Shown: positions 1-32,000 of the stretch, piece by piece
Layout: each line of letters starts with the position of its first letter
Numbering within the stretch: the stretch's first letter is position 1
Source of the DNA: Candidatus Electronema halotolerans
Lineage (GTDB): Bacteria > Desulfobacterota > Desulfobulbia > Desulfobulbales > Desulfobulbaceae
Direction of reading: 5' to 3'
NCBI GenBank assembly: GCA_942493095.1
Contig: OW818675.1
Coordinates: forward strand, 1,500,001-1,532,000
Length of the DNA: 32,000 bases
Notes under the pieces: model-generated
The model's input: the letters and a program-made list of their open reading frames with translations, nothing else
Databases searched by the model: none
What the model was told of the DNA's origin: nothing
Translations under genes and position numbers: made by a program

Positions 1-389
1 TGACGGTAGTCTGGCCAGAAGCCGGAATGCCGGATCCAGCGGCCCATGAAAAAGTTGCGCCGGGGAATATAGTAGGCATCCGCCGGGCGGGGCTGGGCAA
101 TGGCCGCCAAAATTTCATCCCGTGCTTCCGGGGTGCAGCGCTCGTCGGCATCCAAGGAGAAAATCCAGTCGTATGCGCAGGCGGCCATGGCCTGATTGCG
201 CAGGTCGCCAAAGCCTTTGAAGTCAAGCTGCACCACCCGTGCGCCCAGCGCGGCGGCCATTTCCGCTGTGCCGTCGGTGCTGAAGGAATCAGCTACAACA
301 ATTTCATCCGCCCAGAGCACAGAATTGACTGCGGCCTGAATCTTGTCCGCCTCGTTCCACGCTATAATGTATGCGGAAATTCTGCTCAT
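1..389 (-). CDS. Glycosyltransferase family 2, N-terminal part; the 3' end runs off the window
   Basis: My own reverse-complement translation from the ATG at 389..387 gives MSRISAYIIAWNEADKIQAAVNSVLWADEIVVADSFSTDGTAEMAAALGARVVQLDFKGFGDLRNQAMAACAYDWIFSLDADERCTPEARDEI... This shows the typical GT2 (GT-A fold) N-terminus, with DxS.DGT and the DAD(E) acidic motif. The gene is absent from the ORF track because no stop codon lies within the window. The plus-strand ORF 27..503 is its antisense shadow. Confidence 0.8.
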   Translation of the reverse strand, partial: MSRISAYIIAWNEADKIQAAVNSVLWADEIVVADSFSTDGTAEMAAALGARVVQLDFKGFGDLRNQAMAACAYDWIFSLDADERCTPEARDEILAAIAQPRPADAYYIPRRNFFMGRWIRHSGFWPDYR

Positions 390-2650
390 CGCAGCGGCCT
401 TGGCCCAGGAGGAGCTGGCCGTCTGGCCGCGCCGCCGCCTGCCAGCTGGATGACAATGTTGTCTGTCTTGCGCAGCCGCTTGGCCAGCGTCTTGAAAAGA
501 TGATTGGATATCTCTGGATATTTTTCCAGCAATTCCTTCAGCTTGTCGCCAGGGTACTTTTTCACCTTGCTCCGGCCCACTGAAATGACTGAGGCGTAGC
601 GGGGTTCTTGGAGCATGCAGGCCATTTCACCAAAATATTCGCCTGGCTCGGTAATTTCTGCGATTTTTTTGCCCTGCTTGAGCACTGCCACCTTACCGCG
701 CACCAATTTGTAGAAATTGCGGTCGTCCTGATTGCCCTCCTGAATGATGATATCACCATCCTCATATTCCTCCACCGGCGGACTGACGAGATAGGGCGGC
801 AGGGTGTCCTGATGGACAACTGTGCTGCCCTCCACCTCATCAAGACTGGTGACTCCCTGAACAGCCTTCAGAATTGCCGCTTGACGCAGGGTGTACATGC
901 CTGACTGCACGGCGACCTTGCGAAGCTGCTCCTCAGAAACCTGCGCTTGGATGGCTTGCGCAACCTCGGTGGTGACTTCCAGCAGCTCAAAAAAGCCGAC
1001 CCGGCCCTTGTAGCCACGCCCGCTGCAGACCGAACAGCCCTTGGGGCCGTAGAGCTGAAAGCCTTCCTTGTCAATTTGCTCCTCACTGAAACCGATCTCC
1101 AGCAGCCTTTTCCGTTCGACTGTAATCGGCTGCTTGCACTTGGCGCAGAGCCTGCGGCCCAGACGCTGGGCCAGAACCATAGTCAGCGAACCTGCCAGAA
1201 TATACGGAGGAATGCCGATGTCAACCATGCGGCTGACTGTGGCCACTGCGTCGTTGGTGTGCAGGGTGCTGAAGACCAGATGGCCGGTCATGGCCGCTTT
1301 CATGGCAATCTCAGCCGTGCTGATGTCGCGGATCTCGCCGACCATGATGATGTCCGGGTCCTGCCGGAGAAAGGCCTTCAGGGCGGCAGGAAAGGTCATG
1401 CCGACCTCAACGTTGACGTTGACCTGATTGATGCCCTTGAAGTTGAATTCAACCGGGTCCTCGGCAGTGAGGATTTTTATGTCCTCGCTGTTCAAGGAGT
1501 TGAGTGCCGAATACAAGGTGACTGTCTTGCCGGAGCCGGTCGGGCCGGTGACCAAAAGCAGCCCTTGAGGCCGTTCAAGACAGCGTCTGAGGGCGGCAAA
1601 GGTTTCTTCCTCAAAACCGAGCTTGGTCAGGTTGACGTTGAGCGAGCCTTTGTCCAAAATACGGAGGACAATGCCTTCGCCGTGCAGGAGCGGCAAGGTG
1701 GAGACACGAAAGTCAACCGCCTTGTTGCGGCCCATGCGGATGCTGATGCGGCCATCCTGCGGCACCCGCCGCTCAGTGATGTTCAGCCCGGCAAGAATCT
1801 TCATGCGGGCTGAGAGAGCGTTTTTGATGGTCAACGGCAGGTTCATGGCCTTGTACAAGGAACCGTCCTTGCGGTAGCGGACCTGCATGGTCTTTTCAAA
1901 CGGCTCAATATGAATATCGCTGACCCCTTCCTGCACGGCCTTGACCAAGATGCCGTTCACCAATTTGATGATCGGCGCGTCATTGGCTGAGAACTGACCA
2001 GTCTTGTCATCCTCTTCTCCGCTTGTGTCCTCGAACTCAAAGTCCTCGGCCGCGTCGTTCACCAGCGCGCCCCAGTCCTCAACCTGCTCAACCTGATCGA
2101 CCTGCTCATCCTCTTTCAGGCCAAAGAACGCTTTATACTCTTCCTCATCAATTTTGTAATAGGTGCGGTAGGCATCAACGATGTTTCGGGTTGTGGAAAC
2201 GCAGACATTCAATCCCATGTTGAGGGAGTTCTGTATCTCCTCAACCTCCATGGCATCGGTCGGCTCGGCCATGGTGATCTGGAGGGTGTCGCCCGCAACC
2301 CGGAGAGGAAAGGCCAAATACTTCTTGGCCATTTCGTAGGGCATCAGCTTGATGGCATCAGGACTCGGCGCTTCCTCGACGATATCGACCATGTTGTAGC
2401 CGTGCTGCCTGCTGAGGAAGTTGGCTATCGTATCTTCTTCAATAATGCCGCTTTCAAGCAGCAGCTTGCTCAACCGCTCGTTGGATTTTTTCTGGATGGC
2501 CTGAGCATTGGTGAACTCGGCAGAAGTGATATAGCCAGCCTTCTGAAGCAGCTCGCCAATTTTGAGTCTGCCTGCCCCGGACTGATCTTTGACAGTTCGT
2601 CTCAGCGCCGCCTTTTGCTCTGTTTTTTTTGCCGCAGATGATTTATCCAT
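386..2650 (-). CDS. Type II secretion / type IV pilus assembly ATPase (GspE/PilB/MshE family) with an N-terminal MshEN-like domain and an extra C-terminal cyclic-nucleotide-binding domain
   Basis: 754-aa ORF. It has a Walker A motif GPTGSGKT and conserved secretion-ATPase boxes (VGEIRD, TGHLVFSTLHTND). A tetracysteine zinc motif is present (CAKCKQP...CSVCSGRGYKGR). The N-terminus carries tandem T2SSE_N-type helices (LKIGELLQKAGYITSAEFTNAQAIQ and RLSKLLLESGIIEEDTIANFLSRQ). The C-terminal roughly 120 aa is a cNMP-binding fold (YEDGDIIIQEGNQDD...GEYFGEMACMLQEPRYASVIS). The stop TGA at 388..386 overlaps the ATG of the downstream GT2 gene (ATGA). Confidence 0.9.
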   Translation of the reverse strand: MDKSSAAKKTEQKAALRRTVKDQSGAGRLKIGELLQKAGYITSAEFTNAQAIQKKSNERLSKLLLESGIIEEDTIANFLSRQHGYNMVDIVEEAPSPDAIKLMPYEMAKKYLAFPLRVAGDTLQITMAEPTDAMEVEEIQNSLNMGLNVCVSTTRNIVDAYRTYYKIDEEEYKAFFGLKEDEQVDQVEQVEDWGALVNDAAEDFEFEDTSGEEDDKTGQFSANDAPIIKLVNGILVKAVQEGVSDIHIEPFEKTMQVRYRKDGSLYKAMNLPLTIKNALSARMKILAGLNITERRVPQDGRISIRMGRNKAVDFRVSTLPLLHGEGIVLRILDKGSLNVNLTKLGFEEETFAALRRCLERPQGLLLVTGPTGSGKTVTLYSALNSLNSEDIKILTAEDPVEFNFKGINQVNVNVEVGMTFPAALKAFLRQDPDIIMVGEIRDISTAEIAMKAAMTGHLVFSTLHTNDAVATVSRMVDIGIPPYILAGSLTMVLAQRLGRRLCAKCKQPITVERKRLLEIGFSEEQIDKEGFQLYGPKGCSVCSGRGYKGRVGFFELLEVTTEVAQAIQAQVSEEQLRKVAVQSGMYTLRQAAILKAVQGVTSLDEVEGSTVVHQDTLPPYLVSPPVEEYEDGDIIIQEGNQDDRNFYKLVRGKVAVLKQGKKIAEITEPGEYFGEMACMLQEPRYASVISVGRSKVKKYPGDKLKELLEKYPEISNHLFKTLAKRLRKTDNIVIQLAGGGAARRPAPPGPRPLR

Positions 2651-2831
2651 AGTGCAGATATTCCGGCTGACAATGCGTTTCAGTTCACTTTTAAGGTATC
2701 CTTTTCTATCTTACCCCAAAACAAAATCGGCCAAAAGGGATTTCTTTTTCTCTCTGATTCCGAGGCTGAAACAGACGACCGCCGGACACAGCGCAGCGGT
2801 TCGGCAGGCGGGAGGGCAAGCAAATCTTATT

Positions 2832-3764
2832 TTATTCAAAAAAGTTGCGGAATCGCTGTTTGCATTCCTCATGCAGGGGAATCATCACCTCGCGCATGGA
2901 CGGCTCCGCCGCCTTGGAGCAGCGCAGTTTGAAGATATGCCGCCATTCCTCCAAGTTGGCATAAACGATGATTTCGGTTTTGCAGGAATTGGGCAGCACG
3001 GTGCGGGCGGCCTGCGGCGTGGAGGTCTCCAACAGTTTGAAATATCGCTGTTCCTCATCAAGCATGGCCTGCTTCCAGACAGCATATTCCTCACTTTCTT
3101 GGGCAAAAAACAGCGGCTTGATAAACGTTATTTCGTTGCCGAACTTGTCTTCACTGTAGCGGCAATAGCGCTGTGATTCCTGAATAAATCCGCATGGGCG
3201 GTGCCTGACAATCTCATGCGTGACAGCGCGATTGACAATGAACTTCACCGCAAGATGCCGGTGCTTTGCCAATTTTTGCCCAGAGAATTGGTCGATTTCC
3301 GCCAGCGGCACCTTGCGCACAGTGATACCGGGAACAGCGGTCAGCCCTTTTTCCGCAAGAATATCCCGAAAAAAATAAGGATGCCGCTCACTGAGCAAAG
3401 CGCAGGCCGCTCTGATCACAGCGCAGTCTGGATGCACGAGAAGCATTTCCCGAAAAGCGCGGATGCTGCCAGTGATCAGCAGGCTGCGGCCTTCATGGCT
3501 GATGTGCAGGTATTTGGGCTGGCAAAGAAAAAACTCGGCAATGGCACTTTCATCAGTGCAGTTTATTTCCAGCGTGACCACACCCATTTCCAGCACTGAA
3601 TTGTGGCCATGCCCGGCCATTTTTTCGACAAAAGGAATGGCTGATTCTTGGGTTATCCGATCTTCGCTCTTGTAGCAGACACGCCCGCAGAACTCAATGC
3701 GGACAGCAAGGGGCTGCTGGTCGAGATGTTCAAGAATTTCAAAGGATGGGGAGATGACTTTCAT
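2832..3764 (-). CDS. thyX: FAD-dependent thymidylate synthase ThyX
   Basis: 310-aa ORF carrying the ThyX signature RHR-x7-S-x-R (RHRPCGFIQESQRY). The upstream conserved GHGHNSVLEMG block is also present, together with the C-terminal WRHIFKLRCSKAAEPSMREV block. Confidence 0.85.
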   Translation of the reverse strand: MKVISPSFEILEHLDQQPLAVRIEFCGRVCYKSEDRITQESAIPFVEKMAGHGHNSVLEMGVVTLEINCTDESAIAEFFLCQPKYLHISHEGRSLLITGSIRAFREMLLVHPDCAVIRAACALLSERHPYFFRDILAEKGLTAVPGITVRKVPLAEIDQFSGQKLAKHRHLAVKFIVNRAVTHEIVRHRPCGFIQESQRYCRYSEDKFGNEITFIKPLFFAQESEEYAVWKQAMLDEEQRYFKLLETSTPQAARTVLPNSCKTEIIVYANLEEWRHIFKLRCSKAAEPSMREVMIPLHEECKQRFRNFFE

Positions 3765-3776
3765 TGTTCAGATTCC

Positions 3777-3810
3777 AAATAAAAAATGCTGACAGGAAAA
3801 TCCTGTCAGC
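3777..3810 (-). terminator. Rho-independent terminator downstream of the 556-aa repeat-protein gene
   Basis: On the minus strand the stem is GCTGACAGG (3810..3802), the loop is 5 nt, and the return stem is CCTGTCAGC (3796..3788). It is followed directly by ATTTTTTATTT. The element lies between the stop at 3839 and the thyX ATG at 3764. Confidence 0.6.
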
Positions 3811-3838
3811 ATGGATACGCTGTTTAGCTGCGCAGAAC

Positions 3839-5509
3839 TCAGGGGTTTTCTGGTTGCGGTCTTGATTTCAGGAGCAACAGTTTATAGACTGGAATAAGGG
3901 AATTCGACGGTTCAAGAACTGCATCAACAGTGGTATCACCTGCTTGCACTTCAGTCGCCTGATCAAAATTAGGTTGATCATCGTACCATTCAGATGTTCC
4001 ATAGCCCGAACCATTTGCAGTCGTCTTTCTAAAGAATCTCACCTTGAACGTACCGCCAGCGGGCAGACCTGTAACTTCATATATGCCGTCTGTTCCAGTC
4101 GTTGCAGTTCCTCTCAGTAGAGATGAATCCGCACTGTCATAGACTGCAACCAAGCCGCCTTCCAAAGGCACAGGGTCGCTGTCGCCATCTTTGATTGTTA
4201 CTGTGCCGGAAATACTGACACCAAGATCGAGTTCAGCGTCTTTTCCTGTCAGAGCATCACCTAATGATGTAATATCTACAGCGTCAGCACTGCTCTCTTT
4301 ATACCATTCACTGCTGTAACCGGTTCCGTCAGCTTGAAAATAGAGTGTGTAACTGTCTCGCTGCAAGCCAACAACAGTATATGCTCCATCTGTTCCTGTT
4401 GCAGGAGAAGTTGCGGCCAGACTGCCGCTGCTGTCATAAGCTTTGACAATTACGCCTGCAATTCCTTCTCCTGCGCTGTCTGTCACTGTGCCAGAGATAC
4501 TTGCGCCGTTGAAAACAGCATCAACATCTGTCTGACCAATAGAAACTGAATCGGCAGTGGCAGCATCAGATTTGTCATTATACCATTTATTGACTCCTGC
4601 TCCGGCATTAGTGGCTGCTTTTTTCTCAAAGAATTGCACTTTGTAACTTCCTGATGCAGAAAGGCCGCCAACAGTGTAGGAGCCATCCGTTCCTGTTGCT
4701 GTATATCCTTTCAGAGTATTATCGGCGGTATCATATACATTGATCCATGCTCCAGAAATACCGGCTCCAGTTTCGCTGATAGTTACTTTGCCAGAAATAC
4801 TACCACCAGTAGAGAGTATAGCATCAATACCGACTTTTGTCTCTCCTGCTGTAACAGTTAAAACTGTAGCATCACCTTCATCAGCTACGTCATCATACCA
4901 TTCAGTACCATAATTAGTCCCGAAAGCTCTAAAACGCACTTTATAGCTTCCAGCCCTTAAACCGCTTATGGAATAGGCTCCAGAACTGTTTGTAGTGTCT
5001 GATAGAAAATTATTTTCGTCATTCAAGTCAATAACTTGCACGGTAACGCCTTCGATTCCTTTGCCGCTGCTCTGATCTGTTACTGTGCCTTTAATGACAG
5101 CACCTGAAACAAGCACGGTTTCTCCTAAATCCTGCGTAGCCTGCCCTGATGTCAAAGAGACAATATCTGCTTCAGTAAAAGTTGCTCTGTTGTTATACCA
5201 TTGATCAATACAATCAAGTTCAGAAGCAGCACAAGCAAAGATTATTCTGTAATTCCCGAACTGCAATCCTGATATTGTATAGGAACCATCAGCACCTGTT
5301 TTTTCTGCCTTGAAAACAGAGTTCTGGTCAGATAGAGATACTCCAACCAGAAAATTTGGAACAGGATCATTGCCATCAAGCACTTTGCCAGTTATAGAAC
5401 CAGTTGTCTGAGCTTCCGCTGCTGGTGGCAGGCAGCACAGTCCAGAGAAGGAAAGCAGGGGCAGCAGAATGGTCAGAAACCGCAGCCAACGGTTATTATT
5501 CATGCTCAT
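3839..5509 (-). CDS. Secreted protein with five tandem carboxypeptidase-regulatory-like / Cna-B-like beta-sandwich repeats
   Basis: The start is trimmed from the track ORF (5698) to the ATG at 5509, which is preceded by GGAGATATGCC (an RBS). The N-terminus MSMNNNRWLRFLTILLPLLSFSGLCCLPPAAEA-QTT is a Sec signal peptide with an AxA site. Five repeats follow the pattern ISG(K/T)VT..G.GI.G..V.VYD....T...DG.Y.V.GL..GSYKV.F....EWY(D/N)D. Confidence 0.8.
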   Translation of the reverse strand: MSMNNNRWLRFLTILLPLLSFSGLCCLPPAAEAQTTGSITGKVLDGNDPVPNFLVGVSLSDQNSVFKAEKTGADGSYTISGLQFGNYRIIFACAASELDCIDQWYNNRATFTEADIVSLTSGQATQDLGETVLVSGAVIKGTVTDQSSGKGIEGVTVQVIDLNDENNFLSDTTNSSGAYSISGLRAGSYKVRFRAFGTNYGTEWYDDVADEGDATVLTVTAGETKVGIDAILSTGGSISGKVTISETGAGISGAWINVYDTADNTLKGYTATGTDGSYTVGGLSASGSYKVQFFEKKAATNAGAGVNKWYNDKSDAATADSVSIGQTDVDAVFNGASISGTVTDSAGEGIAGVIVKAYDSSGSLAATSPATGTDGAYTVVGLQRDSYTLYFQADGTGYSSEWYKESSADAVDITSLGDALTGKDAELDLGVSISGTVTIKDGDSDPVPLEGGLVAVYDSADSSLLRGTATTGTDGIYEVTGLPAGGTFKVRFFRKTTANGSGYGTSEWYDDQPNFDQATEVQAGDTTVDAVLEPSNSLIPVYKLLLLKSRPQPENP

Positions 5510-5551
5510 GGCATATCTCCTTGGACAGAAGTTTGTATAAATTCTGCCCAA

Positions 5552-5581
5552 ATTATAAAATGAAATCCTAACAGGTTGCAA
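5552..5581 (-). promoter_or_regulatory. Candidate sigma70-type promoter for the 556-aa repeat-protein gene
   Basis: On the minus strand the -35 element is TTGCAA (5581..5576). An 18-nt spacer separates it from a consensus -10 TATAAT (5557..5552). The promoter lies about 45 nt upstream of the ATG at 5509. Confidence 0.4.
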
Positions 5582-5586
5582 GAGAT

Positions 5587-6087
5587 TTATTCTACTGGCG
5601 GAACAATTATTTTTCCACAGCCACACAGCCACAGATGCAGTCTGCGCAGGGCATGAAAAATCAAGGTATGGCTGACAATCAAGCTGGCCATAAACCACTG
5701 GAACGGTGTGTTTAAACTGATTGGCGGCCCTGTCTCAGGAATGATTCGCCGCACCTGGCCAAGCACGTTGTCAGCAGGCGAAAAGCCGTCAAAACCGGCG
5801 CAGGCATCACCTTTAGTCAACAGATGCAGCCTTCCGTTTTGCAAACGCCGCCAGATCAGGCGGTGGACAAGCGGATTTCCCGTTCGATCATAAAGGAAAA
5901 AAATCTCACCGAGCTGTAGTCTGTTGCCAAGCAGCGGGGCAATCTCAATGACCTCTCCTCCCTTGAGCAGTGGTCGCATGGAATTGCCGGACACCCGGAT
6001 GCGGACAGCAATACCTTGCCGCAACAGCGATTGCACCAAGACTAAGGAACCCGGCTCGCGGATGCCAATGACAGAACGGTTATTCAT
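5587..6087 (-). CDS. S26B (SipW / archaeal-ER type) signal-peptidase-like serine peptidase
   Basis: 166 aa counted from the ATG at 6087; the track ORF uses a TTG at 6093. It has box B VSGNSMRPLLKGGEVIEI, box D LVHRLI and box E TKGDACAGFD...NVLGQV. These parallel the SGSMEP / THRV / TKGDANN boxes of SipW-type Ser-His peptidases. A hydrophobic C-terminal segment FQWFMASLIVSHTLIF is present. The gene starts 6 to 12 nt after the stop of the upstream gene. Confidence 0.7.
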   Translation of the reverse strand: MNNRSVIGIREPGSLVLVQSLLRQGIAVRIRVSGNSMRPLLKGGEVIEIAPLLGNRLQLGEIFFLYDRTGNPLVHRLIWRRLQNGRLHLLTKGDACAGFDGFSPADNVLGQVRRIIPETGPPISLNTPFQWFMASLIVSHTLIFHALRRLHLWLCGCGKIIVPPVE

Positions 6088-6099
6088 CGGCAAGTCTGC

Positions 6100-6984
6100 T
6101 CAAGGCAGTAAAGCGGCCAAATCGGCCACAGCCTGCACAGCGGTTTGATCCGGGCGGAAGGCCAGCTCAAAGGCAGGAATATCAAGGAGAAGCGACTCGC
6201 AGACGGCAAGTCCTTTGTCTGTCCATTCCTGACTGTACCAAGGAATGGAGACCGTCTCCAGCAGACGGCGGAGAGCGGCGGAGGGTGCCAGTTCAGAAAT
6301 TTTTGTCTGCGAGGCTTGGCTGAGAAAGACCAAAGCCGAAAGCGGCGCGGACTCGTTGCGGGCGATCACACCAGTTCCTTTCCACGGAGTGCCCCAGAGC
6401 TGCCAGCCGTCATTCATTCGGCGCATGATGATCCGCTCTTCGCTGTAGAGCTGATTTTCTGGAAAAGGTAGCAGCAAATGACTGAGAGTGGATTTGCCCG
6501 TGCCGGAAACAGCCGGAAAAACCATGCCCTTGCCGTGAATGGAGCCGCCTGCGGCATGGATGATCAAGCCGTGATGATTTATGAAGGTGTGCTGAAGGAA
6601 AAAGCGGTTAAATGCAAGACGATAACAATCATTTTTTTTCTCGTCATGCGGAGAAAGAAAAAATTCAAAAATAGAAAATTCAGAATCAACAGCGAGATGC
6701 CATAAAATATCTGCTTTTCCATCCTTCAAATACTGCAATTCAAGTCCGCCGTTCGCTGCGGCGTAAAGATTTATCTGATGTTGTGAATATATTTTATTTT
6801 TGGCAGCTTTTTCAGCATCATACTGTCTGGATAACTTGAAGTCAATCTGAATTTTCGCCTGAATATACTTCCCGCTATGGTTTTGGTCCAAGAAAGAATC
6901 GTATTCTTTTCCTTCTTCTTTCAGATTGCAATAAGAACCAGCAGAAATCTGAACAGGCAAGCCGCCAAGACTATATGAGAGCAT
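6100..6984 (-). CDS. HPr kinase/phosphorylase-like P-loop protein (putative peptide Ser/Thr kinase)
   Basis: 294-aa ORF. The segment HAAGGSIHGKGMVFPAVSGTGKSTLSHLL matches the HprK C-terminal catalytic domain pattern (HG..v...g.G.l..G.SG.GKS). The size and context resemble the HprK-like kinases encoded in some lasso-peptide and PqqD-associated clusters. Confidence 0.75.
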   Translation of the reverse strand: MLSYSLGGLPVQISAGSYCNLKEEGKEYDSFLDQNHSGKYIQAKIQIDFKLSRQYDAEKAAKNKIYSQHQINLYAAANGGLELQYLKDGKADILWHLAVDSEFSIFEFFLSPHDEKKNDCYRLAFNRFFLQHTFINHHGLIIHAAGGSIHGKGMVFPAVSGTGKSTLSHLLLPFPENQLYSEERIIMRRMNDGWQLWGTPWKGTGVIARNESAPLSALVFLSQASQTKISELAPSAALRRLLETVSIPWYSQEWTDKGLAVCESLLLDIPAFELAFRPDQTAVQAVADLAALLP

Positions 6985-7002
6985 GAAAATACTCTCTATA
7001 AC

Positions 7003-7179
7003 TTATCCAGATTGACCACTAACTTCACCACATCCACCTGCTCCTATAGCCCATCTGCAAACCTCTAACACTTGGTCAGCAAACAACTCCACCTTGCCCA
7101 AGAGCGGTTTTTCATACGGCATTTTTTCCTGCCTGTCTGTTTGGCGACACTGTTCCAACATTTCGTATTTTTTCATCAT
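7003..7179 (-). CDS. Small ORF A2, 58 aa: candidate RiPP precursor peptide (not in the ORF track)
   Basis: Hand translation gives MMKKYEMLEQCRQTDRQEKMPYEKPLLGKVELFADQVLEVCRWAIGAGGCGEVSGQSG, with stop TAA at 7005..7003. An RBS GGAGAG lies 5 nt upstream, and the ORF starts 11 nt after the rSAM stop. It shares the block YEKPxLGKVxLFADxVLxxC with ORF A1, and many of the shared residues use different synonymous codons. Confidence 0.7.
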   Translation of the reverse strand: MMKKYEMLEQCRQTDRQEKMPYEKPLLGKVELFADQVLEVCRWAIGAGGCGEVSGQSG

Positions 7180-7190
7180 TCACTCTCCAA

Positions 7191-8339
7191 TCAAAAAGAT
7201 GGTATTTGGGCCAGCTCAGTTCGACGGCTGACAGCATACTGACAATAAAAATCAGGCACCTGCTGCGCATCATCTGTTTCCAAAGCAAAATTGCTTGGGC
7301 ATCCTGTGCAGACATTTCTGTCGTCGCAGTTATTGCAAGGAAAACCGTCCCGCGCCTCCTGCTCTGGAAAAGTTCCGTTGATGCTCTTCCATGCCGCCTG
7401 AAATGTCTGACTGGCATCCTGCAAATCAATTGCAGAACGGAGCGTGATCAGACAGGGCTGCATCACTCCATAGGGCGTGATATGACAGGATGACCTGCCT
7501 GCGCCGCAACGGTAGAGTTTATTTGATGGCTCTGCTGAAGCCGCTTCAGCAATCTGCTCCTGCAACTTTTCCCGCACCTTGGCAATGCTCAGATCAGCAT
7601 CTGCCGCCTGCTCAGGGGCCAGTCGGAAACGGAGTGTGTCCTGCAAGCTGTCCCCAACATTGCTGCGTCCGCCGTTGTCGCCGTTGGGCAGAGCTGGGAT
7701 AATCGAACAGTCATGCCGGAACTGCACTCCCATCTCCTCCGCCTTATGCCAAAGCTGCGGCAGTTCATCCCGGTTCAAGGTCAGTGCCATTGTTTTCAGG
7801 CGGAGCCGCACCTTGGCCTGCCGGAGCTTCTCAACCCCTCTCATGCAAGCGGCATAAGAACCGGGAGCCTGCGTCACCGCCTCAAAGGTTTCCTGACTTG
7901 CACCGTACAACGTCACTTCGACGGCTCGTGGCGGATAGGTGACAAAAGTGCTGACAATTTCATCTGTGATCAGCGAGCCATTGCAGAAGACCGTCACCAA
8001 AAGACCTCTGCGCACCGCATGACGGTAGATGTCGAGAAAATCAGGTCGGAGCATTGGGTCTCCGCCAGTCAGGGTCAAAAACAAAGTTCCTGCCGCCATC
8101 ATCTCATCAAGCAGCCTGATGACCGCTGCTGCATCCAATTCCTGCGGCTGATGACCACGTATGCTTTTTTGATCGCCGAGATAGCAGTGAACACAACGAA
8201 AATTGCATCGTCGGGTCAGCTCCAAAGAAACAGCAAATGATACATGAGCTTGCCCTGCTTTGACAAGATAACTGGATATATCATTGCTTTCCGCTGCAAG
8301 ACAATCCGTTTCTTTTTGAACTACCCGATGGCCTTTCAA
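7191..8339 (-). CDS. Radical SAM / SPASM-domain peptide-modifying enzyme
   Basis: 382-aa ORF with the Cx3Cx2C motif CNFRCVHCY about 45 aa from the N-terminus. A GGDP SAM-binding motif is present (LTLTGGDPMLRPDF). The C-terminal Cys-rich SPASM region reads YRCGAGRSSCHITPYGVMQPC...FPCNNCDDRNVCTGCPSN...YCQ. The start is a TTG at 8339, preceded by AAGGAAG. No in-frame ATG occurs before the SAM cluster motif. Confidence 0.9.
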   Translation of the reverse strand: MKGHRVVQKETDCLAAESNDISSYLVKAGQAHVSFAVSLELTRRCNFRCVHCYLGDQKSIRGHQPQELDAAAVIRLLDEMMAAGTLFLTLTGGDPMLRPDFLDIYRHAVRRGLLVTVFCNGSLITDEIVSTFVTYPPRAVEVTLYGASQETFEAVTQAPGSYAACMRGVEKLRQAKVRLRLKTMALTLNRDELPQLWHKAEEMGVQFRHDCSIIPALPNGDNGGRSNVGDSLQDTLRFRLAPEQAADADLSIAKVREKLQEQIAEAASAEPSNKLYRCGAGRSSCHITPYGVMQPCLITLRSAIDLQDASQTFQAAWKSINGTFPEQEARDGFPCNNCDDRNVCTGCPSNFALETDDAQQVPDFYCQYAVSRRTELAQIPSF

Positions 8340-8364
8340 AAAACTTCCTTATGCTATTAAGTTA

Positions 8365-8535
8365 TTAAGGATCAGAATTGACAGCAACTAAGTTGCGAAT
8401 TTCACATGTGTTATCATTATCATAACACATCGACAGCACTCGATCTGCAAACAAACTTACTTTACCTAACTGCGGCTTTTCATACACCTGCTTGGCAGCT
8501 TTCTGCGTCTGTTTTTCCTGAATATCCTGCTGCAT
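8365..8535 (-). CDS. Small ORF A1, 56 aa: candidate RiPP precursor peptide (not in the ORF track)
   Basis: Hand translation gives MQQDIQEKQTQKAAKQVYEKPQLGKVSLFADRVLSMCYDNDNTCEIRNLVAVNSDP, with stop TAA at 8367..8365. An RBS AAGGGGGGA lies upstream. The ORF starts 21 nt after the PqqD stop and ends 25 nt before the rSAM start. It is paralogous to A2 in the leader-like block and divergent in the C-terminal, core-like part. Confidence 0.7.
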   Translation of the reverse strand: MQQDIQEKQTQKAAKQVYEKPQLGKVSLFADRVLSMCYDNDNTCEIRNLVAVNSDP

Positions 8536-8556
8536 GGCCCGCGTCCCCCCTTTGTT

Positions 8557-8856
8557 TTAATTGACTGCCGCCACTATCAGCCCTGCTTCCGCCAGTCCAT
8601 CAGCAATCTCCAGCATGTCCGCCTCAATCACTGCTGCCGGGGCATCGTACTGCTGCTCCAGCATGGAGCCGATTGCCGCCAGTGAGCGGCTGCCGTCCAA
8701 GGCCTGCCAGATGAAGGCCCCGGTCTCATTGAGCGTGTAGAGGTTATCCATTGAGGCCAGTTCGCCGGAAATCGGCACCAGCAGGGTTTCATCCATCACC
8801 TTGCGGGTGACTATGTTCTCGGCCTGCCGGAAGACATCAGACAACTGCGCACTCAT
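8557..8856 (-). CDS. PqqD-family peptide chaperone (RiPP recognition element)
   Basis: 99 aa counted from the ATG at 8856, which has a GAGG RBS 9 nt upstream. The track ORF begins at a TTG at 8922 that overlaps the giant gene stop. The sequence MSAQLSDVFRQAENIVTRKVMDETLLVPISGELASMDNLYTLNETGAFIWQALDGSRSLAAIGSMLEQQYDAPAAVIEADMLEIADGLAEAGLI has the typical PqqD length and pattern (..y.LN.tga.iW..ldG..s...i...l...y.......e.D...f...L...gli). Confidence 0.85.
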   Translation of the reverse strand: MSAQLSDVFRQAENIVTRKVMDETLLVPISGELASMDNLYTLNETGAFIWQALDGSRSLAAIGSMLEQQYDAPAAVIEADMLEIADGLAEAGLIVAAVN

Positions 8857-8884
8857 GTTCTCGCACCTCATGCTCTTTGAATCG

Positions 8885-8908
8885 CCCCGGACACGTTCGC
8901 ATCCGGGG
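8885..8908 (-). other. GC-rich stem-loop between the giant gene stop and the PqqD start
   Basis: CCCCGGA (8885..8891) pairs with TCCGGGG (8902..8908) around a 10-nt loop. No U-tract follows on the minus strand, so it is not a canonical intrinsic terminator. It may be an mRNA processing or stability element, or a partial attenuator. Confidence 0.3.
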
Positions 8909-8918
8909 TGAGAATCGC

Positions 8919-11900
8919 TCAATGTTCTGCCGGAACTGGCACCAAGGCTGCCGGATCGCCGAGCAGGTTGTAGATGTCCAGCGTATATGGCATTGCCCCT
9001 TGCTCTGCATACTGCTGCTTGGCCCGCAGCACGGCATCGCCGATCCTGCCAACTGCCGGATCGCTCAGGCTACTATAGAACCCGTCTGCCATTATATCCG
9101 CAAGATAGTTGTATGACAAGCCTGTTGCGCCAAAAAATCCAACCGCAGCTCCATTTTCTTTCAGCACCGCGCTTTCACCGATGCTGTTCATGGGAGGATA
9201 GCCAAAGCTGGCGGACGAACAGCTCATGCTGACCATCAGCATGGGCTGGCTGAGATCGTTCATTGCTGCAATTTCATCAGCAGTCAGCAGCTTGCCGGTC
9301 CGTCCATATTTGATCAAAGAGCTGTGGCCAATGTAGTGCAGGATGCCGCCGCCCTGCTGGAATGCGTTGACCACTTTGCTGTTTGTTCCGCTCTCGCCAA
9401 GCGTGTCAACGGCAATCTGCTCCACTGTGAGGCCGTTTGGCACCAGCGCAGCCACCTTGTCAGCACTGGCTTGGAAATTGCCTGCGGCTGGGTCGGATTT
9501 ATCGACAACTATCGACAATGCGCCGCCCTGCCCTGCTGTCTGCTCATAAGCAATCAGCTTGTCAGTATAGGCAGAAAACTCCTCATTGTCGATCACTGGA
9601 ATTCGGCCAATGGCAAATTCCGGCACTTTATCATCACCGACCACATCCGCCAGCGCATTGTCGCTGGGGAAATACCCCTCCGGCGTGGCGGTCAGCACAG
9701 TTGGCACCAGCGGCCAGCCTGCGCCGAGATAGTTTTTATAGTCATAGGAGCCATCGCCAACCAGAACCACATAGTGCGGCACCTTGGCCCAGTTTTCATG
9801 AACGTAGGCGAGGAAGTCGCGCACTGCCTCCGGCGCGGCCAGACTGTCGCTGAACTCATCCTGCACATCGTCAATATCAACGACCATTGTCTCCAGTCCC
9901 TGTGTCTCGCGGTATTCTGCCAATCGCCGGGCCTCGTCCATCAAATGCAGCGGGCTTATGAGCAGATAATCAGCTCTGTTGCGCGCATCATGCAGGCTTG
10001 ACGGCGTGTCAGCGGTCAGTTCGCCGGACACAGTTGCCGTGATGTTTTCGGTGAGGAAATAGCGGTGCTCGGCTTGGACTGGCACTGTGACCGTGTATGC
10101 GCCCTCCCCTTCCTCTTCGACAGTCGGATAAATGCGCACCGGTTCATTCGGGTCAGTGATGTCCAAAGCCAAGACGGTGCGGGAGCTGAAGCCTGCCACA
10201 GTCATGCTGCTGTCCTCGCTGCTGGAGAAGGTCAGTTCGCCGTTCACGGCCTGAGCCAGCCGCTGATATTCGAGATCAATCGAGTCAAGATAAATCAGCG
10301 AATAGTTCACGCCGCTGTTCAGGGCAGAGACAATTTTCAGCTCATTGCCGCTGTCTTTAAGCAAATCTGCAGAGACTTCCTCGCTGATCTGCCAGTCACC
10401 GGTTTCACTGCTTTCTGCTGTGCCAAGCTCGGTGCCATTCAAAGAAAGGGAGACTTTGTATGGCGCAGTCTGACTGCTGGAGCTGCTGGAGATATTGACC
10501 AGATTGACTGTGACACGGGCCGTGCCTTCACCAGTCAGATCAGGTGCGGACACTGGATGAGCAACAGAAGCATTACCCTTCTTGGATGCCATCAGATATT
10601 CCCATGCCCAGAAATCATGCACCGGCTTGTTGATGTACAGATGGAACGGCATGTGATTTTCTTCCGTTCTCACCTGCGCGGTGAAGGATTGCAAATTATC
10701 CGCCTTCTTCTCAGCCCGTTTGTGGCTGTTCTTTATCTCAGCTCCTTTTGTCTTGCCCAGATCAAGGAGATAGATGTTCTGGCCAATGTCGTTCCGCTCC
10801 GGCGCATACCCATAGAACCAGAGGGCCGAGCCAACTGCTGAGGAGAGCACTGAGACAGGCTCGCCTGCCAAGGTCAGAGACAGCTTGCCGTTCTTCAGAT
10901 GCCGTGTGACCTCAGCTTTGCGCAGACCGGAAGCTGCTGCCAGCTCGTCGGCAGTCAGATAGACCAGCCCATCCTTGCTGACCGGCACTTTGACCGTGTC
11001 GCCGGTTTTACGTTTTTTCTCCGCTGCCAAACTGCGGGCCGCTTGTTTATGGGCGGCAAAGCGGCTGATCTGTTTGGCGGAGAAATCAGCCTGCGCCAAG
11101 GTGAAGCCAGCCGGGCCGTCAGCGAACATCTGCCGGTTGATTGGTAGAGGCTGTTTCGGCGTGACCGTGTAAGGCCCGTTGACCATGCCGTCACCGTTGA
11201 CTGTCACTTCCTGCACACGATAAACGTGCTGCTGATTCGGCTTTGCTGACGGATCAACAAAGCGGTAGCTTCCGCCCTGCGGCGGCAGGAGCATTCCCGG
11301 CAGCAGCTCAGAAACCGTCTCAAACGCGCCGGTCTGCTCGTTCAGCCGTTCGAGCAGAAAGCCGATGGTGCCAACTTCGCTGTCGGTTTTCCACTCCAGC
11401 ACGGTCTGGTTGTCATCGTTGATGTATGCCTTGAACGAGCTGATCAGGGCGTAGGTTGGAACTAGTGGAGCCAAACCGAAATTTTTTCCAGCGATACTGG
11501 AGCCACTGGAAACTTCGGCTGAAAGAACCGGAATATCAGGTGTGGTCAGAGACAAGCCGTCTAAGGCGCTACCGCTGATTTCAACCAGATACTTGCCGTC
11601 AGGCAGATTGGTGAAAAAATAGTTGCTGTCAGAGGCACTGCTGGTTGTTGCAGTCTGCAAAAACTGATCGCTGCTGTCGAGCTTGCCGTCACCGTTCTGA
11701 TCAAGATAGAGAGTGACAGTCACACCTGCTATTGGACTTTCGTCAGCATCTATATCCTTACCTTTATCATCATCGCTCCATACCAAGCCGCTGATCAAAC
11801 CGCTGCCAGTCTTAGTTTTGAAACCGAAGTCAATATTGCTGACTGAGGTGGCTCCCAGCGTGACTGCTGTCGGGCTTGGTGTAGTTGTAGCTGTGAAACT

Positions 11901-14900
11901 ATTCAGCTCACCGTTGCTGTTAGGCAGTTTGACGACGTACTTGCCCGCAGACAGACCGCTGAAGTTGTAGAGACCGTCCGAGTCGGTGGTTTCTGTTCTG
12001 ATCGGTGACGAACCGCTGTCAATGTTGCCGTCTCCGTCGCTGTCTAAATACAGTTCCACTTCCACGCCGCTCATGCCCGGCTCGCCATCATCTTGAATGC
12101 CGTCGTCGTTCAAATCCAGCCAGACCCGGTCGCCGATGCTCAGGCTTTTGGGTGGTTGATAGCCGAAGTCAGCATTGTCAACATCACCGGTCAAATTTAT
12201 GGCAAAGGTGTTGCTGCCTGAAGTTGCAGTTCTGCCGTCCAAAATGCCGCTGCGGTCTGTCACCCGCACTTCGTAGTTTGCGCCGCCTTGGGCCACGTTG
12301 AATAAATATGCGCCATTCGTGCCGGTGGTAGTGGTGGCGACAGGAATGTCGTTCCGATACAGATCAACTGTCACTCCGGCAATGCCAGCCTCGCCTGCGT
12401 TCTGCGTCTTGTCACCATTACTGTCTTCCCAGATCAGATCGCCAATGGTGTAGCCGGTGCCACTGGTCAGCTTGAGACCGAAATCGGCAGAGAGAACATC
12501 AATTCCGTCAGGAACGGTTACGTCTTTGCTTGTTGGACCGCCATTGCTGACCTCCATGTCGGTCGGCAGTGTAACTGCAACAGTATAATCACCTGCATCA
12601 ACCGGTGCCAGATAATGACCTGCGGCATCAGTGGTAACTGTTATCGGAGTACCGCCGCCTGATGGCGTGATGGTTACTGTCACGCCATCAAGACCCGCTT
12701 CACCTGGATCCTGCACACCATTGTTATTGGCATCAAACCAGACCGTGTCGCCGATCAGCGGCTTTTCGCCAACGTAACCGAAATCAAGGTTGTCAATGAC
12801 CTGACCGGCTGTGACAGTGATCATGCCGCCGCCTGCGCTGGCAGTTTTATCAGAGTCAAGAGTATCATCAACACCACTTTTGTCAGCTTCAGCAGCAGTC
12901 AAATTGGTTGGCGTGACCACATCCACCCAATAGTTGCCCGGAGGCAACCCGGCAAAGGAGTAATTGCCGTTGCCGTCGGTGACAACAGTTGCTACCAGCG
13001 TATCTCCAGTGCTGCTGAAACCGCTGACTCCATCATCACGGTAGATATTAACCGTCACGCCGCTCAGGCCGGGTTCGTTCAGGCTTTGAATGCCGTCCCG
13101 ATTCACATCTAACCAGACGCGGTCGCCGATGGTTGCGCCGCCGACGAAGCCGAAGTCGCGGGTTGTGTCAGTTTCACCTTTGACCAGACCAGTGACAATC
13201 TCACCTGCGGGATCATCAGCCTTGTTGTCACCAGCTTCTGTGGCTGGGTCAGCACCATCATTTGCTCCGTCTGTCGCTGGTGTATGCGTCGAAACCATGC
13301 CATCTATGCCGGGAACGGTGATGTTGAAGGTCGGCCCGTTGGTGCCGTCAGCACTGCTGTAATCTTCATCCAGCATGACGTTGTCGAAGCGGTAATTGCC
13401 GTCCGCATCTGTCATGGTGGTCATGGTCACTGTTCCGCTGCTGTTCGGATATGTGATGGTCAGCACCACCGGATAATGCGCCAGCTTCGTTTCGCCGCTG
13501 TCTAACGTGCCGTTGTTGTTGACATCGCTCCAGAGGGTGCCGCCAAAGGTCGTGCTGTCCTTGTAGTAGCCGAAATCAGCCGTGTTATTATTTGGCTGGC
13601 TGCCGCCGACAGTGACGCTGTAGCCGCCGCTTATTTGGCTGTTGTTGTCATCGCCCGGATTGGAGCCAACAGAATGCCACCAGCCGGTGAGCTGGCCAGC
13701 TTCATCTGTCACTTCAACGGTGTAGGTGCCGTCCGGCAGATTTTTGAATATATAGCTACCGACCGGTTCAGCAGCACCATCACCGTCAAGATCGGCGGGG
13801 GTACTGATAGTTGTTGTCGAAGCAATAATATTGCCGGTTGTTTTGTCACGCAGAACAACTGTGCTCCCGGCGATGCCTTTTCCGGTTTCATTCAGCGTTC
13901 CGTCCGCATTGACATCATTCCAAATGGTGCCGGAAACGGTGTTAGCACCTGTGTATCCGAAGTTCTGGGTCAGATTTGGCTGCACTGCGCCGCTGCCATC
14001 AGCAGTCAGCGTGACAACGGATTTGCTGTCGCCGTCGCCGTTCGGATCAACAGTATTGGTCAGACCGTCGCCGCTATTGGGCAGCGAGGTTGTCTTAACC
14101 CGCACTTCATAATTGCCCGCAGGCAGATTGCCGAACTGATACTGGCCGTTCTCGTCGGTCTGGGTGACAGCTACCAGTGCGCCATCTTGATACAGACTGA
14201 CGGCAACACCTTCCAAACCTTCGCCCGGATTGTAATCGCCGCTGTTATCACGATCCAAGAAGATCGTGCTGCCGATCATGCCTTTGCCAGCCGTTTGTCC
14301 TTTCGGCGTGTAGCCAAAGTTCACGTTGGTCACTGCGCCCGATACATTTACAGCAGTTTCGTTATTCAACGTGCTGTCAGGATCGCCGCTCTGCACAACC
14401 TCGCCAAGGACGTTCTGCGTGTCGGTGACAACGACTTTGTAACCGCTGCCGGTTGGCACGCCGCTGAAGTTATATTTGCCATCTTTGTCTGTGACAGTAG
14501 TAGCGATGATCTTGCCGGAAGCATCTTTCAACACCACGGTCACGCCGGGGATGCCAGTGTCGCCGCCGTTCAGGACGTTGTCGCCAGGGTCGCCGCAGAC
14601 AGTGTTTCCGCCCGCCAAGGCGCAGGCATCGGCATTGACATCACGATACACCGTGCCGGTGACGCTGCCGCTGCTGGCTGGTTTGTAGCCGAAATCGCCT
14701 TGCAGATAGACATCGCCCGGTGCAAGAATGATGGGCGAGGTTGTCTTGTTGTCGCCTGAAATAGCGGTAACACCCGGTTGATCAGGATCGCCGGTCTGGG
14801 TGGTTTCTGCCGGAGGAGTGACCTCAACGACATAGCTGCCTGCGCTGACGTTTGTGAAGATGTAATTGCCTGCGCTGTCAGTGGTGGTCGTTGTTGGGGT

Positions 14901-17900
14901 GTTGTCGCCAGCACCGCCATACACACCATCGCCGTTGTCGTCAGTGAGCAACTTGACAGTCACGCCGCTGAGGCCCGGCTCGCCGGGATTCTGCACGCCG
15001 TCACCGTTCGCATCGCTCCAGATGCGGTTGCCAATGGCACCGGTGTCTCCAGCTCCGGGACTCGTTGTGACTGTCGGAGCAACCCAGTTGTAGCCAAAAT
15101 CAGCGGTCATGTACTCTTCGCCACCGCTGACGGTGACACTCGCTGTGTTGTCAGCACCTCCGTCCTCATCGTATGTGGGATTGGCCGCCAAGCCCGCAGG
15201 CAGGGTGGAGGTGTCCACTTTGACGGAATAGGTACCTGCCGGAACATCTTTGAGCAGATAGTTGCCGTTACTGTCAGTCACAGCCTGTGTGTCTCCGGCA
15301 GAGTATCCCAGAGTGTCGTCATCATCAATATATACAGTCACTCCGGCAATACCATCCTCACCCGCATCCTGTTTGCCATCTCCGTTCTCATCTAACCATA
15401 CACGGTCGCCGATGGCGCTTTTGGCTGCCGGCAGCGGGAATTGAATATCTTCAACCTCGCCGTTTGTGGCTGTGCCTTTGTAGGCCAGCTCCGGCACTGC
15501 CGGTTTTTCCGGGAAGAGGCGGAAGCGGGCATAGCCTTGGGAAACATCGAAGGTGCCGTCAGGAATGTCGAACTTGACGGTTGAATTGCCGGTTGTCACA
15601 GCTTGGCTGATGATCATTTCGCCTGCGCCGCTGAAGGTGCCGTCACCGTCAAAGTCAAACCATGCGACTAACCAGCCGCTGCCGGTGACATTTACCGTGA
15701 CGCTGCCGCCGTCGCCGTCCACGACCGCTCCTTCTGTCCATGTGCCAACTGCGGTGATACCGTCGTTGCTGTCTAACTCTGCATTTGCAGAAGGCTGGCC
15801 GTTGTTTTCAGTGTCAGGTTTGTCTCCGATGTACAAATTAATGTCATCTGAGTTTGCCGGGACAATGTGACGCGGGCCGTTGTCTTCGGCAAGAGTGCTG
15901 TATGATGCAGGCGCATCGCCGTAGTCGTAATTGACTGTGGATTTATAGGCGAAATCGTAGCCGGTGTTTGTGGTTTCAGCACCATTCTTGATATCGGTCT
16001 TATCTGCCTGATATGCGCCGATACTCGTCACCACCAGACTGTCCGCAGGAACAACACCGTCGGTTGTGGTCAATTGGAGATAATCGCCCGGTGTGCTGGT
16101 GCTGATCACATAGCCTTCATTTGCACCCAGCTCAGGCAGTTTGTCAAAGCTGTAGTCGCCATTGCTGTTGGTCGTTGTGCTTTGCAGCAGCGCGGTTTCG
16201 CCGGAATCCACAACGCCGTCGTTGTCCGCATCAATCCACTTGTAGATATAGACCGGCACGCCGCTGAAGGCGGTTTCGCCAGTTGTCACGCCGCTGTCCT
16301 GTCCGCTGGCACCGCACACGCCATCGCCGCCGGTGGACGGCTCTTGACAGATGGTGCCGCTCAAGCTGTTATTCAGATTGGCGTACTGATAGCCGAAGTC
16401 AATATCAGTTATGATATTGCTTGCGGCAGTGATGGTAACGGTGGTTTGATTATCACCGCCGCCGTCTTTATCATAGATTAGCTGCAAACCGGAAGACGGG
16501 CTGCCGGGCACAGCTACTGTGTATGTTGCATTAGACAAATTCGCGAACGAATACTGACCATTGCTGTCAGTCACCGCCGTGTCGATTGTAGCTCCGCCTG
16601 AATTCTTCAACGTGACTGTCACGCCTGCCAGCGGTGGCTCGCCGGGGTCAAACTGGCCGTCGCCGTCAGTGTCAATCCAGAGCTGATCGCCGATCACGCC
16701 GGAAGGCTGATAGCCGAAGTCCGCGCCCATAAAGCTGGTGCCGTAAAGCACATTCACTGCCTTCTGACCGTCGCAGACCGTGCCGGTTCCTGCTGCGGGG
16801 CAGACCGCGCCGTCCGCATCAGGGTCAGCGGTCAGGGCAGGATTGCCGGGGGGGGAGCTGACTACAACCACATAATTATCTGGCGGCAGATTGCTGAACA
16901 GGTAGCGGCCATCTGCATCTGTGGTGTCCGTGGCATATTCAGTGTCACCAGCATCATAGATACCATTTCCGTTGACATCTTTATACAACGTAACTGTAAC
17001 GCCGGAGATGCCCTCTTCGCTCAGGTCATAATCGCCGTTGCCGTTGGCATCCCAGTAAATGGTGTCGCCGATTGCGCCGTAGGCGGCAAAGCCAAAGTCC
17101 TTGTCCAAGGCTTTCTCGCCGACTGCCAAGGCGACATCATAGCTGGTATTAGTGGTTTCGGTGTACGGGTTGCCAAAGGCATCTGTAGGCAAGTCTGGAT
17201 CAGTATCGCTGACAACAACTCGGTAGTTTCCTTCCGGCAGATTGTTGAACAGATAGGAGCCGGGCGGGTCAAGGATGTTGTCGCCGTCAAGGTCAACCGT
17301 GCCGTCTGAAGTGACCGTTGTTTGCAGGGTAACATAATTACCGTCGCCGTTCGGGTCCCATTCCAGCGTAACCGTCACGCCGGGGATGCCGGTCTCTTGG
17401 CCGCCGTCCTGCACGCCGTCGCCGTCAATGTCTTTCCAGACAAAGTTGCCGATGCTGCCGGTACCTTTGGGCTGGTAGCCGAAGTCAACATTGAGATAGG
17501 AGCTGGTGCCGTCAACACTGACCTTGCCTAATGCGTTGCAAGTCACGCAGGTGCCGGTTTCATCCGGGTCGCCGGTCTGGCTGACTGTGCCGGTCAGGTC
17601 AGATTCATCGACTTTGACAATGTAATTACCTGCGGGCAGGTTGGAAAAGAGATATTTGCCGTTTGTGTCAGTGTCAACGGTCGCAACCAGCGCGTCTGTG
17701 AGCGGATCAACAACACCGTCGCCATTGCTGTCCTCGTAAAGATTGACCGTGATGCTGGGAATGCCTTCATCAGTGGCATCTTGGATGCCGTCCCCATCGA
17801 AATCATAGAAAATGGTGTCGCCAATGCTGGAACCGCCCGCCTGATGGAAGCCAAAATCATGCGAACCAGTGATGACACCTGCGCCAATATTGTTGATCTG

Positions 17901-20900
17901 AATGGCGTTGGTGACAGAGCCGTCAGATTCCGCAGTCTCCGTCCACGTTCCGCCTGACGGCAGCGTGCTGGCATCCACAGAAACCTGATACGTGCGGCCT
18001 GCGGTCAATCCTGTCTGGAATCGGTAGTTGCCGCTGGCATCGGTATAAACTGAAGCGGCAGGTGTAGCCAGCTCCGCTGCGGAGCATACTGTATCAGTTC
18101 CGCAATCATACAGATTAACTTTCACATACGAGCTGCCATTGCCGGGTATGCCATTTTCTCCGCTGTCCCGGCTGCCGTCACCGTCGCCGTCATTCCAGAT
18201 ATTTCCAAAAATCACCGGGCTGGTGAGGGTGTAGCCGAAGTTGACGTTGGTTCGATCTTCGTTGCCGCTGCTGATGTAACTGAGCAGATCACGCAAGTCT
18301 GTCGTTGTCTCGTTAAAACCGTTCACCGCCCAAATGTTGTCACAGTTGCTTCCGCATGTGCCACTGGTGACGTTCGGGTCCCCTGTTTGGGAAGCAGTTG
18401 TAGACAAAGTATCTTTGAGTGCTTTGACATAGTAATACCCATCTGGCAGTCCTTCAAACTTATAGCTGCCATCAATTGCAGTGACTTGAGCGGCTGCAAG
18501 TGTCCAAGTTCCGCCTTTATCCACACACTCAATATTGTTTCCGGGGGAATCGGCAGGGCTAACAGCCGGACTGCCGTCTGCTTTGGCACAAAGATACAGT
18601 TCAACCGAGACCCCGGGAATTTTATTGTCAAAAGCTTCATAGCCGTTTGTGTCGACCCAGCCGTTGGAGCCACCGCTGCCCTCCGTCCAGACCACGCCGG
18701 AAATGGAGCCGGTCGCCTCCATTGGTACTGTTTTAGTGTCAGACACTGGCGTATTGGCGGCACTGCCGTCAGCAAATTTTGCATTTGCGGATGTGGCGGT
18801 GTTGACAACACTGCTATCAGTATCGCCGATCACTTTGTAGGTTACAGAAATAGCCGTACTCTGTCCCGGCTCAAGCGGGCCGACATTGCTCCATGTCAGC
18901 TTGCCGCCAGCAGTTGAGGTCGGAGGAGGCTCTGCGGAAACAAATTGCAGCTTGGTTTCGTCATAATCATCCTCCAGCGGCACCGGATTGAGCGTGGTTG
19001 CCGCAGAAGTCACGCAAGGCTGATCTGTAGTGATACGGTAGCCAAAACCATCAACATACAAAAAGTTACCGTCAGCAGCAGCAGTCTTTGCGGCTTCGAG
19101 TTTAAGCTCCAAATCTCCTGCAAAATCGCTCCAATTCCAAGTCCGTGCACCGGTAACATCAACATAAAAGAGCGTTTCATTGGCTTTGCCAATATGACTG
19201 TTAAGTGTTGCATTCGTGATCTGATATGTTGTTGCCGCTGCCGCGTTGTTGAAATAAATCGTAAACAGGCTATAATCGTCAGCTACAGCAGCACTGAGAT
19301 ATCCCTGCGCAATCGCTTCAACCTTGATGATGTTTCCTGACGGCTGGCCAAGACTGTTGAATCCTCCGCCATATATCTCTTGATTAGAACCGCCCTCCCA
19401 CACTCCTGTGCCGTACACACCATCCGGGCCAGTTGCACCGAACAAGTTTGATGAATCAACGAAAGCCTTCAATGGAATTGTTGACTCAACAGAAGCCCAA
19501 GCATTATACACGCAGCCACCTGCTTCATTTGGAGTGCCTTCCGGCGGCAGCTGATTCTTCACTTGAATCTGATACGTCGCTGTCCGGCCTTCATAAATCG
19601 GCGAAGAGCTGGTCAGCGTCTTGGTCACGCCCAGCGGCGGCAGAAAGCCAAAATCAATGCCGGTTATGTTCGCGGTCGTGATCTTGGCAACTTTTTCAGT
19701 GTCTGTAGTCGGCGCAGCGCCGGAAGTCAAATTAACGTCAGATTTGTCCACCACGACAATAAATTGCTGCGCAGGCAGATTGGTGAAGCTGTATCCGCTG
19801 GCGGCGGTGGCATCTGTCGTTTTCCAGAGAATATCGCCGGAATCAAGTTTGCCATCATCATTGGCATCATAATACAGAGAGACGGTGATTGCTCCAGGTT
19901 CTCGCACTTCTCCTCCATCACGAAGTCCGTTGGCCTTGCCTCCCCCGCCAGTGCCATCATCGGTGAACACCTGCCCGCTGATAGAGTATGTTCCTTGAAT
20001 AGTCACATCCGCATCATCCTCAGCAAAGCAGGGGCCGGAACCCAATGCTGCGCAACCGGTGTTGGAAATGACCGGCTCGGTGTAGCCGGTGTTTGGCATT
20101 GTCGCCTTGAATTCCACCCTCATGGTGTTTTCATGCGCAGTGTCATCTGAAGTCAGCGGCTCATCAAGCCGCCACTCTATATATTTGACATCACTTGCCG
20201 TAGTTGGCTGAACATCCGTCCATGTCACACCATCTGTCGAATAGAGAATCACTCCGCTCTTGGTGACTCCATCGGCATTGGCAATAAATTTTGCCGAGTC
20301 AAGCTCGTACAAAGAACCATCTGGAACTTGCTCCCGGATGACCAGTGGCACACCCAGCTCAGGATTGCCGATGGAAAGGGTGTAGGGATTGTCTGACAGG
20401 TCTTTATAATCGTTCGGGTTGGTTACTTCCAGGGTGTAGATGACTGTGCCGCCAGTGGATGCAACGCTGGACGGGCTGGCTGTCTTGCCAATATACGCCA
20501 GCGGATTCCGGGTCATCATCGGCGGAATCGGCGCGCCATAGTCCGCCGAGAACTTCTCGTTGTCGCGGCCCGAAGCCACTTCCTGATACGGCGACAACGT
20601 GCCGGAACAGGTGCCGTTCAGAGCGACAAACTCATAAAACACCAAACCGACCACGCCGGTGTTGTCCGGGATGTTCTCAAAATAGAGCTGATCAGCAAAG
20701 GGAATCAGCTTCTCGCCGCCGTCCTTCAGCTTGACAATCAGCAGGCCGTAAGTGCGCACCATGCGGAAGCAGCCTGGGTCGTACAGTGACGGGTCGCCAA
20801 TGGGCTGCGCCCAGGCGTTCTGATCCGGCACCAAGTCGCCGTTGTTGTCAAAGCCTTGGTTCGCATTGCCAAAGTCATACCAAATGCCCTGCGTGCGCAC

Positions 20901-21713
20901 CACGTTGCCCGGATAGGCCACGCCGGGAATGCCGCTTGAACTCCATGTGTCCCAGCCCAAAGCCTCCTGAATGACCTGCTTGTATTCATCAGGTACCTTG
21001 TTGTCGCCGTTGGGCCATATTTTGTTGGCCGAAGCGGAAATCTCGCTGCGCATGGTCAGCCTGCGGCTGTCATCAGCAGTCAGGGAGGTGGCTCCATTGT
21101 CATCCTTGGCAGTGGCCCAGACATCATAGGTCAGCGAAAGGTCATCTTCAGGCCCGTTGCCGCCGGTGACGCTGTCACTGGTGCAGGGCGGAGCTTGCGG
21201 TGTTCCGTCTGAATTATTCTTGCACTGCGGATAGGAAACCACCCAATACTCAGTCCGGCATTCGCCTGCTTTCAGGGTGCCGATCCATGCCCGGCTCGCA
21301 TCCGTCACGCTGGAGTAAGAGCCGGATTCGTGAGTGAAAGAATATTTTCCGGTGTCCTTGAGATACTCCAACGGCTGCCCTGTGGCAAACGCAGGGTCGC
21401 TTGAACTGTCGCGAACCGGATAAATTCCTGGTGTTTTGTTGGCAAAATCACCAATATATGCTTGAACATCAGTCAGGTCGTTGATGCCGGTGTTGCAGAA
21501 CTTTGCTCCCAGCGTCGCCGCTGTGGGCGCATACGTGGCAGGCGTGGTGACGTTGGAATCCACCACCAAGTTGTAGGCAGAAATGATCTCAATCTTGAGA
21601 TCACCAGCCGGGTTGGCTGACTGAGCCGACAGCGGCATCAAACTGACCGCCAAAATTGCCAGCAGAACCGCCAAGCCGCGCTTGCCGCTCAATCGTTGTT
21701 TCATATTCCTCAT
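8919..21713 (-). CDS. Giant secreted repeat protein (4264 aa): N-terminal DUF11-like region, about 20 SdrD-B-like Ca-binding repeats, a GEVED-like segment, and a C-terminal peptidase C25 (gingipain-like) module
   Basis: The start is set at the ATG at 21713 (MRNMKQRLSGKRGLAVLLAILAVSLMPLSAQSA-NP). GGAGG lies 7 nt upstream and the N-terminus is a clear signal peptide. The repeats follow the pattern IGD.vw.D.ngDG.qd..E.GI.GVTV.LY.D.dgdG.....D......T.TD..G.Y.F.nLp.G.Y.V.V, each ending in [DN]FG[YFL]. I counted about 20 of those endings. The mid-protein segment YDYGDAPASY...GTATNGEVEDIQF is GEVED-like. The last roughly 1000 aa form an Fn3-like domain plus the C25 module. Confidence 0.9.
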   Translation of the reverse strand: MRNMKQRLSGKRGLAVLLAILAVSLMPLSAQSANPAGDLKIEIISAYNLVVDSNVTTPATYAPTAATLGAKFCNTGINDLTDVQAYIGDFANKTPGIYPVRDSSSDPAFATGQPLEYLKDTGKYSFTHESGSYSSVTDASRAWIGTLKAGECRTEYWVVSYPQCKNNSDGTPQAPPCTSDSVTGGNGPEDDLSLTYDVWATAKDDNGATSLTADDSRRLTMRSEISASANKIWPNGDNKVPDEYKQVIQEALGWDTWSSSGIPGVAYPGNVVRTQGIWYDFGNANQGFDNNGDLVPDQNAWAQPIGDPSLYDPGCFRMVRTYGLLIVKLKDGGEKLIPFADQLYFENIPDNTGVVGLVFYEFVALNGTCSGTLSPYQEVASGRDNEKFSADYGAPIPPMMTRNPLAYIGKTASPSSVASTGGTVIYTLEVTNPNDYKDLSDNPYTLSIGNPELGVPLVIREQVPDGSLYELDSAKFIANADGVTKSGVILYSTDGVTWTDVQPTTASDVKYIEWRLDEPLTSDDTAHENTMRVEFKATMPNTGYTEPVISNTGCAALGSGPCFAEDDADVTIQGTYSISGQVFTDDGTGGGGKANGLRDGGEVREPGAITVSLYYDANDDGKLDSGDILWKTTDATAASGYSFTNLPAQQFIVVVDKSDVNLTSGAAPTTDTEKVAKITTANITGIDFGFLPPLGVTKTLTSSSPIYEGRTATYQIQVKNQLPPEGTPNEAGGCVYNAWASVESTIPLKAFVDSSNLFGATGPDGVYGTGVWEGGSNQEIYGGGFNSLGQPSGNIIKVEAIAQGYLSAAVADDYSLFTIYFNNAAAATTYQITNATLNSHIGKANETLFYVDVTGARTWNWSDFAGDLELKLEAAKTAAADGNFLYVDGFGYRITTDQPCVTSAATTLNPVPLEDDYDETKLQFVSAEPPPTSTAGGKLTWSNVGPLEPGQSTAISVTYKVIGDTDSSVVNTATSANAKFADGSAANTPVSDTKTVPMEATGSISGVVWTEGSGGSNGWVDTNGYEAFDNKIPGVSVELYLCAKADGSPAVSPADSPGNNIECVDKGGTWTLAAAQVTAIDGSYKFEGLPDGYYYVKALKDTLSTTASQTGDPNVTSGTCGSNCDNIWAVNGFNETTTDLRDLLSYISSGNEDRTNVNFGYTLTSPVIFGNIWNDGDGDGSRDSGENGIPGNGSSYVKVNLYDCGTDTVCSAAELATPAASVYTDASGNYRFQTGLTAGRTYQVSVDASTLPSGGTWTETAESDGSVTNAIQINNIGAGVITGSHDFGFHQAGGSSIGDTIFYDFDGDGIQDATDEGIPSITVNLYEDSNGDGVVDPLTDALVATVDTDTNGKYLFSNLPAGNYIVKVDESDLTGTVSQTGDPDETGTCVTCNALGKVSVDGTSSYLNVDFGYQPKGTGSIGNFVWKDIDGDGVQDGGQETGIPGVTVTLEWDPNGDGNYVTLQTTVTSDGTVDLDGDNILDPPGSYLFNNLPEGNYRVVVSDTDPDLPTDAFGNPYTETTNTSYDVALAVGEKALDKDFGFAAYGAIGDTIYWDANGNGDYDLSEEGISGVTVTLYKDVNGNGIYDAGDTEYATDTTDADGRYLFSNLPPDNYVVVVSSPPGNPALTADPDADGAVCPAAGTGTVCDGQKAVNVLYGTSFMGADFGYQPSGVIGDQLWIDTDGDGQFDPGEPPLAGVTVTLKNSGGATIDTAVTDSNGQYSFANLSNATYTVAVPGSPSSGLQLIYDKDGGGDNQTTVTITAASNIITDIDFGYQYANLNNSLSGTICQEPSTGGDGVCGASGQDSGVTTGETAFSGVPVYIYKWIDADNDGVVDSGETALLQSTTTNSNGDYSFDKLPELGANEGYVISTSTPGDYLQLTTTDGVVPADSLVVTSIGAYQADKTDIKNGAETTNTGYDFAYKSTVNYDYGDAPASYSTLAEDNGPRHIVPANSDDINLYIGDKPDTENNGQPSANAELDSNDGITAVGTWTEGAVVDGDGGSVTVNVTGSGWLVAWFDFDGDGTFSGAGEMIISQAVTTGNSTVKFDIPDGTFDVSQGYARFRLFPEKPAVPELAYKGTATNGEVEDIQFPLPAAKSAIGDRVWLDENGDGKQDAGEDGIAGVTVYIDDDDTLGYSAGDTQAVTDSNGNYLLKDVPAGTYSVKVDTSTLPAGLAANPTYDEDGGADNTASVTVSGGEEYMTADFGYNWVAPTVTTSPGAGDTGAIGNRIWSDANGDGVQNPGEPGLSGVTVKLLTDDNGDGVYGGAGDNTPTTTTTDSAGNYIFTNVSAGSYVVEVTPPAETTQTGDPDQPGVTAISGDNKTTSPIILAPGDVYLQGDFGYKPASSGSVTGTVYRDVNADACALAGGNTVCGDPGDNVLNGGDTGIPGVTVVLKDASGKIIATTVTDKDGKYNFSGVPTGSGYKVVVTDTQNVLGEVVQSGDPDSTLNNETAVNVSGAVTNVNFGYTPKGQTAGKGMIGSTIFLDRDNSGDYNPGEGLEGVAVSLYQDGALVAVTQTDENGQYQFGNLPAGNYEVRVKTTSLPNSGDGLTNTVDPNGDGDSKSVVTLTADGSGAVQPNLTQNFGYTGANTVSGTIWNDVNADGTLNETGKGIAGSTVVLRDKTTGNIIASTTTISTPADLDGDGAAEPVGSYIFKNLPDGTYTVEVTDEAGQLTGWWHSVGSNPGDDNNSQISGGYSVTVGGSQPNNNTADFGYYKDSTTFGGTLWSDVNNNGTLDSGETKLAHYPVVLTITYPNSSGTVTMTTMTDADGNYRFDNVMLDEDYSSADGTNGPTFNITVPGIDGMVSTHTPATDGANDGADPATEAGDNKADDPAGEIVTGLVKGETDTTRDFGFVGGATIGDRVWLDVNRDGIQSLNEPGLSGVTVNIYRDDGVSGFSSTGDTLVATVVTDGNGNYSFAGLPPGNYWVDVVTPTNLTAAEADKSGVDDTLDSDKTASAGGGMITVTAGQVIDNLDFGYVGEKPLIGDTVWFDANNNGVQDPGEAGLDGVTVTITPSGGGTPITVTTDAAGHYLAPVDAGDYTVAVTLPTDMEVSNGGPTSKDVTVPDGIDVLSADFGLKLTSGTGYTIGDLIWEDSNGDKTQNAGEAGIAGVTVDLYRNDIPVATTTTGTNGAYLFNVAQGGANYEVRVTDRSGILDGRTATSGSNTFAINLTGDVDNADFGYQPPKSLSIGDRVWLDLNDDGIQDDGEPGMSGVEVELYLDSDGDGNIDSGSSPIRTETTDSDGLYNFSGLSAGKYVVKLPNSNGELNSFTATTTPSPTAVTLGATSVSNIDFGFKTKTGSGLISGLVWSDDDKGKDIDADESPIAGVTVTLYLDQNGDGKLDSSDQFLQTATTSSASDSNYFFTNLPDGKYLVEISGSALDGLSLTTPDIPVLSAEVSSGSSIAGKNFGLAPLVPTYALISSFKAYINDDNQTVLEWKTDSEVGTIGFLLERLNEQTGAFETVSELLPGMLLPPQGGSYRFVDPSAKPNQQHVYRVQEVTVNGDGMVNGPYTVTPKQPLPINRQMFADGPAGFTLAQADFSAKQISRFAAHKQAARSLAAEKKRKTGDTVKVPVSKDGLVYLTADELAAASGLRKAEVTRHLKNGKLSLTLAGEPVSVLSSAVGSALWFYGYAPERNDIGQNIYLLDLGKTKGAEIKNSHKRAEKKADNLQSFTAQVRTEENHMPFHLYINKPVHDFWAWEYLMASKKGNASVAHPVSAPDLTGEGTARVTVNLVNISSSSSSQTAPYKVSLSLNGTELGTAESSETGDWQISEEVSADLLKDSGNELKIVSALNSGVNYSLIYLDSIDLEYQRLAQAVNGELTFSSSEDSSMTVAGFSSRTVLALDITDPNEPVRIYPTVEEEGEGAYTVTVPVQAEHRYFLTENITATVSGELTADTPSSLHDARNRADYLLISPLHLMDEARRLAEYRETQGLETMVVDIDDVQDEFSDSLAAPEAVRDFLAYVHENWAKVPHYVVLVGDGSYDYKNYLGAGWPLVPTVLTATPEGYFPSDNALADVVGDDKVPEFAIGRIPVIDNEEFSAYTDKLIAYEQTAGQGGALSIVVDKSDPAAGNFQASADKVAALVPNGLTVEQIAVDTLGESGTNSKVVNAFQQGGGILHYIGHSSLIKYGRTGKLLTADEIAAMNDLSQPMLMVSMSCSSASFGYPPMNSIGESAVLKENGAAVGFFGATGLSYNYLADIMADGFYSSLSDPAVGRIGDAVLRAKQQYAEQGAMPYTLDIYNLLGDPAALVPVPAEH
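8922..9990 (-). other. Peptidase C25 (clan CD) catalytic domain at the extreme C-terminus of the giant protein
   Basis: The domain starts at DYLLISPLHLMDEARRLAEYRETQGLETMVVDIDDVQDEF...HYVVLVGDGSYDYKN. The candidate catalytic His lies in ILHYIGHSS (about 9313..9345). The candidate catalytic Cys lies in MLMVSMSCSSASFGYPP (about 9193..9243). This order and spacing fit the His-Cys dyad of gingipain-type peptidases. Confidence 0.7.
11470..20000 (-). repeat. Region of divergent coding tandem repeats (SdrD-B-like domains, about 110-130 aa each) inside the giant gene
   Basis: Protein-level periodicity is seen in the translation. The nucleotide copies are diverged, so there are no long identical tracts. 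The array is interrupted by non-repeat segments at about 18950-19600 and about 15440-15950. The boundaries are approximate. Confidence 0.7.
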
Positions 21714-21824
21714 GATCATGCCTCCATATCGTGACAGAAACATCCGGCGGACATTTTTGTGCCGCTGCTATTCAGTACAATTTTTTTAACGCGCATTTGG
21801 TCAAAAAGTAAATAAATTATATAA

Positions 21825-21834
21825 GTTCTCACTA
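21825..21834. repeat. Target-site duplication, left copy (GTTCTCACTA)
   Basis: An identical 10-mer directly abuts both IS ends, at 21825..21834 and 23099..23108. Confidence 0.85.
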
Positions 21835-23010
21835 CTTACCATCCATCACTTTTTCGCAATGTAAAAAACAAGGGAGGCAGGGGACGGAGCATCTGAGCGT
21901 ATCTTCTGAGCAGCCTGAGTCCTCTTTTGAAATAAGAACAGACACTTCTCCAAGTTTTTCTGACGACTGGCGGCAGCTCATGCTGTTCCGCATCCTTGTC
22001 GGCAACGTCGTCAAATCCGAAATTTTCAGTTTTTTTTCTCTTGGAAGCGGGTTCCGCATCCTGTCGCGGAGTCCGGCGAGTACGCACCAGTGCATGGCGA
22101 CCGAGAGGATCAGCATCAGTCTGGCGATTCTGTCGGCGCGCTCCAGTTTTGTGTCCTCCAGACCGAACCCCCTGGTTTTGAAATCGCTGAACATGGCCTC
22201 GCATCCCCAGCGCATGCCGTAATCAAGTGTTTTATAATAATTTGGCTCAGTTCCTCCGACTGCCAGCAGCCAAGGCTCATCATGTCCCGGCTCCTGGAGA
22301 ATGCTTAAATTTGTCTGAACCCGCTGTTCTGTCAGATAAATATTTTTCATAAGCAGTTCCTTGCGACCTTTCTTTTCAGCAGGAACAAGGTCCGCAAGAG
22401 ATGTCTCATCGCCGTCCTCATTGAAAACTTTAAGATTTTCCTTGAGGCGGAGCCGATAATCCCAGCCGCTGCGGTGGCAGAATGCAATCAGCGGCGCTTG
22501 ACCGTAAAAACGGTCGCCGAGCAGCAGCACTCTGCTGCCCTCTGGAAGGAATGATTTTATTTTTTCAAGAAGTTCCATGCAGATATCCGAGCCGATATTG
22601 CCCTGTCCTTTTCGGACCCGCCATAGCAGAGGCAGGGCCCGACCGCCGAAGCGCAATGACAGCGAAAGAATGCCGAAACGGTCGGATAGCTGCGTCTGGT
22701 CAATGCACAGAATCAGCGTTTCTCCCGAAGCGGAGGCCGTCTCCAATGCCTGACGGATGAAAGGCCGCATCACATCATCATTGTCGATTGAGTCTGTGCT
22801 CAGGAAACGGCTTAACCACTGATATCGCATGTCAATCCGTTCTGTTTCCAGCGGAAGGACAGCCGCCATGTCCATAGTATTGCAACTCTGAACTTCCAAA
22901 ACCGCCGCCGCGCACAAGCTTAACTTGCGCAGAGGATTCCTGTTAATTCCGGGCAAAACGTCCCGCAGGCCGGACGAGATTTCCTCTGCCAGATGACTGA
23001 TCGTGCTCAT
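21832..23010 (-). CDS. IS4-family DDE transposase
   Basis: 392-aa ORF. It carries the IS4 signature Y-x2-R-x3-E-x6-K as YGMRWGCEAMFSDFK. Candidate catalytic Asp residues lie in LILCIDQTQL and LLLGDRFYG. The reading frame runs through the inverted repeat (..KVMDGK). Its TAG stop at 21834..21832 is formed by the last 3 bases of the flanking target duplication. Confidence 0.85.
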   Translation of the reverse strand: MSTISHLAEEISSGLRDVLPGINRNPLRKLSLCAAAVLEVQSCNTMDMAAVLPLETERIDMRYQWLSRFLSTDSIDNDDVMRPFIRQALETASASGETLILCIDQTQLSDRFGILSLSLRFGGRALPLLWRVRKGQGNIGSDICMELLEKIKSFLPEGSRVLLLGDRFYGQAPLIAFCHRSGWDYRLRLKENLKVFNEDGDETSLADLVPAEKKGRKELLMKNIYLTEQRVQTNLSILQEPGHDEPWLLAVGGTEPNYYKTLDYGMRWGCEAMFSDFKTRGFGLEDTKLERADRIARLMLILSVAMHWCVLAGLRDRMRNPLPREKKLKISDLTTLPTRMRNSMSCRQSSEKLGEVSVLISKEDSGCSEDTLRCSVPCLPCFLHCEKVMDGK

Positions 23011-23098
23011 ATTTCACAGAGTTTGAATAAACGAATTGTTTTTTCAATCTTTTTACTCCGGCGTTCAAGCTCTGTCAAGAAAAGTGATGGATGGTAAG
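21835..23098 (-). mobile_element. Intact IS4-family insertion sequence, 1264 bp
   Basis: It has perfect 19-bp terminal inverted repeats: CTTACCATCCATCACTTTT at 21835..21853, and its reverse complement at 23080..23098. A 10-bp direct repeat flanks the element. It contains a single DDE transposase ORF and is inserted in an AT-rich intergenic region. Confidence 0.85.
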
Positions 23099-23138
<40 letters not shown>

Positions 23139-23219
23139 CAAGAAGAAAACGCTCCGCCCCCCCCAATAACATTTTATAATAATTAACAAAAAACTAACAA
23201 ACAAAAGCAAGCCCCTCTG

Positions 23220-23248
23220 TTGACAACCGCATCATTTTCTGCTATGGA
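23220..23248 (+). promoter_or_regulatory. Candidate sigma70-type promoter for the GlcF-like gene
   Basis: The -35 element is TTGACA (23220..23225). A 17-nt spacer separates it from -10 TATGGA (23243..23248). The ATG is at 23263, so the leader would be very short. This call is tentative. Confidence 0.3.
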
Positions 23249-23262
23249 GAGCATTATAAAAC

Positions 23263-24474
23263 ATGACACAGCACAACAGCATTCATCCTCCATCATCCTG
23301 CGCCAAATGCGGGGCCTGCGCGCCGGTCTGTCCGGTCTTCCGGGCCGAGGGCCGCGATTCGCTCACAGCCAGAGGTCGGATGCACCTGCTCACAGTCTGC
23401 GCCGACCAGCCCACGGCCCTGCTGACAGACCTGTTTTCGCGCTGCCTGCTCTGCGGGGCCTGCGAGCAGGTCTGCGCCCGCCAGCTTCCGATCACGCAGC
23501 TTGTGGTCCAAGCACGCAGCCGCTTCCCCCTCCTGCTCGGCCCGGGCCAATTCAAAAAAGCGGCAGCCTGTGTTGCCCTCAGCCACCCGGCCCTGCTGGA
23601 AGGCTTGGTCAGAACCGGCATCAGCCTGCGCCGCATTCTCAGCCTGCCTGCGGAGTCTGGCCTGCGCCTGAAATTAGCCCTGCTGGAGGAGCGGCCTGTC
23701 TTTGCCCCGCCGCCGCTCGCAGGTGAAGCCGCAGCGGAGCAGGCTGACTGCGGATATTTCACCGGCTGCTTTGCCCGCCATCTCCAGCCCTCAATTGCAG
23801 CGGCGACACTCAGCCTACTCAAAGACTGCGGCCTGCGGGCGCATGTTCCGGCAGAGCAGGGCTGCTGCGGCTTGGCGGCGTGGAGTTCCGGCAATATCGA
23901 GCAGGCCCGCGCCTTGGCCAAGCGCAACATCCAAGCCTTTGCCGAAACAGCAGGGCCGGTCATCACCTCCTGCGCCTCCTGCTCGGCTCACCTGCTGACC
24001 TATCCTGATTTGTTTGGGGAAAATGATCCGTGGCAAGAACAGGCGCAGGGCTTTGCCGCCCGCGTCTGCGAATTCACCAGTTTTTTCAATGAGCACCTGT
24101 CAGGAGATGACAGAGCTGAGGTTCTGCGGATTTTTTATCACGACCCCTGCCATCTTCGCTTTCAGCCCGGCGGCATGAGCGCGCCGCGCAAGCTGCTGGT
24201 CAAGATGGGTTGTGCTGTCTTGGAGCCGGAAGACGGACCCCATTGCTGCGGGCAGGGCGGCCTGTTTCATATTGCCTGCCCAGACACTGCGGCAAAAATT
24301 TTCACTCAGAGCAGCAGGCAGGCTCTGCACGACCATCCTGACTGTATCACCTCAACCTGCTCCGGCTGCTTGATGCAGTATCAGCAGGGTCTTGCCGGAC
24401 AGGGTGAAACTGTAAAAATTACACATTTGGCAGTTCTGCTGGCAGAGCTGCGCAGGAACAGCCGCCACGCCTAA
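23263..24474 (+). CDS. (Fe-S)-binding oxidoreductase subunit with two CCG domains (GlcF / heterodisulfide-reductase-like)
   Basis: 403-aa ORF. Two ferredoxin-type cluster motifs are present: CAKCGACAPVCP and CLLCGACEQVC. Two CCG motifs follow: EQGCCGLAAWSSG and GPHCCGQGGLFH. It is the only plus-strand gene in the window. Confidence 0.8.
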   Translation: MTQHNSIHPPSSCAKCGACAPVCPVFRAEGRDSLTARGRMHLLTVCADQPTALLTDLFSRCLLCGACEQVCARQLPITQLVVQARSRFPLLLGPGQFKKAAACVALSHPALLEGLVRTGISLRRILSLPAESGLRLKLALLEERPVFAPPPLAGEAAAEQADCGYFTGCFARHLQPSIAAATLSLLKDCGLRAHVPAEQGCCGLAAWSSGNIEQARALAKRNIQAFAETAGPVITSCASCSAHLLTYPDLFGENDPWQEQAQGFAARVCEFTSFFNEHLSGDDRAEVLRIFYHDPCHLRFQPGGMSAPRKLLVKMGCAVLEPEDGPHCCGQGGLFHIACPDTAAKIFTQSSRQALHDHPDCITSTCSGCLMQYQQGLAGQGETVKITHLAVLLAELRRNSRHA

Positions 24475-24602
24475 AAATACACAACTGTGTAAAAAGGTAC
24501 CAGCAAACTTTGTACCACAAAAAGGAATGCAGTGCATATAAAAAATATTTTTTACTGATAACAGAGTGATGAAAAAACGCTGCTTGAGAATTCATCGCAA
24601 GT

Positions 24603-24621
24603 GAGAATGATTATCATTACA
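24603..24621. promoter_or_regulatory. Fur-box-like palindrome in a convergent intergenic region
   Basis: GAGAATGATTATCATTACA matches the classical 19-bp Fur consensus GATAATGATAATCATTATC at 15 of 19 positions. Its core AATGATTATCATT (24606..24618) is a perfect 6-1-6 palindrome. No obvious regulated gene is adjacent. Confidence 0.3.
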
Positions 24622-24659
24622 ACTCTCTGAGTATTTTCTATCCACTGAGTAGATACTTT

Positions 24660-25523
24660 TTACTCATTTGCAGGGCAACGTATCGTCTCTGCCAGCCGCT
24701 GCCCGGATGCGATCTCCGCCTTGTCCCAGACCACGCAGCGGCGCAGCTCCGCGCCTGCCCCAATCTTCGCGCCCGGCCCGATCACGCCCCAGTCCAATAA
24801 TCTCACCCCGCTGCCAATCTCCGCGCTTTCGCTGATCAGCCAAGCAGGTGATTTGTTTTCCAGCAGGCGGCGGTGCAGGTCAAGATAGTCTGCTGGTGTG
24901 CCAATGTCCTGCCAGAAGCAGCCGTCTGTGCGGATGAAGCCGATCTGCCCGGCCTGCGCCAGCCGCTCATAGAGGTCAATGATATGAAAAAATCCTTGAG
25001 CCGGAATCTGTTCCAGTACCTCTGGGTTGAGAACATGAATGCCGGTGAAGGCAAGGACCTGCTCTCCCGCTCCTGCCCGGCCAAAGCCGCAGACCCGGCT
25101 CTCCCGCACCCGCACCATGTTGAAGCGGGGACAGTCATGCAGGGCCATTGTCACGGGCAGGCCGCTTTTCTTATGCGCCGCCAGCAGGCTGCGCAGATCA
25201 ATATCGTGATACAAATCGCCGTTCATGACCAGCACAGGTTCATCCGCAAAGTTCGGCAATGCCTTGCGCAAGCCGCCGCCGGTGCCCAGCACCTCCTGCT
25301 CGTGCTGAAGAATCACTTCCGGCCTGTCAGCAACCGCAGCGGCAAGCTGATCAGCAAGATAATGGCAGTTGACCACCACCCGTTCGCAGCCAGCCTGGGT
25401 CAGTTTGTCTAAAAGAAGATGCAGCAGAGGCGTGTTGCAGATGGGGAAAAGCGGCTTGGGCCGGACAAGGCTGTATGGACGGAGCCGGGTGCCGAACCCG
25501 GCAGCCAAAAGCATGGCCTGCAT
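24660..25523 (-). CDS. Sugar-phosphate nucleotidyltransferase (NTP_transferase family)
   Basis: 287-aa ORF whose N-terminus MQAMLLAAGFGTRLRPYSLVRPKPLFPI carries the G-x-G-T-R-L signature of NDP-sugar pyrophosphorylases. The C-terminus looks like a short left-handed beta-helix (GSGVRLLDWGVIGPGAKIGAGAEL). Confidence 0.85.
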   Translation of the reverse strand: MQAMLLAAGFGTRLRPYSLVRPKPLFPICNTPLLHLLLDKLTQAGCERVVVNCHYLADQLAAAVADRPEVILQHEQEVLGTGGGLRKALPNFADEPVLVMNGDLYHDIDLRSLLAAHKKSGLPVTMALHDCPRFNMVRVRESRVCGFGRAGAGEQVLAFTGIHVLNPEVLEQIPAQGFFHIIDLYERLAQAGQIGFIRTDGCFWQDIGTPADYLDLHRRLLENKSPAWLISESAEIGSGVRLLDWGVIGPGAKIGAGAELRRCVVWDKAEIASGQRLAETIRCPANE

Positions 25524-25526
25524 GTT

Positions 25527-26642
25527 TCAGAGGGAATTGCTGTTGGAGGAGGGCGGCACGATCCCGTGCTCACCGTAATGTTTGACAATGTTGACGACCA
25601 TCTGCTTGAGGCCGTACTTGGCGGCAATGGCCTGCCGCTGCCGGGCAATCTGCGCTTCATCGCGGGCAAGATCTGCGGCCAGCTCCACGATGCCCTGTCG
25701 GGCGGCAGCAGTGTCGCCGTAAGCAACCGTTCTGTACTTGCGGACAAATTCCAGCGGCTCCAAGATGGAAGGAGTGCGGCAGGTGAGCAGAGGCAGGCCA
25801 TAGAGCAGGCCCTGTATGAAGGACTGGGAAATGCCTTCTGTTTCGTAGGAGGAAAAGAAAATCATATCCATTGCTGAAAAGTACCGCTCCGGGTCCTCGC
25901 GATGGCCGGTGAGGATGAAACGGTGCGTCACGCCCGCCTTGGCAAGTTCCTCTTCCAGCAGGGCGCGGCCATTGCCGCCGCCGACAATCATGAACTTGAA
26001 CTGCTCTGGCAGCAGGGCCGCTGTCTTGGCAATAAAGTCATGGCCCTTGTAATGGCGGAGAAAGGCTACGTTGCCGATTAGAATATCCGCATCACTGAGC
26101 TGATGCTGCTGCCGGATTTCCTCCCGGTCACGGGCCGAGAAGCAGAAGCGTTCTTCATCCACGCCCGTGGATTGGACAACAATTTTTTCCGGGCGCACCC
26201 CCTGCCCTGCCAGCTGTTCGGCAATGGCCTCGCTGCAAGCAAAGATCAGATGGGGAAAGGCGTTGTAGCTCAAGGAGGAAGAGACCGGGGCCAGCACATG
26301 GCGGGTGCGGGCGATCAAGGGCACTTGACAGAGGCGGGCTGCGGCACCTGCCATCCATGAATCCTCGGAAGAATGGGTGTTGAGCACTGCGGGCCGCAGC
26401 CGCCGGAGAAGCCGGAACAGTTGCAGCCAAGCTCCAAGATTGAATTTGGAGGAAAAATCAATGTAATACACCGGCATGCCCTCTTGCGCACAACGGCTGG
26501 CCAGCTCCGCGCCCTCCCGCACGATCAGGGCGGTGCGGAAGCCGAGCCGCCGCATTTCGCGCAGCTCGGTCAGGGTGCGGATTTCCTGACCGCCCCAAGA
26601 GCGGGACCAGTCTGTATGGGCGATGAGCGGCGGCATCTTCAT
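25527..26642 (-). CDS. Glycosyltransferase family 4 (GT-B, group 1)
   Basis: 371-aa ORF. The N-terminal Glyco_trans_4-like region reads WGGQEIRTLTELREMRRLGF. The C-terminal group-1 region carries an E-x7-type motif (SSYETEGISQSFIQGLLYGLPLL). Its ATG immediately follows the TGA stop of the upstream kinase gene. Confidence 0.85.
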   Translation of the reverse strand: MKMPPLIAHTDWSRSWGGQEIRTLTELREMRRLGFRTALIVREGAELASRCAQEGMPVYYIDFSSKFNLGAWLQLFRLLRRLRPAVLNTHSSEDSWMAGAAARLCQVPLIARTRHVLAPVSSSLSYNAFPHLIFACSEAIAEQLAGQGVRPEKIVVQSTGVDEERFCFSARDREEIRQQHQLSDADILIGNVAFLRHYKGHDFIAKTAALLPEQFKFMIVGGGNGRALLEEELAKAGVTHRFILTGHREDPERYFSAMDMIFFSSYETEGISQSFIQGLLYGLPLLTCRTPSILEPLEFVRKYRTVAYGDTAAARQGIVELAADLARDEAQIARQRQAIAAKYGLKQMVVNIVKHYGEHGIVPPSSNSNSL

Positions 26643-28049
26643 TCAGCACTGCTCAATAGCAGAAATCATGGGCAGAATGAAATAAAAATTATTGCCCTCC
26701 GGGGTGCGCTCATAGCCGACAATGCCGCCGTGCAGCTCAATCACATGCTGGACAAAGGAGAGACCGTGGCCAGTGCCATGAATTCCTTCCGTGTCCTTGC
26801 CGCGCACGCCTTCCTGAAAAATTTGCCGCGCCTCTTCCCTGGCCAAGTGTGGCCCTGTGCTGAAGACATTGAACTTGATACCCAGCTCGCCCTGTTCCGG
26901 GAAGTTGTCAACCAGCTCGCGACCATACGCCACAGCCTTGCGCTTCCTGCCCGCATGGGTGGTGATTTCACGGGCATACTTGGCCGCATTGGAAAACAGA
27001 TTGGCATAGACCTGCGAGAGCAGACCAATGTCAACAAAGAGCTGAAACTCCTCCTCTATCATGTTGTTTGGCCGCTCCACTGCAATGTCGGCGGAGCTGA
27101 AGCGACCGGCATAATGCTCCAGCTGGGGCAGGATGATTTCCTTTTCGACAAAGCAGCGTTTGGGATGGAGAACAAAGCGGCCGCTTTCAAAATGCTCGCG
27201 CCGGAACAGGCTCTCTAAAAACATGCTGATGTTATAATGATGCTTGACCAGCTCGCCATGATGAAACATCAGGCCCTCGCGCAGCTCCTCACAGCGGGCA
27301 AGACAGTGCTTCATCTCCTGCGCTGTCCCTGAGGCCGCTTTGCGGATGTCTTCGCGCAGCTCTTCCAGTTCATTGATGCTTCTGCGCAGCTTGCTGAAAA
27401 GGTGGAGAAAGTACATGTTGGGCACAATCACATTGTGCTCAATGTCCGTGACCAAGGTGTTGATGAACTTGAGATGTTCAATGTTCTGCAGGGCCATCAG
27501 CCGGTTGTGCAGGCTGTAGCCGATCCGGTTGCTGTATTTGATGAAAAAAAAACGGTCGCTCTTGGACAGCTTCTCATAAGGCGAGATGCTGTACATGCCC
27601 AGCACCCGGCTGCCGCCATGCAGCCAGCCCGTGCTGTGGCAGAGCGGCCCTTCTGCCGGATGCTCGTCAGGCCGCTGCGGTTCAGGCGGGGCCTTGCTGT
27701 AAATCGGCATCACAAAGCTGTCATTGACCCGGTACGCCTCGCTGCTGAGAACAATTTCCGGCGGCGCAGGCTCCTTCTGCTGATAGACCCCTTCCTCGCA
27801 GTCGCAGATCAGGCACAGCTCCTGCTCCTTGTCGTTGTGCAGATACAAGGCGCTGGAAATGTCAAGCATTTCCTTGGGAACTGCCACGCAGATCCGGTAA
27901 AAGTCATTCAGTGAGTCGTATTCTTGGGCCAGATCAAAGAAGGCTTTGAGAAAATCATCAAAATAGCAGGTGAAGTTGTACTGCTCATAGCTGGCGGATT
28001 TTTCCCGCACCCGCTGGCGCATTTTCAGCAAATCAGGACAGTCGTGCAT
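26643..28049 (-). CDS. Cytoplasmic sensor histidine kinase (GAF-like N-terminus, DHp, HATPase_c); no cognate response regulator in the window
   Basis: The start is trimmed to the ATG at 28049 (468 aa) because the track ORF start at 28208 would overlap purN by 143 nt. The ATP-binding boxes are N box LSQVYANLFSNAAKYA and G boxes GTGHGLSFVQHVIELHGG. The candidate phospho-acceptor His lies in FINTLVTDIEHNVIVP. No transmembrane segment is evident. Confidence 0.75.
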   Translation of the reverse strand: MHDCPDLLKMRQRVREKSASYEQYNFTCYFDDFLKAFFDLAQEYDSLNDFYRICVAVPKEMLDISSALYLHNDKEQELCLICDCEEGVYQQKEPAPPEIVLSSEAYRVNDSFVMPIYSKAPPEPQRPDEHPAEGPLCHSTGWLHGGSRVLGMYSISPYEKLSKSDRFFFIKYSNRIGYSLHNRLMALQNIEHLKFINTLVTDIEHNVIVPNMYFLHLFSKLRRSINELEELREDIRKAASGTAQEMKHCLARCEELREGLMFHHGELVKHHYNISMFLESLFRREHFESGRFVLHPKRCFVEKEIILPQLEHYAGRFSSADIAVERPNNMIEEEFQLFVDIGLLSQVYANLFSNAAKYAREITTHAGRKRKAVAYGRELVDNFPEQGELGIKFNVFSTGPHLAREEARQIFQEGVRGKDTEGIHGTGHGLSFVQHVIELHGGIVGYERTPEGNNFYFILPMISAIEQC

Positions 28050-28065
28050 GATTTCGCCTGCTGCG

Positions 28066-28659
28066 TTAAAGTGAGGGCGCAGCTTGTCCCCTGTTCCAGA
28101 AATGCTCCGCGCCCAGTTCATCGACCAGATTGACCGCCTCCGGGTAGGCCTCGCATTCAGCGGCGAAAACCCGGGCCGCAATGGCATCGGCAGTGCCGCA
28201 GTCAGCAATGCTGACGCAGCGTTGCAGGACTATCGGGCCGTCATCATAGACCTCATTGGCGAAATGGACCGTGCAGCCGCTCACGGTGCAGCCTTTGGCC
28301 AAGACCGCCTCATGCACATGATGGCCGTAAAAGCCTGGGCCGCAGAAGGCGGGAATCAGGGCGGGATGAATGTTGAGCACCCGCTGCTGCAAGGCCTCCG
28401 GCGGCTGATAGAGCTTGAGATAACCGGCCAAGACAATCAGGTCAATGTCATAATCCGCCAGAATCGCGTTGACCGCCGGATTGCCGTTCGCATGAAAGGC
28501 TGGATAGCCGTATCGCCGCGCTTTTTCCAAACCTAAGGCATCAGCCGCATTGGAGATCACCACCTGAATTTGTGCTCGCAGGCTGCCCTGTTCAATCCGC
28601 TGGTGAAAGTTGTCCAGCGTCCTGCCGGAGCCGGACAGCAGCACCGCCATCTTCTGCAT
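28066..28659 (-). CDS. purN: Phosphoribosylglycinamide formyltransferase PurN
   Basis: 197-aa ORF. It starts MQKMAVLLSGSGRTLDNF and contains IDLIVLAGYLKL and VLNIHPALIPAFCGPGFYGHHVHEAVLAKGCTVSGCTVHFA..YDDGPIVLQ. These include the conserved N-H-D catalytic pattern of PurN. Confidence 0.9.
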   Translation of the reverse strand: MQKMAVLLSGSGRTLDNFHQRIEQGSLRAQIQVVISNAADALGLEKARRYGYPAFHANGNPAVNAILADYDIDLIVLAGYLKLYQPPEALQQRVLNIHPALIPAFCGPGFYGHHVHEAVLAKGCTVSGCTVHFANEVYDDGPIVLQRCVSIADCGTADAIAARVFAAECEAYPEAVNLVDELGAEHFWNRGQAAPSL

Positions 28660-29280
28660 TTATTTTCCCTCGAAATAGGGGTTGCTGTCAACATCGACCT
28701 GAGTCAGCCAGTCGGCAATGGCCGTGTCGTAGGAAGAAGTAAGCTGGAAGACCTTGACTGCCAAGCGGAAACGGGTTTTCAGAGTGGTGTTGCCTGCAGC
28801 GCGAATCTCGGCCAGCACTTGGGCATAGTCTGCCGGATCAACGATCACGGTCACGTCGTGGAAATTCTTGGCTGAGGCCCGGAGCAGGGTCGGGCCGCCA
28901 ATGTCAATGTTCTCAATCGCCTCAGCCAAGGGACAATTCGGATTGGCCACGGTCTTGGCAAAGGCGTAGAGATTGACCGCAACAATATCAATCGGTTTGA
29001 TGCCATGTTCAGCGCACTGCTGCTGATGATCGGCATTTTCCCGCTGGTTGAGGATGCCGCCATGCACTAAAGGATGCAGGGTCTTGACTCTGCCGTCCAG
29101 CATCTCCGGGAAGCCGGTGAAGTCAGACACATCTTTGACCGGCACGCCGTTATCGCGCAGCTTCTTGGCTGTGCCGCCGGTGGAAAGTATTTCAATACCC
29201 AGCTCGGTCAATGCCTTGGCAAAATCCTCAATCCCGGACTTGTCAGTCAGGCTGATCAGGGCGCGTTCTGCTTTTTTCAT
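28660..29280 (-). CDS. purH: IMP cyclohydrolase, stand-alone (PurH N-terminal MGS-like domain only; no AICAR transformylase domain)
   Basis: 206-aa [78 protein letters not shown] is the highly conserved PurH IMPCH domain. The ORF ends after about 200 aa, and purN starts at the next base. An AGGAGA RBS lies upstream. Confidence 0.85.
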
Positions 29281-29333
29281 GGTGCATGTCTCCTATTATT
29301 GTGTAGTGTCAGGTTGTCGGATGCCAGCGCGGA

Positions 29334-29534
29334 TCATCGCATCTGTCTCAGCATACGCACGTCGTGGGCATTCAAAATGGTCAGGATGTCAGCCTCATTG
29401 AAATTCGGGTGCATCCGGGCGATGTCGGCGGCAATGTCTTTCCGGCCCGCTGTGTTGCGCGGCATGAAGCGAATCCAGTAGGACTGCGGCGTGGTGAGCG
29501 CGTTGACTTCAGGCCGCCATTGAATCGTTGCCAT
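29334..29534 (-). CDS. Small 66-aa protein resembling the N-terminal part of HU-like DNA-binding domain proteins; possibly a truncated remnant
   Basis: A strong RBS AAGGAG lies 7 nt before the ATG. The sequence is MATIQWRPEVNALTTPQSYWIRFMPRNTAGRKDIAADIARMHPNFNEADILTILNAHDVRMLRQMR. The pattern (a target described in the first 25 aa, then ..iA.eia......n..dv..vl) recalls Bacteroides-type HU-like domains. The assignment rests on memory of that family and is weak. Confidence 0.5.
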   Translation of the reverse strand: MATIQWRPEVNALTTPQSYWIRFMPRNTAGRKDIAADIARMHPNFNEADILTILNAHDVRMLRQMR

Positions 29535-29592
29535 AGCTTTTCTCCTTGGGAAGGAACTGCATGATATGAGTGCGGAAGATCACAACCGGCAT

Positions 29593-29621
29593 ATCCTACG
29601 CCGCCTGCCCGCATTTGTCAA
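29593..29621 (-). promoter_or_regulatory. Candidate sigma70-type promoter upstream of the small ORF, and possibly of the purH-purN block
   Basis: On the minus strand the -35 is a consensus TTGACA (29621..29616). A 17-nt spacer separates it from -10 TAGGAT (29598..29593). The promoter lies about 60 nt upstream of the ATG at 29534. Confidence 0.45.
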
Positions 29622-29650
29622 GAACATGCGCAGGCTGGCCTGCGGCTCCT

Positions 29651-29817
29651 GTACATGCAGAGATGTGCTCCGGCATACATCTACAGATGTGCTGGGTCGT
29701 ACATGCAGAGATGTGCTGCCCGCGCAAGGAGACATGTGCTGGGGTGTACATGCAGCCATGAACGGCGAGCACATCTGCACATGTGCTGCGGCTCTGAGGA
29801 GAGATGTGCGGACGGGC
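29651..29817. repeat. Array of seven degenerate 23-24-bp tandem repeats (core AGATGTGCT / ACATGTGCT)
   Basis: Units start at about 29651, 29675, 29699, 29723, 29746, 29770 and 29794. Units 1 and 3 share an identical 19-mer, GTACATGCAGAGATGTGCT. Unit 6 contains the near-palindrome AGCACATCTGCACATGTGCT. The array is non-coding by context, lying between the TPR stop and the small-ORF promoter. Confidence 0.7.
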
Positions 29818-29861
29818 TGGTGTGCCTATTGCCTGCCGCATTCCGCAGGGACAATGAATGC

Positions 29862-29885
29862 AGGGACAATTCATGAATTGTCCCT
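29862..29885. repeat. Perfect 24-nt palindrome AGGGACAATTCATGAATTGTCCCT, 14 nt downstream of the TPR gene stop
   Basis: The sequence is self-complementary over all 24 nt. It is preceded by a direct repeat of GCAGGGACAAT (29845..29855 and 29860..29870). No U-tract follows on the minus strand. Confidence 0.6.
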
Positions 29886-29898
29886 ACGGCCTACGACC

Positions 29899-31215
29899 CT
29901 ACCGGCCCCGCAGCTTGGCGCGAATGTCTGCCAATCCCTCGCGCCATTCCTCCAGAAGGGGATGACCAATCTCCTCGGCAAGCTGCACCGCCCGGCTGAT
30001 GTGCTGCTCCGCCTCAGCAAGGTAGCCCTGATCTTCGTAGGTCAGGCCAATATTCCAGCTTGTCACCGCTTCGCCCGCCTTGTCGCCGATCTTTTGGCTG
30101 ATGACCAAGCTCTGCTCCAGATACTTGAGGGCCGCAGCGTAGTCGCCCCGCGCAGAGTAAATCAGGCTGATGTTGTTCAGCGTCACAGCTTCCCCGCGCC
30201 TGTCGCCGATCTCTTGGCTGATGACCAAGCTCTGCTCCAGATACTTGAGGGCCGCAGCGTAGTCGCCCCGCGCCCAGTGAATCCCGGCGATGTTGTTCAG
30301 CGTCGTGCCTTCGCCCGCCCGCCCGCCGATCTCTTGGCTGATGACCAAGCTCTGCTCCAGATACTTGAGGGCCGCAGCGTAGTCGCCCCGCGCCTTGTAA
30401 ATCTGGCTGATGTTGTTCAGCGTCGTGCCTTCGCCCGCCCGGTCGCCGATCTCTTTGCAGATGTCCAAGCTCTGCTCCAGATACTTGAGGGCCGCAGCGT
30501 AGTCGCCCCGCGCATCGTAAATCTGGCTGATGTTGTTCAGCGTCGCGCCTTCGCCCGCCCTGTGGCCAATCTCTTGGTCAATAGCCAAGCTCTGCTCATA
30601 CAGGGGCAGGGCCTTCGTGTACTCAGCAATGCGGTCAAGGTCAAAGGCTGCCTTGTGCAGATAGAGCGACCTGTCCTTCTTCTCCTCCTCCGGCAGCAGG
30701 GCGGCGGCCTTCTGCCAGTACTCGGCAGCCTTGGCATAGCGCAACTGGATTCCTTGCAGCTTGGCTTGGTCGGCATTGGTTGCCGCAGCGGAGATGCGCC
30801 GCTGGCGGGCGGCCTGCTCCAGCTCCTCAATGGCCTGCACATCGCGGGCCTCGGCCTGGTTCAGCAGCTCCTCGGCCTCAGCGTACTTGCCCGCCTCAAT
30901 CGCCTGCCTGGCCCCATCCTTCAGCCGCCGAACTTCTTGGTCTTCGGACTGCACAAATTCCAGCCGCGCCAGCAGTTCCTTGTACTGGGCGGCTATGTCC
31001 CGCAGCTTGCTGTCCAAATCCCCCAGAGGAACCTGCTGCTCCTCCAGTATCTTGAAGAAGCTGGCAAGGGCGGTCTCGGTCACGGCCAGCTTGCCTGCGT
31101 ACTCGGCAAAGACTTCCGGGGAAATGCCGTAATTATTGACCTGCTTGCCGATGGCACCATCGCCCTGCGCAACATTCTGCTCGCCAGGGCCGCTGTTGTG
31201 GAATTGGTCAGTCAT
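29899..31215 (-). CDS. TPR-repeat protein (TPR_12 / kinesin-light-chain-type repeats) with an N-terminal coiled-coil region
   Basis: 438-aa ORF. It has five consecutive 40-aa repeats of the form EIGDRAGEGTTLNNISQIYKARGDYAAALKYLEQSLVISQ. The N-terminal roughly 190 aa is rich in charged heptad-like sequence. Its ATG overlaps the VapC stop (ATGA at 31215..31212). Confidence 0.9.
   Translation of the reverse strand: MTDQFHNSGPGEQNVAQGDGAIGKQVNNYGISPEVFAEYAGKLAVTETALASFFKILEEQQVPLGDLDSKLRDIAAQYKELLARLEFVQSEDQEVRRLKDGARQAIEAGKYAEAEELLNQAEARDVQAIEELEQAARQRRISAAATNADQAKLQGIQLRYAKAAEYWQKAAALLPEEEKKDRSLYLHKAAFDLDRIAEYTKALPLYEQSLAIDQEIGHRAGEGATLNNISQIYDARGDYAAALKYLEQSLDICKEIGDRAGEGTTLNNISQIYKARGDYAAALKYLEQSLVISQEIGGRAGEGTTLNNIAGIHWARGDYAAALKYLEQSLVISQEIGDRRGEAVTLNNISLIYSARGDYAAALKYLEQSLVISQKIGDKAGEAVTSWNIGLTYEDQGYLAEAEQHISRAVQLAEEIGHPLLEEWREGLADIRAKLRGR
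30061..30600. repeat. About 4.5 copies of a 120-bp tandem repeat inside the TPR gene
   Basis: The periodicity is exactly 120 bp. A 49-bp tract, CCAAGCTCTGCTCCAGATACTTGAGGGCCGCAGCGTAGTCGCCCCGCGC, is identical in four copies. These start at 30105, 30225, 30345 and 30465. Confidence 0.9.
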
Positions 31216-31625
31216 GGTTCCTCCGCATCGCCCCGGCAGAGCAGCAGCCCCTCAACATGAGCAAAATGCTTGTCTAAAGTGCAGAGCGGCAGGCTGTGCT
31301 GCAAGGCGGACGCAGCTATCCAGATGTCATTGGTCGGAATTGGCTTGCCTTGCCGCCTGAGCTGGTTGAGGACAGCGCTGTAATGCTCGGCAGTTTCCTT
31401 ATTCACCGGATATAGAGCAACCCTTGGCGAATCAAGAAAGATGCCCAGTTCCTGCCTGTTCTTCTCCTCTCTGCCGCCTGCGCGGAAGCCGGAGAGCAGC
31501 TCGCCGATAGAGACGGATGAGATGCCGATGTGTTCAACCCGGCGCAGCAGGCTGACTATCTCCGCATCGCCCCGCATGGCGGCAGAGTACACGTTGGTGT
31601 CAATCAGGATTCTGTTCACCGCCAC
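31212..31625 (-). CDS. vapC: PIN-domain ribonuclease toxin (VapC family)
   Basis: The sequence ..NRILIDTNVYSAAMRGD...ISSVSIGELLSGF...PTNDIWIAASALQHSLPLCTLDKHFAHV has the conserved PIN acidic residues (DTN, E, ND.WIA, D.HF). The track start is a GTG at 31625. An alternative GTG at 31619 would give the classical GTGA overlap with the antitoxin stop. Confidence 0.85.
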   Translation of the reverse strand: MAVNRILIDTNVYSAAMRGDAEIVSLLRRVEHIGISSVSIGELLSGFRAGGREEKNRQELGIFLDSPRVALYPVNKETAEHYSAVLNQLRRQGKPIPTNDIWIAASALQHSLPLCTLDKHFAHVEGLLLCRGDAEEP

Positions 31626-31918
31626 AGCTCCGGGTCAATCCGCCGTTCCGCGCTGATGCTCCCTTGAATGCTGCCGAACTCCTCCTCTGTCCATGAGCCG
31701 AAGAGACTGTCAAGGTCGTCATAGCAGGCGTTCCGGTCAAAGGTTCCGTCATGCGCCGCACCGACCTGATCGAACTCGTTCCTGTCAGCGGTTTCCTGCT
31801 GCTGCTCCTTGTTCCGGCGCAGCTTCTCTCTCAGGAACTCAATGAAGTCAAGCACACTCTGCGCCTGCGCTTCAGGAAGCTCCCTGCTTTGCTGATAAAT
31901 ACGTTCTGCGGTTGTCAT
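31616..31918 (-). CDS. Putative antitoxin of the VapC toxin (DUF2281-like N-terminus)
   Basis: 100-aa ORF immediately upstream of the PIN gene and overlapping it. Its N-terminus is IYQQSRELPEAQAQSVLDFIEFLREKL, followed by an acidic, probably disordered C-terminal half, which is typical of toxin-neutralising tails. Confidence 0.7.
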   Translation of the reverse strand: MTTAERIYQQSRELPEAQAQSVLDFIEFLREKLRRNKEQQQETADRNEFDQVGAAHDGTFDRNACYDDLDSLFGSWTEEEFGSIQGSISAERRIDPELWR

Positions 31919-31940
31919 AATGCATCCTTGCTTCGTGCCG

Positions 31941-32000
31941 CTACAGCAGCAGTTTGGCCAACGCCTTACCGATCAGCTCGCCTACCGGCAGCGCCGCCTT
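31941..32000 (-). CDS. 3' end of an unidentified minus-strand gene; the 5' part lies outside the window
   Basis: Reverse-complement reading gives ..KAALPVGELIGKALAKLLL with a TAG stop at 31943..31941. Only 19 codons are visible. Confidence 0.3.
   Translation of the reverse strand, partial: KAALPVGELIGKALAKLLL

Follow-up and report, generated by a model that had tools for sequence, protein, structure and literature searches.

What does a compact cluster of six minus-strand genes in the cable bacterium Candidatus Electronema halotolerans make, and with what does its product work? The genes lie in a 32,000-nucleotide stretch of DNA (the window, analyzed as a whole), and an initial annotation had described them, at 5587 to 8856, as the complete parts list of a RiPP pathway with two precursor-like ORFs. 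All six ORFs were located at those coordinates, and their tight packing was read directly from the sequence, with gaps of 21, 25, 11, 18, and 6 nucleotides (the last becoming 12 nucleotides with the ATG at 6087). The motifs CNFRCVHC, SGTGKST, and SGNSM were all found in ORFs of the locus. The limits given to the cluster were too narrow, as they missed a giant gene at 8919..21743 that encodes a protein with a PorU-like C25 module. We conclude that the conserved unit is wider than 5587 to 8856 and includes the upstream gene. The features are as follows.

8919..21743, minus strand: giant secreted protein of 4274 aa, the conserved first gene of the cassette
8919..11465, minus strand: PorU-like module, the conserved C-terminal part of the giant protein (aa 3427-4274)
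8557..8856, minus strand: PqqD-type recognition protein (ORF open to 8922; alternative start at 8871)
8365..8535, minus strand: precursor A1, ORF of 56 aa
7191..8339, minus strand: radical SAM/SPASM enzyme, ORF of 382 aa
7003..7179, minus strand: precursor A2, ORF of 58 aa
6100..6984, minus strand: HprK-like protein, ORF of 294 aa
5587..6093, minus strand: S26-like peptidase, ORF
3839..5509, minus strand: secreted CarboxypepD_reg/SdrD_B repeat protein (Pfam CarboxypepD_reg, 145 bits, plus a signal peptide)
3786..3812, minus strand: intrinsic-terminator-like hairpin, a 12-bp stem and then a T run

The hairpin at 3786..3812 was the sole strong terminator 3′ of the cassette, and the scan of 3700..9100 found no comparable terminator within the part of the 21743 to 3839 interval that it covered. 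Homologues of the 3839..5509 protein were encoded directly 3′ of the peptidase gene in 10 cable-bacteria loci (component 8). We conclude that this protein is probably the product of the last operon gene and specific to cable bacteria.

A scan returned 485 relatives, and 80 loci from at least 12 phyla were fetched. Across the 80 loci the gene order was kept: PqqD-type protein, radical SAM/SPASM enzyme, peptide of ~58 aa, HprK/ScmC-type kinase, and soluble S26B-type peptidase. Because the same order recurs in 80 loci of many phyla, the arrangement is far beyond chance. Individually, the PqqD gene was present in 76 loci, the radical SAM gene in 79, the kinase gene in 75, and the peptidase gene in 56. 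The peptidase gene was not in the available flank of about 13 loci, mostly from Acidobacteriota, the precursors of which retain the same motif; we count these gaps against the explanation favored below. We conclude that the RiPP-type pathway is real and that the proposed parts list stands, as precursor, recognition element, maturase, kinase, and S26B-type peptidase are conserved together.

The initial annotation had allowed that the small ORFs might prove not to be conserved beside the enzymes. A profile search placed an A2 homologue right behind the radical SAM gene in 78 of the 80 loci. A1, the ATG of which is preceded by a ribosome-binding site, is a paralogue of A2 (59% identity over 32 aa; E = 1e-11), and an ORF at the A1 position was limited to the Electronema loci (L001-L003). 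Thus, the two proposed precursor ORFs are indeed homologous members of a conserved family, but A1 is an Electronema-specific duplicate, whereas A2, after the radical SAM gene, occupies the ancestral precursor position. The A1 leader reads ...VYEKPQLGKVSLFADRVLSM and its core CYDNDNTCEIRNLVAVNSDP; the A2 leader reads ...PYEKPLLGKVELFADQVLEV and its core CRWAIGAGGCGEVSGQSG. The conserved leader, K-x-P-Y-E-K-P-x-L...L-F-A-D-Q-V-L, includes YEKPxL, and YxxP was found in every precursor sequence (86/86). Counted from the Tyr, the first Cys lay at a distance of 20 in 62/64 non-cable sequences. In cable bacteria, where conserved leaders are joined to hypervariable cores and the precursors occur in multiple copies, the distance was 19. 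Outside cable bacteria the C terminus was Gly-Ser (59/65). A1 and A2 end in ...NSDP and ...GQSG, without the C-terminal Ser, which is also counted against the favored explanation.

The 8557..8856 product matched Pfam PqqD (63.7 bits), and its closest PDB entries were PqqD proteins. We conclude from sequence that it is a predicted discrete PqqD-family RiPP recognition element (RRE). The kinase combines an N-terminal beta domain with a C-terminal kinase domain in which H143, S160-G-x-G-K-S-T166, R184, and G198-T-P-W vary little or not at all (73 sequences). Glu182/183 stand where HprK has its two metal-binding Asp residues, for which D158/D159 of PsmK are a precedent (PMC6993621). The AF2 model of the kinase (pLDDT 89.8) matched PEPCK and HprK/P folds. 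The peptidase has Ser38, His77, and Asp96, invariant in 53/53 sequences, and aligns to human SEC11A over the SGSM, HR, and TKGD motifs. It scored 41.5 bits with TIGR02228, for which a Nitrospira homologue reached 55.6 bits, above the cut-off, and it matched the archaeal-type signal peptidase I model with an E value of 1e-10. No transmembrane segment was seen in the peptidase family. Thus, the S26B-type assignment of the initial annotation holds, but the enzyme is a soluble putative leader peptidase and not a SipW-like membrane signal peptidase.

The radical SAM enzyme, which starts at a TTG preceded by AAGGAAG, matched Pfam Radical_SAM (73.5 bits). Its CX3CX2C cysteines, C45, C49, and C52, were invariant in 72/72 sequences. 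The Pfam SPASM model gave no match to the window enzyme at an E value of ≤0.01, another point against the favored explanation; the full SPASM set of seven cysteines was present (C278, C296, C335, C338, C344, C347, and C366), and homologues carry the JGI name "radical SAM protein with 4Fe4S-binding SPASM domain." The enzyme did not fall into a non-RiPP family, a possibility that had been raised. No curated NCBIfam family (ScmC/D/E/F, GeoRSP, MftC, PapB, and others) reached its cut-off: the enzyme scored 118 bits with AhbD (cut-off, 500), 103 with MftC (265), 58 with PapB (340), and 55 with PqqE (381). Precursors with three cysteines occurred only beside enzymes with the seven-Cys SPASM set (36/36), and enzymes without Cys338/Cys366 were always paired with two-Cys precursors (19/19), a tracking that is confounded by shared phylogeny. 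Because no radical SAM family of known chemistry scores near cut-off, thioether formation is only a prior.

The closest characterized system to the cassette is the linear polyphosphorylated peptide (LPP) pathway of Bacillota, described in 2026, which combines an RRE with an HprK-like kinase and a leader peptidase resembling SipW (PMC13381572). There, the leader contains YxxP and is bound by a discrete RRE, which delivers it to the SipW-like peptidase; leader removal by LppS depends on the recognition protein, and the kinase polyphosphorylates a core Ser (PMC13381572). The RRE, kinase, and peptidase are common to both systems, whereas LPP lacks the radical SAM enzyme. The Ser-to-His spacing is 39 residues in both the cassette peptidase and LppS (S29/H68) (PMC13381572). 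The leader registers are also alike: in the cassette, position +14 is E and position +15 is V/T, and LPP has F-E-T before the cut. The combination had been thought to have no characterized counterpart; it matches no class whose product has been described, but the trio is the LPP core (PMC13381572). SynChlorMet and GeoRSP had been named as the nearest systems, and the kinase does resemble ScmC at the Pfam level (precomputed annotation, PF27840 "ScmC"). Against NCBIfam HprK_rel_B, HprK_rel_A, and ScmC, however, its matches (E values of 1e-7 to 5e-5) all scored below cut-off, and the equivalog models of both systems were far below cut-off, making the cluster analogous to these systems and not a member of either.

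The upstream giant protein starts with a Sec signal peptide, continues with about 16 SdrD_B repeats together with CarboxypepD_reg repeats, and ends in a Peptidase_C25 domain (Pfam SdrD_B, 771 bits; Peptidase_C25, 238 bits, aa 3926-4266). Beta-sandwich domains and, after them, the C25 catalytic domain make up the last ~840 aa, a PorU-like module in which the catalytic residues His4140 and Cys4175 were invariant in 57/57 sequences. The closest PDB sequence was PorU (6za2; E = 1e-10, compared with 7e-5 for gingipain R). The AF2 model of the module (pLDDT 76.5) matched PorU in Foldseek (E = 1.8e-26 over 611 columns) and Kgp (2e-10). Among the 65 loci with enough flank (at least 2.5 kb upstream), 58, or about 90%, had a C25 gene directly upstream on the same strand. 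A tblastn search added the module in L013 and L028, and it lay downstream in L014, L016, and L068. We conclude that the giant gene belongs to the cassette, a point new to this analysis. Five loci with enough flank lacked a C25 gene, an absence likewise counted against the favored explanation.

That explanation, in which we have moderate confidence, is that an uncharacterized RiPP-type cassette is cotranscribed with, and functionally tied to, the giant surface protein. Alternatively, and in our judgment improbably, the cassette could make a free-standing secreted RiPP (an antimicrobial or signal), a cross-linked phosphopeptide served by an unlinked exporter, with the C25 protein a mere neighbor or shared-promoter passenger. 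Hypervariable cores, conserved leaders, and multiple copies, as in cable bacteria, are typical of bioactive RiPPs, and, besides the five loci without a C25 gene, pairs of PqqD and ScmC-type kinase occur in other contexts that lack one. Against this stand the adjacency of the C25 gene in at least 12 phyla and its covariation with the radical SAM gene (Spearman coefficient of pairwise identities, 0.60, near the 0.75 for the radical SAM enzyme and kinase), although the covariation is confounded by shared phylogeny. Moreover, further secreted or surface proteins are encoded within or beside the cassette: Electrothrix has a choice-of-anchor J ORF, cable bacteria have the CarboxypepD_reg protein, and the PVC group has genes of the Wza/Wzc type. 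No exporter had been noted in the window, and neither an exporter nor an immunity gene was conserved in the neighborhoods of the fetched loci.

Very unlikely is a pathway to an intracellular peptide-derived redox cofactor, like PQQ or mycofactocin, in which the radical SAM/SPASM enzyme and a PqqD chaperone convert the peptide. A PqqD protein, a radical SAM/SPASM enzyme, and a small peptide without an exporter follow that logic; MftC was among the best full-length NCBIfam matches, and the Gly-Ser C terminus outside cable bacteria recalls the defined residues on which MftC and PqqE act. The MftC and PqqE scores are nevertheless far below cut-off, no conserved partner dehydrogenase was found in the neighborhoods of the fetched loci, the hypervariable cores of cable bacteria are incompatible with a fixed cofactor, and the kinase and leader peptidase fit LPP and lasso systems instead. 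Least likely of all is that the small ORFs are not substrates and that the giant protein is matured by the radical SAM enzyme, as an anaerobic-sulfatase-type maturase, and by the S26 enzyme, as a dedicated signal peptidase; the tight linkage and the classical dedication of SipW-type peptidases to matrix proteins, such as SipW to TasA (PMC13381572), agree with it. However, the peptidases of this family lack a membrane anchor and so cannot face the periplasm, the Sec signal peptide of the giant protein is an ordinary one, the sole invariant Cys of the conserved module is catalytic, the small ORFs with their RRE-type YxxP motif are kept, and the presence of a discrete PqqD recognition protein points to a peptide as substrate.

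Under the favored explanation, the cassette most likely installs cross-links and phosphate in a small peptide and trims it; the substrates would be A2 and its Electronema duplicate A1. The PqqD-type protein would bind the conserved leader through the YxxPxL motif and hand the peptide to three cytoplasmic enzymes. The radical SAM/SPASM enzyme would modify the Cys-containing core, with Cys-derived thioether cross-links as the most likely outcome. The HprK/ScmC-type kinase would phosphorylate a Ser, that of the C-terminal Gly-Ser in most family members, as in paeninodin-type lasso peptides, and a Ser near the C terminus in A1 and A2; phosphorylation of the C-terminal Ser is documented for the HprK-like kinases of both paeninodin and pseudomycoidin (PMC6993621). 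The soluble Sec11/SipW-type peptidase would remove the leader in dependence on the recognition protein, as LppS does, with a cut predicted from the LPP register after position +15 from the Tyr, between E-[V/T] and L, or alternatively between [A/S/G]-x-G and C. Also counted against this explanation is that no exporter is conserved by which a cytoplasmic product would meet a Sec-exported surface protein.

We conclude that the cassette is widespread and previously undescribed and that the Electronema locus is one copy of it. The C25 protein directly ahead of the cassette in nearly every genome suggests that the peptide works with the giant protein. The product would not be a free-standing antibiotic and may act with the PorU-like protein at the cell surface, as its substrate, acceptor, or regulator.

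The window belongs to Candidatus Electronema halotolerans, a cable bacterium for which proteins identical to those of the window are on record. All six minus-strand open reading frames (ORFs) that the initial annotation had described were found in the window, and the gaps between them were again 21, 25, 11, 18, and 6 to 12 nt on re-reading. The six ORFs and the features around them are as follows.

386..2650, minus strand: T2SS/T4P-type ATPase (T2SSE, 444 bits) that carries an MshEN domain and, at its C terminus, a cyclic-nucleotide-binding domain
3839..5509, after the peptidase gene: CarboxypepD_reg repeat protein, clade-specific to cable bacteria
5587..6093, minus strand: S26-like peptidase, ORF read from the window
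6100..6984, minus strand: HprK-like protein, ORF read from the window
7003..7179, minus strand: A2, a putative precursor peptide of 58 residues, ORF read from the window
7191..8339, minus strand: radical SAM enzyme (Pfam Radical_SAM, 73.5 bits)
8365..8535, minus strand: A1, a putative precursor peptide of 56 residues, ORF read from the window
8557..8856, minus strand: PqqD-like protein (Pfam PqqD, 63.7 bits)
8919..21743, minus strand: giant protein of 4274 residues with a signal peptide, approximately 16 SdrD_B repeats, further repeats of CarboxypepD_reg type, and a Peptidase_C25 domain at residues 3926 to 4266
21832..23010, minus strand: DDE transposase gene, directly upstream of the giant gene
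24660..26642, minus strand: NTP_transferase and GT4 glycosyltransferase genes, approximately 3 to 5 kb upstream of the giant gene
29566..31260, plus strand (564 residues), and 29899..31215, minus strand (438 residues): overlapping long ORFs on opposite strands, located where the GC content of the window is highest

A purine-rich ribosome-binding site precedes each of A1, A2, and the radical SAM gene, the last of which starts with TTG preceded by AAGGAAG. The public annotation of the radical SAM gene (7191..8339, minus strand) appears truncated; the identical database protein, P0008 (GCAAIG_06720, "hypothetical protein"), has 287 residues and lacks the CX3CX2C motif, and the full ORF, with its TTG start behind a strong Shine-Dalgarno sequence, encodes 382 residues, a length that is kept in homologues. 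The sole strong terminator in the scanned part of the window lies at 3812..3786, after the next gene downstream of the cassette. The DDE transposase gene likely marks the upstream edge of the operon and is a possible point of mobility or rearrangement. Farther upstream, the NTP_transferase and GT4 genes are separated from the giant gene by the transposase gene and an opposite-strand CCG/4Fe-4S gene. The T2SS/T4P-type ATPase gene appears unrelated to the cassette, and no Pfam match was found for the plus-strand member of the overlapping ORF pair.

Relatives of the cassette were sought in one genome per species by using an alignment of radical SAM homologues. The scan found 485 radical SAM relatives spanning at least 12 phyla, and 80 loci were fetched, the hosts of which were cable bacteria and other Desulfobacterota, Gammaproteobacteria, Nitrospirota, Planctomycetota, Verrucomicrobiota, Kiritimatiellia, Lentisphaerae, Acidobacteriota, Chloroflexota, Gemmatimonadota, Rokubacteria, Bdellovibrionales, and an Acidimicrobiaceae metagenome-assembled genome. 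When the window proteins were searched against all ORFs of the 80 loci, 76 proved to encode the PqqD-type recognition protein, 79 the radical SAM enzyme, 75 the kinase, and 56 the peptidase. Gene order was almost always PqqD, radical SAM, small ORF, kinase, and peptidase; the peptidase gene is convergent in PVC-group loci, and the PqqD gene follows the precursor gene in some Acidobacteriota. The peptidase gene was absent within the available flank of approximately 13 loci, mostly from Acidobacteriota, the precursors of which were otherwise unchanged, and a search of the loci without an S26 gene for an alternative conserved peptidase found none. No conserved exporter was found in the neighborhoods of the fetched loci, where the search yielded nothing beyond FecR, porin, Wza, and Wzc genes of PVC-group loci, which are clade-specific.

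The cassette varies in content among clades. Electrothrix loci (L004, L007 to L012, and L075; e.g., L007:10532-11173) carry an extra ORF of approximately 210 residues between the kinase and peptidase genes that matches the choice-of-anchor J domain (NF038128) at 36 to 44 bits against a cutoff of 30. The extra ORF is a predicted further surface-protein module inside the cassette and is absent from Electronema and from the window. Partial tandem duplications were seen in two Desulfobulbaceae/Electronema loci, one with a second precursor and a second kinase (L005:9131-12305) and the other with a second C25 gene (1127 residues) and a second precursor (L006:9788-13566). Downstream of the cassette in the PVC group (e.g., L062:6696-12801) lie genes for a FecR-domain protein, a BBP2-type beta-barrel porin, a Wza-like polysaccharide export protein, and a Wzc-like chain-length/tyrosine-kinase protein, an arrangement that echoes the co-location with capsule loci of linear polyphosphorylated peptide (LPP) and paeninodin clusters in Bacilli.

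The initial annotation had proposed that A1 and A2 are RiPP precursors and that they should be conserved beside homologous enzymes, and a profile search indeed found a small-ORF homologue directly after the radical SAM gene in 78 of the 80 loci. A1 and A2 are paralogues that are 59% identical over 32 leader residues (E = 1e-11). The A1 position, between the PqqD and radical SAM genes, is filled only in Electronema (L001 to L003 and the window), and therefore A1 is a lineage-specific duplicate and A2 occupies the ancestral position. A YxxP motif was found in 86 of 86 precursor sequences, with Tyr at the first position in 85. Precursors from outside the cable bacteria share the consensus [KR]-x-P-Y-E-K-P-x-[LIV]-[RK]-x-[IV]-[ED]-L-x-x-[ED]-E-[VT]-L-[ASG]-x-G-C-K, after which comes a core of 18 to 29 residues. 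Among them, 62 of 64 have the first Cys at exactly +20 from the Tyr, 41 have three Cys in the core and 23 have two, and Gly-Ser forms the C terminus in 59 of 65. Cable bacteria have the leader ...YEKPxLxxVxLFADQVL..., with the first Cys at +19, two Cys, and a hypervariable core. Ser is the C-terminal residue of 14 of the 21 cable-bacteria peptides, and neither A1 (NSDP) nor A2 (GQSG) ends in Ser. Multiple copies with variable cores behind a conserved leader are what is typically seen in RiPP precursors. We conclude that, within the overall picture, the small ORFs very probably encode the peptide substrate of the cassette.

The CX3CX2C cysteines of the radical SAM enzyme (C45, C49, and C52) were invariant across all 72 sequences compared. 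The window enzyme has all seven SPASM-type cysteines, of which C278, C296, C344, and C347 were likewise invariant (72/72) and C335, C338, and C366 were present in 62, 53, and 53 sequences, respectively. The Pfam SPASM HMM gave no match to the window enzyme at an E value of ≤0.01; JGI labels the homologues SPASM-domain proteins. Three-Cys precursors occurred only with full seven-Cys SPASM enzymes (36/36 loci), and enzymes without Cys338/Cys366 always occurred with two-Cys precursors (19/19 loci, PVC group), both patterns being confounded by clade. The pairing may indicate an auxiliary cluster tied to a third cross-link, or it may be mere clade history. AhbD gave the best NCBIfam score for the window enzyme (118 against a cutoff of 500), and the nearest solved structure by sequence was SkfB (E = 7e-10). 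Thioether cross-links are the commonest chemistry for Cys-containing cores of this kind. Thioether chemistry on the precursor core is a tentative part of the overall picture, one that we consider plausible but somewhat short of probable.

NCBIfam matches of the HprK-like protein were to HprK-related kinase B, HprK-related kinase A, and ScmC, all below cutoff (E = 1e-7 to 5e-5), and precomputed Pfam annotation assigned PF27840 "ScmC" to the identical protein P0121 and to all 118 homologues. A PDB sequence search with the kinase gave no match, and the top structural matches of its AF2 model (pLDDT 89.8) were PEP carboxykinase and HprK/P, the folds of which are structurally related. His143, the P-loop S160-G-x-G-K-S-T166, R184, and G198-T-P-W were invariant or nearly so among 73 kinase sequences, and Glu182/183 lie 18 to 19 residues past the P-loop Lys, the site of the HprK/P metal-binding Asp pair; the corresponding pair of the lasso kinase PsmK, D158/D159, is essential (PMC6993621). 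In paeninodin/pseudomycoidin-type lasso peptides, a C-terminal Ser is phosphorylated by an HprK-like kinase (PMC6993621), and this characterized site matches the near-invariant C-terminal Gly-Ser of the cassette family, which is therefore the most likely kinase target. Phosphorylation of a Ser by the kinase is moderately likely within the overall picture.

The kinase belongs to a family on a scale of more than 5000 members, with 5278 full-length relatives at an E value of ≤1e-30 in a profile search of 1.84 billion cluster representatives. Some of these relatives sit in PqqD-containing contexts without a radical SAM gene, and two such loci have the kinase beside PqqD (L081:5472-9640 and L083:4482-9185). 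One, from Bacteroidales, encodes a 744-residue protein of no known kind, PqqD, ScmC, and a VanZ-like protein; the other encodes PqqD, an S24/S26-like peptidase, an ABC exporter, and ScmC and looks LPP-like.

Alignment of the peptidase with human SEC11A covers the SGSM, HR, and TKGD motifs, and Ser38, His77, and Asp96 were invariant in 53 of 53 sequences. Against the archaeal-type signal peptidase I model TIGR02228, the window peptidase scored 41.5 bits (cutoff 51.85; E = 1e-10) and a Nitrospira homologue scored 55.6 bits, above the cutoff. Among 53 family members, no transmembrane segment was found in the N-terminal region of 50 or in the C-terminal region of 49. As the family is without a hydrophobic segment of membrane-anchor length, the enzyme is therefore presumably soluble and cytoplasmic, unlike SipW or Sec11. 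Hence, the SipW-like S26B peptidase of the initial annotation stands as a homology, by the alignment and the triad, but the membrane anchor that the name implies was not seen. From their sequences, the radical SAM enzyme, the kinase, and the peptidase all look active, and the peptidase is predicted to be homologous to S26B but not a classical signal peptidase.

One way in which a soluble S26B-type enzyme could act on the precursors is suggested by the LPP pathway, in which the leader peptidase LppS (triad S29/H68/D93) cuts the motif YxxPxVLxHQxIxFET|xxS only when the recognition protein LppB presents the leader (PMC13381572). The Ser-to-His spacing is 39 residues in both LppS and the window peptidase, and the leader registers agree, with F-E-T at +13 to +15 from the Tyr in LPP and [ED]-E-[VT] in cassette precursors. 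Leader cleavage after +15 is therefore predicted. An alternative cut, [ASG]-x-G | C-K, is present in 54 of 64 sequences and fits the −3/−1 small-residue rule. The role of the S26B-type enzyme as leader peptidase is likely within the overall picture.

When all larger ORFs of the 80 loci were clustered into families, the third most widespread family, after the radical SAM enzyme and the kinase, was a very large protein encoded directly upstream of PqqD on the same strand. Its Peptidase_C25 domain scored 238 bits (Pfam) in the window protein, and homology between loci spans the last ~840 residues (positions 3427 to 4265), hereafter the C25 module. The C25 family was present in 58 of the 65 loci having at least 2.5 kb of upstream sequence; tblastn added a C25 gene in L013 and L028, the gene lies downstream instead in L014, L016, and L068, and five loci lacked one. 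His4140 and Cys4175 were invariant in 57 of 57 C25 sequences. The nearest solved structure by sequence was PorU (6za2; E = 1e-10), closer than gingipain R (7e-5). An AF2 model of the C25 module (pLDDT 76.5), made from a shallow alignment of 18 homologues, matched latent PorU 6za2 over 611 columns (Foldseek E = 1.8e-26) and Kgp over 390 columns (2e-10). PorU is a type IX secretion system (T9SS) signal peptidase/sortase, whereas the C25 module is found in phyla without a known T9SS; the hosts are Desulfobacterota, Nitrospirota, Planctomycetota, Acidobacteriota, and others. The module also differs from PorU in forming the C-terminal end of a 4274-residue repeat protein; the giant protein ends 9 residues past the C25 domain, and 28 of the 57 homologues stop at the same point, so there is no T9SS-type C-terminal domain.

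Pairwise identities co-varied across loci for the radical SAM enzyme and C25 (Spearman 0.60) and for the radical SAM enzyme and the kinase (0.75), values that are confounded by shared phylogeny, and the radical SAM/C25 co-variation is consistent with the two being inherited as a unit. In particular clades, the cassette is accompanied by further secreted or surface proteins, namely, the CarboxypepD_reg protein, the choice-of-anchor J protein, and the FecR-like, porin, Wza, and Wzc proteins. We conclude that the giant upstream gene belongs to the cassette system, and some functional link between the cassette and the C25 protein is quite likely within the overall picture. Were the product instead a free secreted RiPP, the giant C25 protein would be an incidental neighbor, a reading that we regard as improbable given a C25 linkage of approximately 90% across phyla.

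The nearest experimentally studied system is the LPP pathway, which comprises LppA, the RRE protein LppB, the HprK-like kinase LppK, which polyphosphorylates core Ser3, and the SipW-like leader peptidase LppS (Popov et al., Nat Commun 2026; PMC13381572). The two systems share a discrete RRE of the PqqD type, an HprK-like kinase, an archaeal-type Ser/His/Asp signal-peptidase homologue, a YxxPx[L/V] leader motif whose register is similar (counted from the Tyr, Glu is at +14 and Thr/Val at +15), and nearby cell-surface or polysaccharide loci, which for LPP clusters are capsular polysaccharide loci (PMC13381572). The cassette is nonetheless classed apart because a radical SAM/SPASM enzyme is present in 79 of 80 loci, whereas LPP has none and the term "radical SAM" is absent from the LPP paper and its supplements (PMC13381572); because the NTP-transferase and MsbA-like exporter among the LPP core genes are not conserved around the cassette; because the cassette core is short with fixed Cys positions, whereas LPP precursors of 35 to 200 residues have long cores without fixed Cys or a C-terminal Gly-Ser; and because LPP is reported from Bacillota only and the cassette is found in Gram-negative phyla. 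LPP also differs in having no C25/PorU-like partner. Thus, of the combination that had been proposed as unprecedented, the radical SAM-containing whole remains so, but the trio of RRE, HprK-like kinase, and SipW-like peptidase has a precedent in LPP (PMC13381572). The only NTP_transferase gene of the window (24660..25523) lies past the transposase gene, approximately 3 kb upstream of the giant gene, and may relate to the NTP-transferase of LPP clusters; the fetched loci end short of that distance.

Other systems resemble the cassette in part. Paeninodin/pseudomycoidin lasso clusters (PMC6993621) likewise pair a discrete RRE on a [Y/W]xxP leader with an HprK-like kinase acting on the peptide, but they have a cyclase and a B2 peptidase where the cassette has a radical SAM enzyme; in agreement with the initial annotation, neither domain was found in window ORFs of at least 150 residues or in conserved neighbor families. 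SynChlorMet and GeoRSP, which are computationally defined NCBIfam/TIGRFAM systems, share a PqqD homologue and radical SAM/SPASM proteins, and SynChlorMet also has the HprK-like ScmC, but the cassette has a single radical SAM enzyme, not two, and adds the S26 peptidase and the C25 giant protein. The suggested likeness to these systems thus extends to architecture and the Pfam ScmC label but not to equivalog membership, as all scores were far below cutoff: ScmC 22.8/125, ScmD 20.8/100, ScmE 73.3/400, and ScmF 73.4/400 (TIGR04248 to TIGR04251), and GeoRSP radical SAM 61.1/400 (TIGR04303) and PqqD 20.1/100 (TIGR04302). Maturases (SkfB, AlbA, StsB, and PapB) of the thioether RiPPs known as sactipeptides and ranthipeptides share the SPASM-type Cys set, a short Cys-containing core, an RRE-bound leader, and PqqD-type recognition, but their RRE is fused to the enzyme, whereas that of the cassette is separate and accompanied by a kinase and an S26 peptidase; scores against cutoffs were 75.6/625 for StsB, 58.2/340 for PapB, and 48.4/850 for AlbA. 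Cofactor maturases scored similarly below cutoff (MftC 103/265 and PqqE 54.7/381). A PQQ- or mycofactocin-like cofactor pathway is highly unlikely, as the precursor cores are hypervariable and the conserved neighborhood contains no partner dehydrogenases.

The HMM comparison that had been proposed was run with NCBIfam and Pfam and included canonical non-cable members, and no curated family fits except the generic Radical_SAM, PqqD, and C25 families and, for one homologue, TIGR02228. Canonical Nitrospira and Planctomycetota members gave the same sub-cutoff pattern, the Nitrospira peptidase being the sole exception. Literature searches for HPr kinase with radical SAM, PqqD, and RiPP found nothing, and searches for signal peptidase with radical SAM, RRE, kinase, and RiPP, for SynChlorMet or GeoRSP, for peptidase C25 with radical SAM and PqqD, and for cable bacteria with radical SAM and PqqD found nothing relevant. 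The cassette genes are not mentioned in two papers on cable bacteria (PMC11976967 and PMC11247825), and a radical SAM compendium (PMC10288494) mentions no kinase or peptidase link. The component kinds, namely, radical SAM/SPASM RiPP maturation, RRE recognition, and the logic of RRE, HprK-like kinase, and SipW-like peptidase, are known. For the whole combination, we found no described product, curated family, or literature, and its near-obligate tie to a giant protein of PorU-like type seems to be new, as no precedent was found.

By homology, the PqqD protein would bind the YEKPxL leader, the radical SAM/SPASM enzyme would modify the Cys-containing core, the kinase would phosphorylate a Ser that is C-terminal in most members, and the soluble S26B-type peptidase would take off the leader with the aid of the recognition protein. 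The product may then work together with the PorU-like giant protein, as the gene linkage suggests. On balance, we favor this overall picture of a RiPP-type cassette whose product partners the PorU-like giant protein. Were the giant protein itself what the cassette matures, a soluble peptidase, an RRE-type leader, and a universally conserved small ORF would not be expected, and that reading is very improbable. An anSME-like protein maturase was rejected on the soluble peptidase, the RRE-type leader, and the conserved small ORF. A link to the nickel cofactor or conductive fibers of cable bacteria was set aside as the main explanation because the cassette occurs widely beyond that group.

One speculative form that the partnership could take, and which we consider unlikely though worth stating, is that the cross-linked, phosphorylated peptide is a dedicated substrate or acceptor of a PorU-like transpeptidase on the giant adhesin. 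If so, the peptide could serve as an anchor or linker for self-ligation of the C25 protein or for other proteins, or it could gate the peptidase. Such a system would represent RiPP-dependent surface attachment by a sortase-like enzyme outside type IX secretion, and the cassette might contribute to the filament envelope of cable bacteria.

If the RiPP-type cassette with a PorU-like partner is correct, it would be a large RiPP-type family without a described product, with 485 genome hits in at least 12 phyla. The cassette would extend the recognition, kinase, and leader-peptidase logic reported from Bacillota in 2026 to Gram-negative phyla, joined there with radical SAM chemistry. The linkage to C25 raises the question of whether a modified peptide can be the partner of a sortase-like C25 enzyme instead of a free antibiotic or a cofactor, and Nitrospira, Competibacter, and Planctomycetota are more tractable hosts than the uncultured cable bacteria. 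For cable bacteria, the cassette would mark a conserved envelope-associated operon with hypervariable peptide cores.

Follow-up and report, generated by a model that had tools for sequence, protein, structure and literature searches.

The window analysed here, a stretch of 32,000 nucleotides from Candidatus Electronema halotolerans, carries a radical SAM/SPASM (rSAM) gene with a small open reading frame (ORF) on either side, which raises the question of whether these two frames (A1 and A2, Table 1) are translated and, if so, what the peptides are for. An earlier note on this DNA had read them as leader-plus-core precursors beside an rSAM/PqqD pair, a reading that is backed by comparative evidence in the form of their position, the difference in selection between leader and core, and the partner proteins. 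We consider A1 and A2 to be probably (at roughly 80%) translated precursor peptides of an uncharacterised peptide-modification cassette that depends on a leader-recognition element (RRE).

Table 1. Cassette genes and their neighbours in the window, in the order of the minus strand.
Feature	Position	Strand	Length (aa)	Assignment	Remarks
Surface protein	8919..21743	(-)	4274	Pfam: SdrD_B/CarboxypepD_reg repeats, C-terminal Peptidase_C25 at ~8946-9968	Signal peptide
PqqD-family protein	8557..8856	(-)	99	Pfam PF05402, E 2.1e-17	Putative leader-recognition element (RRE)
A1	8365..8535	(-)	56	Candidate precursor peptide, 'MQQ' type	Between PqqD and rSAM genes
Radical SAM/SPASM enzyme	7191..8339	(-)	382	Pfam Radical_SAM, 3e-20	TTG start after AAGGAAG
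A2	7003..7179	(-)	58	Candidate precursor peptide	Directly 3' of rSAM gene
ScmC-family P-loop protein	6100..6984	(-)	294	Precomputed Pfam PF27840 (ScmC); HprK/PEPCK-like fold	Putative kinase
S24/S26-like Ser/His peptidase	5587..6093	(-)	168		No N-terminal membrane anchor; putative leader peptidase
Secreted CarboxypepD_reg/SdrD_B-repeat protein	3839..5698	(-)		Pfam	Likely start ATG near 5509

The coordinates, minus-strand orientation and translations of both frames were reproduced, as were the shared block YEKPxLGKVxLFADxVLxxC (15/20 residues identical), the nine synonymous codon pairs that the earlier note had listed and the spacing of the cysteines (C-x6-C in A1, C-x8-C in A2). By BLASTP, A1 and A2 align with 19/32 identities (E = 1e-11). 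Both do have the Shine-Dalgarno sequences that had been claimed for them, AAAGGGGGGA about 9 nt 5' of the A1 ATG and GGAGAG 5 nt 5' of the A2 ATG; A2 would be 57 aa long if its second Met is the start. The A1 leader reads MQQ...YEKPQLGKVSLFADRVL and is followed by the core SMCYDNDNTCEIRNLVAVNSDP, while the A2 leader ends in ...YEKPLLGKVELFADQVL and is followed by EVCRWAIGAGGCGEVSGQSG. The peptides finish in ..NSDP and ..GQSG, with Ser at -3 in A1 and at -2 in A2. Both frames had been described as missed by the ORF track. In public records, A2 is absent from NCBI and carried only by a Logan gene call, but A1 is in the NCBI record as GCAAIG_06725, a hypothetical protein. Standard gene callers overlook A2 and many of its homologues. 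Against NCBIfam and Pfam, A1 and A2 gave 0 families, and a six-frame motif scan of the window located leader-like motifs in A1 and A2 only.

Selection acts on the protein, because identity between A1 and A2 across the 20-codon block is 16, 16 and 8 of 20 at codon positions 1, 2 and 3, respectively; positions 1 and 2 are thus 80% identical, and third positions differ in 12/20 codons. The substitution-rate check that had been proposed for this block (Nei-Gojobori) gave pN = 0.19 vs pS = 0.88, and the same calculation for the core gave pN = 0.69 vs pS = 0.60. From these comparisons the leader is under strong purifying selection, and the core changes at about the synonymous rate except at its Cys. 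Relative to the sister genome L081, amino-acid identity is 97% for PqqD, 83% for the rSAM enzyme, 59% for A1 and 40% for A2. That A1 and A2 are untranslated, and alike through duplicated intergenic or regulatory DNA, an RNA element or chance, fits with both ORFs being shorter than 60 aa and with A2 having no entry in the NCBI annotation, but it is scarcely tenable, being effectively refuted by the codon-position pattern and by the reading frames themselves, which across phyla keep a start codon, a comparable length and their last residue before the stop although the DNA is no longer recognisably similar. Conservation of an RNA structure, which the earlier note had thought inconsistent with the synonymous differences, is excluded by the variation at third positions; the only match in an Rfam scan of 5000-10000 was a spurious lncRNA (E 0.07), and an RNA element was rejected on these two grounds. 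A promoter and terminator scan of 5400-9200 placed no terminator behind A1 or A2 and showed nothing that could be interpreted; no such signal above expectation is present to explain the conservation.

The peptides belong to a wider family. Homologous ORFs of 50-70 aa lie directly 3' of the orthologous rSAM/SPASM gene in 9/9 cable-bacterial loci fetched, and further homologues occur in Actinomycetes, Verrucomicrobiota, Kiritimatiellia, Planctomycetota, Omnitrophota, Myxococcota and Gammaproteobacteria. The earlier note had allowed that related rSAM/PqqD genes elsewhere might lack such small ORFs; with a peptide profile they were found at more than 20 independent loci in several phyla, and small ORFs on the same strand directly follow the rSAM gene at L001-L012, L018-L020, L023-24, L027-28, L044 and L091. 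The enzyme genes next to the peptide genes are the same ones in at least seven lineages of bacteria. A wider search for family members had also been suggested, and profile searches of databases added about 100 cluster representatives (48-81 aa), all 'hypothetical' and without a Pfam domain. The family set used below comprises 126 distinct peptides, none of them named and none with a Pfam domain. Several paralogous precursors with different cores are present per locus in the window, L002, L003 and L004. Two precursors flanking the maturase gene, an order that had been called unusual, turned out to be a conserved architecture of a sublineage: it recurs in L081 and L086, and A1-type peptides sit between the PqqD and rSAM genes in L081-L086. 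A1 and A2 appear to represent two old paralogous lineages.

Common to the family is a leader with YxxPxL, then about 11 residues and a (D/E)(Q/E)VL end; the distance from the Tyr to 'VL' is 17 residues in 68 and 18 residues in 51 of the 126 peptides. The core evolves fast, with 2-4 Cys and with Cys number, Cys spacing and core length all varying, and in the family alignment only its Cys and a C-terminal Ser/Thr are conserved. Ser is the last residue in 92/126 peptides (73%) and Ser or Thr in 102/126, counts that come from related, non-independent sequences and stand beside a background Ser frequency of ~0.10-0.15. Ser or Thr occurs within the last three residues in 118/126. The pairing of a C-terminal Ser with an HprK-like (ScmC) gene, which the earlier note had not remarked on, tells more about the family than any other of its shared features. 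A1 and A2 are atypical of the family, as neither ends in Ser.

The conserved cassette consists of the C25-peptidase surface protein, PqqD, (A1), rSAM/SPASM, A2, ScmC and the S24/S26-like peptidase. As none of these components reaches a curated NCBIfam cut-off, enzyme functions were assigned from similarity at the level of fold or family. For the PqqD-family protein, the mechanical ORF reaches a TTG at 8922, and the start that gives 99 aa agrees with the 97% identical orthologue in L081; weak matches below cut-off were to the PqqD, lasso-PqqD, ScmD and GeoRSP PqqD models. The rSAM/SPASM enzyme has no N-terminal RRE domain. It gave full-length sub-threshold matches to the AhbD, NirJ2, MftC, PapB and GeoRSP models, and its nearest PDB entries are SkfB (7e-10) and PqqE. 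As read from the sequence, it carries a Cx3Cx2C motif at residues 45-52 and a C-terminal SPASM pattern of 7-8 Cys (CGAGRSSC...GVMQPC...CNNCDDRNVCTGC...YC). A sequence search of the ScmC-like protein against the PDB gave nothing meaningful, so we used a fold search, in which its AF2 model (pLDDT 91.8) matched PEPCK and HprK/P in Foldseek with probability 1.0 at modest TM-scores (0.3-0.5). Its NCBIfam matches (HprK_rel_B at 1e-7, HprK_rel_A and ScmC) are all below cut-off, and its SGxGKST P-loop is invariant. The S24/S26-like peptidase matches the NCBIfam archaeal-type signal peptidase I model below cut-off (1.2e-10); the SM.P, HR and GD motifs are conserved in its orthologues, which match Pfam Peptidase_S24. 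The C25 domain has PorU (2.6e-11) and gingipain R as its nearest PDB entries, and its catalytic dyad aligns at both His and Cys. The CarboxypepD_reg/SdrD_B-repeat protein lies 3' of the cassette in L001, L002, L004, L006, L007, L009, L081 and L086; it is downstream of the cassette only in cable bacteria, and its membership of the cassette is uncertain.

By analogy with lasso B1, PqqD and MftB, the discrete PqqD protein would bind the YxxPxL leader and present the core to the rSAM/SPASM enzyme, which would modify the Cys-containing core. The likeliest product of that step, at odds a little short of even, would be Cys-derived thioether crosslinks of the sactionine type, because Cys alone is conserved within the core. 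The ScmC P-loop protein may then phosphorylate the hydroxyl of a Ser at or near the C-terminus, a reaction with a precedent in the HPr-kinase homologues that act on lasso precursors; for the window's locus this step is the least secure, since neither A1 nor A2 has Ser as its last residue. Leader removal would fall to the soluble S24/S26-like Ser/His peptidase, with the cut at the 'VL' junction (small residue) or immediately behind it, although this site is a guess and the residues flanking it are not uniformly small. The C25 surface protein may be functionally coupled to the product, through extracellular processing, through attachment or as its target. A secreted natural product would be a poor fit, because the window's cassette holds no exporter gene.

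The mycofactocin (MftA/B/C) and PQQ (PqqA/D/E) pathways likewise combine a small peptide with a discrete chaperone of the PqqD family and an rSAM/SPASM enzyme, and A1 and A2 could be precursors of an intracellular cofactor or small molecule made in that manner, with rSAM and PqqD acting on the C-terminal residues and the rest being discarded. MftC is among the best full-length sub-threshold matches of the rSAM enzyme (1.8e-29), PqqE is among its nearest PDB entries, and the lack of an exporter gene in the window's cassette would suit a product that stays inside the cell. Conservation in the core is likewise limited to Cys and the C-terminal Ser, and the conserved C-terminal residue, as in those pathways, is a possible site of chemistry. 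The scores, however, are far below the cut-offs (MftC 103 bits vs 265; PqqE 54.7 vs 381), and neither a C-terminal Val-Tyr (VY) nor a Glu-x3-Tyr motif is found in the peptides. In precursors of cofactors (PqqA, MftA) the core is near-invariant, whereas here core length, Cys number (2-4) and Cys spacing all vary, and for one locus to encode several paralogous precursors that differ in their cores is typical of RiPP products and not of cofactors. The consistent link to a secreted C25 protein also points outside the cell. We regard a cofactor precursor as decidedly unlikely.

That link suggests another possibility, in which the modified peptide is a dedicated partner of the adjacent C25 surface protein (an attached substrate, a peptidase inhibitor or regulator, or a maturation factor) and the cassette is a surface-protein maturation system. 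A large protein with a C25 domain is encoded next to the cassette in cable bacteria, Actinomycetes, Verrucomicrobiota and relatives, Myxococcota and Gammaproteobacteria. PorU, a sortase-like protein of the T9SS, is its closest relative with a solved structure, both residues of the His/Cys dyad are retained, and the giant gene of cable bacteria directly adjoins the PqqD gene in the same orientation. However, the flanks of L008, L013 and L017-L020 contain no C25 protein despite a full PqqD-rSAM-peptide-ScmC set, the window has no leader-like motif outside A1 and A2, and co-location does not establish a substrate relationship. As a reading of its own we therefore consider it unlikely; it is compatible with the PqqD, rSAM, ScmC and S24/S26 steps proposed above and does not replace them. 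The preferred reading remains that A1 and A2 are precursors of a peptide-modification cassette, and the known systems that it resembles were compared with it in turn.

Lasso peptides are the first of these. Their leaders carry YxxPxL at -17 to -12 and Thr, Ile or Val at -2 (PMC10368454); the leaders of the present family share YxxPxL, have Val at -2 in that register and likewise place the motif 17 residues from the end of the leader. Linear lasso precursors are known substrates of HPr-kinase homologues, which phosphorylate their C-terminal Ser, and in one lasso cluster a nucleotidyltransferase works with the kinase (PMC8498205). Like phosphorylated lasso clusters of the paeninodin type (A, RRE B1, kinase K, with or without N), the cassette has a discrete PqqD-like RRE and an HprK-fold protein, and the family includes precursors that end in Ser. 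A verrucomicrobial variant of the cassette carries an added NTP_transf_5 gene, a further likeness to this type, as we take the lasso-cluster nucleotidyltransferase to be an NTP_transf_5 family member. In place of the cyclase (C) and the B2 protease, however, the cassette has the rSAM/SPASM enzyme and the S24/S26-like peptidase; no domain of an Asn-synthetase-like C or of a transglutaminase-like B2 protease was found in any ORF from 386 to 31260. The kinase-like protein also differs from the lasso kinases, being Pfam ScmC with no match to Pfam Hpr_kinase_C. The cores contain Cys and have no conserved Asp/Glu at positions 7-9, so that they depart from the lasso core rule (Gly/Ala/Ser/Cys at 1, Asp/Glu at 7-9), and many have no acidic residue there at all (e.g. 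GNCKVPGPSSGCNVPVQS). With B2 and C genes both absent and no acidic acceptor conserved, a lasso peptide was rejected.

Sactipeptides and ranthipeptides resemble the cassette in that a Cys-containing precursor lies beside an rSAM enzyme whose Cys pattern is of the SPASM kind. Of the solved structures, the thioether-forming SkfB is nearest to the enzyme of the window, and partial or full-length sub-threshold matches were obtained to the StsB, PapB and AlbA models. These curated sactisynthase and ranthipeptide models score well below their cut-offs (StsB 75.6 bits vs 625; PapB 58 vs 340; AlbA 48 vs 850). The maturase here also differs in that it has no fused N-terminal RRE and is paired with a separate PqqD, and the cassette adds the kinase-like protein, the S24/S26-like peptidase and the C25 partner.

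SynChlorMet cassettes (SCM; ScmC, ScmD, ScmE/ScmF; TIGR04248-04251, PF27840) share the combination of a PqqD-family protein, a PqqE-like rSAM/SPASM enzyme and an HprK-like protein of the ScmC family, and the 294-aa protein of the window has a precomputed Pfam ScmC domain. The UniRef name of its orthologue in Ca. Electronema aureum is 'SynChlorMet cassette protein ScmC'. The scores against the SCM models are nevertheless low (ScmC, TIGR04249, 22.8 bits vs a cut-off of 125; ScmD 20.8 vs 100; ScmE/ScmF ~73 vs 400), there is one rSAM gene here and not two, and the S24/S26-like peptidase and the C25 surface protein are additions. An SCM cassette proper was rejected for the window and for the multi-rSAM relatives L014 and L017, all scores being far below the SCM cut-offs. 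To our knowledge, the text of the SCM models leaves the precursor unidentified; here, by contrast, a precursor family has been identified.

Taken together, these partial likenesses allow a bolder proposal, which we put forward tentatively and with the odds clearly against it in full: a new RiPP class assembled from mixed parts. Recognition and tailoring would be of the lasso type (YxxPxL leader, PqqD as a discrete RRE, HprK-like enzyme for the C-terminal Ser), crosslinking would fall to the rSAM/SPASM enzyme, and leader removal to a peptidase of the S24/S26 type. Once crosslinked and phosphorylated, the product would act together with a PorU-like C25 (trans)peptidase borne by giant surface proteins, and the class would be ancient, present in at least seven lineages and in every cable-bacterial locus examined. 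If this proposal is true, the peptides would be the first substrate family for orphan ScmC/PqqD cassettes. Whether or not it is, RiPP modules look interchangeable, since a lasso-like leader, RRE and kinase occur here without the lasso enzymes, which bears on pathway evolution and on the rules used in genome mining. Since a leader rule, a Cys pattern and a C-terminal Ser hallmark are defined, the cassette is directly testable by heterologous expression.

In cable bacteria, the cassette is present in all loci examined and lies beside the gene of a surface protein longer than 4000 aa, so it is a candidate cell-surface or signalling trait. Neither the main text nor the 27 supplementary files of the EMBO Rep 2025 paper on cable bacteria contain PqqD, radical SAM, C25 or CDV28_1396. 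A literature search found no paper on such an rSAM/PqqD/HprK-like cassette and, for cable bacteria, listed none that contains 'PqqD', and the databases and papers searched assign no substrate to this cassette type. Orphan cassettes of rSAM/SPASM, PqqD and an HprK-like protein (ScmC) had been catalogued without a substrate, and a candidate precursor family of 126 peptides can now be set beside them. Modules of PqqD and ScmC without an rSAM gene were also seen, at L087 and L089, where the ScmC homologues are distant.

A1 and A2 are members of a conserved precursor family that is protein-coding, has a constrained leader and a core free to vary, and is tied to a fixed enzyme set. The positions, strand and translations claimed for the two ORFs in an earlier note were reproduced, and BLASTP aligned one to the other with 19/32 identities (E = 1e-11). 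In the block YEKPxLGKVxLFADxVLxxC, 15/20 residues are identical, as the note had counted, and nine of these 15 differ in synonymous codons, matching its list exactly. Identity across the block is 16, 16 and 8 of 20 at codon positions 1, 2 and 3, and a dN/dS-type comparison of the kind proposed earlier, run as Nei-Gojobori proportions, gave pN 0.19 and pS 0.88 (0.69 and 0.60 for the tails). Both patterns agree with the proposal that selection acts on the peptide and not on the nucleotides. As selection on this block is at the protein level, a conserved RNA or DNA element was excluded as the source of the similarity; an Rfam scan of the peptide region also returned nothing relevant. Purine-rich ribosome-binding sequences precede A1 and A2 at normal distance, in line with the Shine-Dalgarno sequences noted before.

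A genome scan (one genome per species, with the radical SAM (rSAM) protein as query) yielded 80 loci, and all of their six-frame segments were searched with a peptide profile. Further family members, which the earlier note had suggested looking for, were found in multiple phyla as small homologous ORFs that directly follow the rSAM gene on its strand. They occur at every cable-bacterial locus (L001-L007, L009) and one further Desulfobulbaceae locus, and at loci from Actinomycetes (L010-L012, L044), Thermoleophilia (L018), Verrucomicrobiota, Kiritimatiellia and Lentisphaerae (L008, L019, L020, L023, L024, L027, L028, L030), Planctomycetia (L017), Omnitrophota (L039), Myxococcota (L015) and Bdellovibrionales (L013). 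The same gene set is present on a gammaproteobacterial contig from a hydrothermal vent (L091). Genes for PqqD, the rSAM enzyme, the P-loop protein and the S24/S26-like peptidase co-occur with the peptide. A large C25-domain protein is also present in most loci (confirmed by Pfam in L010 and L028) and accompanies the cassette in at least five phyla. Profile searches of large protein collections added ~100 cluster representatives of 48-81 aa, all unnamed or "hypothetical" and none with a Pfam domain.

Our description of the family rests on 126 distinct peptides. A variable, Lys/Gln/Glu-rich N-terminus is followed by the leader motif Y-x-x-P-x-(L/V/I), then x-x-(V/I)-x-L-x-x-(D/E)-(Q/E)-(A)-V-L, a junction of 1-3 mostly small residues and a Gly-, Ser-, Thr- and Pro-rich core. 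The Tyr and the end of "VL" lie 17 residues apart in 68/126 peptides and 18 in 51/126. The first Cys is invariant, and outside cable bacteria Lys often comes next; the cable-bacterial type has two Cys (spacing 4-12 residues) and the others 3-4. The C-terminal residue is Ser in 92/126 and Thr in 10/126, and 118/126 have Ser or Thr among the last three residues, counts taken over related sequences, for which very small binomial p-values overstate independence. This pattern holds in all phyla sampled; A1 (..NSDP) and A2 (..GQSG) are in the minority with one or two residues beyond Ser. That A1 and A2 are not translated is extremely improbable, contradicted as it is by the codon-position pattern and by a frame, length and C-terminal residue that are kept across phyla.

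Features of the cassette region in gene order, all on the minus strand, with amino-acid identity to the sister-genome locus L081
Feature	Position	Strand	Evidence	Identity to L081
DDE transposase (DDE_Tnp_1/DDE_5)	21832-23010	-		
Signal-peptide protein, 4274 aa, SdrD_B/CarboxypepD_reg repeats, C-terminal Peptidase_C25 (~8946-9968)	21743..8919	-	Pfam C25 E 2.6e-70	83% (C25 region)
PqqD-family protein, 99 aa counted from conserved start	8856..8557	-	Pfam E 2e-17	97%
A1	8535..8365	-	ORF and translation	59%
rSAM enzyme, 382 aa	8339..7191	-	Cx3Cx2C at residues 45-52; full SPASM-type C-terminal Cys pattern	83%
A2	7179..7003	-	ORF and translation	40%
P-loop protein (ScmC family), 294 aa	6984..6100	-	PF27840; fold model	62% (L081 4603-5550)
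S24/S26-like peptidase, 168 aa	6093..5587	-	Sub-cut-off signal peptidase I match; motifs	76%
Secreted repeat protein	5698..3839	-	Pfam	
ThyX, then PilB	3764..386 (ThyX 2832-3764; PilB 386-2650)	-		

In the NCBI record of Ca. Electronema halotolerans, A1 is hypothetical protein GCAAIG_06725, A2 has no entry, and the rSAM gene appears in truncated form, with a product of 287 aa (GCAAIG_06720); the 382-aa form has a TTG start with AAGGAAG ahead of it. The 294-aa protein matches GCAAIG_06715 at 100% identity. Upstream of the 4274-aa gene lie unrelated genes and, directly adjacent, the transposase, which marks the edge of the conserved block. PilB, a type IV pilus ATPase (TIGR02538, 735 bits), combines a c-di-GMP-binding region of the MshEN type at its N-terminus with a cyclic-nucleotide-binding domain at its C-terminus (residues 627-711), while the 310-aa ThyX has two separate Thy1 matches, the TIGR02170 model having only 211 positions. 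Both are also conserved downstream of the cassette in L081.

The 294-aa protein falls in Pfam family PF27840 "ScmC" (precomputed), and UniRef names its orthologues "SynChlorMet cassette protein ScmC" (Ca. Electronema aureum) and "Hpr(Ser) kinase/phosphatase" (Ca. Electrothrix aarhusensis). Its AlphaFold2 model, built from 38 homologues (mean pLDDT 91.8), has PEP carboxykinases and HprK/P as best PDB matches (probability 1.0, with modest TM-scores of 0.3-0.5), and the P-loop SGxGKST is invariant. Distant ScmC and PqqD proteins occur together in L087 (3482-8185, with Peptidase_S24 and an ABC transporter) and L089 (6733-8640, with a VanZ-like protein), both without any rSAM gene, so PqqD plus ScmC seems to be the more general module. 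The 168-aa protein matches archaeal-type signal peptidase I under the cut-off (E 1e-10); its orthologues keep the SM.P, HR and GD motifs without an N-terminal membrane anchor, and some pass Pfam Peptidase_S24. The rSAM enzyme has no N-terminal RRE domain, and its closest solved relatives are SkfB and PqqE. For the C25 domain this is PorU, a type IX secretion sortase-like enzyme (E 2.6e-11), with which the His and Cys of an intact catalytic dyad align. The 4274-aa protein also contains 16 SdrD_B repeats and a GEVED domain.

Together these genes most likely make up an RRE-dependent rSAM RiPP-type system, whose precursor family is newly recognised and whose parts are unusually mixed. No cassette component reached the curated NCBIfam cut-offs. 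Of the catalogued systems, the SynChlorMet cassette (SCM) comes closest. The window falls well short of each of the four NCBIfam SCM models and has a single rSAM gene where SCM has two. Multi-rSAM relatives of the cassette likewise fail these models. As the curated models are missed and the product chemistry is a prediction, an assignment to sactipeptides or ranthipeptides cannot be made on present evidence. No gene for an exporter, a lasso cyclase or a B2-type protease is present in the window, and a lasso peptide was rejected because cyclase, B2 protease and acidic acceptor residue are all absent. A full-text literature search of non-subscription journals found no paper describing the cassette or its peptides.

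By analogy with known systems, the PqqD protein would bind the YxxPxL leader, the rSAM/SPASM enzyme would modify the Cys-bearing core, ScmC may phosphorylate the terminal or near-terminal Ser, and the S24/S26-like peptidase would cut the leader off near "VL". Thioether crosslinks are the leading candidate for the rSAM product, at slightly below even odds, considering that no core residues other than Cys are conserved and that the nearest structure is SkfB. Lasso precursors have YxxPxL at -17 to -12 and Thr, Ile or Val at -2 (PMC10368454); in this register, positions -2 and -1 of our family are Val and Leu. In linear lasso precursors, the C-terminal Ser is phosphorylated by HPr-kinase homologues, after which, in one cluster, sugars are attached by a nucleotidyltransferase (PMC8498205). 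Given the lasso-like leader register and the HPr-kinase precedent, the cassette resembles a recognition and tailoring module of the lasso type, combined with an rSAM enzyme and another kind of peptidase. In the Verrucomicrobial variant L028, an NTP_transf_5 (PF14907) nucleotidyltransferase and an outer-membrane efflux protein follow the cassette (8567-9709, 10614-12107), which hints at further phospho-Ser decoration and export in that lineage; lasso-associated nucleotidyltransferases presumably belong to the same Pfam family. Loose ends are chiefly the missing exporter gene and the unusual C-terminal residues in A1 and A2. A cofactor pathway of the PQQ or mycofactocin kind would agree with the presence of a PqqD/rSAM pair and with the missing exporter, but it is quite improbable in view of the variable cores and the multiple paralogous precursors per locus. 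A dedicated partnership of the peptide with the C25 surface protein is compatible with all four steps, from leader binding to leader removal; it is unlikely, and it is the most interesting open possibility.

Within the precursor family, the A1-like peptides, which start with MQQ, form a separate, paralogous lineage. Their place is invariably between the PqqD gene and the rSAM gene (five further contigs, L081-L086), and an A2-type peptide follows the rSAM gene where the contig continues (L081, L086). Two precursors flanking the maturase gene had been called unusual; the arrangement instead recurs, and from these constant positions it is an architecture that a sublineage related to Electronema has inherited. 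In nine related loci of the genome scan (including L001-L007 and L009), the PqqD gene directly adjoins the rSAM gene, and extra peptide copies lie elsewhere. Cable bacteria differ in how the precursor is multiplied: L004 has two peptides in tandem (7165-7589), L002 a second peptide paired with a second ScmC gene of its own (9208-10302) and L003 a second C25 protein gene followed by a peptide (9878-12912). Compared with L081, the precursors are the fastest-evolving cassette genes and ScmC is next. This putative kinase diverges at nearly the rate of the precursor cores, as if tracking them.
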